DNA from: a virus
Lineage: Duplodnaviria > Heunggongvirae > Uroviricota > Caudoviricetes
Virus record (IMG/VR): IMGVR_UViG_3300029305_011610
Location: 13,395 to 77,394 of that record
Strand: one strand, 5' to 3'
Length of the DNA: 64,000 bases
Shown: positions 1-64,000 of the stretch, piece after piece
Layout of the letters: each line of letters starts with the position of its first letter
Position numbering within the stretch: the first letter of the stretch is position 1
Translations under genes and position numbers: made by a program
The notes under the pieces: generated by a model
What the model was told of the DNA's origin: nothing
What the model saw: only the letters and a program-made list of their open reading frames with translations
Database searches by the model: none

Positions 1-772
1 ATATATACATCGCGTGGCAAAGCTCGTTGTTCTTTGTACGACTGCACCAATTCATTATAAGTCTTGAACTTCAAATCCCACTCATCTTCGCCATCAAAGT
101 AGATATTCTTAGACTGCTGCAGAATGGTTCTCCCCTTCTCGTGCGTTTCGTTCAAAACATGGGTGTCAGTGCCTGCAATCATAGGAATTCCCGTCATCCT
201 ATGTATGTCATATAATTTTTGATTATATTGTATCTGCTTTTTATCAAGGTGATGTCCGATCTCCAAGAAACATCTGTGCTTATTTTTAAAAAGAAAATCC
301 AGGAACTGGTCTTCTACAATAGATTCAGCTTTACCAAACACTCCACCGATACATGCTGTCGTAATAATAATGTTATCTGAGGTAGAAAAAAGCTCCTCGA
401 AAGAAATTCGAGGAACATAATAAAAATGATTGTCTTTTCTATTAAAGCTGTTTGAGATTAAACCGTTAAGCTCTAGAAAACCTGCGTAATTCTTGGCTAT
501 TAGGACACAGTGATAATTATCTCTAACCTTCTCAACCATTGATTCCGTCAGATAAACTTCTGCAGCATGAATATACTTCATACCAGCCGCTTCAATCGCG
601 CTCTTCTTATGATACCATTCAAAAACCGAGCCATGTTCGCTAAACCCAAGTGCTGTCATGCCACACTCTTTTGCTCGATCTATGTATTCACCAAACTTTG
701 TCACGCTATCTACATTCGTAACTCCATTAGATAAGTCGCTATGCAAATGGTAACATACATAATTGTTAGCTA
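1..772 (-). CDS. DNA polymerase III alpha (DnaE-like) N-terminal PHP domain, partial; runs off the window start
   Basis: Minus-strand translation YHLHSDLSNGVTNVDSVTKFGEYIDRAKECGMTALGFSEHGSVFEWY matches the PHP H-x-H motif and the DnaE N-terminus. The frame stays open to position 1. There is no in-frame ATG after the upstream TAA; a strong AGGAGGTGA RBS precedes an in-frame ATA at about 766–768. Confidence 0.7.
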
Positions 773-791
773 TATCATCACCTCCTGCAGA

Positions 792-1775
792 TTATTTAAA
801 ACGTAATCTTTTTTCATATAATTTCATAAATACTTCGACGCCCTTATCGACAGGAGCGTCCTTTTCACCAAGTAGATCTTCATAATCCCAAAGATACTCT
901 ACTTGAACATAGTTCTTAAGTTTTTGGATATTATGGTCTTCTCGGATACGAACATCCTTGTCTAGTGCAAAGACAACTCTGCATCCTAGTTTTGCTAGTA
1001 TCTTCATCTGAAATGGGGATAAGTGAGATGTTAAAATCGCACCGCAATTTCTTATCCCCCATGTATCAGCAAGCAAAACACTTTTACATCCTTCAAATAA
1101 GATGATTTCTTTTTTTCGAAGGATCTCATCCATATTTTCGGCTAGTCCGTAAATGGTGTTTAACGTACCCCAAGAGTGAAAATAGCAGTACTTTCTTAAT
1201 TTCTTCTCTTTCCACTGCGGATCTAGTGTTCTGCCGCCGACATTTACGATTTTTCCATGAACATCTCTGATTGGATAAACCAATCTATCTGAAAAACTAT
1301 CGTATCTAACCTGGAACCTCTCCATAGACGCATTTGAGATCCCTTCAGCTCGCCACGCAGCAAGCTTATCGTCTCGCTTCTCGTATCTGTCCATGTAATC
1401 GTCGCTAAGAATCGTAGCCTTTGACTCTTTTATACGAGTCGGAGGCTTTTTGTATTTCTTAAAAACCTTTGTTGCAGACATTTTTTCCCTTGGAGCAACT
1501 ACATTTCCTTCAATGCCGGCATATTTATTTAAAATATCAACCGCTTCTTTTGCTCCGCAATTATTGTAATACCGAACGAAGGTAAAAACATTCCCTCCAA
1601 TGCCTGAGCTGTAGTCATAAAACACCGGAGGGTCTTGCCTAACAGAGAATGATGGTGTTTTCTCGTCTTTGAACGGTGAGAGTCCCCATGATTCTCCGTT
1701 TTTTTCTTCCAAATCAACGAACTGAGATATGTATTCCACTATATCAATCTGTTCCAACAGTTCTGAGAGCTCCAA
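792..1775 (-). CDS. DNA primase (DnaG-like, Toprim domain)
   Basis: Degenerate CHC2 zinc-finger region (SPFKDEKTPSFSV) plus a Toprim EG motif (ILFEGCKSV...LDKD). Follows the helicase in operon order. Confidence 0.8.
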   Translation of the reverse strand: MELSELLEQIDIVEYISQFVDLEEKNGESWGLSPFKDEKTPSFSVRQDPPVFYDYSSGIGGNVFTFVRYYNNCGAKEAVDILNKYAGIEGNVVAPREKMSATKVFKKYKKPPTRIKESKATILSDDYMDRYEKRDDKLAAWRAEGISNASMERFQVRYDSFSDRLVYPIRDVHGKIVNVGGRTLDPQWKEKKLRKYCYFHSWGTLNTIYGLAENMDEILRKKEIILFEGCKSVLLADTWGIRNCGAILTSHLSPFQMKILAKLGCRVVFALDKDVRIREDHNIQKLKNYVQVEYLWDYEDLLGEKDAPVDKGVEVFMKLYEKRLRFK

Positions 1776-1795
1776 ATCATTCTCCTTTCTCTAAT

Positions 1796-3127
1796 TTAGT
1801 ACGGATCTACCGGTATATGCTGTCTCGCCTCTTCAAGTGATATAACATTGCCGTTAAAATTAATGTCGATCCATTCACCGGATACATGCTGCATACCATT
1901 TCTGTTCAACTGAACTATCAGCTTTTTATTGCCGCACTGTGTACCATCCTGAGCTATTTCTTCTGGAGTTTTATCCAGCATTATCATGATTGTCGATGCG
2001 TTTCTTGCTATCTTAGCACTATCAGCAAGCTTTCCGTTTGCCGTAAGCTGGGCCGCTGCCAAAGCTGCGATATCCATCGAACCTGCTATGTCGTTTTTAA
2101 TCATGTCAACGAGCTTACCCAGCTCTGCATACGTTGCATATGCATCAGCGTCGCCACTAGACTTTAAGTAGTCAACAATTAAGACATCAAGCTTACTGTA
2201 TCGGTGAGATGTCTTCTTCACTGCGGTATAAATTGTCTGCTGATCAAAAATCGGCATATAAATATGTACTAACCTCTGGTTCCTAATCCACTCAAGTTGC
2301 TCAGCTATCATCATAGCTTCAAAGTCAGAGTATTGTCCTCGTCTAATTCTATTAAACTCAATCCCTGTTAGATGAGACAAAACACGAATTGTAAATAAAC
2401 GGGTAGATAATTCGCTGTCAATGTACATAACACTTTTGCCGCGCTTTAATATGTCAATTGCCTCGTTCAACATAAACATTGACTTTGCACCTTTAGCTGG
2501 AGCGCCAAGAACTACAAGTTCGCCCGGCTCAATCGTTACATATTCATTTAATGTTGGAAACTTGAATGGAATACCTGCTTCTCTGCCATCTTGGTGCGTT
2601 TGAATATCTTCCCATACTTCATCAATTATTTCTCCGAGTTCAGGGAGATCATCGGCAACAGAAAATTCTGACATAACATCGTCAATCATATTGTAAATCT
2701 TTTGTTGGATGTTCTCTTCATGCCCGCTATAGCATAGTGCTTGACATTCTTTAAGCTTTTTAAATGTGTCTCTACGAAATGCAGTATCTAAAACATTGCT
2801 AACCAACAATTTGTATTCTTCTACTGACGATCGCGCAATAACATCACTCATTTCGACCAGTTCATTTAACTTGTCTAATGTTATTTCCTCTGCTAATTTC
2901 CTTGTAGCTGGTAACGCATTTAAAATTTCTAAGATGTTATATGCGTCAATTTGAAATACACTTCTACGAGTTAATTCACAAATTGCAGTATAAACACATT
3001 GGTTATCTTTCTTTGTGAAATGATTTGGTAGTAAGTGCTCAGAATAGTACGAGAATTCTGGGTTGTGAATCAGCGTAGCAATAATACCGGCTTCACTTTC
3101 AATACTGCAAATATCTTCTGCTTTCAA
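1796..3127 (-). CDS. Replicative DNA helicase (DnaB-like)
   Basis: 443 aa. RecA-like core with Walker A-like GAPAKGAKSMFMLNEA and DnaB-family arrangement. Sits next to the primase. Confidence 0.75.
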   Translation of the reverse strand: MKAEDICSIESEAGIIATLIHNPEFSYYSEHLLPNHFTKKDNQCVYTAICELTRRSVFQIDAYNILEILNALPATRKLAEEITLDKLNELVEMSDVIARSSVEEYKLLVSNVLDTAFRRDTFKKLKECQALCYSGHEENIQQKIYNMIDDVMSEFSVADDLPELGEIIDEVWEDIQTHQDGREAGIPFKFPTLNEYVTIEPGELVVLGAPAKGAKSMFMLNEAIDILKRGKSVMYIDSELSTRLFTIRVLSHLTGIEFNRIRRGQYSDFEAMMIAEQLEWIRNQRLVHIYMPIFDQQTIYTAVKKTSHRYSKLDVLIVDYLKSSGDADAYATYAELGKLVDMIKNDIAGSMDIAALAAAQLTANGKLADSAKIARNASTIMIMLDKTPEEIAQDGTQCGNKKLIVQLNRNGMQHVSGEWIDINFNGNVISLEEARQHIPVDPY

Positions 3128-3136
3128 TTCTTAAAC

Positions 3137-3931
3137 TCACCTACGCCAATTTTCTATAGTCTCAATATTTACATCACAATGATCACACACTCCACAAATC
3201 CAATAACACCTGAAGAAGTCCTGATTTGGTTCGAAATCGCTCTCCGAAAAAATCTCCGAAATTTTTTCGATAGCCCAAGCCTTTGTAGCCTCTAAAGCAT
3301 CTATTTTGAATGGTTCAACTATGAAGTTTTGCGTTCTATAGCAGTTAAAGCACAAATATTTTGGATAAACACCAAACTCCTCTTTTATTGCAATAGAGTA
3401 CAGATATAGTTGCTTTAGATACTCATCCAACTCCCTGTCTTTCACAGTTGGCTTACCTCTTCCGCTTCTTGGCTTTAAATCTCTCGACTTATTATCGACT
3501 AGATATAAGTCTCCATCTTTTTCTCCAATGTAGTCTATATATCCCTGAAACTTATATCCGTCTATTTCAAACTCTACGTGCTTCTCAACCGCAACCATAT
3601 TAAATGGAAGCGGCTGGAAGCTTTGGAGATATGATAAACCATCGTTAATGTATTTACTGAGTGTTTCTGCTTTAGGTCGATGACCTTTAACTTCGCTACT
3701 AAATCTTTGAAGATACGCAATCGGCAAGTCTTCTTTATCAATTTCCCCTAGATAATATTGTTCTATGAGAGTGTGGATAAATTTACCATAACTGGCATAG
3801 AATTGTGCTTTCTCTGGGTATTTCTTGATATACTTCAAAAACCACTGATGCGGACAGTCTTCAAAGCACTTAATTCGTGAATAACTCCACTCCATCTCCG
3901 ATATTAGTGGAGCATAATTCATCTCACCCAT
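3137..3931 (-). CDS. Cas4/RecB-like PD-(D/E)XK exonuclease with Fe-S cysteines
   Basis: N-terminal CFEDCP, central DYIGEKDGDLYLVDNKS (D...D-x-K), C-terminal CYWICGVCDHCD cysteine cluster typical of Cas4-like phage exonucleases. Confidence 0.7.
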   Translation of the reverse strand: MGEMNYAPLISEMEWSYSRIKCFEDCPHQWFLKYIKKYPEKAQFYASYGKFIHTLIEQYYLGEIDKEDLPIAYLQRFSSEVKGHRPKAETLSKYINDGLSYLQSFQPLPFNMVAVEKHVEFEIDGYKFQGYIDYIGEKDGDLYLVDNKSRDLKPRSGRGKPTVKDRELDEYLKQLYLYSIAIKEEFGVYPKYLCFNCYRTQNFIVEPFKIDALEATKAWAIEKISEIFSESDFEPNQDFFRCYWICGVCDHCDVNIETIENWRR

Positions 3932-4290
3932 TAGAAGGGCAGACGGCTATCAGCCTCGCCGTCATCGACTTCTGGTTTTGAGGTTTTGGCAGTACCGCCA
4001 TCGGCCGTTTCGAAGTTAAAAATCTTAAAGTTATAATACGTAACATTCTTGTCTTTATTGTACTGATTTGTTACATCACAGTCGCCAATCTTAATTCTGT
4101 CTCCTTTTTTAAGCTTAGCCGCTTTGCTTGCACATGCAGTACCAACACAAATCACAAAGTCTGAAAAATCAGTTTCATACTGATTTGTATCTTTATTCTT
4201 TTTGCTTATTGAAAGCTTCAGTTTGGTCATTGTATCGCTCTTTCTTTCGACACTCCAAACCTTAGCGTATGTATCTTTATGAAATCCCAA
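3931..4290 (-). CDS. ssb: Single-stranded DNA-binding protein
   Basis: 119-aa OB-fold-sized protein ending in an acidic tail ...DDGEADSRLPF, matching the SSB C-terminal D-I-P-F motif. Start overlaps the upstream stop (ATGA). Confidence 0.7.
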   Translation of the reverse strand: MGFHKDTYAKVWSVERKSDTMTKLKLSISKKNKDTNQYETDFSDFVICVGTACASKAAKLKKGDRIKIGDCDVTNQYNKDKNVTYYNFKIFNFETADGGTAKTSKPEVDDGEADSRLPF

Positions 4291-4313
4291 TGTAGTCTTC
4301 TCCTTTATTTCTA

Positions 4314-4982
4314 TTATCGATTTTGTACATAAACACTTCTAAACTCAAGTAATAGCTTTGATGCCAGAGCGGGATCGGTAATCTTAAAGTAATCGCCACC
4401 CTTTACATATTTAGAAACCATTTTCTTTACATCAGCACCAACTTCAGGACGGTCTGATAACAGCATAGTAATTTCTTTATGCAAATCATCAATTGTCGCC
4501 TGAGCAATAAGTCTTTCTTCCTCCTCTTCCGCAGCTCTTTGTTTACTTCTCCAAGCATCAGGATCAGAGTCGGGTGTTGCAACATTGAAATACTTCAGCA
4601 GAAAATATCTCATAGAGTATGTAAGCCCGGAACCAAACGCCTGGGATGCGTCGCTCTGCTGGCCTACCAAGTTCCATGTAACATCAATTTTCTCTTCTGG
4701 ATTATCGTTGTTAATCCATGTGTAAACCATGTCCGCTGAAACTAGGATTTCATTTACTGTTTCTTGCACACCTTTTTTGTCCTTAACATATGTATAAGGG
4801 GCAACATCTAACGTATTGGGCACAGTTCTAGGAATCAGCGAGATTCCAAGTTTGTCCATCTGGCCTGTAATTTTCGCTAAGATTTCATCATCAGAAACAT
4901 ACTTATATCCAAAACCACTCTTGTTCTTCTGGATTACTTCAGTTGTCTTGCGAATCTTAGCAAGCTTCTGATACAGATTCAA
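4314..4982 (-). CDS. ERF-family single-strand annealing protein
   Basis: N-terminus MNLYQKLAKIRKTTEVIQKNKSGFGYKYVSDDEILAKI matches the ERF signature (NLxxALAKAQ...K..N..FKSKYA.L..VL). Adjacent to SSB and the nuclease. Confidence 0.65.
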   Translation of the reverse strand: MNLYQKLAKIRKTTEVIQKNKSGFGYKYVSDDEILAKITGQMDKLGISLIPRTVPNTLDVAPYTYVKDKKGVQETVNEILVSADMVYTWINNDNPEEKIDVTWNLVGQQSDASQAFGSGLTYSMRYFLLKYFNVATPDSDPDAWRSKQRAAEEEEERLIAQATIDDLHKEITMLLSDRPEVGADVKKMVSKYVKGGDYFKITDPALASKLLLEFRSVYVQNR

Positions 4983-4992
4983 ATTTTCTTCG

Positions 4993-5577
4993 TTATTCAG
5001 CTTTCTTCTCCTTTAGATATGCGGCTTCTGTGTCTGCAAGATGCAGGTGTACCGCCAGTCTGCATCTCTCAAAAATTCTTGATATGAAATAAGACCCGCC
5101 CTTTGATGCGCTGTCATATTCACCCATGTGAGCTCTAATTGCTAGAATTTCGTCCGGCTCTAGCTTCATGAAGTTCTGAAGAATAATTACAGACTTATCT
5201 GCATGATCCCCGCAAGGGAACTTTTCATCAAACGCCCAATATTCTTGCTGAACCCACTTACCATCAATCTTCTTGTTTCTCAAATCCTTCTTATAGCAGT
5301 TAACCTTACATACATCATGAAGTAACGCCACGATAGCAACTGTTTCATCAGAGTAATCGCACTCTTCATCTCTAGACAGTCTGTCTTTAAGGCACTCATA
5401 AACTTTCACTGAGTGCTCGCACAAACCGCCTTCGTAGTTGCTATGGAATTTTGTTGATGCCGGAGCAGTAAAGAAGTCGTTGAAATCAAGCCAATCAAAT
5501 AAATCTTCGCTGCCTTCTCGTTTAATGTTCTCACGAAATATGTGGATAAACCGCTCTCTATAATCAGACATACGCAT
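4993..5577 (-). CDS. HD-domain phosphohydrolase
   Basis: H...HD metal-binding motifs (TKFHSNYEGGLCEHS ... ALLHDVCK). Confidence 0.7.
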   Translation of the reverse strand: MRMSDYRERFIHIFRENIKREGSEDLFDWLDFNDFFTAPASTKFHSNYEGGLCEHSVKVYECLKDRLSRDEECDYSDETVAIVALLHDVCKVNCYKKDLRNKKIDGKWVQQEYWAFDEKFPCGDHADKSVIILQNFMKLEPDEILAIRAHMGEYDSASKGGSYFISRIFERCRLAVHLHLADTEAAYLKEKKAE

Positions 5578-5790
5578 CTCCCCTTTTTCTTCTGTTACTT
5601 CTTATTTTTGAGCATAAAAAAGCAGCCCATCAGAAATGGACTGTCATTATCAACTGTTTTGTCACGAAGTCTACATATTATTCGTGACATCATTCGTTTG
5701 TTTCGCAAGTTTCTTATCTTCTTCGCTACTACTTCTTCCGCCTCATCTTCTGTAAGTTCGTATACATAGTCCGAACGCCCACACCTTGCT

Positions 5791-5973
5791 TTAATTCTCT
5801 GTTAACAATTCACCAGCGTAATGGAGAATACAAATAATCACCGCGCAGATAAAAACACCAGCACTAATCTCTTTGCCATTAGCGACACATACAATGCCGA
5901 ATATAAGTTGGATAATCCACATTACAAGCATGAGGATATCTGTAATTTTTTTCGTATGCATATTTATCCCCAT
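5791..5973 (-). CDS. Small membrane protein (2 TM)
   Basis: 60-aa hydrophobic ORF in operon orientation. Confidence 0.4.
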   Translation of the reverse strand: MGINMHTKKITDILMLVMWIIQLIFGIVCVANGKEISAGVFICAVIICILHYAGELLTEN

Positions 5974-5975
5974 TG

Positions 5976-6890
5976 TTAAGTGCTAATCTTTGCTTTTTCA
6001 AATATGTAAGAAGGAGAAAGTCCTACCATTTCGCAGATTGCGGCTAGGCTTGATTGAACAGCAGGCCATTCGTCTTCCCTTACATGCTGGATAAGTGGCT
6101 TATCTCCCCTTTGACTCAGCCCAATACCATGTTTGTATCTTAGCTCATCATAAAGAGCTTTCCACGCATTGCCGTATGTAAAAGAACTTCTGTTAGCTAT
6201 CAATCTAATCGCTCTATTTACGCAAGCACGGTCGTCCCATGTTAGAATTTCGGTAGCAAGCATTTTATTATCAGTTTCTAATGCCTCAATATGTCGTCTT
6301 CTATACTTGTCAAGGTCAAGAGACGCCATCATAATTTTCATAGGATCTCCTGTAGCATACGCTTCAGCAATACCATAATATAGAGACATTTCTTTATCAA
6401 TCTCAAAAACTTGTTCTTCTTGTGAAGCATTTTCAAATACATTCAAAAGCTGAGTACGTACTTCGCGAGCGATTTCGCTATCTCGAAGTAGCATACCGAA
6501 ACGTAGGACGGCGCGTTTAGGAAACATGATCATCCCGCAATTTGGAACACGTAAGACGGTATCTTCATTCAGTCTAAATTCTTTCCATCCTCGACCTGAT
6601 TTAGGTTCCGACATAATGTCGGAATCTAAAAATTCTTCAAGAAGCGACTTATATGTTTGTCTAGATGCACCATCTGACTCAAATTCTTTGCGATTACGTT
6701 CAAAACATTTTTCGATTACTTTTTTATCAACCTCGTAATAGTCAGAAACCTGCTGCATTGTCATAAGATTAAGTTGAGGTAACATGAATAACTGCTTTAC
6801 ATGGTCTAAGACCTCAACTCTTTCGACAACACGTTCCCTTAATTCCTGATTTTCTATTAAATTCTCTTCTGTTAATTGTAATTTCATCAA
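5976..6890 (-). CDS. Hypothetical protein (possibly antirepressor/regulatory)
   Basis: 304-aa ORF, co-directional and tightly packed. No confident domain. Confidence 0.5.
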   Translation of the reverse strand: MMKLQLTEENLIENQELRERVVERVEVLDHVKQLFMLPQLNLMTMQQVSDYYEVDKKVIEKCFERNRKEFESDGASRQTYKSLLEEFLDSDIMSEPKSGRGWKEFRLNEDTVLRVPNCGMIMFPKRAVLRFGMLLRDSEIAREVRTQLLNVFENASQEEQVFEIDKEMSLYYGIAEAYATGDPMKIMMASLDLDKYRRRHIEALETDNKMLATEILTWDDRACVNRAIRLIANRSSFTYGNAWKALYDELRYKHGIGLSQRGDKPLIQHVREDEWPAVQSSLAAICEMVGLSPSYIFEKAKIST

Positions 6891-6968
6891 AGATTCTCCT
6901 TTAATTCCTTATTTGTATTTAAAAAGCAGGCCTACTAAAGACCTGCTTAATTTGTATTATTTATTTGA

Positions 6969-7616
6969 CTAATCCCATAGACGCCGACACCTATCACTAT
7001 CGCGCATCCCTACAGTGGATACATAAAACTCAAATCTTCCGGCTGGAATAGCGTCTATATCAATGAATCTTTTTTCTTCTATACTCCATTCTTGACCGGG
7101 TATAAATACGATTTTTGCATCCTCATGACGCATCCCGCCCTTTACAAGTGTCTCCTCGTACCATTTATATGCAGCAACAGTCTGATCATTATCACCAAGA
7201 GAAGTGAAATCTGGCAACCGTGGAAATGTTGAATTTCTGCTTACACAGCCATGTTTAGCTTGAAGGATACTCATCATATTAGATGTATTTACTGCAATTT
7301 CTAGCTCTCGCTCTTTCTTTGTTAATCCACAGCGTTTAAACTCTTCATCAGTAAATCGTAAATAATATTTATAATTAGGAGCAACTTTAAGTAAGCCTTC
7401 AATCTCTGATTCAAAAGTATTATTTAAAGCGAGCATATTAAACTTATTAACGGCATCACTATAGATCTTATCACTTGATCTATATTTTTTTAAAAAAGAC
7501 TCTTCAGCAGATTGATTTTGTTTGAGTCTTTTTTCTCTATCTTCTGTGGCTGCTTTATCGTTTACTTTTATACCCAATAATATAAATATCATTATACACG
7601 CAATAATAAAAGACAT
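6969..7616 (-). CDS. Membrane-anchored hypothetical protein
   Basis: N-terminal TM helix MSFIIACIMIFILLGI followed by a soluble domain. Confidence 0.5.
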   Translation of the reverse strand: MSFIIACIMIFILLGIKVNDKAATEDREKRLKQNQSAEESFLKKYRSSDKIYSDAVNKFNMLALNNTFESEIEGLLKVAPNYKYYLRFTDEEFKRCGLTKKERELEIAVNTSNMMSILQAKHGCVSRNSTFPRLPDFTSLGDNDQTVAAYKWYEETLVKGGMRHEDAKIVFIPGQEWSIEEKRFIDIDAIPAGRFEFYVSTVGMRDSDRCRRLWD

Positions 7617-7638
7617 AAACTCACCTCACCACACAGAA

Positions 7639-8595
7639 TTATAGATTAAATGCGCCTTTCCATTTTTCATAATCACGCTTAAATTCTCGTGATATCGACG
7701 CTAAACGAACTTCATGTGGAACGCTATCATCGAAGTTTTTATCTTCTATATACTCGTTTGCAATTGAGATAAACTCAACAGTATCTCCAAGTTCTTCTGC
7801 CTCGTATGCACGGTAAAATATACCTGACATCCATGCTCTTTGGTAGCTAATTACTTTATCAGTATTTCCGCTTTTATTCGCCCTAGCAACTTTTCTAGAC
7901 ACCTCATCCCTTATGCCTCTTACGTTAACAGTTGAAGTTCTAAAACCACGAAGTAACTTATCTCCTGGGGCACGATTTCTTTCTCTTTTCGACTCGGCAT
8001 AATCATTTTTCCGGTAAATCATTGTATCCGACAAAAGGTTTTTAAGTACTGGAAACGCCTTTGGATAAATTTCAAGATATCTTCCTTTATATTTTATAGT
8101 CCGGTTAAAAAGATCAATATCAGAAGTTTTTAACTCAGTTATAAAATCATGATTTACTCCATGATATGCCAGCCACAAATATCCCTTATAAACGTCATCT
8201 ATCGTCGGATCTGTGTCATCGCCAAATACATCTGTTAGAAACTTATCCATTTGCAGCGGATTCTTAATCATGTAAAGCTTAAGTTTTCCGTAGCCAACAG
8301 AATTAATATTAAGCATACCATCGCAAGCTCCTGGAACATTATTATTTATGCACCACTTTACATATTTTTTCAGAACATTAATTCGCGTCCATTTTGCTTT
8401 CGTTCTCAGGCCAGCAATTTCATTAACCAAGCCGTCTAGCTCTTCTGCAGACCTAGTGCAAATATCTGCGCCCCATTCTTCCTCGTATTTTGCTGCAACC
8501 TTAAACGTATCCACAGCGAAGCTGATACTCTTTTCATCTTTTTCTGATTTATACATATCAGAAAGATAGCGCATTTTCAGTTCTTTGTTGTACAA
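7639..8595 (-). CDS. Hypothetical protein
   Basis: 318-aa ORF. No recognisable catalytic motif. Confidence 0.5.
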   Translation of the reverse strand: MYNKELKMRYLSDMYKSEKDEKSISFAVDTFKVAAKYEEEWGADICTRSAEELDGLVNEIAGLRTKAKWTRINVLKKYVKWCINNNVPGACDGMLNINSVGYGKLKLYMIKNPLQMDKFLTDVFGDDTDPTIDDVYKGYLWLAYHGVNHDFITELKTSDIDLFNRTIKYKGRYLEIYPKAFPVLKNLLSDTMIYRKNDYAESKRERNRAPGDKLLRGFRTSTVNVRGIRDEVSRKVARANKSGNTDKVISYQRAWMSGIFYRAYEAEELGDTVEFISIANEYIEDKNFDDSVPHEVRLASISREFKRDYEKWKGAFNL

Positions 8596-8607
8596 CTCTA
8601 TTCCCCC

Positions 8608-9069
8608 TTAAGATTTATGTAGGGTTTTCATAGCATTTAAACTGATAGCCTTCTCCCATAAAACTAGGAGACAACTAGGATCAACAAATGCTATAGCAGA
8701 AGTTGCGAGTAAATGCGCTTCGGCAATCTTTGACATATACTCGTCAGACAGAGTCGTAATATAGGTCTCAAGTCGACTCTTAGAAACACATTCAGGATTT
8801 TCGCAAAGCACCATACTATCTCTTAAAAGGCCTGTACCTTTTGCAGGGATTACAACATGAGTAGGCTGACTTGTTTTCTTAAGCTGGCTTGTCATCGGCA
8901 AAACAATTACGTTTGGGCTATAGGTATTCCCAACATTGTTTTGCAAAACAACTGCAGGCCTATATCCATGCTGAACACTGTCACTGCCATTAAATCGCAT
9001 GGTATACACGTCGCCAATGCAGATATTTCTATTACTATTTCTTGCTGTCATGGTGCCACTTCCTTTCAT
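8608..9069 (-). CDS. mazF: MazF/PemK-family endoribonuclease toxin
   Basis: GDVYTMRFNGSDSVQHGYRPAVVLQNN...NVIVLPMTSQ...THVVIP matches the PemK/MazF core (RPAVV...VIVAPITS). No antitoxin-like ORF is adjacent. Confidence 0.7.
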   Translation of the reverse strand: MKGSGTMTARNSNRNICIGDVYTMRFNGSDSVQHGYRPAVVLQNNVGNTYSPNVIVLPMTSQLKKTSQPTHVVIPAKGTGLLRDSMVLCENPECVSKSRLETYITTLSDEYMSKIAEAHLLATSAIAFVDPSCLLVLWEKAISLNAMKTLHKS

Positions 9070-9130
9070 AATACTTAGTAATTACGAATAAATTGTAGCA
9101 CCATGCAGCCAAAATGTCAACACAGTTTTA

Positions 9131-9466
9131 TTACCGTTTTACAAGCAGCAGACGAAACGTGTTCTTTATATCTTTCTGAGTGGTGCCACATGTAATAGAA
9201 ACCTTTATCAGAAACTCATCTGTGTCATCAACACGAACTTTTTCTACGCATTGCATACAAATATCATCACACGCTCCTTTTAAGTAGATTAAATCTGGAG
9301 CAAAATGGATATTCATACCAGTAAACGACAGATGAAATCTTAACGGGGAGTAAGGCCAGCTCTGATTGGCCGACTCAAACAAAATCTTTGAGTAAGAGCA
9401 TTTTTCGATATAACGCTTAAATTCATACAGTGTAATAGTTCTCTTCATATGTACAGCCACCTCCAT
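9131..9466 (-). CDS. Hypothetical protein
   Basis: 111-aa ORF upstream of mazF. Not antitoxin-like. Confidence 0.45.
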   Translation of the reverse strand: MEVAVHMKRTITLYEFKRYIEKCSYSKILFESANQSWPYSPLRFHLSFTGMNIHFAPDLIYLKGACDDICMQCVEKVRVDDTDEFLIKVSITCGTTQKDIKNTFRLLLVKR

Positions 9467-9697
9467 AAACCATAATCATATAGCAGATATACTGTTTTTC
9501 TGGCTCATGTGAGTGGATGACATTTGCCGTTATGTATATCATTCATTTATTATGATAGTATCTTACTACGATACCGTTTCTTTGTCAATTATCTTTATCG
9601 GATATTTCTGATTGGAATTATATCTTAATAGCTGTACTAGAATAGGGACTGCTTGAGTATTCTTGATAAAAATAGAGGGGACGATAAATCCCCTCTA

Positions 9698-9952
9698 TTA
9701 CCCTGTAATAGCATCTCTTAAGTCGCACTTGACTCCTTCAAGCAAATCTTTTACCTGACCCATCGCATCAGATACAGATTCCAGACAATTAACAGCGTTT
9801 TCCATCCGTTCGTATCTCTCGCTATACTGGAGATTTTCCGGCATATTATCCATTGCATCATTCTCTTGCTCTGCGACTTGATCTGCTATCTCAATAATCA
9901 TATCGGCGTACTTAATCGCTGTTCGCAGTTTACTTCGCTTTTTTTCGTTCAA
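9698..9952 (-). CDS. Hypothetical protein
   Basis: 84-aa ORF. Confidence 0.4.
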   Translation of the reverse strand: MNEKKRSKLRTAIKYADMIIEIADQVAEQENDAMDNMPENLQYSERYERMENAVNCLESVSDAMGQVKDLLEGVKCDLRDAITG

Positions 9953-10311
9953 TCAACCACCTCTTGTGCAGGACTCCAAATTCCGTCGAAGATAAATGTT
10001 AATTTCATCGTTTCTCCATCTGTGTTTATAATTTCAAATCCTGTAGCGTACTTCAGTAATTCAAAGAACGGGTGGGACACCCTTTTTTCCAACACAATGT
10101 CAATACATTCAATAGATATCAAACCAGTTGCTGTTTCTAAATCGACATCAGTTTCAAGTGCCTTGCAGTCAAAATCTTTAATTAAATAGTCTACAATCGT
10201 ACAAGCTCTCTGCATTTGCGCCATGCGTTCTGAAGAAAGCTCAAGTGATGGAGCTAAAAGAACACTTGCTTCTTCTATAGAAGCACTAAATACATCAAAA
10301 GTCTTAACCAT
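9949..10311 (-). CDS. Hypothetical protein
   Basis: 120-aa ORF with overlapping start/stop. Confidence 0.5.
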   Translation of the reverse strand: MVKTFDVFSASIEEASVLLAPSLELSSERMAQMQRACTIVDYLIKDFDCKALETDVDLETATGLISIECIDIVLEKRVSHPFFELLKYATGFEIINTDGETMKLTFIFDGIWSPAQEVVD

Positions 10312-10323
10312 GAAAACCTCCTT

Positions 10324-10731
10324 TTACTCAATCGGAGTTGTCAAGCCATGGAAAGTAAATGTAATTCTTATCTTCCCATTTAGCAATGGATACATCTCCG
10401 TATTATTGGAGAATTCAGCAGCTCTATAAAACCACTTACTCTGGAGGATCAGCGGACTACCTTCAATTGTAACACTACCCATACTTTTGTACGGCACGTG
10501 TAACTTATAGGTCACAGATGCGTCTTGACCTTTGGTCAAAAATTTTGCAACAGCATGTACAAATTGAACTCTGCTAATATTTTGAGGGACTACGATAGCG
10601 GCTTTCTCGTCGTGAGCCCTAGCCGATTCTCCTATAGACAGTATTACACTATCTAAGAATTCTTCTTTTTCATCTTCTGTCAGACTTTCCAAATACTCTT
10701 CCATTGGTTTCACTCCTTTAATTCTTTGCAT
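10324..10731 (-). CDS. Hypothetical protein
   Basis: 135-aa ORF. Confidence 0.5.
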   Translation of the reverse strand: MQRIKGVKPMEEYLESLTEDEKEEFLDSVILSIGESARAHDEKAAIVVPQNISRVQFVHAVAKFLTKGQDASVTYKLHVPYKSMGSVTIEGSPLILQSKWFYRAAEFSNNTEMYPLLNGKIRITFTFHGLTTPIE

Positions 10732-10775
10732 TTGTTACTTAATTTTATCATAACTATCGCGCGCTCTCAAGTCAT

Positions 10776-11207
10776 CTAAGAGAGATCACAAACTATTTCA
10801 ATACGACCATATGGTCTATTGCCAAGCATAATCTTCAAAGAGTTGTAAATCTCATTTATATCAATTTCACCTTTGAACTCCAAAGAAAATGCAGAAAATG
10901 ATGATTTTTTATTAACTTCAGCTGGCTCACCGTTATCAGTTTCTCTCCCTAAAAAGTTTGACCATGCATTTTCTTCATAGGGCTTCATACTTTTTCCTCT
11001 AGTGAATCTTATCCCATGCTCGTTGGCGAGATACTTTCTTACTGTTAGAGAAGACGCCCCAAACATCTCTGCCAGGTTAATCGACGTCACGCCGAATCGT
11101 TCGATCAATCCTTGCACATATTCCCTTTGAACATCATGTGGCATTCTCTTAAAACTACTCCACTCCATTGGAGCTTCTAAATTATAGTTAGAAGATTCCA
11201 CTGGCAT
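10776..11207 (-). CDS. Hypothetical HTH-containing protein
   Basis: Segment LAEMFGASSLTVRKYLANEHGI resembles a helix-turn-helix. Confidence 0.45.
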   Translation of the reverse strand: MPVESSNYNLEAPMEWSSFKRMPHDVQREYVQGLIERFGVTSINLAEMFGASSLTVRKYLANEHGIRFTRGKSMKPYEENAWSNFLGRETDNGEPAEVNKKSSFSAFSLEFKGEIDINEIYNSLKIMLGNRPYGRIEIVCDLS

Positions 11208-12375
11208 TACCTCCCCTCACGATGTAAACCATTTCTGCAATCACTTTGGCAGCCAAATCTATGTCTGATAATTTACTTGACGGAGAAAACGATATTCTCA
11301 ATGTACCTCTCGCCTCGTCGTCACTAAACCCTATCGACTTAAGAACATAGCTTGGGTTATTATTTTTACTATTGCACGCAGAGCCGGTAGACACGCATAT
11401 ATTATTACTATCAAGCATTAATTGTACTGTACCAGCATCAACGCCAGAAAATGTTATGCTCACAATTTTATATACTTCTCTTCTCATTGTCTCATTTATC
11501 CAATAGTCGTCACCAGCGCTGTATCCCAGCTCAAACATATGCTTTGATAGCGATCTGCAAAATTCTAGATACTGAGCTCTAGATATCGTAACATTATGAT
11601 TGCGATCTCGTAGTGCAATCTCGCACGCCTTGCCAAACCCAACTATACTAGCTACGTTTTCTGTTCCACCTCTTAGTCCAAATTCCTGACTATCGCCACC
11701 ATATATCATCGGTGTAATAATAGAACTATCTCTAACATAAAGAGCACCAATACCTTTCGGTCCGCCTATTTTATGAGAAGATATAGTCATAAAATCACAA
11801 CCGATCTTATCAACATCAAGGTCGAAATATCCTGCCGCTTGTACACAGTCAGTATGGAACAAGACCCCATTCTCTCTGCAGCACGAAGAAATTTCATGAA
11901 TTGGATTGCAAAACCCTAACTCATTATTTACATACATTACAGACACAAGGCCAGTTTCATCTGTCACTAACCTATTTAATTCGTCGGGTCGTACATACAC
12001 TGTGTTATCTGGAGCCATAATTGTGACTCCAAATCCGTCTTTCGTTTTGAGGCTATCTACAGCTTTCAGAACAGACTTATGTTCAGTTTGGGATGTAATT
12101 ATATGCGTCTTACCAGTGGCTCTGAGGTGCTCTCGAAGTCCCTGAAACACCATATTATTGGCCTCTGTAGCACCAGAAGTAAATATGATTTGTTCCGGCT
12201 TACAGTTCAACAAACTGGCAACTTGAGTTCTGGCAGCGGCTACTGCAGAAGCTGCTTTCCTTCCAAGCTTGTATGCTGCTCCAGGATTTCCGAACTGTTC
12301 AGTCAAATATGGCATCATTGCATCCAGCACTTCAGGATGAACAGGTGTTGTTGCGGCATTATCTAAATAAATCAC
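11188..12375 (-). CDS. Cysteine desulfurase (NifS/IscS class V aminotransferase)
   Basis: MIYLDNAATTPVHPEVLDAMMPYL...FTSGATEANN...SSHKIGGPKGIGALYVR (PLP-lysine SSHK motif). 395 aa. Confidence 0.85.
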   Translation of the reverse strand: MIYLDNAATTPVHPEVLDAMMPYLTEQFGNPGAAYKLGRKAASAVAAARTQVASLLNCKPEQIIFTSGATEANNMVFQGLREHLRATGKTHIITSQTEHKSVLKAVDSLKTKDGFGVTIMAPDNTVYVRPDELNRLVTDETGLVSVMYVNNELGFCNPIHEISSCCRENGVLFHTDCVQAAGYFDLDVDKIGCDFMTISSHKIGGPKGIGALYVRDSSIITPMIYGGDSQEFGLRGGTENVASIVGFGKACEIALRDRNHNVTISRAQYLEFCRSLSKHMFELGYSAGDDYWINETMRREVYKIVSITFSGVDAGTVQLMLDSNNICVSTGSACNSKNNNPSYVLKSIGFSDDEARGTLRISFSPSSKLSDIDLAAKVIAEMVYIVRGGNASGIF

Positions 12376-12689
12376 CTTGCCGCCTCCCGAACCAATAGAT
12401 AATTAGAGTTTCTTGTTTCAACCAAAACTTCATTCTCTTCCATACGAACCCTTATAACCTCTGATGTCCAAAATCTGTGCGGCCGATCATCATAATCGAC
12501 ATCAACTAAAAGCTGTGCGCTTCTACCTACATGCAATGATAGAATCGTGCATCTTTTTCCAATCGCGTCTTCATGAGAGTGATTAACCTCACTCTTGTCT
12601 TTTTTGTCTATGTCCTTAATTATGTAGTAAGGACTAGCAAATGGGTCATGACAAAGCATACATTTCACCTCTATATCATTAGTGCTCAT
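12372..12689 (-). CDS. Hypothetical protein
   Basis: 105-aa ORF between the desulfurase and the Cys-rich protein. Confidence 0.45.
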   Translation of the reverse strand: MSTNDIEVKCMLCHDPFASPYYIIKDIDKKDKSEVNHSHEDAIGKRCTILSLHVGRSAQLLVDVDYDDRPHRFWTSEVIRVRMEENEVLVETRNSNYLLVREAAR

Positions 12690-13362
12690 TAAACACTACT
12701 TGTTCTCCATATTTAAGGTTCCAACAACCGCTGTCTGTGACTGCGCAGCTGGTACAATTATTCTCACATTGAACGGCATCTGCTCTGGCAGTCGTTGTGC
12801 CATCTTTATATTTAACGTGCGCCTCTGGAAAACCATATGGGTTCTGCATTTCCAAACCAGTCCACGCACTAAAAACCATGTGCAGGTTATCCGGGATCAC
12901 CCCACCAGACTCTATGAATTCGTTCACGATTTCGTATTTCTTTGTAAAACACAAAATCTGGCAATGTCTGTTTCTCCCGGCAACTCCTATCATTTCAAAG
13001 AAATATTCAGGAGTTGGAATATCGCCAGAAACATGAAAGCGGAAGAATCGAGACATCATAATAGACGCCTCAACCTCCCGCCAATAAACCTCTGGATTTG
13101 TTCTTAGTATTTCCAAATTGTGCTTATATGCATTACGCACAGAAGGGCGTAGACGCTCAAGCTTAGCTGCGTAGCACTTCTGCTGACACTCACATTGCCT
13201 ACAAGTAATTTTGGATGGCAATGATACACTTGGAATCGCACCTAATTTTGAATTACCTTTCGAAATTTTTACTGTTCCCATATTATTGCCTCCTTTTGCT
13301 TGGGAAATAAAAAGAGGGATTGTGTTAATACAATCCCTCCAAGTTACTATTCTTTTTACCAA
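12679..13362 (-). CDS. Cysteine-rich protein (C-x2-C-x-C-x3-C cluster; DUF5131/Gp37-Gp68-like?)
   Basis: ITCRQCECQQKCYAA plus distal CENNCTSCAVTDSGC. Possible metal or Fe-S binding. Function unknown. Confidence 0.5.
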   Translation of the reverse strand: MVKRIVTWRDCINTIPLFISQAKGGNNMGTVKISKGNSKLGAIPSVSLPSKITCRQCECQQKCYAAKLERLRPSVRNAYKHNLEILRTNPEVYWREVEASIMMSRFFRFHVSGDIPTPEYFFEMIGVAGRNRHCQILCFTKKYEIVNEFIESGGVIPDNLHMVFSAWTGLEMQNPYGFPEAHVKYKDGTTTARADAVQCENNCTSCAVTDSGCWNLKYGEQVVFNEH

Positions 13363-13515
13363 TTTTTAATATGGTAAGCAGAGACACCGATCAGTGCACC
13401 GCCGACAATTAGATTCAGGACACTAACAATACCTGCCCCTTGGCTTGAAGCCACAACAGTTCCCACTCCGGCCGCTACGATACCAAAGCCAAACATGGTT
13501 ACATCAAAATGCTTT

Positions 13516-14526
13516 TTATTCATCGCACCCTCCGCAATTCATAATATTCTCTTTTTCTTCTTTCATCCGCTCTCTAAACTTCAAAAACTCTCTTGTATAC
13601 TCATAGCTTTTACCAAATATTGCGTTAGCCGCATTATACAGTTTCGGTTCATGGTCTTTTAAAGCGGCGAGCTCATCCTCAAAACGCTTCCCGAACGGGC
13701 AGCCAAAGCAACCAGTTCGCTCAAGCCCGTATTTTGTATAACATTCACTGTGTGTTACTTCATAATGTTTACAGCATTCTTCTTTATCAGAATCACGCAT
13801 CCAGAACAAAGGTCTGAAATCGTCCGGTCCTTCTTCTCTATCCAAAAAACATGATTTGTGTGCAGCTCTAATGCCATTCTCGTATTTTCTAACACCAATA
13901 CAGACCAAATCATAGCCCTTATCTTTTTGGAACACATGTGCAGTCTTTTTCTTGGCGTAATCACAGCACTTACCAGATATTTTAAATTGTGGAGGATTCT
14001 GAATCATGAATTCTTTTAAGTATGGATAGCGCTCAATTATAAACATTTGAGTTCCTTTGCCTTTATTACACCACCAAGAAAGGGCTGTCTTGCAGTTTGG
14101 ATACTTCTCAAGCAGTGTCTCGAAATCCTCGTCCTCAAATTGAAAGTTATGTCTCTGTAGTCTGTAAATCATTTCTGAAGCATATTTACTCCAAAATGGA
14201 ACTCCGTATTCTCTGCAACAAGTAGGAATCGACTTGACAGCTTTGGCGCGTTTGATTTCTATACCATATTTTTGCTCCAGATAATCCAGATGATCTTTGG
14301 TTGCCTGATATTCAAGGCCTGTGTCCATGAACATAAAGTCTGTTTTATCAAGACCTCCACACCTGATAATCATGTCGATCATTACGTCACTATCCGCCCC
14401 TCCCGAAACCAGACACGCAATCTGGCTATGAGCGTCAATTATCTCGACACATTTCTCAAAAGCGTTATGTATGACAAAATTATTCGGAGCGCTACCAATC
14501 AGTTGATTTAGCTCGTCTTGTGTCAT
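13516..14526 (-). CDS. PP-loop ATP pyrophosphatase (PAPS-reductase/TtcA-TtuA/DndC-like)
   Basis: SGGADSDVM PP-loop motif near the N-terminus. C-terminal cysteines (CCREYG..., CFGCPFG). Confidence 0.75.
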   Translation of the reverse strand: MTQDELNQLIGSAPNNFVIHNAFEKCVEIIDAHSQIACLVSGGADSDVMIDMIIRCGGLDKTDFMFMDTGLEYQATKDHLDYLEQKYGIEIKRAKAVKSIPTCCREYGVPFWSKYASEMIYRLQRHNFQFEDEDFETLLEKYPNCKTALSWWCNKGKGTQMFIIERYPYLKEFMIQNPPQFKISGKCCDYAKKKTAHVFQKDKGYDLVCIGVRKYENGIRAAHKSCFLDREEGPDDFRPLFWMRDSDKEECCKHYEVTHSECYTKYGLERTGCFGCPFGKRFEDELAALKDHEPKLYNAANAIFGKSYEYTREFLKFRERMKEEKENIMNCGGCDE

Positions 14527-15431
14527 AAGAAAGCTCTTTCGTAGAATTCAACTACGTTCTCCATCAACATTGCTACCGTCATTGGGCCGATGCCGCCAGG
14601 TACGGGTGTGTACGCCTTGCAATGTTTGAAGATTTCTGGATCGAAGTCTCCTCTAAGCTTACCATTCTTGTCTCTATTGATCCCGACATCAACAAAGACC
14701 TTATCATAGTAAACCAAGCCATCTTCGTTAGTAACTTCATCGGGTTCAATATTATAGTATAAATCGTTATACGTTAACACATCTTCAACACCAGCAGCAG
14801 ATACGATAATGTCTGATATTGCAACAGCATCTAACAGGACACGCTTTGGAGTCTTACTATGACACTGGACGACAGTCGCATTTCTTTGCTCCATCATTCT
14901 CGCAACCGGTCTACCAACAATATTACTTCTGCCAATAACACATACTGTCTTGCCTTCAAGTTCAATATCGTATTCATCAAGAAGTTGCATGATTCCCTTA
15001 GGTGTGCAAGGCTTATTATGATAATTTCTGCCAGATGCCAAGCCACCGACATTCTCCAGTGATACAAACCCATCTACATCAAAAGACATGTGTACAAAAC
15101 TAGTTAGGTCTGCCTCCTCAACACTGCCGGTAATCGGCATCTGGAAAATGATTGGATTATATGTTCTATCACAAATATCCTCTACGTCTTCTTCAGTCAA
15201 GTAGTCGAAATGAATTACTTCTGCTTCAATTCCGATTTCTTCGCATCTTCGAACTTTGTTTCGAACATATACTTTGCCAGCCTCGTTATCACCACTTGTG
15301 ACAATGGTCAGCCTTGGCTGAATTTCGAACTTCTTCAGTTCGTTAACCCGCATCTTAAGATCTTCACAAACCCCGTCAGCAAGCTTTTTACCATTAAGTA
15401 TAGTTGCTATGTTTATCACCCTTTCGTTCAT
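14523..15431 (-). CDS. folD: Bifunctional methylenetetrahydrofolate dehydrogenase/cyclohydrolase
   Basis: KVYVRNKVRRCEEIGIE...DVDGF...PCTPKGIMQLL...GKTVCVIGRSNIVGRPVA...CHSKT...DVGINR matches FolD along its length. Confidence 0.8.
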   Translation of the reverse strand: MNERVINIATILNGKKLADGVCEDLKMRVNELKKFEIQPRLTIVTSGDNEAGKVYVRNKVRRCEEIGIEAEVIHFDYLTEEDVEDICDRTYNPIIFQMPITGSVEEADLTSFVHMSFDVDGFVSLENVGGLASGRNYHNKPCTPKGIMQLLDEYDIELEGKTVCVIGRSNIVGRPVARMMEQRNATVVQCHSKTPKRVLLDAVAISDIIVSAAGVEDVLTYNDLYYNIEPDEVTNEDGLVYYDKVFVDVGINRDKNGKLRGDFDPEIFKHCKAYTPVPGGIGPMTVAMLMENVVEFYERAFL

Positions 15432-15706
15432 GTATTGAAAATCATATTTTGATACGCTTCCAAGAACTCGTCCTTAGGTAGCATTTCAATTTCTTTTTCT
15501 TGCACTTCTATATTTTTTAAAAATGTGAACTTATTTTTGTTCTCGCGCTCATTAAGCCATACAAGATCAATTGGTTCGGCTTTCACAACATCCCATTGTC
15601 TCATATAACGAGAAATGTATGAATCTTCGTCTTCCAAAGTACATTCGTACCATTCTCTATGCCTCGGCCGTTCCAGAACACTTCTTAAATACTCTATATA
15701 ATTCAT
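15428..15706 (-). CDS. Hypothetical protein
   Basis: 92-aa ORF. Confidence 0.45.
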   Translation of the reverse strand: MNYIEYLRSVLERPRHREWYECTLEDEDSYISRYMRQWDVVKAEPIDLVWLNERENKNKFTFLKNIEVQEKEIEMLPKDEFLEAYQNMIFNT

Positions 15707-15732
15707 TTCTCACCTAGCTATTTAACACCAAA

Positions 15733-16074
15733 CTACGTTTTCATAAACAAAACATCTATAGATACATCGCTTTCTTCTATCATGTCGCAATCTCCGTATG
15801 CGAGTGAAGAATAATCAAACACAATTCTTCCGCATGCAGAAGCGGAAAACACAAGAGACATGTCGCCTTCGATATATGCATAGATGCAGTCCCCATGTTT
15901 ACATTGCGCCTCCAAAATTGATTCTGTGTGCATATCGGCCAAGCTTTTTACGCTAAAATCTAAATATTCATACAAAAACTCTCTTAACTCTGACTTTTCT
16001 TTAAACCGAACTGCAATCCGTCTATCTTCCAAAATATCAATTATACTCATCTGTATCACCACCAGTCTTGCCAA
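15733..16074 (-). CDS. Hypothetical protein
   Basis: 113-aa ORF. Confidence 0.45.
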   Translation of the reverse strand: MARLVVIQMSIIDILEDRRIAVRFKEKSELREFLYEYLDFSVKSLADMHTESILEAQCKHGDCIYAYIEGDMSLVFSASACGRIVFDYSSLAYGDCDMIEESDVSIDVLFMKT

Positions 16075-16362
16075 CTATCCGCAAGTACTCATAAAGCTCA
16101 ACCTTTAAGTCAGCGCCAATATTACTATCTTGCACTATTCTCCTCAAAAGTTTGAGCCGCTGGGAATTATTCATCCTTATCATCTGCGATATCAACAAGA
16201 ATTTCCTCACACACTTGTGTGAAGTCCGAAATAGAGATTGGGACTCCTTTAGGCATCTTTGACCTATGTCTCTTGCATTCTGTGTTAATGCAAACTTCAG
16301 ATCTGCAGAAAGTGTAGTCGTAATCAAAAAACATCATTTCACATCCTTTTGTTTTAATAAAA

Positions 16363-16397
16363 GCGGGGAGCCATAAGGCTCCCCTTGCTGATTTTTT
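16363..16397. terminator. Hairpin plus T-run (intrinsic terminator-like)
   Basis: GGGGAGCC-ATAA-GGCTCCCC followed by TTGCTGATTTTTT. It is flanked by A/T runs on both sides. Confidence 0.5.
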
Positions 16398-17062
16398 CGT
16401 TGTCCGCCAACTACCAAGCCTCTCACCCACCCACGCGCTTGGTTCGTATCTGTGGTATTTCTGTCGCCACCCGACGGTCTGTCCCATATGTACAGCATTA
16501 CTTTCGGATTTTTAGATGTCAGCTCATCGCTATGTCGCCTGCTTCGTCAGGTCGCTCATAGTGCCGGGGTATACCGCATAGTGTAATCGGCTCCCTTATT
16601 TAAGCAGAAATTCTTTTCATCATTATCACTCGATATTAAAAAATGCCATCAAAAAGGCGTGTGTTTCTACAGAATCTGGGCTCGTTCAAAGCAAGCGTAT
16701 TGGATATTTCTAATCCATAATTTCTGAGGGATCTTGGCGCCTATCGAATAACTATCGATTAATGCCCTCTTACTGAAGTAAATACTGAGATGAATAATGC
16801 ATTGACGAGTTAGCGAGTCTAACGTATTAAAGAAATCGCGGATTGATGAAGCGAATTGACCACAATTACTTAATCAAAAAATACTAAGTACTTTTTATTA
16901 TGTAAACAGACTATCAAGTCATAAAAATCCATATCATAGCGTCACTTTAATGGTACGCATCTAAGAGTGGCGCAAAAGTGAGTATCATACGATAAGTGAG
17001 TTCAAATAAATCCAAGTAATTTCTGCCTAAATGAGAGAGCCGACGCCCTCTTGCTAATGCAT

Positions 17063-17707
17063 TCAAATAAACTGCGAGATTACATCTTCAAAGGAATCAT
17101 TTATATCGAATGAAGGAACCCAATCTACAACAGTTGTTACCATCATGGTATCAACTTTTGCGGAGGTTATATCTGACTCGGAAATAAGCCGCTTCATCAT
17201 AACTTTTGCATTCTCCTCATTGTAAGCTCTAGACAGTGTATTTTCGATATCGTAGTAGTAAGGTGTCTGGTTACCCTCTTCATTGATCTTATAGGCAACA
17301 CCACGTTCCTTACGCTTGCGCTCCTTAATATCGAGCATATTTCTAATCGAGTTCGCTACTTCTTGTCTGAACTTATTAACTTCAAGCGCAGTGTCAATGT
17401 TCGTTTCGGCATTGGCTTTTGCAGCACTGATTGCCTCGCAAAGGCCACGCTTCTCACATACAAGAGCATCCAGCAAAAGCATCAGTTGGTCGGCAGTATA
17501 AGCGAATTCCTTTTCAACTACCTCTGTTAAGTCCGTAGCTTCTGGGTTTGCATCGTTACGCTTATGTACTTTTTCTTCGTTCATACAGATATTCTGAGTT
17601 ACAAGTCTCGTTTTAGCAACGGAGCCAATTCTGGACAGAAAATTCTGGTATCTGAACGCCTCTTTAAGATTCATAAGTATCATTCTCCTTATTATGTATT
17701 CTTTCAA
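17063..17707 (-). CDS. Hypothetical protein
   Basis: 214-aa ORF. Confidence 0.5.
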   Translation of the reverse strand: MKEYIIRRMILMNLKEAFRYQNFLSRIGSVAKTRLVTQNICMNEEKVHKRNDANPEATDLTEVVEKEFAYTADQLMLLLDALVCEKRGLCEAISAAKANAETNIDTALEVNKFRQEVANSIRNMLDIKERKRKERGVAYKINEEGNQTPYYYDIENTLSRAYNEENAKVMMKRLISESDITSAKVDTMMVTTVVDWVPSFDINDSFEDVISQFI

Positions 17708-18119
17708 TTTGAAAAACTAATTCATCTGGGTTTAACCCCGCTGCGATCTCAACAAACTCAGAATAGAAGAAATCAAGCAAATCTTCTCGTTCTTTGTCGT
17801 CGCCAGCTTCAAGAGCCGCTTTATAATCAATGACTGCTTGTTTTACAATCGCCAAACACAGGCTCTCCCACGCGTCATCAATGGCATACTCTTGATACTC
17901 TTCGTAGTATTCTAAACGTGAACTTACTCTATCCAAGACCATTTCATGTGTGCTGTATTTAACCCAGAGAAACCCTCCAGCATGTTTGGCCTTACCACTT
18001 ATGTGGTCTTGAATTGACGCTCTTGGGACACCTGTTTTCGCAGCAGCCTCCCTATCTGTACCAAAAACACCAATAAGCTCTCCGCTTCTTGTATATTGCG
18101 CTATTGCCACCTTAATCAC
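17664..18119 (-). CDS. DNA-binding protein with NUMOD-like HTH (the kind found in phage homing-endonuclease C-termini)
   Basis: IGVFGTDREAAAKTGVPRASIQDHISGKAKHAGGFLW motif. Confidence 0.45.
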   Translation of the reverse strand: MIKVAIAQYTRSGELIGVFGTDREAAAKTGVPRASIQDHISGKAKHAGGFLWVKYSTHEMVLDRVSSRLEYYEEYQEYAIDDAWESLCLAIVKQAVIDYKAALEAGDDKEREDLLDFFYSEFVEIAAGLNPDELVFQIERIHNKENDTYES

Positions 18120-18619
18120 ACTTTCTGGATCACTCGCTTGAATTTAACCGCGCTGTCCTCTATGTATTTATCAATTAGCCTGCTCTGTTCTTTTGTTTCA
18201 GCATAAGCAGTAATTGTAATTGTCTTTGTATCCCACGCTCTCGTATAAGAATCTGTCGCAACATTCGTAATGTGGTTGTATGCTAAGAAATCCCGAAGCG
18301 CCTTCATGGCGTCGGGATTATCAGACATTAACACATTCACATACGTTCTATCTTTTGAAAACTTATTATTGATTGCTACCGCAAAGCAACAGCCAACGCC
18401 GCTAGCAACTGATACAACTACCAGAGACAAATTATCACTCGCCATCACAATATCTTTTGTGATCAGCAGATAAATGAAGTTCGATAAACCAAGAGCAAGT
18501 CCAGCAAACACGGCCTTATCTCTCTGGACAAGCAATGTTTTAGCCGTGCCGAGCATATTATCAATAACCTTCAAAATAAACATACCAATCAAATACCAAA
18601 CTCCAGATATAAAAGTCAT
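18116..18619 (-). CDS. UPF0316/DUF2179-family membrane protein
   Basis: VIDNMLGTAKTLLVQRDKAVFAGLALGLSNFIYLL resembles the UPF0316 (YebE-like) signature. N-terminal TM helices. Confidence 0.55.
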   Translation of the reverse strand: MTFISGVWYLIGMFILKVIDNMLGTAKTLLVQRDKAVFAGLALGLSNFIYLLITKDIVMASDNLSLVVVSVASGVGCCFAVAINNKFSKDRTYVNVLMSDNPDAMKALRDFLAYNHITNVATDSYTRAWDTKTITITAYAETKEQSRLIDKYIEDSAVKFKRVIQKV

Positions 18620-18652
18620 CTCCCTCCATATATATCCCGCCGGAAACCCTCG

Positions 18653-18679
18653 TCGAAGCGTTGCATCGCAACGCCTCGA
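18653..18679. repeat. Conserved palindromic hairpin (copy H1)
   Basis: TCGAAGCGTTGC-ATC-GCAACGCCTCGA, about 35 bp upstream of the 18619 gene start. Confidence 0.55.
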
Positions 18680-19062
18680 CCGGGGTAATTATTTCTGATT
18701 CCGAAAATGGGTGGGGATTTGCACCCCACATGACAGCCGTAGTTTTGAGCTAGCTTTTTGATCGGAGTAGTATCTTAAACTCCACTAATTTTAGATCCGC
18801 CCAACTTGCTGCCGCCGGCATACCCTTGCCGCGTCTACTATTGCCTCCCAATCCCTGCGCCAGAGATTGATTACAGCTTTACCACATGTAGAAATCTACC
18901 TACCGTGTCTATTCCGCCACCATTTTTGAGAGGTATCTCACCTCGCTCAGTCAACCATGGCATTCCTGCCAGCCAACTTATATGTACTTTGATAGCCCGT
19001 GTAGCTCGTTTTGTTTCACCCGTCGTGAAGCTACGGCACGACCTCTTGCACTCGGTCAATTT

Positions 19063-19806
19063 TTATTTTATTGACGAGTCAGAACCGTCACTCGTCATAA
19101 GCGTGCTATCAAAAGGACATTTCATTTCAAAATCGTCTTTAATTTCCCTCTTGTATTTATAATATGTATTTCTAGAAACCCCAGAAAGAGTTATCACATC
19201 GCAATCATTCAATGTTCCGCCAAAGTCTTTTGAATGCCTACGAATAACTTTCTTTGCTTCGATGCTTTTCTTTGTTGTAACCCGTCTTCCTTTGACTGCA
19301 CCAATTTGCTTGCCGTTTAAACGGGCTACCTCCATTCCCTCGCGAGTTCTCTGACGTAAGTCTTGAACCTCTTTTTCTGCTTGTTGAAATGCGAGCTGAA
19401 TTTGCTTCTTAGCTAATGCCATGAGGTATTTGTTGATGCCATCCAGAATGAAGTCAACGCTACCGCCTGTCATTTGGATGTTGCTGTCAAGTGCCTTTTT
19501 GTATGTTTCGGTGTTGATATGAGGCTCTTTTAGGAATACGAGGTTCACACCTCTGTTGTACAGCTCTTGATAAGCTGTAAAACCTTCCTCCGCATTTCTA
19601 GACATACGGCTGACACTATCAAAAATAATGGTATCACCACTTTTAACAAGCCTATAGAGCTTGTTCCACTCCTTTCGTTTGTCAAAAGCAGCGCCGCTAT
19701 ACTTCTCGCTTATTATGACTGCATCACTACAGAATATTTTTATATTATTTATTTGGCGATTAATACTCTGCTTTTCTGTGCTAACTCTAACGTATCCATA
19801 ATTCAA
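19063..19806 (-). CDS. Small serine recombinase (resolvase/invertase family) with C-terminal HTH
   Basis: N-terminal YVRVSTEKQ (catalytic Ser), SRMSRN, and a C-terminal DNA-binding region. Confidence 0.85.
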   Translation of the reverse strand: MNYGYVRVSTEKQSINRQINNIKIFCSDAVIISEKYSGAAFDKRKEWNKLYRLVKSGDTIIFDSVSRMSRNAEEGFTAYQELYNRGVNLVFLKEPHINTETYKKALDSNIQMTGGSVDFILDGINKYLMALAKKQIQLAFQQAEKEVQDLRQRTREGMEVARLNGKQIGAVKGRRVTTKKSIEAKKVIRRHSKDFGGTLNDCDVITLSGVSRNTYYKYKREIKDDFEMKCPFDSTLMTSDGSDSSIK

Positions 19807-19947
19807 TTATTTATCAGTACCCCTCCATACATAATCTACGAATACATCCCAATTATTCATCACCTGCGTGTAGATGTCGATTTTCCTGCTTGCGGTGTCT
19901 CTGCCACCACACCAAGGTGAAATGATAATTTCATATTTCTTTTGCTA

Positions 19948-20367
19948 TCAGTTCATTAAATTACCCCAACAGTAATCTACAAACTCGCTCCACCTATACC
20001 GAACCTGATCATACACATCGATCTTGATCGACCCGTCTCTAGCGTATTTTTGATATGCGATCCATTCGTAAAAGTCAACCCAGTCAAAGTTCTCATCATC
20101 AGTCACATCTAAACTAACACTTTCTCTTCGACCAACCCAAGGCGTCATAATTATTCGTCCGTCTACGTTGGTTATAACAAGCTCATACTCACACTTACTC
20201 CAGAAGTAATACTGAAGCTCCCTTCTCAGCCCCTCTGCAAACTCTTCTTTAGTTTCGGACTCCACGAATCTTTCCTTTGCATATCTTGTAAAGCCGCCAT
20301 GGTTAAAGATATTGAAGGATTCAAGCTGATTACGGTTAAAGTTATGATACCAAGCACTCCATTCCAT
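19948..20367 (-). CDS. Hypothetical protein
   Basis: 139-aa ORF. Confidence 0.5.
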   Translation of the reverse strand: MEWSAWYHNFNRNQLESFNIFNHGGFTRYAKERFVESETKEEFAEGLRRELQYYFWSKCEYELVITNVDGRIIMTPWVGRRESVSLDVTDDENFDWVDFYEWIAYQKYARDGSIKIDVYDQVRYRWSEFVDYCWGNLMN

Positions 20368-20500
20368 TACCGTCTCCTTCTCCTATTTTTTCTTGCTCAC
20401 TGCTACAAGCTACTACAACGTAGAAATTGTTTCTCTCCTTGCAAATCTGGTACGCATAATCTAGAGATGCATTTGATAATAGTATCATTTTACACCTCGC

Positions 20501-20959
20501 TCATATGGAACCATATACAGCAGAATAATCTGCATTCGTCCAGTCTAACGCCTGCCCGCATTTTTCGCATCTGTTAAGAGTATGGATACATAGGCGATTA
20601 TTAAATCTTAAGTCTATTAGACCAGCAACCCTTTCACCGCATACTGGACAACAAAAATACTTTTCACATACTCCGTTGTTGATTTTGGGAGACATGGGGT
20701 TATCGATGCAAAGACCCATTCTATTCGCAATCACTCCAGATAGCATTTCGTCATCTATAATTATCAGGGATAATGCTAAGACGATTGCAATAAACGAGAA
20801 TAATATCGACTTTAAAACCAGTTTTCCAAATGCCACCCATGAGAAAGAAAGGAAACCCATAGCTAGGCAAGAAAGAGCCGCAATAACCGACATAAAAATC
20901 AGAATTGAAATAAAACCGCCTATATAGAAGCCTGCAATAATTTTTATTTTGCTTTTCAT
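20501..20959 (-). CDS. Membrane protein with C-terminal zinc ribbon
   Basis: Two N-terminal TM helices. CCPVCGERV...CEKCGQAL. Confidence 0.5.
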   Translation of the reverse strand: MKSKIKIIAGFYIGGFISILIFMSVIAALSCLAMGFLSFSWVAFGKLVLKSILFSFIAIVLALSLIIIDDEMLSGVIANRMGLCIDNPMSPKINNGVCEKYFCCPVCGERVAGLIDLRFNNRLCIHTLNRCEKCGQALDWTNADYSAVYGSI

Positions 20960-20974
20960 AAAACCATCCTCCCG

Positions 20975-21244
20975 TTAGTATGGATCACTTTCCCACTCAG
21001 CTCCGCATTTATAGCATTTGTATTGGGTAACTGTCATGTATTCATGCTTGAACAAGCCAACTCTTACAAGCTTTCTAAACTCAAAGGATGAAATACCTCT
21101 TTTAAAACCGATAAGACCTTTCTTGATGGCTTCTGATGTTGGCATACATTCACCACAGCAAGGACATATATCGCATCCTAGTTTCGCAAACTCTTCTCTT
21201 TTTCGCTCTGCAGCCACTTGCTCTGCATTCTTAATTATCTTCAT
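20975..21244 (-). CDS. Zinc-ribbon protein
   Basis: CDICPCCGEC ... CYKCGAEW. Confidence 0.5.
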   Translation of the reverse strand: MKIIKNAEQVAAERKREEFAKLGCDICPCCGECMPTSEAIKKGLIGFKRGISSFEFRKLVRVGLFKHEYMTVTQYKCYKCGAEWESDPY

Positions 21245-21639
21245 AGATCATAACCACCTCATCTGCATAACCATGTTTCATCCAGTCGAATGAATCGTGC
21301 ATCCATTTTTCTTTACACTCTTCAAACTTATCGCATAATGGTTCTATTTCAGCGCATTCGTACCAATCAGAGCTCCCGAAGCAAAACAATCCCGCCATAT
21401 TATTCAAACCACCTCCGGTGTATCGCCAAGAGAACACCAATGCAAACTATAATACCGAAGGAAAAGAGCGTTGCAAGACCTAGCATTCGCAAGAACACCG
21501 CAAAGGTTCCAATTAACAGATTTGCGAATGAAATAAGCAGAGATACTTCGGTAAAGAGAATAAGTGCAGCAATCAAAGCACATATAGAATAAACTAATGT
21601 GTATTTTAATAGCTTTAAAACCATAGCACATCACCTGCT

Positions 21640-22014
21640 TTATGACGCATACGAGTATGTATACTCTTGTTTTTCTTTATTGCTCATATCAAAAACCGGA
21701 GATAATTTGCTCTCGTCATAATCATCGAATTTAATTTGCGCCGGGCAACTTTGCATCATGCCATCTTTATAATATTCGTACCATAAATCTTCAGTATCAT
21801 CACCATCTCCGTATAAAGTGAATAGGACACCAGGAAACTTCGTTGATAAGTAAGCCATATCTTCCTGGTGGTCATACCATTTAGCAACACCACACCAACT
21901 TCCGTAACAAGACTCTAATGAATTCATCTTTTCGATTTCAGCATCAATCTCATCCACCGTAAAAGGGGTTCCTTTGACATCGTATGTTAAGTCAAAACTC
22001 GTATAGTAACCCAT
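21640..22014 (-). CDS. Hypothetical protein
   Basis: 124-aa ORF. Confidence 0.5.
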   Translation of the reverse strand: MGYYTSFDLTYDVKGTPFTVDEIDAEIEKMNSLESCYGSWCGVAKWYDHQEDMAYLSTKFPGVLFTLYGDGDDTEDLWYEYYKDGMMQSCPAQIKFDDYDESKLSPVFDMSNKEKQEYTYSYAS

Positions 22015-22034
22015 AATCTCCCCCTGCTCTGTTT

Positions 22035-22424
22035 TTATAACTTAATGTATTTCTGACCATAGATATCGTCAACTCTAAATGTCGGAAGTGTGCGTGTTTC
22101 TGGGTTTAGCTCACTCGCAGCCTTATCAGTGAGATCTCTTGCAATTCCGGTTCCATCAATCCGTAACTTATGATGTTGTTTTACCCACTTCTCGTATTCA
22201 AGCCCTCCGATTTTGCCACAAATACGACAGTATTTACCAAACCATTCCCTAGGTTGAGGTTGAAAGCCATGAGCGTCATCAAGACGCAAACCATCGTACT
22301 CGAAAATGCAGTCGGCAAACTCATGTTTGTGATTTGCTTTCTTAGGTGTGCGCTTCTTGGACTTTTTCTTATATGGGGCTGTTTTGTCGTCATAGACAAT
22401 ATTATTAACTATCTTATTCTTCAT
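22035..22424 (-). CDS. Hypothetical protein
   Basis: 129-aa ORF with a basic N-terminus. Confidence 0.5.
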   Translation of the reverse strand: MKNKIVNNIVYDDKTAPYKKKSKKRTPKKANHKHEFADCIFEYDGLRLDDAHGFQPQPREWFGKYCRICGKIGGLEYEKWVKQHHKLRIDGTGIARDLTDKAASELNPETRTLPTFRVDDIYGQKYIKL

Positions 22425-22441
22425 AAAACCAGCCTTTCATG

Positions 22442-23533
22442 CTATTTTAAATTAAAACAGCCATCAAACATCTCATCTGTATAAAGCACTTTACTCATAT
22501 TCAATCCTGAAATATCAACTCGGCTGAGCTTGCTGCATCCCTTAAACATCCTTGCAGTGTTGTCGGGAGTTGCCGTCCAACAGCCAGTATCAATATCTGT
22601 CAAACTACTACACCCATGAAATGTCTCAGAAAACGCATAGTAGCTAGCATTTGATACGTCCCACGTTTCAAGTCCAATGATTCGCTCTAAGCTTGAGCAA
22701 TACTCAAACATCTGGCTAAACTGCCTACACGTTCCTGTGTCTAGTCCCGACACATCCACAGAAGTAAGAGACCTACAGTCATTCAGAAGTGCATCAAACG
22801 ACTCGACAGAAGTCGTTTGCCATTTTGAAAAGTCTATGTATTTCAACCCATAGCAGTCTGCGAACATATGAGAAAAGGTTTCCACATTTGAAACATCCCA
22901 GTTCTCGACTGGAAAATGTTCTACTTGAGCACATCCGTAAAACATATGACTCATGTTCTCTGCCGAAGAGGTGTTCCATTCACCAACATCGATACGCTTT
23001 AATGCTATATCTCCGGAATTATTATTTCCTTGAAACATAGCTGCGAATGTTTTCACGCTTGAAACGTCCCATTGTTCAATGCCGCTAATCTCATCTAGTT
23101 TCGTGAATGCAAACATCATCTTCATATCTTCAACGTAAGATGTGTCCAACAATTCAAGCCCAGAAATGAACGTCAGACTGGACCACAACGGATCTCCATA
23201 ACTGTTGCATGCTGCAAACATATACGAACATCTTGGATTTGCAAAAAAGAAGTCACCAATAATGGCGACTTCCTTACCTATTCTATATCCTTTTATCGTT
23301 CCACTATTCGCTTCATCAGCATTCCACGTTTCATCAAAGCTTTCTGGATGGGTATGACCAAATGTAATAGATGTGATTTCAGACATATCCATTGAGCCTT
23401 GGTAGAAGCCGAAGGACTCGCATAGCATATACTCCTTAGGATCAACGACATTTTCATATTGAACGGTTTCTTGCTCCGGGCGTTGACCACCAGAAAGTAG
23501 CGATACCAAAAACAAAACCATTGCAATGCACAT
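22442..23533 (-). CDS. Secreted DUF285/BspA-type repeat protein (Mycoplasma-type 26-residue leucine-rich repeats)
   Basis: N-terminal signal-like MCIAMVLFLVSLLSGG. Repeats of W(D/N)VSNV(E/T)xFSHMFxxCxSLxxID. A 330-bp promoter-like non-coding region lies upstream. Confidence 0.7.
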   Translation of the reverse strand: MCIAMVLFLVSLLSGGQRPEQETVQYENVVDPKEYMLCESFGFYQGSMDMSEITSITFGHTHPESFDETWNADEANSGTIKGYRIGKEVAIIGDFFFANPRCSYMFAACNSYGDPLWSSLTFISGLELLDTSYVEDMKMMFAFTKLDEISGIEQWDVSSVKTFAAMFQGNNNSGDIALKRIDVGEWNTSSAENMSHMFYGCAQVEHFPVENWDVSNVETFSHMFADCYGLKYIDFSKWQTTSVESFDALLNDCRSLTSVDVSGLDTGTCRQFSQMFEYCSSLERIIGLETWDVSNASYYAFSETFHGCSSLTDIDTGCWTATPDNTARMFKGCSKLSRVDISGLNMSKVLYTDEMFDGCFNLK

Positions 23534-23868
23534 AAATTGTTTTAGACAATTATATATGTTCCAAGCATCTCACCTACCAAACTCTATTTTTATACTTGTT
23601 CTTTATGAACAGTTATTCCAAAAACACGATAATGTATTTCATCTACTCTATGGATACTCGTATGATTAACTAGCCATTGAAATCTTGAATTAATCATTTT
23701 TTTATATAGCCACATAATTACCTCTTAAAATTCGTACTTGATTAATTCTCCCTAACAGCGTACACGCCCTTACAGCGGTGGGTGTTGCCCATTTCTGGTC
23801 TCAGGGTTACTGGTTTGGAGAATGCCTACTACTAACCCTTTTTCGGCTAAACACATACTTGGTTAAAA

Positions 23869-24225
23869 CTAATATTTTTTTACTCGTACCTGTAATCCGT
23901 GATCTAACGCTGTCTTAATCATATGTTCTGTCCCATGGCTTTCTCCGTCCCAAAATGCAACAAGGGCATCTGCTTCTCTTGCCATCTGGGTGTTTCTAAT
24001 ATACCCGGCACCTCTACCATACACTTCCCATTCAGCGGGAAATTGCTGTATGCTATATCCTCTCTCAAGAGCATATCTTTCACCTAAAAGGTCAGCTCCT
24101 CTAGCGCCACCAGAAATCACAAAAATCTCATCGCTTTTCTTGTTAGAAAGAATGTGATCCAAATAATCCTTCATCATCTGGTAGTCATTAAAGTCTCTAC
24201 CGCCTGCGATTATTACTTTAAACAC
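23869..24225 (-). CDS. DUF2493 (SLOG/YpsA-like) Rossmann-fold protein
   Basis: GGARGADLLGERYALERG...FPAEWEVYGRGAGYIRNTQMAREADALVAFWDGES matches the DUF2493 signature. Confidence 0.7.
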   Translation of the reverse strand: MFKVIIAGGRDFNDYQMMKDYLDHILSNKKSDEIFVISGGARGADLLGERYALERGYSIQQFPAEWEVYGRGAGYIRNTQMAREADALVAFWDGESHGTEHMIKTALDHGLQVRVKKY

Positions 24226-24439
24226 AATACCTTTCTCCTCGAATTATGCACACATTTGCTCGGTCATTTATGAAGACTTCTCCAGAACTGTAACCTACAG
24301 CAGGCATAATGCTTGTAGTCGCACCATCTTTATTTTTAATAAGATCGTTTTTTTCTACCAATATAGAAACGCTGTTATTATCATCGTCAAAAGTGATTAC
24401 TGCCATATTTCACCTCGTTATAGAATTCGACTTTTATTC

Positions 24440-24766
24440 TCAATATTCAAGACCAAACCGTTCCTTGATATCACTGACTGCTGCAGCTCTCATCCCCATA
24501 TGCTCACATTCGAGAGAGTCTAGCAAATATTCAATGATTTCATCCTTAACGCAGCCGTACCCATCCTGGATTAAAGCAGACACGTCATCCACTAAATCTG
24601 AGTATGTGCATCCGTATATAGGAGTGTTATTATCGTCCGGTCTATCTTCGTCTGGAATTACGATATTGTGTCTCTCCAGAAGATCTTCGAAAACATCAAT
24701 AATACTAACTGCAACTCGATTCATCATAAGCACTCCCTTAAAATCCATCGACCCTACATGTCGCAA
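24440..24766 (-). CDS. Hypothetical protein
   Basis: 108-aa acidic ORF. Confidence 0.45.
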   Translation of the reverse strand: MRHVGSMDFKGVLMMNRVAVSIIDVFEDLLERHNIVIPDEDRPDDNNTPIYGCTYSDLVDDVSALIQDGYGCVKDEIIEYLLDSLECEHMGMRAAAVSDIKERFGLEY

Positions 24767-25142
24767 TTCTTACATTCCATCCTAACGTCTTGGTGACATA
24801 TCGATGGAACGCATCCCATTCTCTCTCTGTTTGTCTTCTGCTGCGGTCCCTCAAATCTCCCTGCACAGTAATAACTGCGCGAGACTGATATTCTCCACTC
24901 TTGCATCTGTATCCCTCTGGGGCGTTGCATTCAAAATCGTCGTTGTGATCACAACGACCGCAGTCACAGCTGACCCAAATATTGCAACCAGGTTCTGGAT
25001 TAACAAATACCGCAGCGTCTTTTTCTGATCCGGTTATACTTGGAGCGCCTTTAAGAGCTTCTTCTACATACAACTTAATATCGTCGACATGCTCATAAGT
25101 ATCGACATGCATTACGCCAACAATGTGCGTCCATAAACTCAT
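24738..25142 (-). CDS. Cysteine-rich hypothetical protein
   Basis: VSCDCGRCDHNDDFECNAPEGYRCKSG. Confidence 0.45.
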   Translation of the reverse strand: MSLWTHIVGVMHVDTYEHVDDIKLYVEEALKGAPSITGSEKDAAVFVNPEPGCNIWVSCDCGRCDHNDDFECNAPEGYRCKSGEYQSRAVITVQGDLRDRSRRQTEREWDAFHRYVTKTLGWNVRIATCRVDGF

Positions 25143-25173
25143 TATCCCACCTCAACCAAATCAGACTTTCATA

Positions 25174-25584
25174 TCAATGTGAACTCATATACGATTTGAG
25201 CAATTCCAAAATCTGAATTTCTGGTATAAAGAACCACTTCAGCAGTTTGGAACAAAAGACCGCACACACTATAAAGGCAACAATAAATACGATACATGAA
25301 ACAATTGATGCTATAATTCCAAAATCACTCATATAGCTGCCAGAACAAAACAGTGACTCACGCTTATGCCCGTAATCCTTTGCTATCGTAAGCAATAGTT
25401 TCAAGCAAATAGTCATTATAGAAATGCATAGAACCATCACTACAATGCTTGATACTATTTCATAATGACTATATCTTGTTAGCGCATCCAGTACTTGCGG
25501 CCATACGTTATCTGATGTCCAATCAATCGCGATACCCAGCTTATCGCTTATGTATTCTAAAATTTCAATAACTTCTTTACTCAT
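25174..25584 (-). CDS. Membrane protein (2–3 TM)
   Basis: Hydrophobic segments IVVMVLCISIMTICLKLLL and IIASIVSCIVFIVAFIVCAVF. Confidence 0.45.
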   Translation of the reverse strand: MSKEVIEILEYISDKLGIAIDWTSDNVWPQVLDALTRYSHYEIVSSIVVMVLCISIMTICLKLLLTIAKDYGHKRESLFCSGSYMSDFGIIASIVSCIVFIVAFIVCAVFCSKLLKWFFIPEIQILELLKSYMSSH

Positions 25585-26279
25585 TCATTCTCCCTATAAA
25601 CAATAAGGCGTGAATATATACGATCCACCTTACGAGAAAGCTCTTTCCCTAAATATGAAACCTTAGTTTTATTCCACACTCTCATATTGGGGTCGATTCC
25701 ATATCCGTAGATTACGGAGTAATGACTCCCTTTATACGAGAACTTCATGATATAAATTGAATCCCCGATATGCTTCACATGGATCTTCACACCGCCAATC
25801 TCAAACCTTGACGACTTATGCGCATTATCATCAAAACGAGTTCCCCATACCTTTAGAACTCTCTGTTTATCCACGCAGAAAACTACATGCGTTTTATAAA
25901 AGGCTATCGTAAATTGTTCGTCACCAACATATGCAAAATAATTGCCATCGATATGGTTATTGTTTAGCGTATTCCCTTTACAATCAGCGATAAACTGCTT
26001 ATAAGGTCCATACTCATCGTTTACTTCTTTAACAATCGCTCTAGGACAATCCGGGCAATTGGAAATTACATATGAATCAATGTCATGAAAACAATCACAA
26101 TCTTCGTATCTAATTCTTTCACGATCGGTCCAACCAACAGCTCTCTTCATGTCCATGAAGAACATGTTCTCATTTACGATAACGCCGTCTTTAATAACAA
26201 CAACGCCATAATCAATCATCGCCATGGGCTTCCTCCTAAAGTTAATCACTCTACTCATTAGATGCAAACCGTAAATCAA
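25581..26279 (-). CDS. Hypothetical protein
   Basis: 232-aa ORF. Confidence 0.5.
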   Translation of the reverse strand: MIYGLHLMSRVINFRRKPMAMIDYGVVVIKDGVIVNENMFFMDMKRAVGWTDRERIRYEDCDCFHDIDSYVISNCPDCPRAIVKEVNDEYGPYKQFIADCKGNTLNNNHIDGNYFAYVGDEQFTIAFYKTHVVFCVDKQRVLKVWGTRFDDNAHKSSRFEIGGVKIHVKHIGDSIYIMKFSYKGSHYSVIYGYGIDPNMRVWNKTKVSYLGKELSRKVDRIYSRLIVYRENE

Positions 26280-26653
26280 TTGAACAAAGACACAATATCG
26301 ATTTCGCTTTCTTCAAACTCTTCAGCAAACACGTACAAATCCCTACACGGGACTATATGGTATCTGGTTCTGTTACGTTTATTTTTAACTTCGCTATCGC
26401 TTGTATACCATAGTTCATTGCTTGTTTTATCGCAAGTTAATGCATGCATGCTGCCTTCACAATCATACGCATCCTCAAAAACATACTCGCGAGTCCAATA
26501 TTTAGCTAATCGCGGGTCTACCGACTCTCTGTAAGCCTCCACAAAGTCTGCCATTTCATCCGCGCTATCAAATGTGATAATGCAATATGATTCGCCATTC
26601 TTTATTCTTTTAAGATGATCTTCCCCTAGAAGATTCAGATCGATTTCGTGCAT
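26276..26653 (-). CDS. Small paralog family A member
   Basis: Similar to the 29688..30098 product (DxxLxGxxxxxxIxNGxSxxIxxFxxxxEMxxFVxxYRExxDxxLxxYW; SNELW). Confidence 0.5.
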   Translation of the reverse strand: MHEIDLNLLGEDHLKRIKNGESYCIITFDSADEMADFVEAYRESVDPRLAKYWTREYVFEDAYDCEGSMHALTCDKTSNELWYTSDSEVKNKRNRTRYHIVPCRDLYVFAEEFEESEIDIVSLFN

Positions 26654-26733
26654 ATACTCACCGCCTTATTATCCTATAAATAAAGCCAACATCAGTAGCA
26701 CTCCGATGATAGCCGCGCATTTTTGTTCTTTCG

Positions 26734-27435
26734 TCACACTCCAACCTCATTCTGATTCTTGTTGAGCTTACTCCAATTATACCAACCGTACAGACAGTTG
26801 ATTGTCCATGCTACATACATTGCAACCATAGACCAGTTGCCGGCAACAAACCAGAGCTTAATACACAGTAAGTCGATGAAAAGCCACCAGATCCACTGTT
26901 CTCTATAACGCCAAACCATCAGCAGTTGTGCGATAATTGCCATTACATTTGTGGCAGCATCTGTATACGCTTGAGCACTATCGAAATAATCAAGCGCTTT
27001 ACCCATAATCGCAGTTGCGATAACGGTCAGAACAAGAGAAACGGCCCACTGTGTAGCAGTAAATTTCTTAGCCGCTACGTCGGATGAGCCGTCTTCATTC
27101 TGTACCATATTCTTTTTCCATACGAAAATGCCCCAAATCATTGTTACGAAATAAAACAGATTCTCAAGAACTTCTCCGTAAAATCGGTTTTCCCATGCAA
27201 GATATAAATATGTAAATGTCTGGATAAACCCGATAAAATACGCAGACAGTTTCCCCTTTGCAAATAGAACTACGGAGATAACGCCTGCAATACCTGCAAC
27301 AATATTTACCCATGTATCAGGTGTGATACAGAATACAATAATCTGCAGCGTAACCATCGCCGTCAGGAAGATTCTTTCATACCAACTGTAGCCAGTCCAA
27401 AACTCATTTACGAGAGTATTTTTAATCTTGTTCAT
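26734..27435 (-). CDS. pnuC: Nicotinamide riboside transporter PnuC-like
   Basis: Seven predicted TM helices with Trp-rich PnuC-like segments (WENRFYGEVLENLFY..., WYNWSK). Confidence 0.7.
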   Translation of the reverse strand: MNKIKNTLVNEFWTGYSWYERIFLTAMVTLQIIVFCITPDTWVNIVAGIAGVISVVLFAKGKLSAYFIGFIQTFTYLYLAWENRFYGEVLENLFYFVTMIWGIFVWKKNMVQNEDGSSDVAAKKFTATQWAVSLVLTVIATAIMGKALDYFDSAQAYTDAATNVMAIIAQLLMVWRYREQWIWWLFIDLLCIKLWFVAGNWSMVAMYVAWTINCLYGWYNWSKLNKNQNEVGV

Positions 27436-28556
27436 CGTCCAATCACCTCATTGACATAGTTAACAACGGCCAAGAAATTGCCGTAATATCCTTCTCTTAA
27501 AACTGTAACCTTATCCCAGTTACCTGATGCCTTGATATTGTTGCACAGAATCTCAAACAACTCCTGTCGTTCTTCCATTCCAGAATGATTCATAAACCTC
27601 ATATGATCGTCTACAAAAACTCCGTTTGGTGCAACCAAAAATATCTTATCCCATCTACATTTTCGAGTGAGTTCATCAGCCATAACAGCTACCTTCTCAA
27701 ACTCTTCTTGAGTTAGTTCGCAATCTTTATCCTTGGCATAGTATTCTGCGTACATACGAGTAACCATCGAGTCAGAATCAGCAAAGAACAAGCCGTGGTT
27801 GGCAGGAGAATTGATAAGCTTTTTGTTGAGATTATATTGACCTTCTAAGAACGCCATGTAGTCAGCACCGTCCAGTTCCCAGTCACTCACACAGCTCTCT
27901 TTCATATAATCTCTCGCGTACTCCCAGCTGTAAGGAGCATTAAAGTATTTACCAAGGTCTCTTGTTAACACGGTTTTGCCCTCTGAAGCAGTGCCTGCAA
28001 TCAGAATATTATGGCTGAAAACTCTTCTGAAAGGAAAAGTAATCTTATCCCAATTCTTAATCGGATTCTGGCGAATCGCTGTAGCACAGATCGGGTTAGT
28101 CGCAACACGATCTACCAGTATAGCTTCTTCACCACGAATCGTTAATCCTTCGCTATACTCTGCATCACCAACATACCACCGGCGAGACGCTTGTCCACAA
28201 ACACCTTTATCCCAGATGCGCTTTGCTTCATTAAGCCATGCTTCCCAGCCATTTGGGTATGTTTCAATTCCAAGCTCCGTGTCGTTAATTGCATACACGG
28301 CAACCAGATCATCGTCAGCAAAGAACTCTCGCACATATCTGTATCGTTTGGAGTGCGGCATTAGCGGCTCTCCTTTATCTCCATCGTAACCGCACACAAT
28401 TACAAGTGCGCCACCGTCATTTTCCTTCTTAGCCCTCATAATCAAGTCAAGATGCCCTTGATGCAGAGGGGCAAAAGAACCAAAAACAACCCCTACGGAA
28501 TTTCCGCAAAGGGGTTTCTGATAAGCATGTAACATTTTTACTTCTCCTTTTCCCAA
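27432..28556 (-). CDS. nadR: NadR-like bifunctional NMN adenylyltransferase / ribosylnicotinamide kinase
   Basis: N-terminal GSFAPLHQGH (HxGH nucleotidyltransferase motif) and central P-loop IAGTASEGKT. Gene is adjacent to pnuC. Confidence 0.75.
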   Translation of the reverse strand: MGKGEVKMLHAYQKPLCGNSVGVVFGSFAPLHQGHLDLIMRAKKENDGGALVIVCGYDGDKGEPLMPHSKRYRYVREFFADDDLVAVYAINDTELGIETYPNGWEAWLNEAKRIWDKGVCGQASRRWYVGDAEYSEGLTIRGEEAILVDRVATNPICATAIRQNPIKNWDKITFPFRRVFSHNILIAGTASEGKTVLTRDLGKYFNAPYSWEYARDYMKESCVSDWELDGADYMAFLEGQYNLNKKLINSPANHGLFFADSDSMVTRMYAEYYAKDKDCELTQEEFEKVAVMADELTRKCRWDKIFLVAPNGVFVDDHMRFMNHSGMEERQELFEILCNNIKASGNWDKVTVLREGYYGNFLAVVNYVNEVIGR

Positions 28557-29002
28557 GAATACACAAGGAACTCAGACCATCGTTCATCCTCTTCTTTAGA
28601 TGGACGCTGGAACTTGCTCCACAGTCTATCCATTTCTTTATCTGGAATTTGTCTACGCCGCATTCGATTATTCTCCTTACATACCTCAATTGGCGTATCA
28701 ATAAAAATCAGAGTATACTTCTCAAAATGTGGAAACCAGTCAAGAAGCTGAACTCTATCCACCAGCGTCGGAGAATTGGAATCAAGAATAACATTCTTCC
28801 CGGACTGTTCTGCAGTATGTATCGCTCTAAACAGAGCCATCCAAACTTCAAATTTATTCTCATGGATGCATTCATCCCCGTTTAACAGTGCATAGAAATC
28901 ATCTGGACATAAGTACAGGTAATTGTTTTCTACCGCATAGTTCTTTGCAAACTTCGTTTTACCGCTTCCACACATACCGCACATTACTACCAGATTGCCC
29001 AT
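28538..29002 (-). CDS. P-loop kinase (AAA_33/PNK-like)
   Basis: Walker A GMCGSGKT at the N-terminus and a DxxR-like lid. 154 aa. Confidence 0.6.
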   Translation of the reverse strand: MGNLVVMCGMCGSGKTKFAKNYAVENNYLYLCPDDFYALLNGDECIHENKFEVWMALFRAIHTAEQSGKNVILDSNSPTLVDRVQLLDWFPHFEKYTLIFIDTPIEVCKENNRMRRRQIPDKEMDRLWSKFQRPSKEEDERWSEFLVYSWEKEK

Positions 29003-29005
29003 TTT

Positions 29006-29338
29006 TCACACCACCTTAAATAAATCACCGATAGGTATATCGCTTTCAAAAATTGGTTCTGCTCTTATTAAATCAGAAAAATTTATCAACTCATATTCAT
29101 GCTCAATATAATAATCCTCTTTCATGTACTGCATTGACCCCCTATGAAACGATACAGCGAATCTGATAGGTTGCACCATATTATACCGTAACTCTAAGTC
29201 CCCATCATTCCAGAGAATAACCAACTCTGGCCGGCACTTTTTTGCCTCATGAAGTAGAGCGATCGCATCTTCAAGATTATTGAAAACAATAGCTTTCCGT
29301 TTACGTATAAGCTTATTAAAATCAATTTCAAGTTCCAT
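29006..29338 (-). CDS. Small paralog family A member
   Basis: Close paralog of 29341..29697 (AIVF..ED..RRFAVSF..GFMQYM.EDYY...I.F..L...EPI.ESD...DLFKV). Confidence 0.5.
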   Translation of the reverse strand: MELEIDFNKLIRKRKAIVFNNLEDAIALLHEAKKCRPELVILWNDGDLELRYNMVQPIRFAVSFHRGSMQYMKEDYYIEHEYELINFSDLIRAEPIFESDIPIGDLFKVV

Positions 29339-29340
29339 TT

Positions 29341-29697
29341 TTACATCACCTTAAATAAATCGCTAAAAAGCATATCACTTTCGAGGATTGGCTCGATGTT
29401 TGCTAAGCTAGCAAACTCAATTATTCGGAAACCCTCTTTATAATAATAATCTTCTGTCATGTACTGCATGAATCCGGCTTCGAATGAGACTGCAAACCTC
29501 CGAGGTTGCGTGCTTTTATAGCGACTTTCTATCGCTCTGTCACTTTCCCAAAGATCGACTATACGATTATTATAAGCTCTAGCCGCATTAACAAACGTCT
29601 TTGCATCTTCAACAACATCAAAAACAATCGCTACTTTCTTGTGGAGAAAGTCCTCAAAATTAATTTCAAGACTCATTTTACGCCTCCTCAAACACAA
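29341..29697 (-). CDS. Small paralog family A member
   Basis: See 29006..29338. Confidence 0.5.
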   Translation of the reverse strand: MCLRRRKMSLEINFEDFLHKKVAIVFDVVEDAKTFVNAARAYNNRIVDLWESDRAIESRYKSTQPRRFAVSFEAGFMQYMTEDYYYKEGFRIIEFASLANIEPILESDMLFSDLFKVM

Positions 29698-30098
29698 AAC
29701 AGAGATTTGATAGGCAGAGAACTTTCATTGAAGTCGTCACTCTCTGAAACAATCAAGTTTTTAAAATAAACTACATGATACTTCTTCTCTGTTTTTTTAA
29801 GCACTCTTGCCGAAAATTGGTCATGACTTTGGATCCATAACTCATTGGATCCTTTATCAATTCTTAGCGCCCTTTTACCAGCTCTAAACGCATGTTTAGC
29901 AAAGCCTATCTTCCAATAATCAGATAGATTTTTATCGAAAACTTCTCTATACGAAACAACAAAGTTAACCATCTCTTCTTCGGTCTCAAAAACTACAATA
30001 GTATTTGATTTACCATTCTCGATGTCTTGAATGACATGATCACCCATAAGCGAAAAATCAACATTTTTATACACATAGTTAGTCATTTGAAACACCAC
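29688..30098 (-). CDS. Small paralog family A member
   Basis: Paralog of 26276..26653. Confidence 0.5.
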   Translation of the reverse strand: MVFQMTNYVYKNVDFSLMGDHVIQDIENGKSNTIVVFETEEEMVNFVVSYREVFDKNLSDYWKIGFAKHAFRAGKRALRIDKGSNELWIQSHDQFSARVLKKTEKKYHVVYFKNLIVSESDDFNESSLPIKSLFCV

Positions 30099-30103
30099 CA
30101 GTC

Positions 30104-30442
30104 TTATATGCCAAAAAGAAGTTTTGTATCAAAATCATCATCAATTTCGATATCATCTACAAGCAAATCAGAGAATTCAATGACTTTAAAACCTCTGTCT
30201 TTATACCATCTGTCATAACACCACTCTATACCATCATCATATTCACTTATTGACAAGGCTAAACGATGGCATCCGTTATAGTATTTAATCATATACTCCG
30301 CTCGCTCAAGACCCCAGCCGTGTGTGTTTACATGTGGCATTTGGGTCTCAACTGCATTAAAAAACGACGCGGCCTCGTTAGCGTTTCTGCACACAACTGC
30401 CGTATTGTGCAAGGATGGCATCAAAGATAAATCGATTGTCAT
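30104..30442 (-). CDS. Small paralog family A member
   Basis: HNTAVV...EAASFFNAV...WYKDRGFKVIEFSDL...DDDFD...LLFG pattern shared with 47818/48195/30439. Confidence 0.5.
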   Translation of the reverse strand: MTIDLSLMPSLHNTAVVCRNANEAASFFNAVETQMPHVNTHGWGLERAEYMIKYYNGCHRLALSISEYDDGIEWCYDRWYKDRGFKVIEFSDLLVDDIEIDDDFDTKLLFGI

Positions 30443-30816
30443 TGAGCACCTCCAAACAACAAGCTCTCTATGTCTTCATCAGAAAAACAAATATGTAAAT
30501 TATCATCTGCTATTAGGTCAGAACACTCAATTATTGTAAAACCATTGTCTCGATACCAGGCTTCGTTACACCAGTTTATTGTATCAGAACCATAAGACCC
30601 AGTGTCACACGCTAAGGCCACTGCAGGTCGAGCGTTATTTACATTGGTACTTTTGAGTATCTTATCGCTTTTCCAAAACTCTTTGCTTTTATTAACGAAG
30701 CGCTCTGGGAATTGAGTGATTGCCTCATCAATAAACTCTAAGTAACCATCCATGTCTTCTCTATCAAAAACAATTGCTGTTTTGTAGTGATCTTTAATCA
30801 GAGACAAATCCATCAA
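30439..30816 (-). CDS. Small paralog family A member
   Basis: TAIVFDRED...WYRDNGFTIIECSDL...SDEDIESLLFG. Confidence 0.5.
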   Translation of the reverse strand: MMDLSLIKDHYKTAIVFDREDMDGYLEFIDEAITQFPERFVNKSKEFWKSDKILKSTNVNNARPAVALACDTGSYGSDTINWCNEAWYRDNGFTIIECSDLIADDNLHICFSDEDIESLLFGGAQ

Positions 30817-30840
30817 ATCAGAACACCTCCAAAAACTCTT

Positions 30841-31173
30841 TTATTTTTCAAACAAGAATTTTATATCCATATCACTTTCAGAAAAAATCGGAACATAGAT
30901 TAATTCTCTCAATTCTATTACTTTATATGTTCGAAAAGCTTCTCGAACTCCATGTACCATTTCATCGAAGACATCTCTGTCCAAACAAAACCACCTAAGT
31001 CCGCTATCATAGAATCGAGAATCTGCATCCCAATTCCTTGTCATTTTGGGAAAAGTAAGTTTTACAGCCTTAATAAAAGGCTCATAGTATTCTCTTTCTT
31101 CAACCTCAATTATCATTGTTCGAGGGTCGAATTCTGAAAACTTAATATCTGTAGCACAAAAATCTAATTTCAT
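30841..31173 (-). CDS. Small paralog family A member (start probably at the internal Met MKLDF)
   Basis: Ends ...SESDMDIKFLFEK. The upstream part of the track ORF overlaps the next gene. Confidence 0.45.
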   Translation of the reverse strand: MKLDFCATDIKFSEFDPRTMIIEVEEREYYEPFIKAVKLTFPKMTRNWDADSRFYDSGLRWFCLDRDVFDEMVHGVREAFRTYKVIELRELIYVPIFSESDMDIKFLFEK

Positions 31174-31177
31174 GAAT

Positions 31178-31546
31178 TCACCCCCAAATATATTCAAAAC
31201 CGAAATCACTTTCGGGAATTTCCAACTCTGACGACAAGTCTTCAAAACTTATCATATTTACATATGGATTCTCTAAATATTGCTCATATATACCACGGAC
31301 AAATCTACCGCCGATTCCTCTAAAAGACAGTCCAACTTTTTTGCCCTTGTGTAAACGAGCCTGTTGCCTACCCCATCCTGGGCCGACACGACTAGGGTAC
31401 TGTTCTTTTGCCGCAGCTAAAACTGCATCAATTTGCTCTTGACTATCAACGATAACAACATTTCTGTTGTCTAGTAATAGAGAAAGGTCGAGAGTATACT
31501 CACAACCAAACTTGTCTATCATATAATCCCGACCTTTCATATTCAT
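31178..31546 (-). CDS. Small paralog family A member
   Basis: ...ISFEDLSSELEIPESDFGFEYIWG C-terminal motif. Confidence 0.5.
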   Translation of the reverse strand: MNMKGRDYMIDKFGCEYTLDLSLLLDNRNVVIVDSQEQIDAVLAAAKEQYPSRVGPGWGRQQARLHKGKKVGLSFRGIGGRFVRGIYEQYLENPYVNMISFEDLSSELEIPESDFGFEYIWG

Positions 31547-32452
31547 TTAGCCGTCAATGCTGACGATTGCACTGCCGCCGGATACGGTAGGCAGCTGACC
31601 ATTCCACTTCTGGATCTTTTCATAATCAATCAGATTATTATTGATGCTCTGAGAGAGCTTTTCATTCGCAGCAGCTTGTGCTTCTGCTACAGCCAGAATT
31701 GCATCAGCTTCTGCTTCAGCTTCAATTCTCTTCTTTTCTGCTTCCGCTGCAGCCTTATCAACTGCAGTCTGATTTGCAATCTGCTGCTTCTCATAATTCA
31801 TCTGAGCAATCTGCTTGTCCGCAATTGCCTGATTATAAGATGCTTCGAAGTCCATATCATTGATATTTACACTTACAATCGTAATGACAGGGTTACCGCC
31901 GTACTTTGTATTAAGTGCATTCTGCAGATTTCGAACCGCAAGAGGCTCGATCACAGCTCTGTTGGTAACCTTGCCGGATTCAAGTGCTACCATTGATGCT
32001 TTCATCGCAGAGGCAACCAGTGTTCTGGGCAATGCATTCTGCTTGTAGTTTGCTACGTTTGCGTACAGCCAAGCAGAGTACTCTGGATTGATGCTATATG
32101 TAATAGTAACATCTGCCATATACACAACGGTTCTTTCAGAGGTTTCGCCCCAGATCTGATCTTCAAAATTCATCTCTTGCTGCTTGTTGTTCACCTTCTG
32201 AACATCCTGAACAAAAGGAATCGTTACACACAGACCATTCTCTACAACATCCTCATCGATCTGACCAAATGTTGTTCGTACACCAGTATATCCGGTTGGA
32301 ATGAACGTGACATTTGTTAGTACAGTTGCGAAAAGAAATACAACCAGTAGGAACACAGCCAGTTTCTTTGGATTAAATCTTTTCTCTGTAACCGTGATAG
32401 GACGATCCCATCTGTCTTTAGACTCCACCTCTACTTCGTCATAGAAAAACAT
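31547..32452 (-). CDS. SPFH/band-7 (stomatin/prohibitin/HflK-like) membrane protein
   Basis: N-terminal TM, then SPFH-like core (VPTGYTGVRTTFGQI...) and an Ala/Glu-rich coiled-coil tail. Confidence 0.7.
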   Translation of the reverse strand: MFFYDEVEVESKDRWDRPITVTEKRFNPKKLAVFLLVVFLFATVLTNVTFIPTGYTGVRTTFGQIDEDVVENGLCVTIPFVQDVQKVNNKQQEMNFEDQIWGETSERTVVYMADVTITYSINPEYSAWLYANVANYKQNALPRTLVASAMKASMVALESGKVTNRAVIEPLAVRNLQNALNTKYGGNPVITIVSVNINDMDFEASYNQAIADKQIAQMNYEKQQIANQTAVDKAAAEAEKKRIEAEAEADAILAVAEAQAAANEKLSQSINNNLIDYEKIQKWNGQLPTVSGGSAIVSIDG

Positions 32453-32468
32453 TTACTTCTCTCCTTTA

Positions 32469-33731
32469 TTAATAAAAACTTGCTTCAGTTTTATCGAAGC
32501 GCAAAGTCACAAACACCGGGAATTGCAGACTCTCTGCACCGGTGTTTTTGTCTTTAGAGATTTCTTTGTACTTAACTTCACAAATCTGCCCTACAAGTTC
32601 ATCTCTATGTGCCCAAAAGTAAGCCCTTTGCTCATCCGTAAACCCAGAACCTACTTTTACCTCGTTGCCTTTATAATCAACTACAAAAGCCCCAAGCGTG
32701 CCTGTGAGTCTCCCGCTACCCTCTTCACAACGAACCACAGGCAAATCCATTGTGTAGAATCGCTTGATTTTTAAGATGCCGTTATGTCTCTTACACTTGT
32801 AAGGAACATCAAGATTAAGCATCAGACCTTCTTTATCTTCTTCAACCATCTTATTGAGAAGAATATCTATCATATTTTGATTTCTCCCGCTATAGAGAAC
32901 AGGTAACACCTGAACACACTTGGGTTCGAAGAAATTACTTGCAATTAACTTGTCAAGAAACTCTCTTCTCCTCTTATATGTCTGCGTACAGCGGTCATTT
33001 TCGAACTCTGTAGTCGGCACAACATCAAAAACCGTGAATAAAACTGGTGTTTTATTAACTGCGTCAGAATTGACAATTCCAGTGACTTTTCTGAAGGCTT
33101 CATTGTCGCCCAGACCACCTTTATCAGCAAGAATCAGCTCACCATCGAACACATAATCGTGTCCAAATGCCCTGAACTCTTTTATGATATGGTCAAGCCC
33201 GGAAAATACCTCTCCGCTCCGTGCATATAGGTTTCCTTTGTAGTATGTAGCACGAACACCATTCAGCTTTTCCGTTAGTGCGAACCATGTGCCGTCTTTG
33301 ATTTCATATTTATCAATCGGGTATGCCTGCTGGACGTTCCATTCGGGAATTAATCCAGGGATTACCTTGTTAACAGTCTTATTTGTAACTCCAAGTCGCA
33401 GAGTCTTGGACAGTAACTGAGTGAATAGTTCACGATGATCATCAGTACAGGAAAACAAAAAGCCACGAACTCGTTCCAGATCGGAATTGCTCGTGGCTTT
33501 CTTGTTTAGCAGATATTCACACACTTCAAAGATACTAACGAACCCGCTCTCTTGGAAGCACGGTTCTGATAGTGATTTCTCTGATACCTTATAAGAACAG
33601 AGTGGATTTAGTGCGTACCATAACAGGGCTTTAAAAATGTCGTTGTCTTTGTTGTCTTGGATTATTTTCTTTTTAGCTAGAGCTCCAGATGTATTTTGTA
33701 GCTCTTTAATTAAGCGTATTGCAGCGTCCAA
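32469..33731 (-). CDS. ATP-dependent DNA ligase
   Basis: Motif I KLNGVR (KxDGxR-type, Asp replaced by Asn), motif III FDGELI, motif IV EGLMLN, motif V LKIK. OB-fold C-terminus. Confidence 0.7.
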   Translation of the reverse strand: MDAAIRLIKELQNTSGALAKKKIIQDNKDNDIFKALLWYALNPLCSYKVSEKSLSEPCFQESGFVSIFEVCEYLLNKKATSNSDLERVRGFLFSCTDDHRELFTQLLSKTLRLGVTNKTVNKVIPGLIPEWNVQQAYPIDKYEIKDGTWFALTEKLNGVRATYYKGNLYARSGEVFSGLDHIIKEFRAFGHDYVFDGELILADKGGLGDNEAFRKVTGIVNSDAVNKTPVLFTVFDVVPTTEFENDRCTQTYKRRREFLDKLIASNFFEPKCVQVLPVLYSGRNQNMIDILLNKMVEEDKEGLMLNLDVPYKCKRHNGILKIKRFYTMDLPVVRCEEGSGRLTGTLGAFVVDYKGNEVKVGSGFTDEQRAYFWAHRDELVGQICEVKYKEISKDKNTGAESLQFPVFVTLRFDKTEASFY

Positions 33732-33886
33732 TTACACCTCTCCTTTATATATAACCAACATCTATGTGAGCGATGCGATTGTGTTAGGCGAAACAGAATC
33801 GCATGGCCATACCCAGAAGAAACTGAGTTAGCAATCTCGGGATCATGTGATCCCTCATTGCTAACGAAGAAACTTATTATGAATTT

Positions 33887-33908
33887 ACTCCTACTTACAG
33901 CGAGAAGC
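33887..33908. repeat. Third copy of the ACTCCTACTTACAGCGAGAAGC motif
   Basis: Lies about 160 bp upstream of the ligase start, next to an 18-bp-stem hairpin (GTTAGCAATCTCGGGATCA..TGATCCCTCATTGCTAAC). Confidence 0.55.
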
Positions 33909-34040
33909 GACCACCTTGATGATAAGCACGATAAACGTTGGCTTATGTAATTTATCTAGCCTCTAATTGCCGCCTACCGTATGCCGTTAATTAACTTAAC
34001 ATCTCAGAAATCAATATGCATGTTGGTCTTATCACTATTA

Positions 34041-34547
34041 TTAAATGATCTCAGGAACTGCATTACCTACAGTTCTTTTTGCCTTTTTCGCACACTCTAC
34101 ACTCATTATGACTGGACCGTCGAATCCAAACACGCAGCCGATCTCTGTTTCATCAGCAACGTCAAATTCGTCGTTTGCGCTTTCGTCTCCTTCATAAAGC
34201 CACTCGCCGAGATCATCTTCTTCGTCATCATCGTCCCAGGCTCCGTTCATTTCCTCTAATACATAGCTCTTATATTCTTCAAAATCGCGCCAATCATTGA
34301 GTTCTTCGTAGTCTAAGAGTCCATTAATGGCATAATAGTAGTCTTCATCAATATCCATATCTATTAGCATGTCCCTAAGATCGCGCCAATTGTGGTATCG
34401 AATATACTCAGCAACTTCATTATCCATCTCGTCCAGAATGTCAGCGCCGCGTCTTACATCGTCACAAGAGCGTAAATTATGTTCATAACAAAAAGAAAGT
34501 AGCTCGTGCCATTCTGTAATTGAATCAATAAATTCTTGTCTTGTCAT
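34041..34547 (-). CDS. Acidic hypothetical protein
   Basis: 168 aa, strongly D/E-rich. Confidence 0.5.
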   Translation of the reverse strand: MTRQEFIDSITEWHELLSFCYEHNLRSCDDVRRGADILDEMDNEVAEYIRYHNWRDLRDMLIDMDIDEDYYYAINGLLDYEELNDWRDFEEYKSYVLEEMNGAWDDDDEEDDLGEWLYEGDESANDEFDVADETEIGCVFGFDGPVIMSVECAKKAKRTVGNAVPEII

Positions 34548-34571
34548 TATGTATTTCTCCCTTCAAAAGAG

Positions 34572-34648
34572 TGGTGCGCCTCCTGGGGCTCGAACCCAGA
34601 ACCGTCCGGTTATGAGCCGGGTGCTCTAACCAATTGAGCTAAAGGCGC
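34572..34648 (-). tRNA. tRNA-Met/Ile2 (anticodon CAT), CCA encoded
   Basis: Manual fold: acceptor GCGCCTT/GAGGCGC, D-arm GCTC..GAGC, anticodon loop CTCATAA, T-arm CTGGG-TTCGAGC-CCCAG. Lacks initiator-type features, so an elongator or Ile2. Confidence 0.75.
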
Positions 34649-34661
34649 ATGTTAATCTGAG

Positions 34662-34883
34662 TTAATGCAACAACTTAACACGATTCGTCTCTTCATACTC
34701 TGTTAACACATCATTTGCTAACGCAACGGCATAACACGAATAGTATTTCTCGCAAGAACTTTCGCAATCATCAAGAGTCCATCCTTCGGGGATATCGCAT
34801 CCTGTTAGGTTTTTCATTTTAATATTTAGACCATTATCAATTACATCGTCAAACATCGACCTATCTATATTATATTGTTTCAT
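34662..34883 (-). CDS. Hypothetical protein
   Basis: 73-aa ORF. Several <60-aa ORFs with good RBSs follow at 34915–35823 on the minus strand. Confidence 0.4.
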   Translation of the reverse strand: MKQYNIDRSMFDDVIDNGLNIKMKNLTGCDIPEGWTLDDCESSCEKYYSCYAVALANDVLTEYEETNRVKLLH

Positions 34884-35920
34884 AGATATTCCCTCATTTA
34901 CGAAATCACTTTTATGTGGTTAATCTTCTTCATACAAATCAATGAAACAACGAACAGCACCGCAATAAGGACAAACATTTGTATCATTGACTTCATCGTA
35001 ATCAAATTCATCTTCGTGAAATTCTTCTTTGCAAATATCACATCTTACTCTATTAGTAGGTACTAACATAATTCATCACCTTAAAATCGTCATTTTATCC
35101 ACATTTCATTTGAATAAAATATCTAAAGCCTTTACTCCAATTAGGTTTCTCGCCCCACAAATGAACCTCATCTTTTGGCAGATTCTTCTTTGCCCAATTA
35201 TTAGCCTGTGATGCTGTCTTGAATCCAGACTTTACGGGAGTAAAGTTCTTCTCTTTATCAATTACACAAAACATAACCTTACCTCCAAAATAGTCATTTT
35301 AATCTCTATTTACAAAGCCATTTACTCTGTCTATCAGTCTATCAGCACCCTCTACTTGTGCAATTCCAACAAGCTCCTCTAAATCTTGTTTCAAATAGCA
35401 CATACAGTTCCAATCCATATAAGAACCTTGTACACAGTTCAAAATCTCTGTAATTTTTTCTTTAGATGTCATATTATCCACCTCTTAGAATTGTCATTTT
35501 ATAAACAGGCTATTCCATAAATCTTTAACCATGTTTCTTTTGGTTTCCTTTTTATATACAAAACACATCATAAGAAAAACAATAAACATGATTGTAATAG
35601 AAACAAGTACACCTTTCATACTTTTACCTCATAAAATTATCCTTTCATGCTCTATCGACTGTGTAATAGGATGTAAATTTGTATTTTTTACTTGATTCAT
35701 TCATATCTTTTGCGAAAGCTTCTGCCTCTTCTAATGTACCGAAAAAGTATGTTGCTCTATAATGCATATAGCTGCCCTTTTGAAAAAAATCATCGTACTG
35801 ATGAACCCTATATTTTTTGTCCATATCGCACCTTCATTTCAGTTTTTACAACACACCAAATCCATTAGCTACAAACCTAGCTACCATCGGCCTAGCCTTG
35901 CGGCTGCCGAAACCTCTCCT

Positions 35921-35990
35921 ACGTATTACGTACTAACTGCTTACGCAATTACTACGTATTATTTACTAACTGTTATACGCAATTTCTTCC
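35921..35990. repeat. Two direct repeats of about 34 bp
   Basis: ACGTATTACGTACTAACTGCTTACGCAATTACT / ACGTATTATTTACTAACTGTTATACGCAATTTCT, in the non-coding region before the tRNA array. Confidence 0.6.
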
Positions 35991-36188
35991 ACGCCTCACA
36001 AGACATGTAACCTCTGGATTTGATATGTCACGGCACTTCTCACCCAATCCTCTGGTGCGTTCAGTAGGCAGCCGTTTCCACAATCTGTCTTGGGTGACCA
36101 ATCTAATCAATCGCATCTTTGTCGCTACCGCACAGCGCGCAAGACAGGCCCGTTTAGTCTCATGGAGCTCTGTGGAACCATACATCTG

Positions 36189-36262
36189 GAGCGGATGACG
36201 GGAATCGAACCCGCGTACCCAGCTTGGAAGGCTGGTGTTCTACCATTGAACTACATCCGCAT
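36189..36262 (-). tRNA. tRNA-Gly (anticodon TCC), CCA encoded
   Basis: GCGGATGTAGTTCAATGGTAGAAC...anticodon loop CTTCCAA...GGGTTCGATTCCCGT...CTCCA. Confidence 0.8.
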
Positions 36263-36428
36263 TTGATGGTGGTTTTTAACCCGTGGGAAGTCAAAATGGG
36301 TGGTCAACCACCGTAACCATGGCATTGCGCTTTGTGCACACTAATGACGAAAGGTGTCAAACTATAGTAAGCGCAAAAGAACCTCAACGCTCTTCCACCT
36401 CGCAGATTGCCATTCTGCCTCGTGGGAC

Positions 36429-36504
36429 TGGTGCGCCAAGGGGGATTCGAACCCCCGACTAATGCCTTAAAAGGGCACTACTCTGCCAGCTGAGTTATTG
36501 GCGC
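36429..36504 (-). tRNA. tRNA-Lys (anticodon TTT), CCA encoded
   Basis: Anticodon arm GTGCC-CTTTTAA-GGCAT. T-arm GGGGG-TTCGAAT-CCCCC. Acceptor GCGCCAA/TTGGCGC. Confidence 0.8.
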
Positions 36505-36720
36505 ATGAAAGGAGGGCGATTTTTAACTCCGTGAGAGGCCAACCGCCGTAGCCTTTTACTTTGGATTGTTCTATACATTCCTACACACAGCACAGGCTTG
36601 AAGGTGAAAGACAACACAAAAAGAAAAGCCAAAGCTATGCAAGCCGAAATTGTTAAACGTGTAATGTCTGAACACCAAAAACCAATTCTATTTGTCTGAA
36701 AAAGAATTGGGAAGAAAATC

Positions 36721-36812
36721 TGGTACGGGCACAGAGACTCGAACTCTGATCAACCAATTATCTGTTGCTACGGAGTATAAACCCGTTGCTCTACCGATTG
36801 AGCTATACCCGC
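36721..36812 (-). tRNA. Atypical tRNA: anticodon loop TTTATAC (anticodon TAT, Ile?) with a 21-nt variable arm, CCA encoded
   Basis: Good acceptor (two G·U pairs), D-arm GCTC-AATCGGTA-GAGC, T-arm CAGAG-TTCGAGT-CTCTG. The type-II-length variable region (hairpin CAAC...GTTG) is unusual for a UAU anticodon. Confidence 0.5.
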
Positions 36813-36936
36813 ATGTTTGTGCTTCTTGGTTTTCTCAACTATGGAGAGGCTTGCCCATTGCCGGTTTATAGTCCCTTCCGCATTGGGACTTGAAAGGAAG
36901 ATTAAAAATGAATCAAATAAGTACCTATTTGATATA

Positions 36937-37011
36937 TGGCAGGGATGGCTGGATTCGAACCAGCGAATGACGGAGTCAAAGTCCGTTACCTTACCGCTTG
37001 GCTACACCCCT
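36937..37011 (-). tRNA. tRNA-Gln (anticodon TTG), CCA encoded
   Basis: AGGGGTGTAGCCAAGCGGTAAGG...ACGGA-CTTTGAC-TCCGT...GCTGG-TTCGAAT-CCAGC, typical bacterial Gln architecture. Confidence 0.8.
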
Positions 37012-37169
37012 ATAAAGGCGGCTACTCGCGCCGCCATGTGTGTTTTCTTTCGGATACTCCTACATCAGCCCGTGGTTATCACACAACCCCAAATCTAGCT
37101 CCGCAGGTCGTCGGAAGCTGATCCCGTCACCTGTTTCAACGCTACGATAACAGTCTTGCCGCTACCGCA

Positions 37170-37243
37170 TGGCATGGAAGCTCGGAATCGAACCGAAATT
37201 AATAGTTTTGGAGACTATCGTTTTACCATTAAACTACTCCCAC
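37170..37243 (-). tRNA. tRNA-Trp (anticodon CCA), CCA encoded
   Basis: Anticodon arm ATAGT-CTCCAAA-ACTAT, D-arm GTTT..AAAC, T-arm TTCGG-TTCGATT-CCGAG. The acceptor stem has two G·U pairs. Confidence 0.7.
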
Positions 37244-37342
37244 AAATGAAACAAATGGGCGGCAGAACCGACTATAGTCTACTCTTTAAAGCTAAGAGGA
37301 AAGCTTAACCTCACGCCAGAATCCCTAGCGCTACCCATTAGA

Positions 37343-37425
37343 AACTTTTTTATGGTGCCGGTAGCGAGACTCGAACTCGCACGAGTAAACACGAGCTCCT
37401 AAGACTCGCGTGTCTACCAATTCCA
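37343..37425 (-). tRNA. tRNA-Leu (anticodon TAG), type II, CCA encoded
   Basis: GCCGGTATGGTGGAATTGGTAGACAC...CGAGT-CTTAGGA-GCTCG, 11-nt variable arm, GCGAG-TTCGAGT-CTCGC. Confidence 0.8.
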
Positions 37426-37439
37426 CCATACCGGCGTGA

Positions 37440-37515
37440 TGGTCTGAGTAGAGGGATTCGAACCCCCGACATCCTGTTCCCAAAACAGGCGCGCTACCAA
37501 CTGCGCTATACCCAG
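37440..37515 (-). tRNA. tRNA-Pro (anticodon TGG), CCA encoded
   Basis: CCTGT-TTTGGGA-ACAGG anticodon arm. GGGGG-TTCGAAT-CCCTC T-arm. Confidence 0.8.
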
Positions 37516-37520
37516 ATATA

Positions 37521-37598
37521 TGGAGCTGGTTGTGGGGATCGAACCCACGACCTCCGGATTACAAATCCGGCGCTCTAACCAACTGCAGCTAAACCAGC
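37521..37598 (-). tRNA. tRNA-Thr (anticodon TGT), CCA encoded
   Basis: GCTGGTTTAGCTGCAGTTGGTTAGAGC...CCGGA-TTTGTAA-TCCGG...GTGGG-TTCGATC-CCCAC. Confidence 0.8.
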
Positions 37599-37828
37599 GT
37601 GCTTCTGCGAGCTTATGCACCCTTTTTGGCATCAGAACTCGTACCATTAGCTACGAATAACATAGGTATGGATTTACACCATACATAGTGTCTTATTGGA
37701 ATTGTGTGCGCACACGCCTCCAGATTCTCACACCTGAATCACTTGCGTCTACCTATTCCGCCACTACATTTCTTCGCAGCCGCAGGGAAGGCTTTACCTT
37801 CTCAAGCATAATTTAATCATCACTTACT

Positions 37829-37916
37829 TGGCGGAGCAGAGAGGGTTCGAACCTCCGCACGGATTACCGCCTATCTGATTAGCAATCAGACCTCTTCACC
37901 ACTTGAGTACTGCTCC
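37829..37916 (-). tRNA. tRNA-Ser (anticodon GCT), type II, CCA encoded
   Basis: GGAGCAGTACTCAAGTGGTGAAGAGG...TCTGA-TTGCTAA-TCAGA, long variable arm, GGAGG-TTCGAAC-CCTCT. Confidence 0.8.
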
Positions 37917-38067
37917 ATGCTGTGTCACGAATAATGTATACTATTCGGGACAAATTGGTATGAGTGGGCCATGGCCCGTCCATGTACCCACTCTGCTTTG
38001 TCGTCTCTTCCGACTTGTCAAGATCGGTTTTCATAATCTCACACTCCGCAAAGTGTAGCCCCTATTG

Positions 38068-38159
38068 TGGCGCGGATAGAGGGATTTGAACCCCCGCACG
38101 GTAGTTAGCCGCCTAGCGCTTTTCAAGAGCGCACTCTTCAACCGCTTGAGTATATCCGC
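38068..38159 (-). tRNA. tRNA-Ser (anticodon TGA), type II, CCA encoded
   Basis: GCGGATATACTCAAGCGGTTGAAGAG...GCGCT-CTTGAAA-AGCGC, long variable arm, T-loop TTCAAAT. Confidence 0.75.
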
Positions 38160-38188
38160 ATAGTTTACGCCACCTTTGGTGGCGTGTT

Positions 38189-38590
38189 TTATGTATTAAA
38201 ATCACTGAATTGTTTGCTTTTCACTTCGAACTCTGCATATTTAATACCAACAGAAATTCCGTGCTTAGACATTATTTCATCCGACGGTATTAAATACATC
38301 CTATCGTCACCTGTTAATATAAATACATAGTCGCATGATTGATTATCGAATAATCTGACCTTGCCTTTACCAGACGAACCACCACAGTTTTTTAGCAACA
38401 CATAATATGATGTTTCGGAAGATTTATATCGACTCGTTTTAACCGAGACTCTCGATAATTTACCGTCATGATCTATTACTAAATCATACTTTTGAGTATC
38501 ATTCAAAGGAATGCTAACTGGGATAGAATGACTGGTAAAGAATTCAATAGCCCTACCTAAACCAATATTTCCTTGTAATGATTGATACAA
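38189..38590 (-). CDS. Hypothetical protein, possibly a PD-(D/E)XK-like nuclease
   Basis: YDLVIDHDGKLSRVSVKTSRY...DYVFILTGDDRMYLIP resembles a D...(D/E)xK nuclease core. Weak call. Confidence 0.4.
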   Translation of the reverse strand: MYQSLQGNIGLGRAIEFFTSHSIPVSIPLNDTQKYDLVIDHDGKLSRVSVKTSRYKSSETSYYVLLKNCGGSSGKGKVRLFDNQSCDYVFILTGDDRMYLIPSDEIMSKHGISVGIKYAEFEVKSKQFSDFNT

Positions 38591-38657
38591 TATTTTTTAC
38601 ATAGCCTTCTTTTCCCTTTCATTCTGCTCGAAGTATTAAGTGATTTTAACGTACCAA

Positions 38658-38996
38658 TTAAGTAAGCCCTTCATCCGCTTGGGTATACCCGCAATTGATA
38701 TCTTCGATTTGCGCATTCATAGAATCGCGCTTTTGTAAATCGCTATGTTTGTAATTAATAGAAGGAGAATAATTGCCTTTCCTGCGCTTGCCTTTATTTC
38801 TCGTTTTAGCAGAGCACATATGGCATGAGCAATGGATCTTGTTCTTAGAATACTGATGGAAATTATCGTATGTAGGAGTGCCGTAGCCGATTTCCTTATC
38901 GATTCTGCGTCTTCGTGCCGCTTTTCTCTTAGCTACATCTCTGTAATAACCTCTATTTCTTTCCATAATGTTTCTCCTTTGTTGTTTAAGTATCAT
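38658..38996 (-). CDS. Basic Arg/Lys-rich protein with CSCHMC motif
   Basis: YYRDVAKRKAARRRRIDKEIGYG...CSCHMCSAKTRNKGKRRK. Possible nucleic-acid binding. Confidence 0.45.
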   Translation of the reverse strand: MILKQQRRNIMERNRGYYRDVAKRKAARRRRIDKEIGYGTPTYDNFHQYSKNKIHCSCHMCSAKTRNKGKRRKGNYSPSINYKHSDLQKRDSMNAQIEDINCGYTQADEGLT

Positions 38997-39039
38997 TAAG
39001 AATCCAAAATACCAATCCTGTAGCCTGAAGATCTAGTCA

Positions 39040-39195
39040 CCTGAAGAAGGCTGGTCGGTGGCAGCAAGAATGGCTACTTGCTGGGAAGGCAAGACGTATA
39101 AATTAAAGAAGGTAAACTCGGGGAAGACCTAGGAAAACGCAACTAGACCCGCGATGGCGGTCCCGGCGTCGACCTGTCACCTCATCTCTCTTTTA
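39040..39195. ncRNA. GC-rich structured non-coding element 1, ending at a conserved 30-nt motif
   Basis: About 60% GC island in AT-rich DNA with local hairpins (CAGCAAG...CTTGCTG). It is followed by the shared motif. No plausible ORF. Confidence 0.35.
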
Positions 39196-39199
39196 TTGA

Positions 39200-39232
39200 T
39201 CGAACCTTTACTCCCACTTACAGCGAGGAGCA
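39200..39232. repeat. Conserved motif TCGAACCTT(T/C)ACT(C/T)C(C/T)ACTTACAGCGAG(G/A)AGCA, copy R1
   Basis: Near-identical to 39433–39464. Its 3' 22 nt also occur at 33887–33908. Confidence 0.6.
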
Positions 39233-39299
39233 CACTAAAAAGTGTAATACATTACAAAATGATACTTTTATACACGTTATTCTATATACTTTATATGTG

Positions 39300-39430
39300 A
39301 GCACCAGGTTGGAAGCAAGCGCTCCGGGGGTTCGCAGGTGACTGGCGTGCGGTCTAGGAGGGGTTGCTGTCCTCCAATCTGGGCGGAGTCTCTTCGGCCG
39401 GGGTTTTCCCTGCGATAGGCTGGACTGTTG
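39300..39430. ncRNA. GC-rich structured non-coding element 2, ending at the same motif
   Basis: GCACCAGGTTGGAAGCAAGCGCTCCGGGGGTTCGCAGGTGACTGGCGTGCGG...CGGCCGGGG, about 62% GC. The track ORF 39277..39465 is implausible as coding. Confidence 0.35.
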
Positions 39431-39432
39431 GT

Positions 39433-39464
39433 CGAACCTTCACTTCTACTTACAGCGAGAAGCA
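39433..39464. repeat. Conserved motif copy R2
   Basis: TCGAACCTTCACTTCTACTTACAGCGAGAAGCA, immediately 3' of the RT stop. Confidence 0.6.
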
Positions 39465-39495
39465 TCGTATAAACGATAATGCTATATAGAATATT

Positions 39496-40647
39496 TTAAT
39501 ATTTTAGATCTGACTTGATTGCCGAAACAATATCAACTCCTACCTTTCTACTGATATGGTCTACCATCTTATCTATGGTTTCTTTTTCAATCATTCGGTA
39601 GTAGTTTCTATGCCCTTCAAGCACTCTTATATCTGTCTTTTCCCACGGCGTCCCATTTAATCTATCCAACGCATAGTTGGTTAGCATTGCTTGGAACTCC
39701 TTTTTCTTCTTATACCCAATCGTAATATCATTGTTGGAGTTAAGCATTACACCCAGATGTCTGTTTCGCCCAGCAGACGATCCGTAAGTAGTCTTTTCCT
39801 TCTTGATAATAAATGGGGCATTGAAGTAGCTAAGTGTATTTGTGATCAGCTGCTCAACTAACTTCACATCGAAGTCTCGCCTTGAAGAAATGATGAAGTC
39901 GTCTGCATATCTTGTATACACAAACGACTGGTTGTTGTAGTTATGAAGCATTTTAGTTAACGCATGGTCTACTGGGATCATCATTATATTTGTGATTAGC
40001 GGAGAGATCGGTGTTCCTTGAGGCAATCCGCCGTTCAAGAATGCAAGTTCAAGGGCAGTTTCGAGCTGCTGCCTACCCACAGTATACTTAACCACCTCTG
40101 AGAATGGAAAAATCATTGAAAACTGCTTCATCACAAATTCAAGCGTTGTGCTACCAAAGAAGTCAGACAAATCGAACTTGCCGAACCACTTACTCTCGTT
40201 CGCTTGATGTTTTTTGATCGCATCTATTGTGCTTCTCTTTTTCACATAAGCGAACGCAGAGGTGTGATACAGTGCATGAAAATCTTCTTCAAAGATAACT
40301 TTAAGAGTTCTCAATGCTTCCATCAGTTCGGGATTTGGTGCGTCGATTCTTCTATAACCTCTCCCGCTTTTCTTGGGCTGATAAAAAGTACGATACTGAT
40401 CCTGTCTCGGCCTGCTTCGCAACTCTTCTGTTTGCTGATTAAACACAACCAGCTTAGAGATAAGCAAGGGGATATTAACACTTGCCAGCATTTTATCGCT
40501 CACTTGCTCCACACAGTATGTTCTGGTAGATGTAAATCTGCCCGCAGAAGGTACAACCGGTTCGCGAATCGTGGCTGTTGCGAACAGCAACTCTTCCAGT
40601 GTCATCTCTCGAAGTACAGGAGCGTTTTTTACTGTTATGTATACCAT
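39496..40647 (-). CDS. Reverse transcriptase (retron/group-II-like RT domain, 383 aa)
   Basis: RT motifs GLPQGTPISPLITN (motif 4), VYTRYADDFIIS (YADD, motif 5), IKKEKTTYG...RHLGVMLN (motifs 6–7, retron VTG-like), and a distal HRNYYRMIE (thumb/X-like). Confidence 0.85.
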   Translation of the reverse strand: MVYITVKNAPVLREMTLEELLFATATIREPVVPSAGRFTSTRTYCVEQVSDKMLASVNIPLLISKLVVFNQQTEELRSRPRQDQYRTFYQPKKSGRGYRRIDAPNPELMEALRTLKVIFEEDFHALYHTSAFAYVKKRSTIDAIKKHQANESKWFGKFDLSDFFGSTTLEFVMKQFSMIFPFSEVVKYTVGRQQLETALELAFLNGGLPQGTPISPLITNIMMIPVDHALTKMLHNYNNQSFVYTRYADDFIISSRRDFDVKLVEQLITNTLSYFNAPFIIKKEKTTYGSSAGRNRHLGVMLNSNNDITIGYKKKKEFQAMLTNYALDRLNGTPWEKTDIRVLEGHRNYYRMIEKETIDKMVDHISRKVGVDIVSAIKSDLKY

Positions 40648-40665
40648 CGGTATCCCCTTTCTTAT

Positions 40666-41376
40666 TTATTTAATTCCGAACAGCGACCAAATATCGCTTT
40701 CATCAAACACTTCAATTTTTGAAGGGTTTTTATAGCTCGTCTCGTACGGAAGAATATGATATAGCCCATTGGCATCTTGCTCAACGACTAAATCTCCTTT
40801 AACCTTGCACTTAGGCCTGAATCCGTGTCTATAAGACGACCCTATACGGCAGGCATATGAGCCATCTCTTGAAATGCCAAGCACATTACTATATGACTGA
40901 TTTGACATAGTAAAGTCCTTGAACCAGTACTGCATGTATCGGTCGTACGATATATAAAAACCTTTGCCACGCAAATTACCAGAAGGTTCGGCTCTCCTTC
41001 CCTTTCTGTTAAAGAGATTCATTTTGCCTCCAAAAATATCTTCATTTGATGGCAGATTTATCCCACCAACAATAGAGTCGATCTCATAGTTCTCAAAATC
41101 ACATAGGAATCCTGCATTATTTGAATACGAGCCCGTATTTGGTTCATCAAATAGATAGTTATCTTCGCTATTCATAAAGTTATAAATAGTAGACTGGTTA
41201 TAATCATTTCTGCCCTTGATATCCCATTCAAGAACATCAAGTACATACTCAGAAATGAATTCATTCTCTCTGTTGCCCTTAAGCCAGATGATTGGCTCTG
41301 GTGCGTGTTTAGTTGCAGAGTATGCACCAAGAACTAATCTGGATCCTAACTTAAGTTTATTGATTGTTGTCGCCAA
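40666..41376 (-). CDS. Hypothetical protein (TTG start)
   Basis: 236-aa ORF with RBS AGAGGTGA. No recognisable domain. Confidence 0.5.
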   Translation of the reverse strand: MATTINKLKLGSRLVLGAYSATKHAPEPIIWLKGNRENEFISEYVLDVLEWDIKGRNDYNQSTIYNFMNSEDNYLFDEPNTGSYSNNAGFLCDFENYEIDSIVGGINLPSNEDIFGGKMNLFNRKGRRAEPSGNLRGKGFYISYDRYMQYWFKDFTMSNQSYSNVLGISRDGSYACRIGSSYRHGFRPKCKVKGDLVVEQDANGLYHILPYETSYKNPSKIEVFDESDIWSLFGIK

Positions 41377-41389
41377 ACAATCACCTCTC

Positions 41390-42067
41390 TTAAAATGCCA
41401 TCAGATCAAAAGCAAATGCATCCGCCAGAATCAGCTTTTTTAAGGGATTCCCATTCCAGAAGTTCATGAAATTGGATACGCCATAAGCGCACACAATTCG
41501 AACTGTAGGACAGACAGACAGGGTTACATTACACGCTGATACAGGTGTCTCTTCCTTGGCTTCGTCGTGGGAAAAATCCATAGAGTTCAGGAAGTCCTGT
41601 TTCATCTTGTAATCAGACCAGTCTGCAGCATAGTGCTGTGCATCCGTCAACCGGGTTCTGAAATCGAACATCGCCTTAACGAACGGGCTATCGAAATGCT
41701 TCTTCGCGATTTCCTTACGCAGTTCGATATTGTCTACGCACAGAAATACATAGCCAGACATCAGCTTACCCTTCCAACCTTCAGGCTTCAGCTCGATATC
41801 GTCTTTGATATCGGGATTGATTTCCATCAGGATGTCGAGAAGAGCCTCAACCTTCGGCTTCCCCACATCCTTTTGTCTGAACATCTGGTTAGCAAGATTA
41901 TGAGGCTCTACGATATCAAAATCCCAGAGAGTCATCTTTGTTACGCCGCAGCGTGCCAGGTTTTCTGCAACTGTGGAACCTACAGAACCACAGCCAACAA
42001 TATGAATTCTCGCAGTATCCTTTTCGGGCTGGAAAAATTCATAGCTTTTAGAAAGATCCATTGCCAT
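41390..42067 (-). CDS. E1-like ThiF/MoeB-family adenylyltransferase
   Basis: Rossmann nucleotide-binding motif IHIVGCGSVGSTVAENLARCGV...LWDFDIVEPHNLANQ. Confidence 0.75.
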   Translation of the reverse strand: MAMDLSKSYEFFQPEKDTARIHIVGCGSVGSTVAENLARCGVTKMTLWDFDIVEPHNLANQMFRQKDVGKPKVEALLDILMEINPDIKDDIELKPEGWKGKLMSGYVFLCVDNIELRKEIAKKHFDSPFVKAMFDFRTRLTDAQHYAADWSDYKMKQDFLNSMDFSHDEAKEETPVSACNVTLSVCPTVRIVCAYGVSNFMNFWNGNPLKKLILADAFAFDLMAF

Positions 42068-42069
42068 TA

Positions 42070-43038
42070 TCAGTATCCCCTTCCATATCCGTCGTACAGG
42101 CTACCATAGTAGTTATCGTAGTCATCATAAGGATCGTCGTATGCGTCCTTGCCAGCCCATCCAGAACCGATTGTCGTCTTGGGTTTGTCATTTCCGCTCT
42201 TACCTTTGCCCTTTCCCTTAGACTTGCCCTTACCTTCAGTATTCCCCGTAGACTCAGGCTTATTTGGAGAGGCATGTCCACCGTTTCCAAGAGGATTATA
42301 CGGCTGTCCTGCAACGGGAACTACGGAAGACTGCCCGCCGTAAGCAGGCGTGCCTTTATAGTTGTAATTTCCGCCACCAGTTCCGCCATTATATCCTCCG
42401 TAAACCTTATTCTTCACCTTTTCCTTTGCGTCGGTCAAGAACTTTCCCATATCGCCCCGAATGACGACGTCAATGTCCGCCGCTTCAAACAGGATATTCT
42501 TTTTCAGGTCGTAAATCTTGATATGCTTGTTAAAGGATTTGTTCCAAATCATAAAGATGTAGAACATGTCGTTTTCAAGCTGGTTCAGAATTTTTTCCTG
42601 ATGTGTGATATCAACCGCAGAAGGATATACACCCATATTCACATGAGAATGCCCCTGCATTCTGATGTTGAAGAAATCTTCGTCTTCAAACTGCATGAGC
42701 CACTTCTCATACTCTTCCTGATCGGTATTTACAGTAGCACCAGTTACTTCCTGTGGATACACGATAATATCGTAGATGATATATTCATCCCTTTCTTCAT
42801 CCTCACCACGCTTAGCAAGCCCATGCCATGCGACTTCCTTGTCAAAGCTACAAATCAGCATTGCCATCTTCAGCCAAGCTTCCTGCGTAAAATACACAGT
42901 TGCCTTTCGCTGATCGCATGTGAATGTCTTAGTGAAGTTGATTTTACCGTCAGCCATCTTGACAGTTCTGAGAGCTTCGAAAAGCTCGCGAGCACACTCT
43001 ACTCTGTACTCTTCGGTCATTTTGATAATCTTACTCAT
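42070..43038 (-). CDS. JAB/MPN (JAMM) metalloprotease-domain protein with Gly/Tyr/Lys-rich disordered tail
   Basis: HSHVNMGVYPSAVDITHQ matches the JAMM motif (HxH-x7-S-x2-D). C-terminal about 120 aa are low complexity (GGYNGGTGGGNYNYKG...KGKGKGKS...). Confidence 0.7.
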   Translation of the reverse strand: MSKIIKMTEEYRVECARELFEALRTVKMADGKINFTKTFTCDQRKATVYFTQEAWLKMAMLICSFDKEVAWHGLAKRGEDEERDEYIIYDIIVYPQEVTGATVNTDQEEYEKWLMQFEDEDFFNIRMQGHSHVNMGVYPSAVDITHQEKILNQLENDMFYIFMIWNKSFNKHIKIYDLKKNILFEAADIDVVIRGDMGKFLTDAKEKVKNKVYGGYNGGTGGGNYNYKGTPAYGGQSSVVPVAGQPYNPLGNGGHASPNKPESTGNTEGKGKSKGKGKGKSGNDKPKTTIGSGWAGKDAYDDPYDDYDNYYGSLYDGYGRGY

Positions 43039-43050
43039 ACGTTCCTCCTA

Positions 43051-44499
43051 TCATGTGGCTGCTTCTTGAGCTTCAAGCCATTCAATTGCTTCTACAGGTG
43101 TTACTACAGTTCCATCAGGAAGTTCAACGCACTTATTGCTGTAGTTAGTGTTATGTCCATACAGAATTGCCATAAATTCCCTCATAACAGTACTGTCGCC
43201 GAAGTTAATGCTCTTGCAGGAAGCGATACTCTGTTCAAGCGCTCCGATGTAATCATTATCTCTGAGGAGCTGATTAATTGCGGATGAATAGTTGCCCATG
43301 CATCCGTATCTATCGATGTGCGTATTGGGAAGATACCCGTCAAACTCACACTCAAAGGAATGATGCTGGTTGGGAAATACATTGCCATTCAGGCTGAATC
43401 TGTAGGACGCACACACTCTAATGCGAAGAGTCTGATCCACAAATACAGCATTCATGAACTTCTCCATCTTATCCTTAGCGATGTATCTGCTCATACCATC
43501 GTATACATAGCTACTCTTGTTATTGATCATTCTCTTTGCAGCTTCTTCGTCGAAGTATGTCAAATAATCCTTGACAGCGAATACCATACTGTCTTCGTTA
43601 ACATTTTCCAGAACCAGTCTTCTGTTGCACATGAAGTACTCCATGATTTCAGAGACCCCGCCCGTCTGTTCGACTTTAAGTTCGAGCCCGAGCAGTCTGG
43701 TTTGCAGATCATTTTTGATTCTGATCTGTTCTCCAATACTTCTGTTATAATAATTAATATTATTGATACAGGCCTGGATTTCATTGCGAACTCGTTCCTG
43801 CTCTCTCCGTTCGAACTTCGTTTCGAAACCGTCAAGCAGGTATTTAATTCTGAACTGACGCAGGTCAAATGTTTCAGACAGAGCCTTAATAGCGTTCATA
43901 TATGCGTCACTGGTCTTTTCTCTCATAGAATAAACCAGATTCATTTCAAGCTCAGAAACACCGTCCTCAGGCTTGAAGTACCAAGGGAGTACCGCGAAGA
44001 TGGAGCACTGAAGATAATGCAGCTTTCGATTGTCCATCTTAGATACAAAGATAACGGTGTGCTTCATCTCGGTATTCACAAAGCACAGAACCGGGAATGA
44101 CTTCTTGTAGAAAATCTTGATTTTCTCCAGATGACTCCAACCACTGAACTCGGACTCGAAGCTTTCTTCGAGAATCTTGAAATTCGCAGCTATATCAGCT
44201 TCGCCGCCGGTGATGTCATGGATATAAATTGTGCCATCAGTCAAAGGCATATCATCGCAAATCCTGCGAACCATGCTACCCCGATCGCCGCGCTCGATTG
44301 TATCCTTTTCAAATGTAATATTCGAAGACCCGAATCGAACCGTGATTGAATCCTCTTTAGGCATACGCTTATGAATCAGCGCTCTCAGAGATGCGACAAA
44401 AGAGTTATCGCTTCTGTATGTATCACCAGTAATGTTAGTGAAATAACTGTTTGCTACATCGTCCGTCAACGGAGTCGATGTAATGCTCTGTCTAAACAT
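43051..44499 (-). CDS. Large hypothetical protein co-located with the E1/JAB pair
   Basis: 482-aa ORF. No confident motif. Confidence 0.55.
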   Translation of the reverse strand: MFRQSITSTPLTDDVANSYFTNITGDTYRSDNSFVASLRALIHKRMPKEDSITVRFGSSNITFEKDTIERGDRGSMVRRICDDMPLTDGTIYIHDITGGEADIAANFKILEESFESEFSGWSHLEKIKIFYKKSFPVLCFVNTEMKHTVIFVSKMDNRKLHYLQCSIFAVLPWYFKPEDGVSELEMNLVYSMREKTSDAYMNAIKALSETFDLRQFRIKYLLDGFETKFERREQERVRNEIQACINNINYYNRSIGEQIRIKNDLQTRLLGLELKVEQTGGVSEIMEYFMCNRRLVLENVNEDSMVFAVKDYLTYFDEEAAKRMINNKSSYVYDGMSRYIAKDKMEKFMNAVFVDQTLRIRVCASYRFSLNGNVFPNQHHSFECEFDGYLPNTHIDRYGCMGNYSSAINQLLRDNDYIGALEQSIASCKSINFGDSTVMREFMAILYGHNTNYSNKCVELPDGTVVTPVEAIEWLEAQEAAT

Positions 44500-44529
44500 T
44501 AAAACACCCCTTGTCTTTTAATTGTAAGA

Positions 44530-44616
44530 TGGTGTCGGAGACGGGATTCGAACCCGCACGTGATCAATCACACCAGATTTTAAGTCTGGGTTGTCTCCCA
44601 GTTCCACCACTCCGAC
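44530..44616 (-). tRNA. tRNA-Leu (anticodon TAA), type II, CCA encoded
   Basis: GTCGGAG...CCAGA-CTTAAAA-TCTGG, variable-arm hairpin GTGATTGATCAC, GCGGG-TTCGAAT-CCCGT, acceptor CTCCGAC-A-CCA. Confidence 0.75.
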
Positions 44617-44641
44617 GTATGAATTTTTCATTACACATATT

Positions 44642-44670
44642 AAAAGGGGCGCATTTCTGCGCCCCTTTTG
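44642..44670. terminator. Strong bidirectional intrinsic terminator
   Basis: AAAAGGGGCGCA-TTTC-TGCGCCCCTTTT. Confidence 0.75.
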
Positions 44671-44687
44671 GGTATGTAACCGTGTTA

Positions 44688-44933
44688 TTAGGCGTTGTCA
44701 GCCTTAACCACGTTGAGCAGATAGCAGCGATCGTGGCCATCAGTGCCATCGTAGCCAAAATCCGCCAGGGTCTTGTTGATTTCGCCAGCCTTCAGGGAAG
44801 CGCCGTCCAGATGCATTACACCACGGTTGTAGTCAATGCCCAGGGTTTCCAGAATTTCACGGATGGTCACATGGGGTGCGAAATTTTCGGTCTTACGGTC
44901 AACGGTAGTACCAGCAGTTACTCTTACAAACAT
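44688..44933 (-). CDS. Small protein with possible beta-grasp (ThiS/MoaD-like) fold; GC-rich, enterobacterial-like codon usage
   Basis: MFVRVTAG..VTIREILETLGID...VMHLDGASL...KTLADFGYDG...LLNVVKADNA. Codons CTG/CGT/GGC/ACC dominate, unlike neighbours. No C-terminal GG. Confidence 0.45.
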   Translation of the reverse strand: MFVRVTAGTTVDRKTENFAPHVTIREILETLGIDYNRGVMHLDGASLKAGEINKTLADFGYDGTDGHDRCYLLNVVKADNA

Positions 44934-45030
44934 AAATCATATCTCCTTTAATAAATTATTTTTGATTTCTGATTGGATGACTTATTATGGGCGGGGCGGA
45001 ACAATCCGCCCCGGAGGGGCTCGGTTGCAA

Positions 45031-45426
45031 TTAGCCTACGGTAATTGCTTCCATGATCTGAGCCTTTTCTTCGGCAATCTCAGCGATCACCGCAGGCAGC
45101 TTCGCTTCCAGAGCGTTCAGCTTCATCAGAGCGCCGCCCAGCTTATCTGCTACGGCTTCCTTCATCTTGTCGCCGTCAATGCCGGGCATCAGCATAGTGA
45201 TTTCAGCGAGACCACCCTGATGAGAAGCGCGGCCAAACAGTGCGCCATTGCCATTCATACCACCGGAACCTTCAACCACGCCTACAGAGTACAGCAGCTC
45301 GCTGTTATCCTTGCCACCCATCAGCTTCAGAGCTTCGGGGCGATACTTTGCTACCAGCTTCAGGTTTTCCAGGGTTGCTGCGGAGGTGATTACGACTGCT
45401 TCACCATTGATCTTTACTTTTGCCAT
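45031..45426 (-). CDS. Ala/Gly/Leu/Lys-rich hypothetical protein; GC-rich, atypical codon usage
   Basis: 131-aa ORF MAKVKINGEAVVITSAATLENL...LMGG.... Same compositional island as 44688..44933. Confidence 0.45.
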   Translation of the reverse strand: MAKVKINGEAVVITSAATLENLKLVAKYRPEALKLMGGKDNSELLYSVGVVEGSGGMNGNGALFGRASHQGGLAEITMLMPGIDGDKMKEAVADKLGGALMKLNALEAKLPAVIAEIAEEKAQIMEAITVG

Positions 45427-45610
45427 TTTATATGGCCTCCTTTAATTCATATGTATATCATTCTGCTTACAGATTTCTCTGCAACCCACCCGCACCACGT
45501 GGAGGCGATACCATTACGGGCATAAAAAATCCCTTTGCCATGAATTACTAGCGAAGGGATTTTTGTTTTTACTTTCTATTTTCGTTTTTATACTTTCGTT
45601 TTCACTTTAG

Positions 45611-46183
45611 TTACCGCGTAAAAACGAACTCTTCATAAGGATATCGATAAAATACATCCTCTCCTGTTGTCTCATCATTGATAATCATCGGGCGATCAAT
45701 CACGAGTTGTTTTTCCTCGGAAAGGTAACTTGCGATATGATCCAGAATTTCTTCGATCTCTTTCTCATCCAACACACTGTTGCGGTAGTCGAAACCCAGG
45801 ATTGTATCAAGGAAGTCGATTAACGAAAGGGTGAGCTTGTCCTCTGTCTCATAGATCAAATCCTCTGCGTCCTGTCTTGAAATCATTTGCCCAGTGGAAG
45901 TGGGGATTTTTTCAGACAAATGAGAGCTGTAAATCTGCTCAACAATCTCCTCGCAGTCTGCGGAACTAACCGCAAGCTCCTCGTACACGCACTCCTCGTT
46001 ATCATATACATAAAGTGCTGGATACAAACACTCTTCTGTGAGATAAATCACCGTCCCGGTATCTTCGTTTTCTGCAATTTTAACCATCTCGTTTTTGAGA
46101 CGGCTTTCATTGCTTCTGAAAAACCGCCATACTTCCTTGGCGGTAACATATATTTTAACCGACATTATATTCCTCCTTCGCAA
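45611..46183 (-). CDS. Acidic hypothetical protein
   Basis: 190-aa ORF. Confidence 0.5.
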   Translation of the reverse strand: MRRRNIMSVKIYVTAKEVWRFFRSNESRLKNEMVKIAENEDTGTVIYLTEECLYPALYVYDNEECVYEELAVSSADCEEIVEQIYSSHLSEKIPTSTGQMISRQDAEDLIYETEDKLTLSLIDFLDTILGFDYRNSVLDEKEIEEILDHIASYLSEEKQLVIDRPMIINDETTGEDVFYRYPYEEFVFTR

Positions 46184-46477
46184 ACCACCCTATTCAATGT
46201 ATAAAGGGTGTTTCTCGTAATAATTCTGATGCTGCTTTTGCAGCTGTCAGTAGATACCGACTCAATTCTAGATGTGATAATCTGACGTACCTTTTCCCCA
46301 GAGTCAGAAATCGAAAGAATTGCCGATTGGCCGCATTCCAACTCGGAAAGTCTGCAAGTTTTACCGAGTATAGACTTATGTACATCTCTGCATTTGCCTG
46401 AAAATGGCTCAATTGCGTTGATAATATAGAGTTCATCAAAACTCATTTGCATCTCTCCTCATTATAAAAGCTCAGTT

Positions 46478-46777
46478 TCATATAAGCAGTAACTTCAAGT
46501 CCTGTTCGCTTTCTTCTAAAGCTCCAACGCACTCCTTCCATTGGTCGAATTCGATTGTTGGGTATTCGTCTTTCATATGAGAACATCCGTGGATGCCACC
46601 GTATTCATGGAATAAGTACGGATATTTATTCCAGTTATGAACGTGAATAGTATGTTCATTACGGTCTAAGCCATATTCTTCTTCATAAAACTTTTTGACT
46701 TCTTGTGCCTGTTTGAACGATGTGATGTGTATTCTAGCATCGTTTTCCATAAACAATTCGTGCGAAAACACTATCAA
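46478..46777 (-). CDS. Hypothetical protein
   Basis: 99-aa ORF. Confidence 0.45.
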   Translation of the reverse strand: MIVFSHELFMENDARIHITSFKQAQEVKKFYEEEYGLDRNEHTIHVHNWNKYPYLFHEYGGIHGCSHMKDEYPTIEFDQWKECVGALEESEQDLKLLLI

Positions 46778-46792
46778 ACCTCTCTTTCGTGC

Positions 46793-47029
46793 TTATGCCC
46801 AAAAAATCAGTAGCTTGTTATAGAAGCGTTTTACTGTAAAACCGCTATCAACCAGCGTATTAATCACCTTGTTAACAATAACTCGGTTCATACAAGGAGA
46901 AATCTCAATGCTAGTATTCGACATTCCTTCAAATGCAGCGGATTCAATTTCTCCATAAGCATTTTCTAAAATGCTATCAAGCACTGAGCTGTCGGTGCTA
47001 AGCTCACGAGCTTTTTTTGCCGTAATCAT
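46793..47029 (-). CDS. Hypothetical protein
   Basis: 78-aa ORF. Confidence 0.4.
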   Translation of the reverse strand: MITAKKARELSTDSSVLDSILENAYGEIESAAFEGMSNTSIEISPCMNRVIVNKVINTLVDSGFTVKRFYNKLLIFWA

Positions 47030-47048
47030 ATTAACACATCCTTTCTAT

Positions 47049-47159
47049 TGGTGGGCAGGGGTGGGCTCGAACCACCAAAGCTACAGTAACCACATGCGCG
47101 CCAAGTCCATATAGCAGAGATTTACAGTCCCTTGCTTTAACCGATTTGCATACCTGCCC
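47049..47159 (-). tRNA. tRNA-Tyr-like (anticodon GTA) with about 39-nt variable region; possible pseudo- or interrupted tRNA
   Basis: Perfect acceptor GGGCAGG/CCTGCCC-A-CCA, anticodon arm AGGGA-CTGTAAA-TCTCT, T-arm GGTGG-TTCGAGC-CCACC. The variable region is about 25 nt longer than any normal Tyr tRNA. Confidence 0.5.
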
Positions 47160-47174
47160 ATAAAAATTATACCG

Positions 47175-47432
47175 TTACAACACAAAAACCTCTTTTCGCT
47201 TGTCGCTATATGCGTTAAACACAAGAGTCTTACCAGATATTTGCAAAAGATAGTCGTCGCACGCCTTCTCGAAATCGTCTCCAACGCCATAGACTCCTGC
47301 CAGAACAACGCCATCTTTTACTTCGGCATTTTTATACCGTACACAGACTCCATGCATGTTGTGGAATATTTCCAGAGTCTGTCCTTGTAAAGCCATTAGT
47401 CGCTCACTGCTTTTGACAATCAACTTATACAC
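47175..47432 (-). CDS. Hypothetical protein
   Basis: 85-aa ORF. Confidence 0.4.
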   Translation of the reverse strand: MYKLIVKSSERLMALQGQTLEIFHNMHGVCVRYKNAEVKDGVVLAGVYGVGDDFEKACDDYLLQISGKTLVFNAYSDKRKEVFVL

Positions 47433-47441
47433 CTCACGAAA

Positions 47442-47816
47442 TCATTCTTTGATTAAGAAGTCGAACTGCAAATCACTCTCCTCTATTTCATCAAGAATTA
47501 GAAGACTTGAGAACCGCATAGCTCGAGGCTTATGTAAATCTTCAACCCATCCCGAATGATCGCATTGTAGCAAGTTTCTACTAGGAGTACCGCCGTGAAA
47601 GCCTGTATAGTTAAGAATCATAGTCAAGTCTTGATTAGATTTTCTGTAATATTCATACTTTTTAGCAGCCTCACCTTCATCCCAAAAACTACATCGCCCG
47701 CGATCAGCTTCGCGAACCGCAGCCAAAAATGCCTCTGCCTCATCGGCAGAGTCGAATCTAACTGCGAAATCTAATCGATCAATGTACGGAGAAATGTCAA
47801 TATTATAATTACCCAT
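47442..47816 (-). CDS. Small paralog family A member
   Basis: DFAVRFDSADEAEAFLAAV...SLLILDEIEESDLQFDFLIKE. Confidence 0.5.
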   Translation of the reverse strand: MGNYNIDISPYIDRLDFAVRFDSADEAEAFLAAVREADRGRCSFWDEGEAAKKYEYYRKSNQDLTMILNYTGFHGGTPSRNLLQCDHSGWVEDLHKPRAMRFSSLLILDEIEESDLQFDFLIKE

Positions 47817-47817
47817 T

Positions 47818-48192
47818 TCACACCACCAACAAAGACTCTATCGGAGATTCACTTTCTTCTAATTCACAACCAGTGTCATAGATTTCCAAGAAATTGATCA
47901 CGTTGTAGCCATCATCTCTATACCACTGGACATCAGCAAAATACAAGCCAACATCTTCACTCATTTGTTCAAGCGTCATCGCATTGTTTTCTTCTTCAGT
48001 GAAGCTGTCAAACTGCTCCGTCTCCCAAGCCGCTTTGTTAATGAGTCCACCATAATTCTCGTCACAAAACTTAACTACGGCTTCATAAAATGCTCCAGCC
48101 TCTTCAGGGCTATTCATTGCTACAGCAGTATGAAAGATGTCTGCGATTGAATAAAGGTCAACTTTTTCCCATGAAATACCACTTTCATTCAA
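47818..48192 (-). CDS. Small paralog family A member
   Basis: FHTAVAMNSPEEAGAFYEAV...QWYRDDGYNVINFLEI...ESESPIESLLVV. Confidence 0.5.
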   Translation of the reverse strand: MNESGISWEKVDLYSIADIFHTAVAMNSPEEAGAFYEAVVKFCDENYGGLINKAAWETEQFDSFTEEENNAMTLEQMSEDVGLYFADVQWYRDDGYNVINFLEIYDTGCELEESESPIESLLVV

Positions 48193-48194
48193 AC

Positions 48195-48557
48195 TTAAAC
48201 ACCTCCAACAAGCATGGTGAGATCGAAATCACTTTCGCAAAGATCATCTCTCATCATAGGCAATTCGGGAAAATCTAAAATATTGAATCCGTCATTCTCG
48301 TAGTAGCTTAAATCGTCGCTAAAAAACCACACATCTTCACCATCCGCTTCGAGAGAAACACATTCTCCGTTAGAGATGATTGTTTTAAACCTCGCTTCGC
48401 CATAAGAACTTCCATTAACCAGATAGTATTGGGACTTAGCGTCTTCAAATACCTGCCTGACTTCTTCCACGGAATTAACTTTTATCGCCGTATGGAAAAC
48501 ATCCGGAATAGCGTCGAAGTCAATAACTGGCCTCTGTACACCGCGTGCATTTTCCAC
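48195..48557 (-). CDS. Small paralog family A member
   Basis: FHTAIKVNSVEEVRQVFEDA...YYENDGFNILDFPEL...ESDFDLTMLVGG. Confidence 0.5.
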   Translation of the reverse strand: MENARGVQRPVIDFDAIPDVFHTAIKVNSVEEVRQVFEDAKSQYYLVNGSSYGEARFKTIISNGECVSLEADGEDVWFFSDDLSYYENDGFNILDFPELPMMRDDLCESDFDLTMLVGGV

Positions 48558-48563
48558 ATCATA

Positions 48564-48872
48564 TCACCTCAACAATAAATCCAGATTAAATTCGCCCACG
48601 TCGAAATCATCCTCATAGACGATTTCCTTCACGGCAGCAGCACGCCAAAACCAAAGCTCGTCATCTTCTGCGATATAAAACGTACCAATACCATTTCTCT
48701 TAATTGCATGGATTTGCTTTACCGTACAAACCTTACCAAGATAATTCTTACGCATATCTTCATTGATCCAATGCGTAGGGCCGCTAATTTGATCTATGCT
48801 GTCGTGAAACAGCACTTTCATGCCAACTCGCAGGTCGGAGAATCTCACTTCTTGTGTTTTTTTATTAGGCAC
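48564..48872 (-). CDS. Small paralog family B member (intact copy)
   Basis: MPNKKTQEVRFSDLRVGMKVLFHDSIDQ...KEIVYEDDFDVGEFNLDLLLR. Confidence 0.5.
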   Translation of the reverse strand: MPNKKTQEVRFSDLRVGMKVLFHDSIDQISGPTHWINEDMRKNYLGKVCTVKQIHAIKRNGIGTFYIAEDDELWFWRAAAVKEIVYEDDFDVGEFNLDLLLR

Positions 48873-48876
48873 AATA

Positions 48877-49185
48877 TCACCTCAACAACATTTCCAAGTC
48901 ATACTCGCCTTCATCAAAGTCATCGTCATAGACGATTTCCTTTATAACGGATGGTTTCCAAACCCAACCTAAGTTTCCTGTACGTTGGTCTTGCACATCC
49001 TCGTCTATAAAGAATCGTCCACGAAACTTGTCGACTTTTCTTATAGTGTTAACTTTACCAAGATAGGATGGCATGTGAGATGTGTTACCCCATCTCCTTC
49101 AGTCTGGTACATCATTTACTGAGTCATGAAACAATACTTTCATACCGACTTCGAGACTCTCAATTGTTACGCTATTAGTACTCAA
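48877..49185 (-). pseudogene. Family B paralog interrupted by an in-frame TGA (at 49099–49101)
   Basis: TTG-start N-fragment (M)STNSVTIESLEVGMKVLFHDSVNDVPD* continues in the same frame. After 8 codons it reaches MPSYLGKVNTIRK...KEIVYDDDFDEGEYDLEMLLR. Collinear with 48564..48872 with no indel. Confidence 0.55.
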
Positions 49186-49320
49186 TGTTGTTTCACCTCA
49201 ACTTACTATAAAGATTTACGGTCATAACGGTTGGCCGATCGACACCACTCCAAAACTATTTCATATCACGCCTATTTCACTATTGGATGCCAACACTGCA
49301 TTATGGGGCGATTGTTACAA

Positions 49321-49392
49321 CCGTAAATTGGTGGAGAGTTCTGGAATCGAACCAGAAAACTTAATCAAATTAAGCTACCCTGTACTCGCCAT
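49321..49392 (-). other. tRNA-like fragment (T-arm plus acceptor plus CCA, no complete cloverleaf)
   Basis: Minus strand ...GGCGAGTACAGGGTAGCTTAATTTGATTAAGTTT-TCTGG-TTCGATT-CCAGA-ACTCTCC-A-CCA. The acceptor pairs 6/7 with GGCGAGT. Only about 27 nt separate the acceptor and the T-arm. Confidence 0.4.
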
Positions 49393-49551
49393 GATAATTG
49401 GATTCGTGGTGGCGTTAGCGGTACACCTTTATAACCGGATAGGCGTTGCCTCTATTCTGAGATTCTTAATCACTCTTCGCACTATTGCTTATGTCGCCAT
49501 CGGTCACCACTCAATTAAGACGCTCAAGGTCTAAGCGGATCTCCAATTATT

Positions 49552-49833
49552 TCAAAACTTATTTTTGAAACCCTTAGCAGCTGTAAAGGTCGGAACCCTT
49601 CTTGCCGGGATTTCGATTGCTTCCCCTGTGTGGGGATTGCGGCCGATGCGAGGGGCTCTGTCTGAAACCCTGAAGGTGCCAAACCCAGCGAACCAAACCT
49701 CTTCACCGTCCTGTAGGCATTCAGTGATAACTGCAGCAACAGCATCAATAACTTCCTCGGTCGTTTTCTTCTGGATATCCAGCTCTGACGCGACTCTGGA
49801 AACTACATCTTTCTTGCATACCACATATATCAC
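49552..49833 (-). CDS. hup: HU/IHF-family DNA-binding protein
   Basis: GFGTFRVSDRAPRIGRNPHTGEAIEIPARRVPTFTAAKGFK is the HU arm signature. Confidence 0.8.
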   Translation of the reverse strand: MIYVVCKKDVVSRVASELDIQKKTTEEVIDAVAAVITECLQDGEEVWFAGFGTFRVSDRAPRIGRNPHTGEAIEIPARRVPTFTAAKGFKNKF

Positions 49834-49839
49834 ACCTTA

Positions 49840-50004
49840 CTTGAAGAAGCCGCCAATCATCAGCACGATAAACTGTATCGCAGTAGAACCAAGGACAACC
49901 CAGAAATTCCACTCGCCTCTTACCTGCTTGCCGTGTCGATTAGACGCGACCAAAAGCCCGATCATAAACCATACAAGGATTACGATCTGTGCAAAACCCA
50001 TACT
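49840..50004 (-). CDS. Small membrane protein (54 aa, below the track cut-off)
   Basis: RBS GAGGAGGG plus ATG. MGFAQIVILVWFMIGLLVASNRHGKQVRGEWNFWVVLGSTAIQFIVLMIGGFFK. Confidence 0.4.
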
Positions 50005-50193
50005 ATGAACCCTCCTCGATTCTTAATTAAAGAAAGGGTACGAAACCAAATCGCACACCTTAGAGTGCTTCAGCTTATTTACGAACTTTCGACAGAGGAA
50101 CTCATTGTCAAAAGTCTTCGTAACCCGTGTCTTAGATTCCTTGACGATGTAAACCACCGTGTACTCGCCGTATGCCATAGCAGCTCCTTTCTG

Positions 50194-50469
50194 TTACCAC
50201 ATGATAACTATTTCTTCTGGATAGTTTGTAAAATCAAAACCAAACCCGGATTTCATAAGCTGCTCCCTCAGAGAATTATAAAACCCTCGAATGCGAGCGT
50301 CATAATAACTCACATCGAGGGTTGCACGAAACTCTCCAGCGGAAGATGCCATTTTAATACGAGGGTCTAAGAAATCATTTACAAACCAAAGAAACCCGTT
50401 TTTAAACCGATCAATGTCGCACTCACGGAACCTGCGAGCATTGATCAATGCCTGATCCGCAGAAATCAT
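50194..50469 (-). CDS. Hypothetical protein
   Basis: 91-aa ORF. Confidence 0.45.
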   Translation of the reverse strand: MISADQALINARRFRECDIDRFKNGFLWFVNDFLDPRIKMASSAGEFRATLDVSYYDARIRGFYNSLREQLMKSGFGFDFTNYPEEIVIMW

Positions 50470-50472
50470 GAA

Positions 50473-50871
50473 TTACTCAATGTTCTGCAGAAAATCCAGC
50501 AGAGAAAACAGGACGGTATATTCGCATCCGTCTGCGGGTTCTTCTTTCTTAGCCTTACGCTCTTCGACGAGCTTTGCACGATGGTCGTAAACCATCTGCA
50601 TAAAATCGCAATCAGATACCGTCTCGATATCGATTACTTCGCCGGTTTCAGGATTAATCATGTAATCGATATTAACGAAAACCGCAGGGTCTGCACTCGA
50701 AGGTGCGCCAACGATAAGCTTCGCCATGATCTTAAAATCCTTTTCGGAAACCACTCCAGTATTATTACGGACATTCCAAATCAGATCGGGATTGACGATG
50801 GCATTTTCCTCATAAACTCTCAGATCGGGGCTGTTCTTGTCGATGATAACAAACTTTACAAACTGACTCAT
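50473..50871 (-). CDS. Hypothetical protein (start probably at MSQFVKF with RBS GGAGGT)
   Basis: ORF 50473..50892. The internal ATG at about 50871 has the better RBS. Confidence 0.5.
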   Translation of the reverse strand: MSQFVKFVIIDKNSPDLRVYEENAIVNPDLIWNVRNNTGVVSEKDFKIMAKLIVGAPSSADPAVFVNIDYMINPETGEVIDIETVSDCDFMQMVYDHRAKLVEERKAKKEEPADGCEYTVLFSLLDFLQNIE

Positions 50872-51151
50872 TAAATACCTCCGTAAGATCAAATATTGAG
50901 CAGAGCGATTTCAAGACGCTTACAAAACCCTCGAATATGTAATGGAAATAATCCTTTTTATTGGTTGAGCTGACTCAAAACCGCTCCGCTCTTGCGTATC
51001 GGATATAAAACCCTCACTCTGCGTTACCACGGGCTTGTGACCGTTCTGATTTATCGGTGATAAACCAAAGCCGCATTAAGGGAGGGCGAGAGAAAAAACC
51101 ACGAAAACTCTCGCCCTATATCAGAAAGGAGGTAATAATGTAGAAATCCTA

Positions 51152-51349
51152 TTAAATCAGAGCGTGAGCAACATGGCCGCTACCCCACTCTACGCGAATT
51201 CGCTGAGAAACCGAATTGCCGATAATCCGAATACCATCGGAACATCTTGCTATGTACTTGCCGTCCTCGATAGAGAATCGAGCTGAAATACCGCCGCCAG
51301 CCTTGGCGATAATCGCATTGACGCGCTTCTGAAAAACCTCGTATGCCAT
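51152..51349 (-). CDS. Hypothetical small protein
   Basis: 65-aa ORF. Confidence 0.4.
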   Translation of the reverse strand: MAYEVFQKRVNAIIAKAGGGISARFSIEDGKYIARCSDGIRIIGNSVSQRIRVEWGSGHVAHALI

Positions 51350-51952
51350 AGATTACACCTCAAAGAAATCCCATGTCGGGTCGATTGCCATTCTTGCAAT
51401 ACCGTAGATCATATATCCGCCACACATTGTGGCCATAACGAAGAAAGCCAACATGACATCACCTCAAAATCAATCTACTTCGCTGATTTCATAAGGCTCG
51501 TGCCCAAGCTCAAGCATATATAAAATCGCAGCTGTTGAAGACTCTGCCTCGATCAGCTTATGGTTTGGATAACCATCCCTGCTGTCGATAAACCGAACAC
51601 TATAAGTTTTTCTCATTTGACCACCTCAAGATCAAAAATCGCTCCACTCTGCGTTATACGGGCTTGTGACCGTCCTGAGTAGAAAACCACTCAAGGCCGC
51701 ATTAGAGCCGACTGGAAAACCACAGATAAACCGTGTTTAATTCACCGCATACGGCCAGCCACCCATAGGCGTCCAGTCTGCTCGCTCGGACTCATTACAA
51801 AATCCACCATATACGGATATAGTCAGTTCATAGACTCACTGACAGTCCCTCAAGAACCAAGGTTGCCGGGTTTACGGATTAGGCTGCTTGATACATTCTC
51901 CCATCTGCGTTTTAGAGGCTTTGGACTCTTTGGTTAATAAACCAAGCCGCAT

Positions 51953-51975
51953 TAGAGCGGGGCTGGAAAACCAGC
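51953..51975 (-). terminator. Hairpin terminator downstream of 51997..52743
   Basis: GGGGCTGG-AAAA-CCAGCCCC, immediately 3' of the stop. The minus-strand trailer is T-rich. Confidence 0.55.
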
Positions 51976-51996
51976 CCCGGTGATACTCAAAAACCA

Positions 51997-52743
51997 TTAC
52001 TTCTTGATGGTCTTGTAGCCGTCGACGGTGTAACCCTTATTGGTCACGATTTTGTGGCAAATCTCAGCCAGATAACCAACCAGACGCTTATCGTTTGCGA
52101 CGGTCACAGTCAGAGCCTTGCGGGACTTACGGGAATACACGGACATCAGGAAATTGACATCGTGAGAAACCGCCTTATAGCCGTCCCCGAGCATAGCGGT
52201 GATGATAGACTGCAGAGTCTTGAGCAGATTGGTCTTGCTCGTGGGGGTCTTACCGAGATCAATCTGTCTTGCGATATCAGAAATCGCATAACTGTCGTTG
52301 ATACTCTTGGGGTTAATACCCAGATCGACCGCTTTCTGCACGGTCAAAAGCAGATTCAGCTTGCGGGCCATATTGAGCCAATTCTTATCGGCTCCGATAC
52401 CGCCGCAATGGTCGTGGAGCTTGATAAGGTCAATCTGAACCAGTCTGTCCTCGATACTGCGAACGGGGACGGGATTGTCGTCGGTAACGGGGGAATCCTT
52501 AACACAGATGGTGGTAAAGCTCAGCATTTCGATAGCCTTGAGCATGGGATTGGGAGCCGCCTTACACTCGTCAAAACACATCTTGCGAGTGATAGAGGTA
52601 TACTCATTGATTTTCTCGGACATAACCTTGTCAGCAGCAGTAGCGGCTTCCATGTTCTTCTCCTGAATCGCCTCATTATAGGCGATAACCTGTACCTCAA
52701 TTTCAGCCTTGAGGTCAGTCAGCTTCTTCAGATTTTCGTTCAT
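51997..52743 (-). CDS. Hypothetical protein (higher-GC codon usage)
   Basis: 248-aa ORF. C-ending codons are preferred, unlike the left 49 kb. Confidence 0.55.
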   Translation of the reverse strand: MNENLKKLTDLKAEIEVQVIAYNEAIQEKNMEAATAADKVMSEKINEYTSITRKMCFDECKAAPNPMLKAIEMLSFTTICVKDSPVTDDNPVPVRSIEDRLVQIDLIKLHDHCGGIGADKNWLNMARKLNLLLTVQKAVDLGINPKSINDSYAISDIARQIDLGKTPTSKTNLLKTLQSIITAMLGDGYKAVSHDVNFLMSVYSRKSRKALTVTVANDKRLVGYLAEICHKIVTNKGYTVDGYKTIKK

Positions 52744-53241
52744 AATAATAGTCTCCTTTCGGTTTGTCGGTGGTTTACACTCAAGCGAATAGCCGAGCGG
52801 TAAAACTCGGCTATCCTATCAATGCAAACACTCCGTCTCATAACCGAAGTGTTGATATTTATTTAGGTTCGCACTACTCACGAACTTGACGGAGTTTTGT
52901 CCTATGGCGGGCCGTCCCGCCGAATAGCTCAATACCAGTTCCTCGGAACTTGACACCCTTGGGTGGGTATTTTGCATAGGGGCGGACAATACTCCGATCC
53001 ATTCGCTTTTATGTATAGCCATCAGTTACTCAAGCCGAGCTTAGGTTCATAGGCTCAAACCTGATGCCATTTTCACTATCTGGCAAACGACGCCTTGCTC
53101 ATAATTCGTCGTGCAAGGTTGACTCAGAGTGAATTGATCGCATTTAGGCTCACTCAAGGGATATAACTCCCAACCCGCCTATGCCATCGCATAGACTACG
53201 GCTGTTAACGACTGCCTCTTTGTCGGCTCTTTCGAGCTACT

Positions 53242-53476
53242 CTGTCGGCGGCGGTGTGCCGTCACTGACTACCGCAGACAGTCAACCACCGCCCCCTGTG
53301 GGCTTGTGGTGCGTCGTGCGGCTGTCGGCGGCGGTGTGCCGTCACTGACTACCGCAGACAGTCAACCACCGCCCCCTGTGGGCTTGTGGTGCGTCGTGCG
53401 GCTGTCGGCGGCGGTGTGCCGTCACTGACTACCGCAGACAGTCAACCACCGCCCCCTGTGGGCTTGTGGTGCGTCC
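53242..53476. repeat. Three tandem direct repeats of 80 bp
   Basis: Unit CTGTCGGCGGCGGTGTGCCGTCACTGACTACCGCAGACAGTCAACCACCGCCCCCTGTGGGCTTGTGGTGCGTCGTGCGG begins at 53242, 53322 and 53402. Each unit contains the small palindromes GTCACTGAC and GACAGTC. Confidence 0.9.
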
Positions 53477-53492
53477 GCTGCGAAAAAAGGGC

Positions 53493-53530
53493 AAAAAAAA
53501 GACACCCCCATTTTTTGGGGGTGTCTTTTT
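53493..53530. terminator. Strong bidirectional intrinsic terminator
   Basis: AAAAAAAA-GACACCCCC-ATTTTTT-GGGGGTGTC-TTTTT. Lies immediately 3' of the minus-strand regulator gene. Confidence 0.8.
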
Positions 53531-53539
53531 GTCCAATAG

Positions 53540-54556
53540 TCAGCGAGTTAATGCAATGTGTCCGCCGTCATTTGTAGCAATGCCGCTTTTCAGTGCTTTT
53601 GATTGAATGGCGGTTAAGTGTTTCACAACGCCTTGATGACTGATTCCAAGATAACTTGCGATTGCCCTAATTCCATAGCCACGCATACGAAGCTCTACAA
53701 TGTGAGACTGTCTATCAGTCAATTCCATTGCGCTAATCATGCTGTCAAGCTCCCACATAGAATCAGTGTCGCCGCTTGTGTAGTTGCCGTGATTATCATA
53801 GCCGCCTAAATCTGCAAAGCGCTTCATGCGGCGGTACACAGTTTCAAGTGCGTCGCTTTCGGTGTCTGCGGTCAATTCTTCAAGATACAAGTATCCGTTG
53901 CGTGGGTCAGTTCTGACTGCGCGTGAGCTGTCGATATACTTTCGAGTTGCGGCGTATACCATAACGATTGGCGTCGTTTCATCGTCCACCCATGCGGCGG
54001 TATCGGTGTCTTTAATAAGTACACGGCGGTTAATGCGACGGTTGACGATAGGTGCGGTCAAATAGCCTACACCGTTGCAAGCGTATTTTTCGGACATTTC
54101 CAACAGTGCGCATATAACTTCGTGCTTAATTTCCAAGCCGTCACCAAGCCCACGCACAATCAGAGAATTAAAACGGCTTTCCGCTTCGTCATCGAGTACA
54201 ACGGAAACAAATTCACCGTCATTATTGAATTGATGACCAAAGGCGGCATTGCCGCTGTCGGTCAGATTGCGAAGCATTGCACTATCGGCGTACAGTTCAC
54301 GGCGCAATTCTGCAATATGGGGATTGCAACCGCCTTTTGTAACAGTTACACGCTTTTCAGCGGCTTTTCCCTGTGGGTCATAAACCTTTTTCAAAACGGA
54401 GCTTGCGACAGCCTGTGCGAGTGTATCCAATTCAGCACCACAACCGTTTGCGCCGTGGGTGATGTATGCAGTTTCAAAAGCTGTCAGCAGTTCATTAAAT
54501 GCGGAGTATTCGTTGACTTCCTGTGTGTTTTCGGTTAAAATGTTAATGTTGTTCAT
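53540..54556 (-). CDS. Regulator with C-terminal sigma-70 region-4/LuxR-type HTH (ORF extends to 54673; start probably MNNINIL)
   Basis: C-terminus LTDRQSHIVELRMRGYGIRAIASYLGISHQGVVKHLTAIQSK. Compositionally GC-rich. Confidence 0.6.
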   Translation of the reverse strand: MNNINILTENTQEVNEYSAFNELLTAFETAYITHGANGCGAELDTLAQAVASSVLKKVYDPQGKAAEKRVTVTKGGCNPHIAELRRELYADSAMLRNLTDSGNAAFGHQFNNDGEFVSVVLDDEAESRFNSLIVRGLGDGLEIKHEVICALLEMSEKYACNGVGYLTAPIVNRRINRRVLIKDTDTAAWVDDETTPIVMVYAATRKYIDSSRAVRTDPRNGYLYLEELTADTESDALETVYRRMKRFADLGGYDNHGNYTSGDTDSMWELDSMISAMELTDRQSHIVELRMRGYGIRAIASYLGISHQGVVKHLTAIQSKALKSGIATNDGGHIALTR

Positions 54557-55484
54557 GGTTTTACCTACTTTCAATTGATGTAAAAAGCATGAAACACACG
54601 CCCGCCGATGGTTGCCGCCGTCGGTGGGCTTTTCATTTTGTCCAAAATGGGAATGCTGTGTATCACTATTCAATTTTCAAGGTGCATTGCATGGGGTGGG
54701 GTGTGCGCTTGCTACGGTCTACCCTTGCGCCGTTCGGCTGCGAGTGGGGCAGTGTGTCGGTGCAGTGACACGGCTTGTTATGTGGTGTCGTGTGTGCGGT
54801 GACTGCGTAGCCCGTGGGGTGTCACCCTGTGGGGGTGTGCCTGTGGGGCGTGGGGTAGGATTGAATTATTATGTTGTAGCATGACCATATTATCACAGAC
54901 AGTCAACCTATGTCAATACAGTCTGCAAAATTTGTTTCCCGCCATACCCCCGGTGTCGTTAACCTGGTACGCACCCTTGCAAGCTGCGGAAAGCACAGCC
55001 GGTTGAAAGTCACAATTTACCACTATGTGACATTGACACAAAATATGGGGGTGTATTTTGGTTATTTTGACCCCCTATTCAGCGGTACGAATTGGATAGT
55101 CGCTCCATCTCCCACACCCATCCACACATCTCGCCTCTCGCTTTTACAAACTTTTTGAAATAGTTTTCTTGGCATTTCTGTTCATTTTTTATGCACTTAA
55201 ATAACAATTCAACTCCTTTTTCTTGTTTATAAATTCATTAAATTATCCAATGTCACAATTTGATCAATCCTGCATCAACCCTCGTCATCTTGTACAAAAA
55301 CTTTCTAATTAATTTGTGCAATTTATTTTCATTAATCTAACTTGTATTTTATAGACAACTTCCGGCCATGTGATATACTATAATTACAAAACAGTTATAT
55401 GACCAAAGTCGGTCAGTGAATTTGGAGTTATCTCCTTTTTTAAAACAGTTTTCAATCCAGTTATATTACGAATAGGAGGATACA

Positions 55485-56297
55485 ATGGCAACTATCATCA
55501 AGCTGGAAGACTTCAGACAAGACACTATTAATGTAGCAGTATTACAGACAAACAATCGTAAATTAAGAGCTGGTCTTATATCTCCAGCAGTAGAGGAATA
55601 TCATCAAGATATCGCTCCGGAACATACATCCGAACCAATTAAGAGTCTGGATGATATTAATCGTATTTCTCAGTATCTGATCCAGAAGAAGAGGTATAGG
55701 GATAATATGTTGTTCATTGTTGGTATTAACTTTGGATTACGAGTAAGTGACTTACGACTGCTGAGATTTTGTAATTTAATAAATGATAATATGACATTTA
55801 AAGACACATTTCCAGTATTTGAAAAGAAGACTCGTAATACACGTAAACATAAAAAGAATAGATATATCACAGTCAATGACGCAGTAGTTGAATCTGTTGT
55901 CTTATATCTGGAGAATACTCCAAATGTAAAATTAAGTGATTATATGTTTATGTCTGAGTCTAATAGAGGTAAGAACGGAGACCAACCTCTGGACAGATCT
56001 ACGATTGATAGATTACTTAAAGGCATAGCAAAAGAATTAGATTTAACTATGAAGGTATCTACTCATACTTTAAGAAAGACTTTCGCTTATCATCAGATGG
56101 TTATGTCCAATAATGATCCAAGAAAATTATTACTATTACAGAAAATGCTTGGACATTCATCTGCCGCTCAGACGTTGGATTACATCGGTATTACAAATGA
56201 AGAAATTGAAGAAGCTTACCGTAATCTGAATCTTGGTTCTAGATATAATTATTTAGTTAATAGTCAAATGATTGAAAGAGAGGTTGAAGCTGTATGA
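55485..56297 (+). CDS. Tyrosine recombinase/integrase
   Basis: R-box GLRVSDLRLL, HTLRKTFA (H-x-x-R), LGHSSAAQTLDYI (catalytic Tyr). Promoter-like TGATATACTATAAT upstream. Confidence 0.85.
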   Translation: MATIIKLEDFRQDTINVAVLQTNNRKLRAGLISPAVEEYHQDIAPEHTSEPIKSLDDINRISQYLIQKKRYRDNMLFIVGINFGLRVSDLRLLRFCNLINDNMTFKDTFPVFEKKTRNTRKHKKNRYITVNDAVVESVVLYLENTPNVKLSDYMFMSESNRGKNGDQPLDRSTIDRLLKGIAKELDLTMKVSTHTLRKTFAYHQMVMSNNDPRKLLLLQKMLGHSSAAQTLDYIGITNEEIEEAYRNLNLGSRYNYLVNSQMIEREVEAV

Positions 56298-56444
56298 ATG
56301 GATCTAATTATAACAAGTCACCACCAATCTTTCATTCTCTGGAATTCTATATTTAATTAGATAATTACTCACTCCGTTTCACTTCGTTTGGTCATTATCT
56401 AATAGAGTAATTACTGGGATATTTTTAGTAAAAAACGAAATGCC

Positions 56445-56471
56445 TCGAAGCGTTGCAGCGCAACGCCTCAA
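56445..56471. repeat. Conserved palindromic hairpin (copy H2)
   Basis: TCGAAGCGTTGC-AGC-GCAACGCCTCAA. A T7 run lies 15 nt downstream. Confidence 0.55.
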
Positions 56472-56544
56472 CGACTTGGCTACTACTTTTTTTGTTGTTA
56501 AACACGATTTTTCTGCCTTATTAATAGGCGCGAAGGAGGAGATT

Positions 56545-57777
56545 ATTATCATCAAAATATGTGACGCTATCATGGGCACCGGCAAGACTCAAGCATCGAT
56601 AGCGTACATGAATGCAAACCCTGACAAGAAGTTTATTTTCATTACACCATACTTGGACGAGGTTAAGCGTATAAAGAACGACTGCCCTGCTCTGAACTTT
56701 GCAGAACCTAGCCAAAAGGTATCTGAGGGAAATTATACAAAGACTGGGCATACCGCCATCTTAATTGAGGAAGAGCGCAATATCGTTACAACTCACCAGG
56801 CTTTTAAGTATTATACAAATGAAATGCTAGACAAGATTCGAGAGATTGGATATACCTTATTCATCGATGAGAGTCTGGGTGCTCTGGAAAAGTGCGAGGT
56901 TAACGTCGGCGACCTAGAGCTGTTGATTCAGACAGGATACATTAAGGAGGTTGAGGACGGCGAGTATTCGCTAATCAAAGATGATTACGATGGAGAAGCC
57001 TTTTCTGATGTATTCCGAATCCTTAAGTCAAGAAATCTTAGACGTCTTAGCCGTTTAGGTGATGTCGAGCTGTTCTATTGGTCTCTGCCAGCTGATATGA
57101 TTGCTGCTTTTAAGGATGTATTTCTGCTTACGTATCAGTTCGAAGGGCAGACCATGAAGGCAATGCTAGATATGAATGGAATGCCATATGAATTCATCGG
57201 AGTAGAAAGAGTCGATGGTGGCGGGTTTCAATTCTGTGACGGCCCAGGATATGTTCCTGAGTACGTAAAGAATCTTCCAGATATGATACATATAGTGGAT
57301 AATAAGAGAATGAATGAGGTTGGAGAAAAATATCATGCCCTCTCTCTTTCTTGGTTTGAAAAGAATGCTTCCGAAGTCCGCCAGCTTAAAAATAACTTAT
57401 ATAACTATTTCACTAATGTTGGAAGGTCGGAACCGGCCAGCGAGAGGATGTGGAGCACTTTTAAACGCGCTCACTCAAAGCTTAAGGGCAAAGGGTATAC
57501 AAAGCAGTTCACAGAGTGCAACCTCAGAGCAACAAATGCATACCGAAATAAGACCAGGCTGGCGTACTGCGTAAACCTATTCATGAATGTTGGAGAGAGA
57601 ATGTATTACCGCAATCACGGAGTTGAGATAGATGAAGACTTGTACGCCCTATCCAATATGATTCAGTGGATATGGCGTAGCGCAATACGTGATGGCAAGC
57701 CGATAACCGTATACATACCAAGTAGAAGAATGCGGACTCTGCTGATTAACTGGATCAATGAAGTAAGTGGGAATTAA
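56545..57777 (+). CDS. P-loop NTPase (Walker A GTGKTQ, Walker B LFIDES), function unknown; start uncertain
   Basis: Track ORF starts at 56440 but runs through the palindromic hairpin. The strong RBS AAGGAGGAG at 56533–56541 is followed by in-frame ATT/ATC codons at 56545–56553. The first in-frame ATG (56572) has no RBS. Confidence 0.6.
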   Translation: MIIKICDAIMGTGKTQASIAYMNANPDKKFIFITPYLDEVKRIKNDCPALNFAEPSQKVSEGNYTKTGHTAILIEEERNIVTTHQAFKYYTNEMLDKIREIGYTLFIDESLGALEKCEVNVGDLELLIQTGYIKEVEDGEYSLIKDDYDGEAFSDVFRILKSRNLRRLSRLGDVELFYWSLPADMIAAFKDVFLLTYQFEGQTMKAMLDMNGMPYEFIGVERVDGGGFQFCDGPGYVPEYVKNLPDMIHIVDNKRMNEVGEKYHALSLSWFEKNASEVRQLKNNLYNYFTNVGRSEPASERMWSTFKRAHSKLKGKGYTKQFTECNLRATNAYRNKTRLAYCVNLFMNVGERMYYRNHGVEIDEDLYALSNMIQWIWRSAIRDGKPITVYIPSRRMRTLLINWINEVSGN

Positions 57778-57789
57778 TATACAATATAT

Positions 57790-58017
57790 TTGAGGAGAAA
57801 ACGAATGAGTAAGAAGAGTAAGAGAGAAGATCGTTTTTGTAAAGCATGTTTGTTTTATGATTCATGTGACTATCGTGTATTGGGAGGCTGCTTCTCCCCT
57901 ATTGATACTGACGGCGACCTTGAGGTTGAGAAGCTAATTGAAGATAACCGCATGTCATACAGAGCTGAATACTTTAGTTTTTTAGAACATATTGCCGATG
58001 ATGGCTTTAATTTTTAA
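57790..58017 (+). CDS. Small Cys-containing protein
   Basis: 75-aa ORF with a basic N-terminus and CKACLFYDSCDY. Confidence 0.4.
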   Translation: MRRKRMSKKSKREDRFCKACLFYDSCDYRVLGGCFSPIDTDGDLEVEKLIEDNRMSYRAEYFSFLEHIADDGFNF

Positions 58018-58061
58018 TCATATCATTACAGTTATATTACCGCCGAAGGGGGCAAAAATAT

Positions 58062-60800
58062 TTGAGTAAACAACAAGCATGCCAGAAATACATATTCAAG
58101 TTACACAGCAGCAGATTAAAAGCAGCGAAGTGGAAGTTAACATTATCACTCCAAGAAGCCAGAAAAAACGATGAAATCATCGCATTAGCCGATAGCCAAG
58201 TACTTAGATGGCTGGATGAGCTGAATGGCGTCGTAGATTGTGAGCGCAGAGCTCGTGAAATCAAGTCTGAGATAAGAAAAATAAGAAAAGAGCCCAGCTC
58301 ACCTCAATACAGAAAAGCTCTCAAACAACAGTATGCGTTGTTAGACGCAGTACAGTTTAAGCCAGATTATATGTGCTTAATTATAGATAAAGAAAAAGAT
58401 TACCACCGTGCATGCAAAGGGTTTAGCATTAATGGGATTAGCTACAAACGATTGCTCGGCACAAACGGTGGCATCAAGAATAGTACCATCGTGTTTGTAA
58501 GTGAAAGACATATCGATGAGATCAGGCGGCGCATAGATAACGGAAGAGATATGACAGTGGAGCTTGTTCCGGCCAAGCTGGAGGCGTATAAGGCACTAAC
58601 CTGCAGTGCATCCATTCCGGTGTCCATGCCAAACGGAGTTCTTGTAGTACCGGATTGTGAAACTAGATTTAAATCAGACTTTATTTATCTGACAGACGAG
58701 TGTGACGGTGAACCATCCATGGAACTTAAAATAGATGAGATTGTAGAGTTAGATGAGTCCGACGGTTATGGTATCATGCTCCCCTCTTTAGCTCAGCGAT
58801 GGAGCGACGAGCTGCATTTGGATTACATGATGAGCGGGGCTAATACAAGATGCTCGTGGGAAAAGGGTATGGTATTCACATTCGATTTCATTGATTTCGC
58901 AGACAAGGTGGCAGGAAAATATATCGTAAAAGATGCTTGGGGAAATGATGTTGATATTAGAAACGTCGAGTTAGTATTAACAACCTCAATGTTAAAACTA
59001 TGGGATTCATATAGTAGTTGTGATGACTATCTACAGAACTGTATAGAAAATGGGTATTCATTTTGTATAACTAAGACTTGTCCAAAGGAATTGGAGCGGG
59101 AGAGAAATCTAAACTACCAGTTTATCCAGAGCTACGACCTGGATGATGACGATATTGAAGAATTGATTGCTCCAACGATGAACGAGATAAAAGACATTCT
59201 CGGAGGAGATTGGCGCAAGACAGTTCTTTATCTAAAGGGTGTAGGATTAAATGAAGATAATGTTGACGTACTTGATGATGACTGGATAAAGGCAATAATG
59301 ATAGAACCTAAGTTGATGGAAGATCCTTATATTAAGAATAAAGTGTATCAGCTGATCAAAAATAGAATCAATCAAGCTAAGGTGGGGGTGCTTAAAGTCC
59401 ACGGCAACTATTCCATCATTTCTGGAGATCCTTATTCTTTATGCCAGAGCATCTTTGGTCTAGAGGTTACTGGCTTACTTAAAGCGGGAGAAATACATAA
59501 TAAATACTGGTGTGATACTGGAGCCGATAAGCTAGTTTGTTTTAGAGCACCTATGACAGCTCATCCAAACATTAGAGCGGTTAAGCCAACTCGTGACCCA
59601 GACGCATTATATTGGTATCAGTACATGAATACATGCACGATTTTCAATTCTTGGGATACTGCAGCACACGCACTCAATGGTGCAGACAAGGACGGTGATC
59701 TGGTGATGCTTACAGATAATCCTGTATTAGTTCGTAAGCATAAAGAGATGCCTGCAATTATGTGTGCGCAGCGCAGAGCAGTTAAAAAAATCGTTACAGA
59801 AGAAGATGCAATCTACGCAAATATAGCCAGTTTCGGAAATGACATCGGCAAAACAACCAACTGGATAACATCCATGTTTGAAGTTCAGTCTCGTTATCCA
59901 AAAGAAAGTAAAGAGTATAAGACGCTTGAATATAGAATCATGTGTGGCCAATTATACCAACAGAACACGATAGATAAGGCAAAAGGTATCATAGCAAAGC
60001 CAATGCCGAAAGAGTGGCATGATTGGTTTGCAATCAATAACATGGATGCCGATGATGATACTAAGAATTTTTACAGATCGGTAGTTGCAGAAAAAAAGCC
60101 ATATTTTATGTGTTATATATATCCGGATTTAATGAAGTCCTATAAAGACTACACTACATCAGTTAGCCGTATTTGTATGCAAAAATTTAATAAGACAATC
60201 GATGAGATTAACCAGACCCCTTTTGAAAAGCTTACAGAAGAAGAAGTCTCATATGTGAGCTATGTAAAAGCAAAGTTTCCCGTCGGAATGGGAGACTGTG
60301 TAATGAACAAAATTTGTAGACGATTTGAAGATGAGTTTGATAGTTGCATTAGAAACGCAAGAATGAAAGACGACTTTGATTACTCTATTATGAAGAGCGG
60401 CGCTGATATCCCTTATAATCGACATCGTTACTCTGCGCTTAAGCTTTGCTACGCGGAGTACGCTAAATCTGTGAAACAAAAAATGTCCGTTATGTCTAGA
60501 CAGCGAAAGGATAATCCAGAAATATCTGATTGTTTGCGAATACTCAGAGATGGATTCTCCCGCGATTGCGACCTAATCTGCAGCAACGAAGTAGAATTAA
60601 CTGACATGTTGATGGATATATGCTATCGCAAAAGCTACGCCAAAGATCTTATGTGGTCTACAAGGTCAGAACAGATAATAAAGAATCTGTTACTACATAA
60701 TGGGGAAAAAATTCACATTCCAACACAAGACGAGAACGGTGATGTGAAATACTGTGGAAAGAAATTTATCATTATTACAAAGGATATGGAGACTATTTGA
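58062..60800 (+). CDS. Two-barrel (double-psi beta-barrel) RNA polymerase, YonO / cellular-RdRP-like, 912 aa
   Basis: KLVCFRAPMTAHPNIRAVKP...NSWDTAAHALNGADKDGDLVMLTDNP. The DxDGD metal-binding motif sits in the context seen in RdRP/YonO-type single-chain RNAPs and the multisubunit RNAP beta-prime NADFDGD. Confidence 0.65.
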   Translation: MSKQQACQKYIFKLHSSRLKAAKWKLTLSLQEARKNDEIIALADSQVLRWLDELNGVVDCERRAREIKSEIRKIRKEPSSPQYRKALKQQYALLDAVQFKPDYMCLIIDKEKDYHRACKGFSINGISYKRLLGTNGGIKNSTIVFVSERHIDEIRRRIDNGRDMTVELVPAKLEAYKALTCSASIPVSMPNGVLVVPDCETRFKSDFIYLTDECDGEPSMELKIDEIVELDESDGYGIMLPSLAQRWSDELHLDYMMSGANTRCSWEKGMVFTFDFIDFADKVAGKYIVKDAWGNDVDIRNVELVLTTSMLKLWDSYSSCDDYLQNCIENGYSFCITKTCPKELERERNLNYQFIQSYDLDDDDIEELIAPTMNEIKDILGGDWRKTVLYLKGVGLNEDNVDVLDDDWIKAIMIEPKLMEDPYIKNKVYQLIKNRINQAKVGVLKVHGNYSIISGDPYSLCQSIFGLEVTGLLKAGEIHNKYWCDTGADKLVCFRAPMTAHPNIRAVKPTRDPDALYWYQYMNTCTIFNSWDTAAHALNGADKDGDLVMLTDNPVLVRKHKEMPAIMCAQRRAVKKIVTEEDAIYANIASFGNDIGKTTNWITSMFEVQSRYPKESKEYKTLEYRIMCGQLYQQNTIDKAKGIIAKPMPKEWHDWFAINNMDADDDTKNFYRSVVAEKKPYFMCYIYPDLMKSYKDYTTSVSRICMQKFNKTIDEINQTPFEKLTEEEVSYVSYVKAKFPVGMGDCVMNKICRRFEDEFDSCIRNARMKDDFDYSIMKSGADIPYNRHRYSALKLCYAEYAKSVKQKMSVMSRQRKDNPEISDCLRILRDGFSRDCDLICSNEVELTDMLMDICYRKSYAKDLMWSTRSEQIIKNLLLHNGEKIHIPTQDENGDVKYCGKKFIIITKDMETI

Positions 60801-61570
60801 TGGAAATTATTTTAAACGAATATGAATGGGCAAAGGGAGTAATTGAGAGCGGTAACTTGCGCGGAGTTCCACGAACATCACTTTCTATAGTTGCGAAGTA
60901 CTATTACCAAGAAGGTGCGAAGACGGACGAAGTACGCAGGTTGCTACACGAACTACTAGTCGATGATGGGTATGATCTGCCATATATGGTTGCAAATGAA
61001 TTAGTGGAGGATGCGATTAAAGTGGGGAAAAAATTTAAACTTACTGTTATAGATAGCGTCGTAATTACTAAGACTGAGCTGGAAAAAATCGGGATGCTTA
61101 AAAAAGCTCAATTAAAGCGATTGGCTTTCACTCTGCTTTGTCTTGCAAAGTTCTTTAGAATTCGTAATGGAGCAGATGGCTGGGTAAGTTTCCCAATTAA
61201 GTCCATTATGAAGCTAGCTAATATCAATGAAAGTGTAAAGAGACAAGATCAGCTTTATTATCAGCTAGGACAGCTTGGAATGATTGAATTCTCAAAAAAA
61301 ATAGCAGATATGAGCGTTAGGGTTACATATGAAGACGAAAGCGGAGAACCAGCCGTATTCATCACAGACTTCAGAAATCTTGGATACCAATATGAAAGTA
61401 TATATTCTAAGAAGTTCATTGCATGCGAAAAGTGCGGAGCAGTAGTAAAAGAAAAGAATCATGGAAAGGCTGGACGCAAACAAAAGTACTGTTCTGAGTG
61501 CGCTCCCATTGTAAAGGCCGAGCAAGATGCGGCTTCATGGCAGAGACGATATTTGGGAACTCCGAAATAA
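60797..61570 (+). CDS. Hypothetical protein with C-terminal zinc ribbon
   Basis: CEKCGAVV...CSECAP. 257 aa. Confidence 0.5.
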   Translation: MMEIILNEYEWAKGVIESGNLRGVPRTSLSIVAKYYYQEGAKTDEVRRLLHELLVDDGYDLPYMVANELVEDAIKVGKKFKLTVIDSVVITKTELEKIGMLKKAQLKRLAFTLLCLAKFFRIRNGADGWVSFPIKSIMKLANINESVKRQDQLYYQLGQLGMIEFSKKIADMSVRVTYEDESGEPAVFITDFRNLGYQYESIYSKKFIACEKCGAVVKEKNHGKAGRKQKYCSECAPIVKAEQDAASWQRRYLGTPK

Positions 61571-61579
61571 TTACCTCAG

Positions 61580-61606
61580 TCGAGGCGTTGCAGCGCAACG
61601 CCTCGA
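61580..61606. terminator. Conserved palindromic hairpin (copy H3), terminator-like
   Basis: TCGAGGCGTTGC-AGC-GCAACGCCTCGA followed by GGCACTTTTCC. Same element at 56445–56471 and 18653–18679. Confidence 0.55.
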
Positions 61607-61667
61607 GGCACTTTTCCGGCGTGTTATATATGGAGGAGAATAGAGACCTCCAAATTGAAATAAAGGA

Positions 61668-61892
61668 ATGAAAGAGAAAATGATTAAAATTAATGCAGAC
61701 GAAAAGAAGGCAATTGTAGAGAAATTCCCCGATCTCTATATCGTACGTACTATGAAGGGCGATTCTAAGAGACACCATTATTACATGGAAGAACGACGGC
61801 CCGCCATGAATATGTTACGAAAACTTAGAGAGCAGGGACAGTATTTCGGCCCCGAAAAGAAGACTTCAAAACGTGGGAGGGGCAAAGATTGA
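61668..61892 (+). CDS. Small basic protein
   Basis: 74-aa ORF. Confidence 0.4.
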   Translation: MKEKMIKINADEKKAIVEKFPDLYIVRTMKGDSKRHHYYMEERRPAMNMLRKLREQGQYFGPEKKTSKRGRGKD

Positions 61893-63094
61893 TTGAACAA
61901 GGAAACGTTCTGCTAAGACGCGAAAACGAGACCGCCTTCCAGCACCATCGTAGACTTGTGTATGGCAAGCTTGTAGATAAGACATTGTCGGATTACGATT
62001 ATGCCGAGCTATCACCTTATATATACGGTGAAGCTCTATCCGGAGACTCTGTGCGAAAGCTTATGTATGGCAGCAGAAGGACTCTCGAACTATTCGATAG
62101 TGATGTAGCAAATAATAACGCTAATGCCGATCTAAGCGGCGAATTAGATACAAAGCTCATTGAAATAAAAAAAGAGCGGCAAAAGCTTAGCGACTATCGA
62201 ACCGCATTTAATAAGGTTGTTCGCGAGCGTTCACGTCAAGAAGAGCTCAACGAAATCATCGTTGACGCAGTCCGCAACGGTGAGCTTCCAACGCTCGATT
62301 ACTCACCACACATTTCCATACAGTCCGATAACGACTTACTTGTTAGCCTAAACGATATTCACTTCGGCGCAAACGTAAGTAATGCGTGGAATGAATACAA
62401 TTCTGATATTTGTAAACAAATGATGTGCAGATATCTCGACCATATTATTTCAATCGGAAATACACATCAAAGCGAAAATTGCATCGTTTGGATGAACGGA
62501 GATATTATCAATGGTCAAAACCATTATAGCGTTGCCGTCTCCAATAGAGAAAATGTCATTGAACAAGTTATGGGTGTGTCTGAATTGGTGTCAGAATTTC
62601 TCGCCGAGTTAAGCAATCACTTTAATTCTGTGACATTGGTATCTGTATCTGGTAATCACAGTCGATTAAACCCAAATAAAGATAAGACAATTTATACAGA
62701 GAGACTTGATGACCTGATTGAATGGTATATCAAGGCAAGACTACAGAATATTCCAAATATTAATTTCGAATACGATAAGATTGACACAACTATGTATACC
62801 ATAGATATTCGTGGCAAGACATACTGTGGTATTCACGGTGATTACGATGGATCGGATTCTAAAATACAGGCATTGCAAACGATGGTAGGAAAGCCTGTGT
62901 ACGCAGTACTGGCAGGACATCTGCATCACTGCAAGGTTGATACGATTCAAGGAATTAAGTATGTAATGGCCGGCAGCTTTTTAGGTGTCGATGATTATTG
63001 TGTTCAGAAAAGAATCTTCGGCAAACCGGAACAAATGGTCTGCGTGTGCGGACAAGACGGTATAATTTGCCACTACGATATTGACTTAAGTTAA
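61889..63094 (+). CDS. Calcineurin-like metallophosphoesterase (SbcD/Mre11-like fold) with N-terminal coiled coil
   Basis: Motifs LNDIHFG (D-x-H), WMNGDII (GD), SGNHSR (GNH), GHLHH. Confidence 0.7.
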   Translation: MIEQGNVLLRRENETAFQHHRRLVYGKLVDKTLSDYDYAELSPYIYGEALSGDSVRKLMYGSRRTLELFDSDVANNNANADLSGELDTKLIEIKKERQKLSDYRTAFNKVVRERSRQEELNEIIVDAVRNGELPTLDYSPHISIQSDNDLLVSLNDIHFGANVSNAWNEYNSDICKQMMCRYLDHIISIGNTHQSENCIVWMNGDIINGQNHYSVAVSNRENVIEQVMGVSELVSEFLAELSNHFNSVTLVSVSGNHSRLNPNKDKTIYTERLDDLIEWYIKARLQNIPNINFEYDKIDTTMYTIDIRGKTYCGIHGDYDGSDSKIQALQTMVGKPVYAVLAGHLHHCKVDTIQGIKYVMAGSFLGVDDYCVQKRIFGKPEQMVCVCGQDGIICHYDIDLS

Positions 63095-63155
63095 TACATA
63101 TGCGTCCGGGTTGTTTCTCGGACGCTTTTATATTTTCAAGGAGGTGACTTGCGGA

Positions 63156-64000
63156 ATGGCAAGACGCACAAAGATGAATTCCATCACAAGCCCAGAGCTT
63201 TTGGCGCAGGTCAATCCTGAGAACACACAATTACTAAATGAGTTCTTAGATTACTTGCGGTCTCTTCAAAGGAGCGAGACCACAATTAGGGCGTATGAAA
63301 ACGACATCCAGATCGCATGGGTCTGGAGTTTACAACACAACGGCAATAAGTTCTTTATTGACTGGACTAAGCGAAACGTTGTTGCGTATCAGAACTGGCT
63401 TCTTAACAATAATGGAAATAGCCCAGCTCGTATTCGGCGACTGAAAGCGTCCCTTTCAAGCTTAGGAAATTTTATAGAATCAGTTTTAGATGAAGATTAT
63501 CCTTCATTTAGAAATATTATTCTGAAAGTTGAAAGTCCTGTTAATCAGCCAGTACGAGAGAAGACCGTATTTACCGAGGAACAGATCGAGGGCTTGCTAA
63601 GAGAGTTAACTCATCGCGAACAGTACGATAAAGCGTGTGCGGTAGCGTTGGCAATGTATTCAGGCAGACGAAAGTCAGAGCTTTTAAGATTTAAGGTAAG
63701 CGACTTCGATGAGGATAAGCTCGTTTGCAATGGAGCACTATATAAAAGTTCTCCTATTAAAACTAAGGGACGCGGTGTTCAGGGTAAACAGCTTGCATGT
63801 TTTACACTAGCGAAAAAATTTAAGCCGTATCTAGACAACTGGATTAGCTATCGAAACGAAAACAGTATAGAAAGTGAATGGCTATTCCCTAACAGAGAAA
63901 ATCCATCCGAACAAATGAGTATATCCACACTTAACAGTTGGGCGAAGACATTTACGAGAATTTTAGGTGTCGACTTCTATTGGCATGCAATGAGACATGC
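63156..64000 (+). CDS. Tyrosine recombinase (XerC/D-like), partial; runs off the window end
   Basis: N-terminal SAM-like core-binding domain, R-box ALAMYSGRRKSELLRF, and HAMRH at the window edge. RBS AAGGAGGTGA. Confidence 0.75.
   Translation, partial: MARRTKMNSITSPELLAQVNPENTQLLNEFLDYLRSLQRSETTIRAYENDIQIAWVWSLQHNGNKFFIDWTKRNVVAYQNWLLNNNGNSPARIRRLKASLSSLGNFIESVLDEDYPSFRNIILKVESPVNQPVREKTVFTEEQIEGLLRELTHREQYDKACAVALAMYSGRRKSELLRFKVSDFDEDKLVCNGALYKSSPIKTKGRGVQGKQLACFTLAKKFKPYLDNWISYRNENSIESEWLFPNRENPSEQMSISTLNSWAKTFTRILGVDFYWHAMRH

Follow-up and report, generated by a model that had tools for sequence, protein, structure and literature searches.

Positions 26734–29002 of the window (the whole 64,000-nucleotide stretch of DNA that was analysed) are filled by three tightly coupled minus-strand genes: those for a small P-loop kinase, a NadR-like bifunctional enzyme and a PnuC nicotinamide riboside (NR) transporter (Table 1). 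An initial annotation had named these three proteins; open reading frames lie exactly at this span, their families match, and all three family assignments are far above chance level. The genes were also correctly described as adjacent, but they had been listed in plus-strand order; since all three lie on the minus strand, transcription runs from the kinase through the NadR-like gene to pnuC. A longer version of the NadR-like reading frame begins at an alternative TTG at 28556 (27432–28556, 374 aa). We consider the ATG at 28535 to be the likely true start, because it has an AAGGAG 8 nt ahead of it and because gene callers give the 367-aa product on identical contigs. That AAGGAG lies inside the end of the kinase gene, and in our reading of the sequence 2 nt separate the kinase TAA from the nadR ATG, so translational coupling of kinase and nadR is indicated. 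The next junction is tighter still: the pnuC start overlaps the nadR stop (ATGA). A weak hairpin beyond pnuC possibly marks the end of the operon.

Table 1. Features of the window that are discussed in the text (positions are those of the window).
Feature	Position	Strand	Remarks
Small P-loop kinase	28538–29002	minus	154 aa; PNK-like fold; first gene of the unit
NadR-like bifunctional enzyme, HTH-less	27432–28535	minus	367 aa from ATG at 28535
PnuC nicotinamide riboside transporter	26734–27435	minus	233 aa
NMNAT domain of NadR-like protein	28041–28499	minus	HxGH, YPNGW loop, ICATAIR motif
RNK domain of NadR-like protein	27456–28028	minus	Walker A GTASEGKT at 27972–27995
Shine-Dalgarno-like AAGGAG of nadR	28544–28549	minus	Within the final codons of the kinase gene; read from sequence
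Terminator-like hairpin, weak	26690–26708	minus	In the 80-nt gap 3' of pnuC; consensus scan only
MazF-like toxin	8608–9069
FolD, NAD(P)-using	14523–15431
Serine resolvase	19063–19806
SLOG/YAcAr gene	23869–24225
tRNA gene array	34572–38159		11 tRNA genes
Further tRNA gene	44530
Tyrosine integrase/recombinase	55485–56297

The transporter matches PF04973 (5.4e-44) and phrog_1880 (1.3e-47), and it passes the TIGR01528 equivalog cutoff (154.3 versus 42.45 bits). It aligns at full length to 4QTN, the structure of N. mucosa PnuC (1.5e-39, residues 11–227), and the conserved segments RYREQW..W and YGxxNW are present in this alignment. The assignment relies on that full-length alignment; a Kyte-Doolittle transmembrane scan is uninformative for this low-hydrophobicity transporter. 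An assignment of NR-binding residues Q124, Q196, N214 and Y242 was dropped, as only an implausible numbering offset fits them to 4QTN, and the published numbering of N45, Q94 and N180, the NR-coordinating residues of the phage protein Bas30_87 (see below), is ambiguous on the same alignment.

The NadR-like protein combines PF01467 with PF13521 and matches phrog_3462 (1.4e-64). Among its PDB matches it is much nearer to Gram-positive NadR (6GYE, L. lactis; 3.3e-64) than to Bas30_86, the NARP3 enzyme (9X6F, 1.6e-22); 8X7F (E. coli NadR, 1.3e-30) and 1LW7 (2.7e-22) are also matched, and the closest cellular NadR homologs are from Streptococcus. Unlike enterobacterial NadR, the window enzyme has no N-terminal HTH region: NF005988 aligned only over model positions 62–407, and the protein starts 12–19 residues ahead of the first NMNAT strand. 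Two features set it apart from bacterial NadR. Its scores are under the NCBIfam equivalog cutoffs (208.4 versus 341.15 bits for TIGR01526; 130.9 versus 201 for NF005988), and the Ser of the ISAT motif is replaced by Cys, a change that is fixed throughout the phage clade (C150 is invariant in the clade alignment). Judged by its sequence, the protein is a clear full-length homolog of NadR, not an equivalog by NCBI thresholds.

The initial annotation had credited this protein with both an HxGH motif and a P-loop kinase domain, and had raised the possibility that key catalytic residues might be lost. Alignment with L. lactis NadR, E. coli NadR and Bas30_86 bears out the former and bears on the latter: HxGH (PLHQGH at 28452–28463), YPNGW and xxATxIR are conserved, and the RNK domain keeps its lid (VDDHMR), both Walker motifs (A, GTASEGKT; B, FFADSD) and, in RWDKI, the counterpart of Bas30_86 D275; the catalytic motifs are intact. 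We compared twelve active-site positions of Bas30_86 (K10, S37, E80, P84, G89, F110 and D115 of the NMNAT site; K163, R167, K168, E230 and D275 of the RNK site), and several of these contact residues are altered in the window enzyme. In the NMNAT site G89 is kept within YPNGW, F110, E80 and D115 are replaced by Y, D and E, respectively, and K10 and P84 by S and E. In the RNK site D275 is kept, R167 and K168 become H and N, and the alignment at E230 is ambiguous. The active L. lactis NadR likewise differs from Bas30_86 at K10, R167 and K168. Homology to the characterised L. lactis and H. influenzae NadR proteins and to Bas30_86 leads us to predict the same enzymatic activities for the window protein.

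The phage origin of the window is well supported by its context, on which it rests because structural genes are absent from the window. PHROG matches include DnaB, an ATP-dependent DNA ligase (3.5 kb upstream of the small kinase) and an exonuclease; there are tRNA genes (Table 1); close relatives lie on IMG/VR viral contigs of 120–160 kb; and a YonO-type RNA polymerase, of a kind also common to SPbeta phages, is 38–41% identical to those of Enterocloster phages and Clostridium phage c-st. Cultured phages gave no megablast match to the locus, and identification therefore proceeded by protein-level searches. NadR-like genes occur in 435 phage records and PnuC in 788, and >3000 homologs score below 1e-10, the best 120 of which are all at least 75% identical. 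The nadR→pnuC adjacency is essentially universal in this clade: it occurs in ~34 distinct related loci, which are all of those with downstream sequence. The window holds a divergent version of the pair, from a large clade of uncultured gut phages, the hosts of which are probably Clostridia. Two other candidates in the window were set aside: the SLOG/YAcAr gene is found in only 3 of ~50 related loci, which argues against its being a component of the module, and the sole repeat pair at the reverse transcriptase region has mismatches that are not adenine-specific, so that a DGR is not supported.

The closest experimental precedent is NARP3 of Escherichia phage TrudiRoth, which consists of Bas30_86 (NadR-like) and Bas30_87 (PnuC-like); both genes are required to restore the NAD+/NADH that is depleted by Sir2-HerA and DSR1, and the system rescues T7 and lambda from these two defences (Yan et al., Sci Adv, August 2026; PMC13464706). 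Like NARP3, the window pairs a phage-borne NR transporter of the PnuC type with an enzyme that joins NMNAT and RNK domains and lacks an HTH; the two genes are adjacent and co-oriented (nadR, then pnuC), and the predicted route runs from NR through NMN to NAD+. It differs from NARP3 in the sequence relationships and contact residues of its enzyme, as described above, in coming from a gut phage with probably clostridial hosts, and in having a gene for a PNK-fold kinase translationally coupled upstream. The proteins, their domain order, the HxGH, the Walker A and B motifs and the lid are also those of the PnuC and NadR of L. lactis and H. influenzae (6GYE, 1LW7, 4QTN), but unlike the genes for bacterial NR salvage those of the window are phage-borne and joined in one operon. 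Among cultured or named phages, the window is matched most closely (37–43% identity) by the PnuC and NadR pairs of Lactobacillus phage LP65, Herelleviridae, Lak megaphage and jumbo phage clusters. The pair is already annotated in the LP65 record, where, unlike in the window, pnuC precedes nadR, nadR is in two reading frames and a Nudix hydrolase follows; no small AAA_33 kinase adjoins the pair in the records of LP65 and these other phages. Reconstitution of NAD+ by the phage is likewise the end served by NARP2/KVP40 NadV and NatV (NAMPT and NMNAT) and by NARP1 (Adps and Namat), which share the NMNAT-type last step. Those pathways start from nicotinamide and PRPP or from ADPR, with no transporter, whereas that of the window would start from imported NR. 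Their genes are absent from the window, and its reading frames of at least 100 aa include no NAMPT, Nudix, macro, Prs-like, NadE or PncA.

In our view the phage probably carries, at this locus, a NARP3-type operon for NR salvage, which rebuilds NAD+ against NAD+-depleting defences. Gene identity, domain architecture, conservation of catalytic motifs, operon coupling and the nadR→pnuC adjacency give this reading direct support. We envisage that external NR would be taken up via PnuC; the RNK domain would then use ATP to convert NR to NMN, so trapping NMN in the cell, and the NMNAT domain would adenylylate NMN to NAD+. The NAD+ pool could in this way be rebuilt during infection, independently of the regulated host pathway, and phage replication could continue in the face of NAD+ hydrolysis by defences of the Sir2, TIR or DSR type. 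The complete route from NR to NAD+ that the initial annotation proposed is thus supported by the homology and motifs of PnuC and the NadR-like enzyme; these two proteins would suffice for it, and the small kinase, which had been counted as part of the route, is not needed. The suggested counter-defence role also gains support, by analogy, from the NARP3 experiments on the homologous Bas30_86 and Bas30_87 (PMC13464706), which are the basis on which we extend an anti-defence role to the window phage. What no longer holds is that PnuC and NadR would be a new and distinct way to this end: they were proposed as a reconstitution pathway by Osterman et al. in 2024 (bioRxiv 10.1101/2024.02.11.579819), and the demonstration followed in August 2026 (PMC13464706). 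The core idea is already known, and the window holds a divergent further case.

The same NR-to-NAD+ chemistry might instead benefit the phage as a general metabolic supply of NAD(P), defence or not, in the manner of an auxiliary metabolic gene. This emphasis, which we think unlikely, would suit a phage whose own enzymes include users of NAD(P), among them FolD; moreover, in one relative (L029) an NAD-dependent DNA ligase lies 5 kb away from the module, another (L030) has nadR-pnuC inside a broad NAD biosynthesis island (NAMPT, NMNAT, isochorismatase and NAD synthase), and surveys of jumbo phages have taken genes of this kind as a means of making NAD+ independently (PMC11662467). Nevertheless, the ligase of the window phage is ATP-dependent rather than NAD-dependent, and the effect of the homologous NARP3 is both large, at 10^3–10^4-fold, and specific to NAD+-depleting defences (PMC13464706). 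General NAD+ supply and defence evasion are mutually compatible roles. We regard as highly improbable a third account, by which the operon is lysogenic-conversion cargo, such that a temperate or plasmid-like prophage supplies NR salvage to a host that depends on NAD precursors. The integrase/recombinase, resolvase and MazF-like toxin genes of the window (Table 1) would accord with such a lifestyle, as would the identity, judged by RNA polymerase, of the nearest cultured relative: c-st persists in its host as a plasmid prophage. The Streptococcus origin of the nearest cellular NadR homologs points the same way. However, the operon lies tightly packed, and in the same orientation, amid a long run of phage genes of early/replication type, and does not resemble an isolated moron that has a promoter and terminator of its own. 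The pair also occurs in strictly lytic phages, such as those of Salmonella and Escherichia and the Herelleviridae phage LP65.

For the NARP3-type reading that we prefer, the main consequence is one of breadth, with no new principle. The reported range of NARP3 is largely that of Enterobacteriaceae phages, with most operons in those of Salmonella and Escherichia (PMC13464706); beyond that range, an operon of this type is abundant in a large clade of uncultured phages from gut and rumen. This would imply that NAD+-depleting immunity and the availability of NR shape phage–host conflict in anaerobic gut communities too. The accessory kinase offers the more useful lead.

The small kinase matches PF13671 (4.6e-14) and has the P-loop, GMCGSGKT, expected from its initial description as a small P-loop kinase. 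PHROG labels it a polynucleotide kinase, and comparisons by fold and by profile place it nearest to CthPnkp, Pnkp1, T4 Pnk, fungal RNA kinases and PSTK, not NR kinases. It has the Pnk-clade P-loop kinase fold, with the Walker A Lys/Thr, the general-base Asp and the lid arginines, and a protein with such a polynucleotide kinase fold is not an obvious NAD enzyme. The idea that it is a detached copy of RNK is ruled out by BLASTP, which found no match between it and the RNK domain of the window NadR. A distinguishing feature of the family is that the Arg of the D-x-x-R motif of PNKs is an invariant Tyr37 (D-D-F-Y) in 13 of 13 members. We take this Arg (R38 of T4 Pnk, R41 of CthPnkp) to bind the phosphate 3' of the terminal nucleoside, and its replacement keeps us from classing the protein among the polynucleotide kinases. 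Furthermore, no phosphatase or ligase domain accompanies the kinase, and it differs from the polynucleotide 5'-kinases (T4 Pnk, CthPnkp, Pnkp1) and PSTK both in a family-specific motif set, NGD(E/D)CxH plus an aromatic-rich motif, and in its genomic partners, which are PnuC and NMNAT, not RNA-repair genes.

Those partners emerged from a survey of synteny. A scan with the kinase alignment found 2 loci in viral contigs, and more came only from a metagenome scan; the family is absent from all Salmonella or Escherichia phage records searched. The kinase adjoins or sits within PnuC/NMNAT modules in five gene orders (kin-nadR-pnuC, nadR-kin-pnuC, nadR-pnuC-kin, NMNAT-pnuC-kin and kin-NMNAT-pnuC), and in most of the informative loci it abuts pnuC or nadR/NMNAT directly, often with overlap of stop and start codons. 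It is about four-fold commoner in modules that lack RNK (12/25) than in those that have it (4/34), an enrichment (odds ratio ~7, Fisher p~0.003) that is uncorrected for shared ancestry. We also considered whether the kinase is obligatory in RNK-less modules, which is refuted by the 13 of 25 distinct NMNAT-PnuC modules of this kind that are without it; no other P-loop reading frame lies within 3 kb of these 13. The relation between the kinase and absence of RNK is one of enrichment, not obligatory coupling, and we regard the kinase as an accessory that such modules may have or lack; the synteny nonetheless suggests that it is functionally tied to them.

The third gene could alternatively encode a 5'-OH polynucleotide kinase for the repair of RNA or DNA ends, for example against anticodon nucleases, and would then lie near the NAD module only because the two share one accessory arm of related phages. 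We find this doubtful. The fold and profile matches and the PHROG label are as such an enzyme would have them, the ATP-dependent ligase upstream and the phage's own tRNA set would fit, and some family members do not adjoin NAD genes (L136 and, far from any such gene, L023, in the order ThiF-kin-RT, L149 and L152/L153). Against it are the invariant Tyr in place of the 3'-phosphate-contacting Arg of T4 Pnk and CthPnkp, the absence of a 3'-phosphatase domain, the direct abutment on pnuC or nadR/NMNAT in five gene orders and the enrichment where RNK is missing; in addition, several relatives carry elsewhere in the genome a separate, longer AAA_33/KTI12 kinase, which could be their true PNK.

We found no description of a small kinase as part of an NAD module in the literature searched, and it may be an undescribed extra part of the pathway. 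The role that we favour for it, at somewhat less than even odds, is that of an auxiliary or replacement kinase, which would phosphorylate NR or a related pyridine nucleoside. The kinase would then be a third, optional part of the module, a candidate non-orthologous nicotinamide/nicotinate riboside kinase that backs up RNK in the window phage and substitutes for it in a sister clade; with equal reserve we put this forward as a working model. Action on another NAD-related metabolite, such as a candidate conversion of NAD+ to NADP+, is less likely. In the window, a role as NR kinase would duplicate an apparently intact RNK domain. If an NR kinase has indeed arisen on the scaffold of a polynucleotide kinase, it would represent a new family of enzymes that produce NMN; a stand-alone NMNAT with PnuC and a PNK-fold kinase would be a previously undescribed, RNK-independent variant of the pathway, and the self-sufficiency of phage modules that have only NMNAT and PnuC would be explained.

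The span 26734-29002 is occupied exactly by three minus-strand ORFs, transcribed in the order kinase, NadR-like, PnuC; the pnuC, NadR-like and small-kinase trio proposed there in the initial annotation is confirmed. An ATG for the NadR-like gene lies at 28535, 2 nt beyond the kinase stop (TAA, 28538-28540), with AAGGAG upstream at 28544-28549, so the NadR-like protein is most likely 367 aa long, as it is called on identical metagenome contigs. Its stop overlaps the PnuC start (ATGA), and downstream of pnuC lies a gap of 80 nt that contains a weak hairpin.

Features of the window, by position
Feature	Position	Strand	Detail
MazF/PemK-like toxin gene	8608-9069		PF02452, 5.8e-24
Class-V aminotransferase / cysteine desulfurase-like	11188-12375		
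GP88	12679-13362		
PAPS-reductase-like ATP-PPase	13516-14526		
FolD	14523-15431		
DUF285/BspA-like leucine-rich-repeat protein	22442-23533		PF03382, 2.1e-41
SLOG-family protein (YAcAr)	23869-24225		PF10686
Paralog, one copy	26276-26653		
PnuC	26734-27435	minus	233 aa
NadR-like	27432-28556	minus	374 aa with TTG start
Small kinase	28538-29002	minus	154 aa
Paralogs, array of seven	29006-31546		
ATP-dependent ligase	32469-33731		
11-tRNA array	34572-38159		
'drum' RNA	37035-37144		RF02958, 76.9 bits
Direct repeat pair	39196-39260 / 39428-39492		65 nt, 74% identical
Reverse transcriptase	39496-40647		RVT_1
ThiF	41390-42067		
tRNA-Leu	44530-44616		
tRNA-like Rfam match	47052-47159		108 nt, 37.8 bits
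YonO/RdRP-type RNA polymerase	58062-60800		912 aa, PF05183 domain

The middle gene is predicted to encode a bifunctional enzyme of the NadR type that lacks the HTH domain. Its product combines cytidylyltransferase-like and AAA_28 domains and matches phrog_3462 (1.4e-64); we consider the HTH region absent because the match to the 411-position enterobacterial NadR model is limited to positions 62-407. Its matches among solved structures are L. lactis NadR (6GYE, 3.3e-64), E. coli NadR (8X7F, 1.3e-30), 9X6F (1.6e-22) and H. influenzae NadR (1LW7, 2.7e-22); 9X6F/9X6H is Bas30_86, the enzyme of the NARP3 system. Multiple alignment with characterised NadR proteins, the check suggested in the initial annotation, found the catalytic motifs intact: HxGH (PLHQGH) and the YPNGW loop in the adenylyltransferase (NMNAT) domain, and, in the ribosylnicotinamide kinase (RNK) domain, Walker A (GTASEGKT), Walker B (FFADSD) and the DDxxR lid, elements named for LlNadR (PMC7221760). 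The xxATxIR motif is kept as ICATAIR, its Ser-to-Cys change being invariant throughout the phage clade, and the equivalent of Bas30_86 D275 is also kept. The protein differs from highlighted Bas30_86 residues at K10 (S), P84 (E), R167 (H) and K168 (N); three of these positions (K10, R167 and K168) also differ in L. lactis NadR, which is biochemically active. Since it scores under the NCBIfam equivalog cutoffs (e.g., TIGR01526, 208 vs 341), we regard it as a clear homolog and not as a curated equivalog.

The last gene of the unit is assigned as PnuC from its matches to PF04973 (5.4e-44), the TIGR01528 equivalog (154 bits; cutoff 42) and phrog_1880, and from full-length alignment with the Neisseria mucosa PnuC structure 4QTN (1.5e-39). 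Judged by homology to characterised enzymes, the gene content would provide a complete route from nicotinamide riboside (NR) to NAD+: PnuC would bring in NR, the RNK domain would phosphorylate it to NMN, and the NMNAT domain would adenylylate NMN to NAD+. Published experiments on a homologous operon add to the support for this route, which had been claimed from the outset. The accompanying idea, that PnuC and NadR offer phages a distinct way of restoring NAD+, is biologically right but was already known. The PnuC and NadR pair is annotated in the deposited Lactobacillus phage LP65 record, with a Nudix hydrolase next to it downstream; Osterman et al. (bioRxiv 10.1101/2024.02.11.579819) proposed the pair as a reconstitution pathway; pnuC-nadR clusters were remarked upon in jumbo-phage surveys (PMC11662467); and Yan et al. 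(Sci Adv, 12 Aug 2026; PMC13464706) gave the name NARP3 to Bas30_86 and Bas30_87 of Escherichia phage TrudiRoth. In that system Bas30_87 binds NR and Bas30_86 converts NR to NAD+, both being required for NAD+/NADH restoration; both genes are likewise required for the 10^3-10^4-fold rescue of T7 and lambda from Sir2-HerA, and the pair counteracts DSR1 too (PMC13464706). Among cultured-phage records, 435 have a NadR-like gene and 788 a PnuC.

By its architecture the window locus is a member of NARP3, though a distant one: a transporter of the PnuC type and an NMNAT+RNK enzyme lacking the HTH are encoded in a phage context by adjacent, co-oriented genes in the same order (nadR then pnuC). Whereas the NARP3 operon was described as largely restricted to Enterobacteriaceae phages (PMC13464706), this locus belongs to a different phage and host group; it is the instance that is new and divergent, not the concept. 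Its clade is large: there are 3028 homologs below 1e-10, the best 120 of which are all at least 75% identical, and nadR-to-pnuC adjacency was found in 34/34 distinct related loci with downstream sequence (de-duplicated survey). The value of the finding lies in this broader range and in the kinase lead. One related locus (L030; GCA_016852305.1, contig JAEIGA010000878.1, 6001-13131) is a NAD gene island in which nadR-pnuC is followed by isochorismatase/PncA-like, Prs-like, stand-alone NMNAT, NAMPT and NAD synthase genes, and thus stacks NARP3-like, NARP2-like and possibly NARP1-like routes. In another, L029, a LigA-type NAD-dependent DNA ligase (12643-13158) lies ~5 kb downstream of nadR-pnuC, whereas the ligase of the window phage is ATP-dependent.

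As the initial annotation noted, a small P-loop kinase is present; it is not required for the NR-to-NAD+ route, and no role had been offered for it. The kinase is an AAA_33 protein that weakly matches PSTK, Pnkp and KTI12 and carries the PHROG label polynucleotide kinase. These matches rank well above gluconate kinase (13.2), zeta toxin (13.0), the zeta-like kinase AvrRxo1 (10.8) and human NRK1 (9.6), and no similarity to the RNK domain of the neighbouring NadR-like protein was detectable. In a family alignment the P-loop, the general-base Asp (D34) and the lid arginines are kept; whereas T4 Pnk, CthPnkp and PSTK have a D-x-x-R Arg, the family has an invariant Tyr in its place. In polynucleotide kinase structures this Arg grips the phosphate 3' of the terminal nucleoside. 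On these grounds, and given the invariant aromatic and His/Glu positions peculiar to the family, we do not class the protein among the polynucleotide kinases. Several relatives carry a second, longer AAA_33/KTI12-type kinase (~290-300 aa) 2-6 kb from the NAD module (L028, 3728-4600; also L032, L033, L049, L055, L064); absent from the window, this second kinase may be those phages' true polynucleotide kinase.

Position of the small kinase (kin) in all obtainable loci (L-numbers, related loci surveyed)
Arrangement	Loci
kin-nadR-pnuC	window
nadR-kin-pnuC	L017, L028, L031, L033, L137, L138, L148, L151, L155, L156
nadR-pnuC-kin	L059
kin ~3 kb upstream of nadR-pnuC	L034, L038
NMNAT-pnuC-kin (RNK-less sister clade)	L022, L135, L139, L141-143, L178-180
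kin-NMNAT-pnuC (RNK-less sister clade)	L158-163, L174, L182
kin without NAD gene in range	L023, L149, L152/L153, probably L136

A functional tie between kinase and module is argued by linkage through five gene orders, by translational coupling (overlapping stop/start codons are frequent in kinase-bearing modules) and by enrichment where RNK is absent, the sister-clade enzyme being a stand-alone NMNAT of 165-215 aa without that domain. In a sample drawn from the enzyme side, which carries no bias as to the kinase, 12/25 RNK-less modules vs 4/34 RNK-containing ones adjoin it after de-duplication (97% nucleotide identity) (odds ratio ~7, Fisher p = 0.003; p = 0.02 if two loci with the kinase 3 kb off count as positive), an enrichment that is suggestive only, as the test ignores shared ancestry. 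Neither kinase nor P-loop ORF lies within 3 kb of 13 of the 25 RNK-less modules, so the kinase is not obligatory. The family did not appear in the Salmonella or Escherichia phage records searched, and the literature searched held no description of a separate kinase in phage PnuC modules. The most economical candidate role is that of an auxiliary or replacement NR kinase, the main rival reading being end repair by a kinase that has no tie to the module beyond a shared accessory region. That the kinase is a real third component of the module we propose tentatively, rating it somewhat below an even chance.

Our best reading of the source is a gut phage of Clostridia or another Firmicute. There are no structural genes in the window; it encodes DnaG, DnaB, ERF, PD-(D/E)XK nucleases, an ATP-dependent ligase and an SbcD-like exonuclease, together with a reverse transcriptase, integrase and resolvase. 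The best host hint comes from the RNA polymerase: it shares 38-41% identity with the enzymes of Clostridium phage c-st and Enterocloster phages, while Bacillus phages, including an SPbeta-named record, have more distant relatives. Close NadR-like relatives, at 58-77% identity, are found both on IMG/VR viral contigs of 120-160 kb and on MAG contigs from the guts of ruminants, rabbit and human, the latter binned inconsistently (Clostridia, Lachnospiraceae, Ruminococcus, Christensenellaceae, Paludibacteraceae), which looks like the pattern expected of mis-binned phage contigs. The closest cellular NadR homologs are streptococcal (~41% identity). The tRNA array occupies an ORF-poor, GC-richer stretch, with the 'drum' RNA between tRNA-Gln and tRNA-Trp; a twelfth tRNA, tRNA-Leu, lies apart, and the tRNA-like match, which has no ARAGORN call, may represent a degenerate tRNA or one with an intron.

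Eight diverged paralogs (110-136 aa, 18-36% identical) flank the NAD module, seven as an upstream tandem array and one just downstream; common to all are an invariant Trp and a C-terminal ESD...LF motif, and they have no Pfam match. Similar small-gene runs lie beside the module in relatives. The SLOG/YAcAr gene lies 2.5 kb downstream of the module; nucleotide- or NAD-derived ligands have been predicted for its family. As it accompanies the module in only 3 of ~50 related loci, the gene probably does not belong to it. The reverse transcriptase and ThiF-family genes are conserved together in L017, L023 and L064, and the former also in L022. Immediately downstream of the reverse transcriptase is the repeat pair, whose mismatches are not adenine-specific, so the region does not look like a DGR. 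The metabolic gene cluster at 11188-15431, with ThiF elsewhere, gives a hint of a pathway for sulfur transfer or for modification of nucleic acids. The MazF/PemK-like toxin gene lies within the phage replication arm, and the leucine-rich-repeat protein gene in the accessory region.

What the first reader, a model, noticed from the sequence alone, without database searches (positions are those of the whole stretch)
39000..40647. Reverse transcriptase with two GC-rich structured elements and a 30-nt motif present three times
The 383-aa RT (YADD, QGxxxSP, VTG-like motif, NYY thumb motif) is neither clearly a DGR RT nor a full group II maturase. No TR/VR pair is visible, there is no En domain, and the size is retron-like. 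Directly 3' of it lie two ~130–160-nt, ~60% GC elements in AT-rich DNA, with no coding potential. Each ends in the same motif TCGAACCTT(T/C)ACT(C/T)C(C/T)ACTTACAGCGAG(G/A)AGCA (39200–39232, 39433–39464). A third copy of the core (ACTCCTACTTACAGCGAGAAGC, 33887–33908) sits upstream of the ligase next to a long hairpin. The elements may be RT-associated ncRNAs (retron msr/msd-like, DRT-like templates), intron remnants, or motif-marked promoters/leaders. Retron ncRNAs normally lie 5' of the RT, so this arrangement would be unusual.
Basis: seen in the sequence. Interest (0 to 1): 0.7.

Follow-up and report, generated by a model that had tools for sequence, protein, structure and literature searches.

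The report
Phage retron-like RT with several ncRNAs
A gut phage carries a retron-type reverse transcriptase followed by two (perhaps three) structured RNAs built like retron templates; one enzyme serving several fast-evolving templates has so far only been engineered, not reported from nature.

Summary
The RT gene (39496-40647, minus strand), the GC-richer segments and the three motif copies all exist, and chance expects none.

The motif lies at the start of each element on the RT strand, not at its end. It is a covarying RNA hairpin.

I compared more than 160 related phage loci. Each element has:
- terminal inverted repeats (a1/a2, 8-12 bp, covarying);
- a near-invariant G directly after a1;
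- two 5' hairpins;
- a roughly 200-nt interior that evolves fast.

This is retron msr-msd anatomy. The elements always lie on the RT strand and usually flank the RT, with up to four found in the 17 kb examined per phage. Their hairpin is more alike within a phage than between phages.

The RT's best matches are retron RTs. The window holds two confident elements (39493-39278 and 39265-38990) and a third hairpin copy in the ligase leader.

Canonical retron features that fail:
- the NAXXH and VTG motifs are degenerate;
- the interior has no long msd stem;
- there are several copies, downstream of the RT;
- there is no known effector.

DGR, group II intron, coding and DRT2-like readings are rejected. 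cDNA synthesis is inferred, not shown.

Verdict: a new variant of a known kind, and interesting.

The parts
39496..40647 (-). Reverse transcriptase, 383 aa, retron clade, with a conserved N-terminal extension of about 65 aa.
   Evidence: ORF. Pfam RVT_1 5e-20. PADLOC retron RT_II-A 6e-45, and all 25 hits shown are retron RTs. NCBIfam retron_St85_RT 2e-50 but 171.7 bits against a cutoff of 235. Best solved relatives are retron RTs: Ec83 at 5e-22, then a series including Ec78 and St85-family RTs.
39278..39493 (-). ncRNA-1, the RT-proximal retron-like msr-msd element.
   Evidence: Sequence. Covariance model R1 scores 49.3 bits, E 4.9e-8. The a1/a2 helix was found. The same architecture is present in L001.
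38990..39265 (-). ncRNA-2, the second retron-like element. Outer a1 39265-39258 (GUAUCAUU); inner a1 AAU 39253-39251; junction G 39250; hairpin 0 39245-39232; hairpin 1 39231-39210; tail AAAGGUUCGA; interior about 39198-39007; UGG then inner a2 AUU 39003-39001; outer a2 38997-38990 (AAUGAUAC).
   Evidence: R1 scores 65.2 bits, E 2.2e-11. The MFE fold closes with this a1/a2 helix, z -2.2. The same two-part closing helix is kept, with different sequence, in L001 at 9457-9755.
33753..33943 (-). Third copy of hairpin 1 (33908-33885), inside a structured leader upstream of the DNA ligase gene ('class B' element). The candidate closing helix is 33943-33931 with 33765-33753; the termini are uncertain.
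   Evidence: R1 matches the hairpin only: 21.5 bits, E 0.03. The position is syntenic with class B elements upstream of the ligase in L001 and L136. In relatives, class B elements have covarying inverted repeats plus a junction G (read by eye). In this window no G directly follows the helix, and shuffled controls produce helices as long as this one.
40666..41376 (-). 236-aa ORF of unknown function. It occupies the slot between ThiF and the RT where most relatives carry the upstream ncRNA.
   Evidence: No family hit. Homologues lie in that slot in 30 of 86 full loci.
41390..44499 (-). Conserved upstream trio: a 482-aa protein with an RWD/UBC-like (E2-like) fold (43051-44499), a JAB/MPN+ protein (42070-43038) and a ThiF/E1-like protein (41390-42067). 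They are always syntenic with the RT. A functional link is unproven.

Best explanation
This is a phage-borne, retron-like reverse-transcription module in which one RT serves several cognate non-coding RNAs.

Each RNA is transcribed on the RT strand and folds so that its two ends pair (a1/a2). That pairing puts a near-invariant G, just 3' of a1, next to the 3' end of a roughly 200-nt interior, which typically ends ...YAUGUAG just before a2 (AAAG and UGG in this window's two elements).

Two hairpins follow the G. Hairpin 0 is conserved only in shape. Together they form the msr-like handle that the RT recognises.

By analogy with retrons, the RT then primes from the 2'-OH of the G and copies part of the A/C-rich interior into single-stranded DNA. 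The phage would therefore make two or three different RT-DNAs; relatives would make up to four or more.

Shown here: the RNA architecture, its covariation, its linkage to the RT and the RT's clade.

Inferred: binding of hairpin 1 by the RT, branch priming, the extent of the cDNA and the biological role. My best guess for the role is counter-defence or inter-phage conflict, given that the interiors change fast.
For: Strand and hairpin 1
- Hairpin 1 pairs in 99.8% of cells across 109 distinct sequences, with 195 double-sided changes.
- RNAalifold predicts the same hairpin on its own.
- Many pairs are G-U (GU 95 and UG 38 at two positions). Only the RT-sense strand can therefore form the helix.

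a1/a2 helix
- With both sides anchored on independent motifs (AATG and TAGATT), the outer positions 4-10 pair 228 times. Permuted partners give a mean of 160 and a maximum of 181 in 500 trials.
- An unconstrained MAFFT plus RNAalifold run on 37 upstream elements recovers a1/a2, hairpin 0 and hairpin 1. All 18 pairs show compensatory changes. 95.6% of cells are paired against 32-42% when partners are slid, and 0 of 500 shuffles reach this.

Junction G and hairpin 0
- The junction position is G in 108 of 109 distinct hits.
- 113 distinct hairpin-0 sequences fold with a median z of -4.7.

Linkage to the RT
- All 277 hits in 166 loci are on the RT strand, none on the other.
- They cluster just upstream and just downstream of the RT.
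- All 13 IMG/VR contigs that hold the motif pattern carry the RT.
- Hairpin-1 identity is 0.82 within a phage and 0.59 between phages.

RT clade
- The best HMM hits and the best solved structures are all retron RTs.

Feasibility
- One retron RT can use several tandem msr-msd RNAs in engineered 'multitrons' (10.1101/2023.07.17.549397).
Against: - No experiment shows cDNA or a 2'-5' branch.
- The RT lacks the retron NAXXH motif (it has AxKxH) and the VTG triplet (it has L-G).
- The RT scores below NCBIfam's retron cutoffs.
- The interior has no long stable msd-type stem: median fold z is -0.85, and complementarity between its 5' and 3' ends has z -0.09.
- The Rfam scans returned no known RNA family, retron msr or other, over the elements.
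- In ncRNA-1 and ncRNA-2 of this window the triplet before a2 is AAG and UGG, not the usual UAG.
- No known retron effector is adjacent.
- Part of the element set was picked by criteria that require pairing, which inflates some counts. Searches were designed to avoid this.
Confidence: 0.6

Rival explanations
1. The RNAs are RT partners, as scaffold and/or template, but the chemistry is not retron-like. Priming could be de novo or protein-primed, with repetitive, template-jumping or homopolymer synthesis as in the DRT2, DRT9 or DRT10 class. The a1/a2 helix would then only close the template loop.
For: - Retron signature motifs in the RT are degenerate.
- There is no msd stem.
- The interiors are long and weakly structured.
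- A helix that brings the template's ends together is also what a template-jumping scheme would need (my own knowledge of DRT2, not tested here).
Against: - The RT groups with retron RTs, not UG/DRT RTs: Drt2 scores 44.6 bits against a cutoff of 390, and Drt3a 33.4 against 200.
- There is no excess of stop-free frames in the interiors on either strand: 36 sense and 25 antisense against 28 shuffled, out of 130.
- The near-invariant G placed exactly at the a1 junction is the retron hallmark.
Confidence: 0.22
2. The elements are phage regulatory or processing RNAs that work without reverse transcription, for example leaders, sRNAs, or recognition sites for a phage RNA-binding or antitermination factor. 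On this view they sit next to the RT only because this phage lineage is highly syntenic.
For: - The third copy and the class B relatives sit as leaders upstream of the ligase and other genes, kilobases from the RT.
- All loci come from one phage lineage, in which ThiF, JAB and the 482-aa gene are equally syntenic. Linkage alone is therefore weak evidence.
- The phage has its own YonO-like RNA polymerase and a sigma-like gene, so unusual transcription signals are expected.
Against: - The architecture (closing helix, junction G, two hairpins) matches retron ncRNA point by point (PMC7736814).
- The elements flank the RT on both sides in most relatives, at fixed distances.
- No sigma-70-like promoter or terminator pattern explains the motif.
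- G-U pairs and covariation indicate an RNA structure, not a DNA site.
Confidence: 0.1
3. The region is a diversity-generating retroelement, or the remains of a group II intron.
For: An RT gene lies next to non-coding GC-rich DNA, and the interiors are hypervariable between phages.
Against: - No second copy (VR) of either interior exists anywhere in the window or in 166 loci.
- The only direct repeat near the RT is the pair of ncRNA 5' parts.
- Substitutions are mostly transitions, with no adenine bias.
- No Rfam group II hit.
- TIGR04416 scores 84.8 bits against a cutoff of 300.
- The RT has QGxxxSP.
Confidence: 0.02

Closest known systems
Bacterial retrons (msr-msd ncRNA plus RT); nearest RTs are type I-A/II-A such as Ec83, Ec78 and the St85/Sen2 family
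   Same: - The RT is in the retron clade.
- The ncRNA ends pair as inverted repeats a1/a2.
- A conserved G sits directly after a1.
- Two msr-like hairpins follow it.
- The template region is hypervariable.
- The ncRNA is contiguous with the RT and on the same strand. The defining features are taken from PMC7736814.
   Different: - It belongs to a lineage of large gut phages of about 60-300 kb. It was not seen inside a bacterial chromosome among the hits examined; close relatives appear only in phage contigs or mis-binned MAG contigs.
- One RT is accompanied by up to four ncRNAs within 17 kb, upstream and/or downstream of it.
- The interior is about 200 nt with no long msd stem.
- NAXXH and VTG are degenerate.
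- The RT has an extra N-terminal region of about 65 aa.
- There is no known retron effector. The constant neighbours are E2-like, JAB and E1-like genes.
Engineered 'multitrons' / retron ncRNA arrays (10.1101/2023.07.17.549397)
   Same: Several msr-msd units in tandem are served by one retron RT, each unit giving its own RT-DNA.
   Different: Those arrays are man-made constructs based on Retron-Eco1. Here the array is natural, the units differ in their interiors, and nothing has been shown biochemically.
DRT2/DRT9/DRT10-type defence RTs with an adjacent template ncRNA
   Same: An RT with a neighbouring structured ncRNA, and no TR/VR pair.
   Different: - The RT clade differs.
- There is no stop-free concatemer-type template.
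- There are several ncRNAs per RT.
- The carrier is a phage.
Diversity-generating retroelements of gut phages
   Same: A phage-encoded RT with sequence hypervariability nearby.
   Different: No TR/VR pair, no adenine-specific changes, and the RT is not of the DGR type.

Membership tests
Retron | The RT belongs to the retron/retron-like clade. | tested here: met
   All 25 PADLOC hits shown are retron RTs, best RT_II-A at 6e-45. The best NCBIfam hit is retron_St85_RT at 2e-50. The best solved structures are retron RTs such as Ec83, Ec78 and St85-family RTs. Caveat: 171.7 bits is below the curated cutoff of 235, so the RT belongs to no named subfamily.
Retron | [quoted passage not shown] | tested here: not met
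   In the alignment to Ec83, DNAKIH aligns with DAIKKH and NRHVTGVTL aligns with NRHL-GVML. The family consensus is DAVKRH and NLGVML. Only the H and the G are kept.
Retron | An ncRNA contiguous with the RT whose two ends hybridise as inverted repeats (a1/a2). | tested here: met
   Independent-anchor test: 228 pairs against a permuted maximum of 181. RNAalifold on an unbiased alignment finds 9 pairs, all with compensatory changes. In the window, ncRNA-1 has an 11-bp perfect helix and ncRNA-2 a 3+8-bp helix.
Retron | A conserved G immediately 3' of a1 (the branching G), as a sequence feature. | tested here: met
   G in 108 of 109 distinct covariance-model hits. In the window these are G39482 and G39250.
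Retron | A 2'-5' branch at that G, and production of msDNA. | not testable with these tools
   This needs RT-DNA isolation, debranching and sequencing.
Retron | The msr part carries one to three hairpins. | tested here: met
   There are two hairpins. Hairpin 0: 113 distinct sequences with median z -4.7. Hairpin 1: 99.8% paired with 195 double changes.
Retron | The msd part forms one long stable stem-loop. | tested here: not met
   Interior fold median z is -0.85. The 5' and 3' ends of the interior are no more complementary than shuffles, z -0.09. Only 17% of bases are in long-range pairs.
Retron | A single msr-msd unit lies upstream of the RT in one transcript. | tested here: not met
   The window has two units downstream and none upstream. 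Relatives have 0-4 units within 17 kb, on both sides of the RT.
Retron | An associated effector protein or domain. | tested here: inconclusive
   No PADLOC retron effector is adjacent. The constant neighbours are ThiF/E1-like, JAB and a 482-aa RWD/UBC-like protein. Their link to the RT is unknown.
Diversity-generating retroelement | A template repeat paired with a variable repeat in a target gene. | tested here: not met
   The interiors have no second copy in the window or in 166 loci. The only direct repeat near the RT is the pair of ncRNA 5' parts.
Diversity-generating retroelement | Adenine-specific substitutions. | tested here: not met
   Of 5294 mismatches in 220 element pairs, 64% are transitions. 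A is involved in 53% and T in 52.5%.
Group II intron | Ribozyme domains flanking or containing the RT ORF. | tested here: not met
   No Rfam group II match at gathering score over the whole window, nor at E<=10 over 38900-39600.
Group II intron | An RT/maturase of the group II type. | tested here: not met
   TIGR04416 scores 84.8 bits against a cutoff of 300. There is no En domain.
DRT2-type (concatemeric cDNA gene) | A UG2-clade RT and a stop-free template. | tested here: not met
   NF041746 scores 44.6 bits against a cutoff of 390. Fully open frames are no more frequent than in shuffles.

The most novel reading that the evidence does not exclude
These phages run a natural multi-template retron. 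One RT turns a set of rapidly diversifying RNAs into a repertoire of single-stranded DNAs that the phage uses in conflict, as decoys or sponges for host defence sensors or as sequence-specific guides. The unusually fast change of the interiors, faster than third codon positions next door, would be driven by selection, or by error-prone cDNA recombining back into its own locus. The module might work together with the always-adjacent E1/E2-like/JAB genes.
Probability: 0.2. Interest if true: 0.9.

Novelty: new variant of a known kind. Interest (0 to 1): 0.72.

Why it matters
Retrons are known as bacterial anti-phage systems with one RT, one ncRNA and an effector. This would be the mirror image: a retron-like module that is a stable part of a widespread lineage of large gut, rumen and termite-gut phages. 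It has several different templates per RT and no canonical effector.

If the RNAs are reverse transcribed, three things follow:
- Phages themselves would be making multicopy ssDNA, which opens the question of what it is for: counter-defence, competition between phages, or replication.
- It would be a natural precedent for multiplexed retron arrays. Compact cognate RT-hairpin pairs and long (about 200 nt), unstructured templates could be useful for editing tools.
- The family offers more than 200 distinct natural elements with a clear conserved handle. That makes RT-RNA specificity directly testable.

Tried and rejected
- Rfam: no known RNA family covers the elements, at gathering score over the whole window or at E<=10 over 38900-39600 and E<=5 over 33650-34100. 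Only chance-level snoRNA and lncRNA hits appeared.
- Single-sequence folding is not informative on either strand, with z between -0.6 and -1.6. The structure became visible only by comparison.
- Near and distant BLAST of the region against 50,697 GenBank phages found nothing. The closest deposited RT is 39% identical (MT835544) and shows no R1 hit.
- Coding potential: the 62-aa ORF that starts in hairpin 1 of ncRNA-1 is not conserved in ncRNA-2 or in L001. Open frames are no more frequent than in shuffles.
- A target search for the interiors, in both orientations, within the window and all loci found nothing longer than 12 nt.
- Promoter or terminator reading of the motif: no sigma-70-like site lies in 38990-39495, and there is only one weak terminator-like site. 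A resemblance of a1 to -10 boxes and of a2 to -35 boxes was considered. It was dropped because a1 and a2 covary, including in non-box-like sequences such as GCUUUGAAGU/ACUUCAAAGC.
- A resemblance to lambda/rrn boxA was considered and dropped, because the sequence is a paired stem that covaries.
- A weak R1 hit at 5578-5655 (E 1.2) is a gene leader without an a2 and was rejected.
- RNase H sits next to the RT in L005 but in only 5 of 86 loci, and not in this window.
- Full-text searches of the held library found no description of a phage retron with several ncRNAs, or of an RT linked to ThiF/JAB. Subscription journals are not covered.
Full report

Yes. The minus-strand ORF 39496-40647 encodes a 383-aa protein containing YTRYADDF, LPQGTPISP, HLGVML and RNYY. 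It matches Pfam RVT_1 at 5e-20.

The 22-nt core of the motif occurs exactly three times in 64 kb, at 33887-33908, 39210-39231 and 39442-39463. None of 100 shuffles gave a match.

G+C rises to 0.59-0.65 at 39300-39450, but only to about 0.50 at 39000-39200.

The two proximal copies are part of a 65-nt direct repeat at 74% identity.

**2. Which strand, and what is the motif?**

Every gene in this part of the window is on the minus strand, including 12 tRNA genes. Read on that strand, the motif lies at the beginning of each GC-richer segment.

It forms a hairpin: a 5-bp stem, one bulged base, a 3-bp stem and a 3-nt loop (GCUUCU-C-GCU-GUA-AGU-AGAAGU).

The three window copies already differ by compensatory and G-U changes: CUUCU/AGAAG, CUCCU/GGGAG and CUUCU/AGGAG. 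The G-U pairs would be A-C mismatches on the other strand.

**3. Relatives**

The RT has thousands of homologues in gut metagenomes, at 62-84% identity among the top hits. I fetched loci from several sources:
- contigs that encode two of those homologues;
- JGI/ENA metagenomes;
- IMG/VR;
- GTDB genomes.

The carriers are phage contigs of about 50-300 kb from human, rumen, rabbit and termite guts. In the GTDB set, close relatives occur only in MAG contigs with mutually inconsistent taxon labels. The next bacterial RTs are at most about 37% identical over partial matches, and mostly 22-33%. This is therefore a phage-specific RT lineage.

GenBank phages hold nothing closer than 39%.

**4. Anatomy of the element**

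Reading the flanks of the RT in many loci shows one repeated architecture on the RT strand:
- a1 (for example CUGUAAU, AUGCAAU, UGUACAAU, GCUUUGAAGU or UUCUAUAUA);
- a G;
- about 4 nt;
- hairpin 0, of variable sequence;
- R-G-C;
- hairpin 1, the motif;
- UAAC-AAYUUGA (in this window, A/G-AAGGUUCGA);
- an interior of about 150-300 nt that cannot be aligned between phages;
- ...YAUGUAG;
- a2, the exact complement of a1.

**5. Tests of that architecture**

- Hairpin 1. RNAalifold predicts it independently. In 109 distinct covariance-model hits it pairs in 99.8% of cells, with 195 double-sided changes, against 34-45% when partners are slid.
- a1/a2. To avoid circularity I anchored the 5' side on AATG and the 3' side on TAGATT and scored only the unconstrained outer positions 4-10. 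This gave 228 pairs, against a mean of 160 and a maximum of 181 in 500 permutations of partners.
- Unconstrained alignment. MAFFT plus RNAalifold on 37 non-redundant elements from the slot just upstream of the RT recovers a1/a2 (9 bp), hairpin 0 and hairpin 1. All 18 pairs carry compensatory changes, and 95.6% of cells are paired with 0 of 500 shuffles as high. The interior columns are unalignable.
- Junction G. It is G in 108 of 109 distinct hits, the most conserved position of the 5' flank.
- Hairpin 0. 113 different sequences fold far better than shuffles, with median z -4.7.
- Dimensions. Over 238 distinct elements the closing helix is mostly 8-12 bp. The triplet before a2 is UAG in 139. 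The median distance from the G to a2 is 278 nt. My scoring gave a small bonus to UAG.

**6. Linkage to the RT**

- A profile of the 5' part finds 277 copies in 166 loci. All are on the RT strand and none on the other.
- In the 86 loci with full 8-kb flanks, 64 have a copy just upstream of the RT. There are 75 copies within 500 nt downstream of it, 36 loci with two or more downstream copies, and none more than 2 kb upstream. Loci carry 0-4 copies.
- More distant RTs (41-47% identity) still show weak hits in the same upstream slot.
- An exact-pattern scan of all IMG/VR for hairpin 1 found 13 contigs, and all 13 encode the RT.
- Within a phage, the hairpin-1 copies are more alike (0.82) than between phages (0.59). 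The apical part is often identical within a phage and different between phages: CGCUGUAAGU here, CGCCAAAGGC in L007, UAUUGUAAAU in L140. One RT recognising all its RNAs would produce this pattern.

**7. The window itself**

Model R1, run without filters, finds only three things:
- ncRNA-2, 65 bits (match 39260-39191);
- ncRNA-1, 49 bits (match 39492-39423);
- the hairpin-only copy at 33908-33885, 21.5 bits.

ncRNA-1 spans 39493-39278. Its a1 is UAUUCUAUAUA, the G is at 39482, and its a2 is UAUAUAGAAUA, an 11-bp perfect complement.

ncRNA-2 spans 39265-38990. It closes with AAU/AUU plus GUAUCAUU/AAUGAUAC. The MFE fold uses this helix (z -2.2). The closest relative, L001, keeps the same two-part helix with different bases.

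Unlike most relatives, the window has no upstream element. A 236-aa ORF occupies that slot.

**8. The third copy**

The third copy lies in the leader of the ligase gene. Relatives carry a 'class B' element at the same place. That element shares hairpin 1 but has its own conserved flanks, CCCACAAU-G-UAGAUUGAUU ... ACGG-AUUGUGGG.

These flanks are again inverted repeats with a junction G, and they covary: CCCCAAU/AUUGGGG, CCCGUAU/AUACGGG, CUCACAU/AUGUGAG, ACCCACAU/AUGUGGGU (read by eye, not tested statistically).

In this window the homologous helix would be AGCCAACGU/AUGUUGGUU. No G directly follows it, and shuffled controls give helices as long. I therefore count this copy as tentative.

**9. 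The enzyme**

All 25 PADLOC hits shown are retron RTs (RT_II-A 6e-45). NCBIfam ranks retron_St85_RT first (2e-50), well ahead of group II (6e-24), Drt2 (1e-11) and Drt3a (3e-8). Every hit is below its curated cutoff.

The closest solved structures are retron RTs: Ec83 at 5e-22, then a series including Ec78, Kva2, St85-family and Ec67 RTs.

In the alignment to Ec83, the retron NAXXH motif corresponds to AIKKH and VTG corresponds to L-G. The whole family keeps only the H and the G.

**10. Where it departs from a canonical retron** (definition from PMC7736814)

- The signature motifs are degenerate.
- There are several ncRNAs per RT, and in this window they lie downstream.
- The interior is long, A/C-rich (A 29%, C 28%, G 23%, U 20%) and only weakly structured, with median z -0.85.
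- The two ends of the interior are no more complementary than shuffles (z -0.09), so there is no long msd stem.
- No known retron effector is present.
- Neither Rfam scan returned any known RNA family over the elements, retron msr included.

**11. Alternatives tested**

- DGR: there is no second copy of either interior and no TR/VR-type repeat. Substitutions between close relatives are mostly transitions without adenine bias.
- Group II intron: no ribozyme hit, and the maturase model scores far below its cutoff.
- Coding, or a DRT2-like never-ending ORF: stop-free frames are as frequent as in shuffles.
- Promoter or terminator: no pattern, and covariation argues for RNA.

**12. Evolution of the interiors**

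Window against L001:

| Region | Nucleotide identity |
|---|---|
| RT | 74.8% |
| ncRNA 5' parts | 80% |
| Interiors | 45% (a shuffled control gives 39%) |

In 168 comparisons of close phage pairs (not independent), the median divergences were:

| Region | Median divergence |
|---|---|
| ncRNA 5' handle | 2.9% |
| RT third codon positions | 5.4% |
| ncRNA interiors | 13.5% |

The interior exceeded the third-position value in 140 of the 168 comparisons.

The interiors therefore change faster than roughly neutral sites next door. I cannot tell whether the cause is recombination, locally raised mutation or selection.

**13. Context**

Three genes always precede the RT on the same strand (83-86 of 86 loci; 39 of 39 ThiF relatives):
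- a JAB/MPN+ protein with an intact HxHx7SxxD motif (PADLOC JAB 3e-4);
- a ThiF/E1-like protein resembling the E1 part of CBASS Cap2.

Because all loci belong to one phage lineage, this synteny does not prove a functional link.

The window also encodes a YonO-like RNA polymerase fold and a sigma-like protein.

**14. Mechanism, and how sure I am**

I am fairly confident (about 0.85) that these are structured RNAs cognate to the RT.

That they are reverse transcribed from the junction G in the retron manner is inference from anatomy and from the RT's clade. I put the whole statement at about 0.6.

A non-retron templating mechanism (0.22) and an RT-independent RNA function (0.1) remain open.

Engineered multitrons show that one retron RT can use several tandem msr-msd units, so the proposed one-RT, many-templates logic is feasible.

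**15. Novelty**

The full-text searches of the held library found no description of a phage-lineage retron with multiple ncRNAs, or of an RT coupled to E1/JAB genes. That library lacks most subscription journals.

I class this as a new variant of a known kind.

Noticed in passing
[not shown]
   Followed up: partly
window 58062-60800 (+) and 53540-54673 (-): A 912-aa protein matches PF05183 (RdRP fold, 4e-13), the fold of YonO/crAss-type single-subunit DNA-dependent RNA polymerases. A 377-aa protein has an ECF-sigma-like C-terminus. The phage probably uses its own promoters, which were not defined here.
   Followed up: no
window 34572-38159 (-), 37035-37144 (-), 44530-44616 (-), 47052-47159 (-): The window holds a cluster of 11 tRNA genes and one more at 44.5 kb. 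An Rfam 'drum' RNA (76.9 bits) sits among the tRNAs. A 108-nt tRNA-like Rfam hit (37.8 bits) is not called by ARAGORN and may be a tRNA with an insertion or intron.
   Followed up: no
ncRNA interiors, e.g. window 39293-39431 and 39007-39198; L011/L015, L089/L090: In close phage pairs the interiors diverge about 2.5 times faster than the third codon positions of the adjacent RT gene and about 5 times faster than the ncRNA 5' handle. The changes are mostly transitions with no adenine bias. The cause is unknown.
   Followed up: partly
window 38189-38590 (-): A PD-(D/E)XK endonuclease (PF11645, 2.7e-15; weak PADLOC homing-endonuclease hit) lies between the ncRNAs and the tRNA cluster. It is present in only 2 of the 166 related loci, so it is probably a mobile insertion.
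   Followed up: no
L005 9481-10113; 5 of 86 full loci: Some relatives encode an RNase H (Cauli_VI plus RNase_H domains); in L005 it lies directly after the downstream ncRNA. That would fit processing of RNA-DNA hybrids. It is rare in the lineage and absent from this window.
   Followed up: partly
class B elements, e.g. L005 14700-15000, L087 5130-5420, L091 13310-13640, L134 14320-14650: A second family of RNAs shares hairpin 1 but has its own conserved ends (CCCACAAU-G-UAGAUUGAUU ... ACGG-AUUGUGGG) and an AUACAUA loop. It usually lies upstream of the ligase or of tRNA genes, kilobases from the RT. It was not modelled or tested statistically.
   Followed up: partly
window 38966 vs 38996 (-): The mechanical ORF call starts at 38996, inside a2 of ncRNA-2. 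The likely true start is the ATG at 38966, which follows AAAGGAGAAACAUU, as in L001.
   Followed up: yes
window 48561-48629 and 48874-48942: A 69-nt direct repeat at 80% identity lies in adjacent small minus-strand ORFs. These are probably tandem paralogous genes.
   Followed up: no

Follow-up and report, generated by a model that had tools for sequence, protein, structure and literature searches.

Enzymes of the YonO type are, to our knowledge, the smallest known relatives of the cellular RNA polymerases, and the question raised by this locus is whether the 912-residue protein encoded at its centre is a working enzyme of this kind, on which template it acts and which genes it serves. The window, meaning the whole stretch of 64,000 nucleotides that was analysed, comes from an SPbeta-like phage or prophage, ~130 kb in size, of gut Clostridia, and the protein is a real single-chain RNA polymerase (RNAP) of the already described SPbeta YonO type. 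Our preferred reading, to which we assign a probability of roughly 0.75, is that it is a catalytically competent, two-barrel, DNA-dependent RNAP of the YonO family which transcribes the late genes in the manner proposed below. The description of these polymerases as poorly characterised is fair, with YonO as the only member studied; it was experimentally shown to be a processive DNA-dependent RNAP responsible for transcription of the late operon of SPbeta (Forrest et al., 2017; PMC5467207). The features of the locus are collected in Table 1.

Table 1. Features of the polymerase locus and of related elements elsewhere in the window.
Feature	Position	Strand	Remarks
Second full type A element (hairpin 18653-18679, box 18623-18645)	18623..18679	-	
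Sigma-like protein with ECF region-4-type HTH, at the divergent junction	53540..54673	-	conserved in L002 and L032
Candidate host-RNAP promoter, sigma-70-like TAGACA-16-TATACT with TG	55352..55379	+	best match 5' of the plus-strand genes; consensus only
Tyrosine recombinase 1 (int1), Xer-like, 270 aa	55485..56297	+	variable accessory; in about half of relatives
YonV-like Walker-A protein	56440..57777	+	phrog_2467; true start uncertain, homology from near 56560
Third hairpin copy, type B, different flanks	56445..56471	+	int1/YonV-like interval
Small Cys-rich protein, 70 aa, just 5' of RNAP	57805..58017	+	conserved in L002
Single-chain two-barrel RNA polymerase, YonO-like long form	58062..60800	+	912 aa, TTG start
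Beta-like barrel active-site block	58761..58865	+	D234 (DGxG), R263, K268 (KG)
Beta'-like catalytic barrel block	59544..59699	+	R495, P497, D542/D544/D546 (DKDGD)
p257	60800..61570	+	helical N-domain, winged-helix-like unit, C-terminal CxxC...CxxC zinc ribbon
Type A GC-rich hairpin, 12-bp stem	61580..61606	+	directly after p257
Conserved box TTCCGGCGTGTTATATATGGAGG, candidate late-promoter core	61614..61636	+	3' of the hairpin
Small protein, 70 aa	61680..61892	+	first gene past the hairpin/box element
YonJ-like metallophosphoesterase, SbcD/Mre11-type exonuclease family	61889..63094	+	Pfam Metallophos_2, phrog_284
Tyrosine recombinase 2 (int2)	63157..64000	+	variable accessory; cut by the window end, 341 aa in full

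The open reading frame exists as the initial annotation had described it, with both of its motifs, and it was called with the same start and length on the public contig L032, which is 100% identical to the window. The two motifs are KLVCFRAPMTAHPNIRAVKP, at residues 490-509, and GADKDGDLVML, at residues 540-550, with DKDGD at 542-546. The Pfam profile RdRP (PF05183) matches the protein above the curated gathering threshold (E 4e-13, 49.4 bits versus a cut-off of 23.8), aligning residues 114-603 with positions 59-502 of 582; three PHROG families match it with E values from 1e-53 to 4e-199, and 4,992 homologs were retrieved at E<=1e-5. Judged by these comparisons, the family match of the reading frame and its motifs is far beyond chance. 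With YonO itself, tblastn and BLASTP gave 26% identity over residues 119-606 (E 6e-31), and a profile of the clade aligned with YonO 113-794 at an hhalign probability of 100% (E 3.8e-57, 664 columns). A plain phmmer search of Protein Data Bank sequences returned nothing relevant, the matches there coming with the profile search, and no match to a YonO-type structure was present in the copy of that databank searched. Such polymerases had been called rare; clustering at 50% identity gives about 1,800 clusters for the family, and the gut-phage branch to which the window enzyme belongs, as an ordinary member, is very large. The labels "RNA-dependent RNA polymerase" and "unknown function" which databases attach to these genes are misleading, and are corrected by the present analysis.

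Eight residues have been given as universal to two-barrel RNAPs, with their positions in QDE-1 and Rpb1/Rpb2 (PMC2919709), and their spacing is matched in the window protein. Across 84 diverse homologs (25-53% identity), D234 and K268 of the beta-like block are invariant and R263 is at least 90% conserved; this block aligns to SDGxG...R....KG of RDR2 and QDE-1, and the spacings of 29 and 5 residues equal those of D709, R738 and K743 in QDE-1. In the beta'-like block all five residues are invariant in the same 84 proteins, correspond to R962, P964, D1007, D1009 and D1011 of QDE-1, and fall in a segment that aligns to RSP...DNDGD of YonO. R495 lies 47 residues before D542 and, together with P497, is the counterpart of the beta' NRxP motif. 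The segment around these two residues had been characterised as lysine/arginine-rich; it holds two lysines and two arginines in 20 residues, and what is conserved there is R495 and P497. The motif pair had also been read as defining the catalytic barrel, and a two-barrel RNAP was confirmed, but both motifs belong to one barrel, the beta'-like one.

The fold agrees with this picture. The structure model (pLDDT 93.2, pTM 0.90) has the predicted two-barrel catalytic fold, and a Foldseek search with it retrieved RDR2 (E 6e-20) and QDE-1 (~1e-17), then phage P32 gp64 and crAss gp66. Neither an absence of double-psi barrels nor a location of the DxDGD motif in some other fold, either of which would have counted against the assignment, was encountered. 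The identification as a YonO/RDR-like single-chain two-barrel RNAP is therefore borne out by sequence, by invariant active-site residues and by fold, and to judge by its sequence the enzyme is apparently catalytically active.

The surroundings of the gene are also those of YonO. Plus-strand genes run from 55485 to the window end, and the counterparts of YonV, YonO, YonJ, HU (YonN), YonG, YonF and YonD follow the SPbeta yon order, the later ones on the L032 sequence beyond the window; the same onward run of plus-strand late genes is found in about 25 relatives. By gene order, the polymerase heads a phage late-gene cluster of the SPbeta yon type. The YonV-like protein is 37% identical to the gene in the YonV position of Goe12, the YonV_C domain (PF27199) was found on identical and related contigs, and the protein has no solved structural relative; the YonJ-like protein is 25% identical to Goe12 YonJ and matches PF27387 (YonJ_CC). 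The small proteins are less easily equated: the Goe12 small ORF in the same slot before yonO has no detectable similarity to the Cys-rich protein, and the one past the hairpin, with an MI.IN N-terminus conserved in relatives, was rejected as YonK for want of detectable similarity. A link between int1 and the integrase-fold SPbeta repressors was likewise discarded, as there is no sequence link and int1 is an ordinary Xer-type recombinase. Compared with YonO, with which it shares about 680 homologous residues, the same eight active-site residues and the genomic position leading the yon late cluster (YonV, YonJ, HU, YonG, terminase, YonD), the window enzyme is only ~26% identical, longer (912 versus 839 aa) and extended by about 100 N-terminal residues. 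The locus differs from that of SPbeta in its two interspersed tyrosine recombinase genes and in HU being downstream of YonJ, and the host is a gut member of the Clostridia rather than Bacillus.

Another difference concerns the zinc ribbon, which is C-terminal in YonO. The window RNAP has no CxxC ribbon, and one is found on the adjacent protein p257, whose ATG shares 1 nt with the stop codon of the RNAP gene. A p257 homolog is located directly 3' of the polymerase in every locus with downstream sequence, including those of c-st, PMBT24, E. segne and BUCT082. The p257 ribbon aligns to YonO 794-827, the YonO C-terminus, with E 2e-5, in an alignment of 34 columns only and at 77% probability; the p257 structure model has a pLDDT of 93.6, and its fold search against the PDB gave no significant match. 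As these alignments indicate, the ribbon forms part of the polymerase chain in YonO and is carried by p257 here, which marks a long-form subfamily and is no ground for exclusion from the family.

The hairpin directly after p257 is conserved as a structure. Hairpins occur at the same site in about 16 relatives, with dG values from -17 to -35 kcal/mol, and 11 of 16 pairs are compensatory, giving a covariation score of 0.523 versus 0.165 in shuffles; this was counted on the in-register subset of hairpins, RNAalifold on the mixed MAFFT alignment having returned no structure owing to register errors. At the position of the box, relatives carry TTGATG..N..TATAATGAAGG. The second type A element repeats exactly the same architecture, with 0 such box copies expected by chance, and stops a few nt short of the ATG of the gene at 18116-18619 (-). 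At the position of the type B copy, L002 has the loop inverted.

Hairpin and box together are a candidate terminator/late-promoter junction. The terminator role is uncertain because the hairpin has no canonical U-tract. The promoter assignment of the box is weak and partly post hoc, since an nhmmer profile from 14 relatives recovered its own sites, most of them weakly, and detected neither the held-out window copies nor the P_YonO region of SPbeta; the box is therefore not claimed as common to SPbeta. The box core does resemble the TTTATGA(A/G)GG boxes found around the start site mapped for YonO in SPbeta-type phages; by a post hoc count, the Goe12 locus (33 kb) has exactly two of them, located around the YonO transcription start site (TSS) interval. 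A regular expression written by hand for the box was rejected as not specific. The GTTG-N5-6-CAAC trio in the yonN-yonK gap of SPbeta-type phages was rejected as an equivalent, at the YonO promoter, of the hairpin apex, as the published primer-extension primers put the TSS ~600-800 nt upstream of the trio. The TTGACA-like and TATAAT-like boxes upstream and downstream were rejected as one sigma-70 promoter, their spacing being 23-60 nt even without the hairpin.

On the preferred reading, host RNA polymerase would transcribe the operon of int1, the YonV-like gene, the small protein, RNAP and p257, starting in the divergent region near 55.3 kb, where the number of sigma-70-like matches is not above that in shuffles, and this transcript would stop at the conserved hairpin. 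The phage RNAP would then transcribe the genes downstream, namely the small protein, the YonJ-like nuclease, HU, YonG, terminase, portal, YonD and onward, probably working with p257 and probably starting in the box. A stronger proposal is that RNAP and p257 form a two-component enzyme in which p257 is a winged-helix/ribbon specificity factor and initiation takes place at the hairpin-box element. We put this forward tentatively, as a minority possibility; if true, it would provide both the promoter and the initiation factor so far missing for the whole polymerase family.

Other readings of the polymerase have to be weighed against this one. Because the closest solved structures, eukaryotic RDR2 and QDE-1, and the Pfam family are RNA-dependent enzymes, the template preference was taken from YonO alone, and the same matches would suit an enzyme that takes RNA of the phage or the host as its template and yields dsRNA or antisense transcripts, with a part in regulation or counter-defence. 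The PMBT24 homolog is labelled "RNA-dependent RNA polymerase" in GenBank, and QDE-1 has both activities (PMC9508822). Such a role is nevertheless unlikely, given that YonO, the only characterised bacterial or phage member, is a DNA-dependent late-gene transcriptase (PMC5467207), that the homology to it spans about 680 residues, that the window RNAP stands in YonO's genomic slot ahead of late genes, and that no RNAi-type partners were seen nearby and no silencing-pathway context in the window. Neurospora QDE-1 and plant RDR2 are 12-17% identical to the window RNAP and act in RNA silencing, whereas the latter lies among phage late genes and, by analogy with YonO, is expected to use a DNA template. 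It is very unlikely that the products of the enzyme, instead of being late mRNAs, are primers or further non-mRNA transcripts that serve replication or recombination. Its gene adjoins the point where strand and GC skew switch, and is also next to a GC-rich, repeat-rich stretch which may be an origin, its neighbours include the Walker-A protein, the SbcD-like nuclease and HU, and QDE-1 acts on ssDNA (PMC9508822); yet a DnaG-type primase and a DnaB helicase are encoded by the phage itself (792-3127), deletion of YonO specifically silences the SPbeta late genes (PMC5467207), and the gene order is that of a late cluster.

Late transcription could also fall to host RNAP redirected by the sigma-like protein, leaving the YonO-like enzyme a different or redundant role. 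To this we give a small chance: the protein has an ECF region-4 HTH, its gene is conserved at the divergent junction in relatives and a TATAAT-like sequence lies inside the conserved box, but by inspection the box has no -35 partner at workable spacing, SPbeta-type phages use YonO for late transcription, and no sigma-like match was found in the Goe12 locus. The initial annotation had proposed a self-contained, recombinase-bounded transcription module; a block of this kind might be mobile or invertible. The plus-strand block is real inside the window, the two tyrosine recombinase genes are there, strand and GC skew change at about 54-55 kb, where the skew flips sign, and a near-identical palindrome recurs in the type A and type B hairpins. 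Its downstream end, however, is the window edge and not the second recombinase, as L032 carries on along the same strand past int2 into HU, YonG, terminase, portal and YonD. Both integrases are variable, int1 and int2 each being absent from many relatives in which the core block with the RNAP persists; the YonV-like, RNAP, p257 and YonJ-like genes are found in most relatives. The palindromes, moreover, lie inside the block and not at its ends, and the hairpin keeps its position while its sequence covaries, which is what a structural element would show. The 12+3+12 geometry of the palindromes is unlike the core sites of Tyr or Ser recombinases. The module reading is not supported and is very unlikely.

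With the YonO-family reading retained, its place among known polymerases can be given. The non-virion RNAPs of Thermus phages P23-45/P74-26 (gp64/gp62) and gp66 of crAss-like phi14:2 are other lineages of the superfamily, and no sequence-level similarity to them was detected for the window RNAP. The phi14:2 gp66 is a virion-packaged protein of 2,166 residues (solved chain), and the traits of its type, a giant virion-packaged protein with a DFDxD motif, are not those of the window enzyme. Much closer are Clostridium phage c-st (CST179/CST178, with CST177), the Enterocloster phages PMBT24 and CB457P1-CB473P3, and Bacillus phage BUCT082, which have the same long-form RNAP followed by a p257 homolog, the polymerases being 30-41% identical to that of the window over the full length; in the c-st record, CST179 is labelled a homolog of YonO. 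Relatives are also present in Anaerocolumna xylanovorans DSM 12503 and Eubacterium segne BX4. Two leads that emerge from this comparison are the obligate partner protein and the conserved non-coding element at the middle/late boundary. A third is the B. subtilis phage BUCT082, a Spbetavirus in which the long-form enzyme and its partner stand naturally in place of yonO. The yonN-yonK leader that follows them there shares 90-93% identity with the one in Goe12, which bears YonO, and the mapped YonO TSS interval lies within this leader. A 515-aa protein upstream in BUCT082 was considered as YonV-like and rejected. Some relatives carry likely group I introns in the RNAP gene: that of c-st is split by one (a sub-threshold Rfam match) and the Enterocloster CB phages give RNAP matches in 2-3 pieces, whereas the window gene is uninterrupted.

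The 912-aa open reading frame taken by the initial annotation for a YonO/RDR-like polymerase was confirmed, with the same call on L032, a stretch of an identical public contig. Its residues 490-509 (KLVCFRAPMTAHPNIRAVKP) and 540-550 (GADKDGDLVML, with DKDGD at 542-546) form a motif pair that is real and not a chance likeness, as is borne out by Pfam, PHROG and database matches. The Pfam RdRP family PF05183 was matched over residues 114-603 with 49.4 bits (cut-off 23.8), three PHROG families, each annotated as 'unknown function', at E values from 1e-53 to 4e-199, and 4,992 database proteins at E<=1e-5. An exhaustive search at 50% identity yielded 1,798 clusters, of which 504 reached E<=1e-30; gut metagenomes commonly contain members of the family, whose database labels are often wrong or missing. 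By tblastn against annotated phages, full-length relatives were identified in Clostridium phage c-st (41% identity), six Enterocloster phages (~38%) and Bacillus phage BUCT082 (30%), and YonO of SPbeta-like Bacillus phages showed 26% identity to residues 119-606. A profile of 84 diverse homologs aligned with YonO residues 113-794 at E 3.8e-57; therefore, the homology extends over nearly the whole enzyme, beyond the motifs alone.

The minimal two-barrel active site has eight universal residues, which in the eukaryotic RNA-dependent RNA polymerase QDE-1 are D709, R738, K743, R962, P964, D1007, D1009 and D1011, with counterparts in Rpb2 (D837/K979/K987) and Rpb1 (R446/P448/D-D-D) (PMC2919709). 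Among the 19 invariant columns of the 84-homolog alignment are D234, K268, R495, P497, D542, D544 and D546, and R263 is at least 90% conserved. Order and spacing reproduce the QDE-1 set (29, 5, then 2, 45 here; 29, 5, then 2, 43 in QDE-1). The two motifs first singled out do belong to a catalytic barrel, but both lie in the beta'-like barrel, and the beta-like barrel is the separate D234-K268 block. In a profile search of PDB sequences, eukaryotic RDRs were the only matches (E 5e-5 to 1e-2), aligning residue-for-residue over the DGxG...R....KG block and, in the top matches, DxDGD; no YonO-type structure was matched by sequence or profile in the PDB copy searched. With the 84-sequence alignment as input, AlphaFold gave a confident model, with a mean pLDDT of 93.2 and a pTM of 0.90. 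Foldseek of this model against the PDB placed maize and Arabidopsis RDR2 and QDE-1 on top (E 6e-20 to 2.5e-15, ~900 columns), followed by Thermus-phage P32 gp64 (4e-6), crAss-like phi14:2 gp66 (1e-4) and then beta'/Rpb1 chains. Neither a lack of double-psi barrels nor a DxDGD in an unrelated fold was found, and on the model, Foldseek and active-site results that refutation test is therefore counted as run and passed. Sequence, active site and fold all support a single-chain two-barrel RNA polymerase.

YonO was characterised in 2017, and the window enzyme falls in the YonO-like branch of its superfamily; the deposited c-st record already carries a YonO-homolog annotation. It differs from YonO in its length, in the zinc ribbon placed on a separate protein and in the interspersed recombinase genes around it. 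A crAss-type virion polymerase was rejected as its identity, and nothing points to a silencing-type RdRP role. The two-barrel superfamily itself was recognised in 2003 and 2010 (PMC2919709).

From 55485 onwards, every gene in the window lies on the plus strand, and the GC skew changes sign at ~54-55 kb. This block had been proposed as a self-contained, recombinase-flanked transcription module, a reading that is not supported, as late genes run on along the same strand in this phage itself and in two relatives, and the integrases are variably present. L032, reached via the neighbouring protein p257, is a stretch of a 131,745-bp JGI metagenome contig; this stretch is 100% identical to window 50720-64000 save one 80-nt repeat unit, and beyond the second integrase it carries HU, YonG, terminase-region genes, a 504-aa portal-sized gene and YonD. 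The relative L002 (polymerase 77% identical) has the gene order of the window and continues with HU, YonG, terminase, a portal-sized gene and a YonD-domain gene, as does L030, a 65% relative on a 120-kb contig. The core genes of 30 related loci run in the order YonV-like, polymerase, p257, YonJ-like, and each of the two integrases is absent from many. By tblastn, proteins of the window and of L002 gave collinear matches to YonV (37%), YonO, YonJ (25%), YonN/HU, YonG, YonF terminase (43%) and YonD of the SPbeta-like phage Goe12; thus, the plus-strand block is the head of an SPbeta-type late cluster, truncated at the window edge. The 55 kb on the minus strand have genes for replication and auxiliary roles: primase, DnaB, ligase, FolD, a PAPS-reductase-like protein, NMNAT, a serine invertase, an RT-like protein and 12-13 tRNAs. 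Such a content fits an SPbeta-like early/middle region. MAGs of Oscillospiraceae and other Clostridia contain relatives, and so do the isolate genomes of Anaerocolumna xylanovorans and Eubacterium segne; some relatives sit on 150-360 kb contigs, which suggests a temperate lifestyle for these.

YonO is a processive DNA-dependent RNA polymerase needed by 37 SPbeta late genes, which have one start site, between yonN and yonK (PMC5467207). From homology and position, we infer that the window polymerase would have the same late-gene role. The strongest comparative support for such a role of the long form is provided by BUCT082: in this B. subtilis Spbetavirus, a long-form polymerase and a p257 homolog occupy the yonO slot. 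The BUCT082 yonN-yonK leader shares 90-93% identity with its counterpart in YonO-bearing Goe12 and contains the interval that the published primer-extension primers delimit; each polymerase form therefore naturally takes the place of the other before the same late operon.

The ATG of p257 and the stop codon of the polymerase gene share one base. Wherever a locus has sequence beyond the polymerase gene, a p257 homolog (587 in databases) comes directly 3' of it; c-st, PMBT24, E. segne and BUCT082 are among these loci. The predicted structure (pLDDT 93.6) comprises a helical domain, a winged-helix-like unit and a ribbon with an invariant CxxC...CxxC; no significant whole-chain PDB match was obtained. 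The ribbon profile aligns to the extreme YonO C-terminus, 794-827 (hhalign E 2e-5, 34 columns), beginning just past the end of the polymerase homology, and p257 was not found in YonO-type phages in the Goe12 comparison. A ribbon fused in YonO and split here, with strict adjacency, argues that p257 acts with the polymerase; a part in promoter recognition may be envisaged.

A palindrome with a 12-bp stem, TCGAGGCGTTGC-AGC-GCAACGCCTCGA, occurs in three window copies, all intergenic, with none expected by chance. About 16 relatives carry a stable hairpin after p257 (dG -17 to -35 kcal/mol, z -4 to -10). When 13 copies were aligned in register, 88% of cells were paired, compared with 69% in shuffles and 30-50% with partner columns slid; 11 of the 16 pairs showed compensatory changes, and the covariation score was 0.523 versus 0.165, reached by 0 of 500 shuffles. 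The four apical pairs (GTTG/CAAC) are constant, 12 of 13 rows retain the adjoining C-G pair, and the T-tract is weak. Relatives share a TTGATG-N-TGCTTATAATGAAGG-like sequence 3' of the hairpin, where the window has TTCCGGCG.G.TATATATGGAGG; box and hairpin recur with the same spacing on the minus strand. The box resembles two TTTATGA(A/G)GG boxes around the YonO start interval, a likeness noticed post hoc, and its profile did not recover held-out window copies or SPbeta. Judged from sequence, the element may combine the end of a host-transcribed polymerase operon with a candidate late promoter. A two-component polymerase with p257 and a defined hairpin/box late promoter is, taken whole, unlikely. 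The p257 linkage and the hairpin/box may be new observations, offered as leads, not results; no published description of either was found in the literature searched.

Coordinates of features in the window and in related loci
Locus	Feature	Position (strand)	Remarks
Window	Polymerase gene	58062-60800 (+)	
Window	p257 gene	60800-61570 (+)	
Window	Palindrome copy	61580-61606	directly after p257
Window	Palindrome copy	56445-56471	before YonV-like gene
Window	Palindrome copy	18653-18679	minus-strand cluster
Window	Box with hairpin	18623-18645 (-)	few nt 5' of start of gene 18116-18619
Window	Tandem repeat	53242-53475	perfect, 80-nt, GC-rich, 2.9 copies; downstream of sigma-like gene
Window	Sigma-like gene	53540-54673 (-)	377 aa; divergent junction
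Window	G/T-rich region	54680-55140	unusually GC-rich, ORF-poor
Window	tRNA array	34572-38159 (-)	11 genes
Window	tRNA outliers (one or two)	44530-44616 (-), 47052-47159 (-)	second a tRNA-like match, unusually long (108 nt)
Window	tRNA-Ile(tat)	36721-36812	unusually long (92 nt)
Window	'drum' RNA RF02958	37035-37144	76.9 bits; within tRNA array
Window	RT-like gene	39496-40647 (-)	383 aa; adjoins tRNA array
Window	Serine DNA invertase	19063-19806 (-)	
Window	Integrase-family gene	7639-8595 (-)	weak PHROG match
L018	Group I intron	6726-7055	in polymerase gene
L018	Third group I intron	15066-15353	
L027	Group I intron	3667-3998	in polymerase gene
L005 (c-st)	Group I intron match	9662-9958	full-length, sub-threshold, 25 bits; between gene halves
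L033	Split terminase gene	11812-14637	
L032	Split terminase gene	14822-18303	same phage, just past window right end
L029	Post-hairpin box, two copies	13568-13600, 13741-13773	exact duplicates, 173 nt apart
L004 (Goe12)	Mini-hairpins	19697-19818	
L004 (Goe12)	Inverted repeats	18874-19104	

The SPbeta-type yonN-yonK leader of Goe12 contains three GTTG-N5-6-CAAC mini-hairpins, flanked by the direct repeat CAGTTG.CA.GCAACATAAAAACTTG; closer to the mapped YonO start lie two similar long-range inverted repeats, CTAATGTTCATTTA/TAAATGAATATTAG and ATAATAGTCATTTA/TAAATGACTATTAT.

The polymerase gene, uninterrupted in the window, is interrupted in many relatives, including L017, L021, L026 and the Enterocloster CB phages; the group I introns within it in L018 and L027 scored 88 bits (gathering score 50). 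Many database fragments of ~545 aa stop at residues 542-545, inside the catalytic DKDGD motif. The terminase large-subunit gene is apparently split in two loci, with a GIY-YIG/NUMOD3 homing-endonuclease ORF between the pieces in L033 and a 624-nt ORF-free stretch in L032.

Elsewhere in the window, the tandem repeat varies in copy number, as L032 has one unit fewer. The G/T-rich region, with reiterated GTGGGG/GTGTG, coincides exactly with the strand switch and the point where the GC skew turns, and could be an origin or other cis-acting site. The 377-aa protein, similar to ECF-sigma region 4 and LuxR-type HTH and conserved in relatives, may be a phage sigma-like transcription factor. The 383-aa protein matched PHROG 'polymerase' (E 4e-40) and reverse-transcriptase (3e-13) families, and at least four recombinase genes are present in the window.
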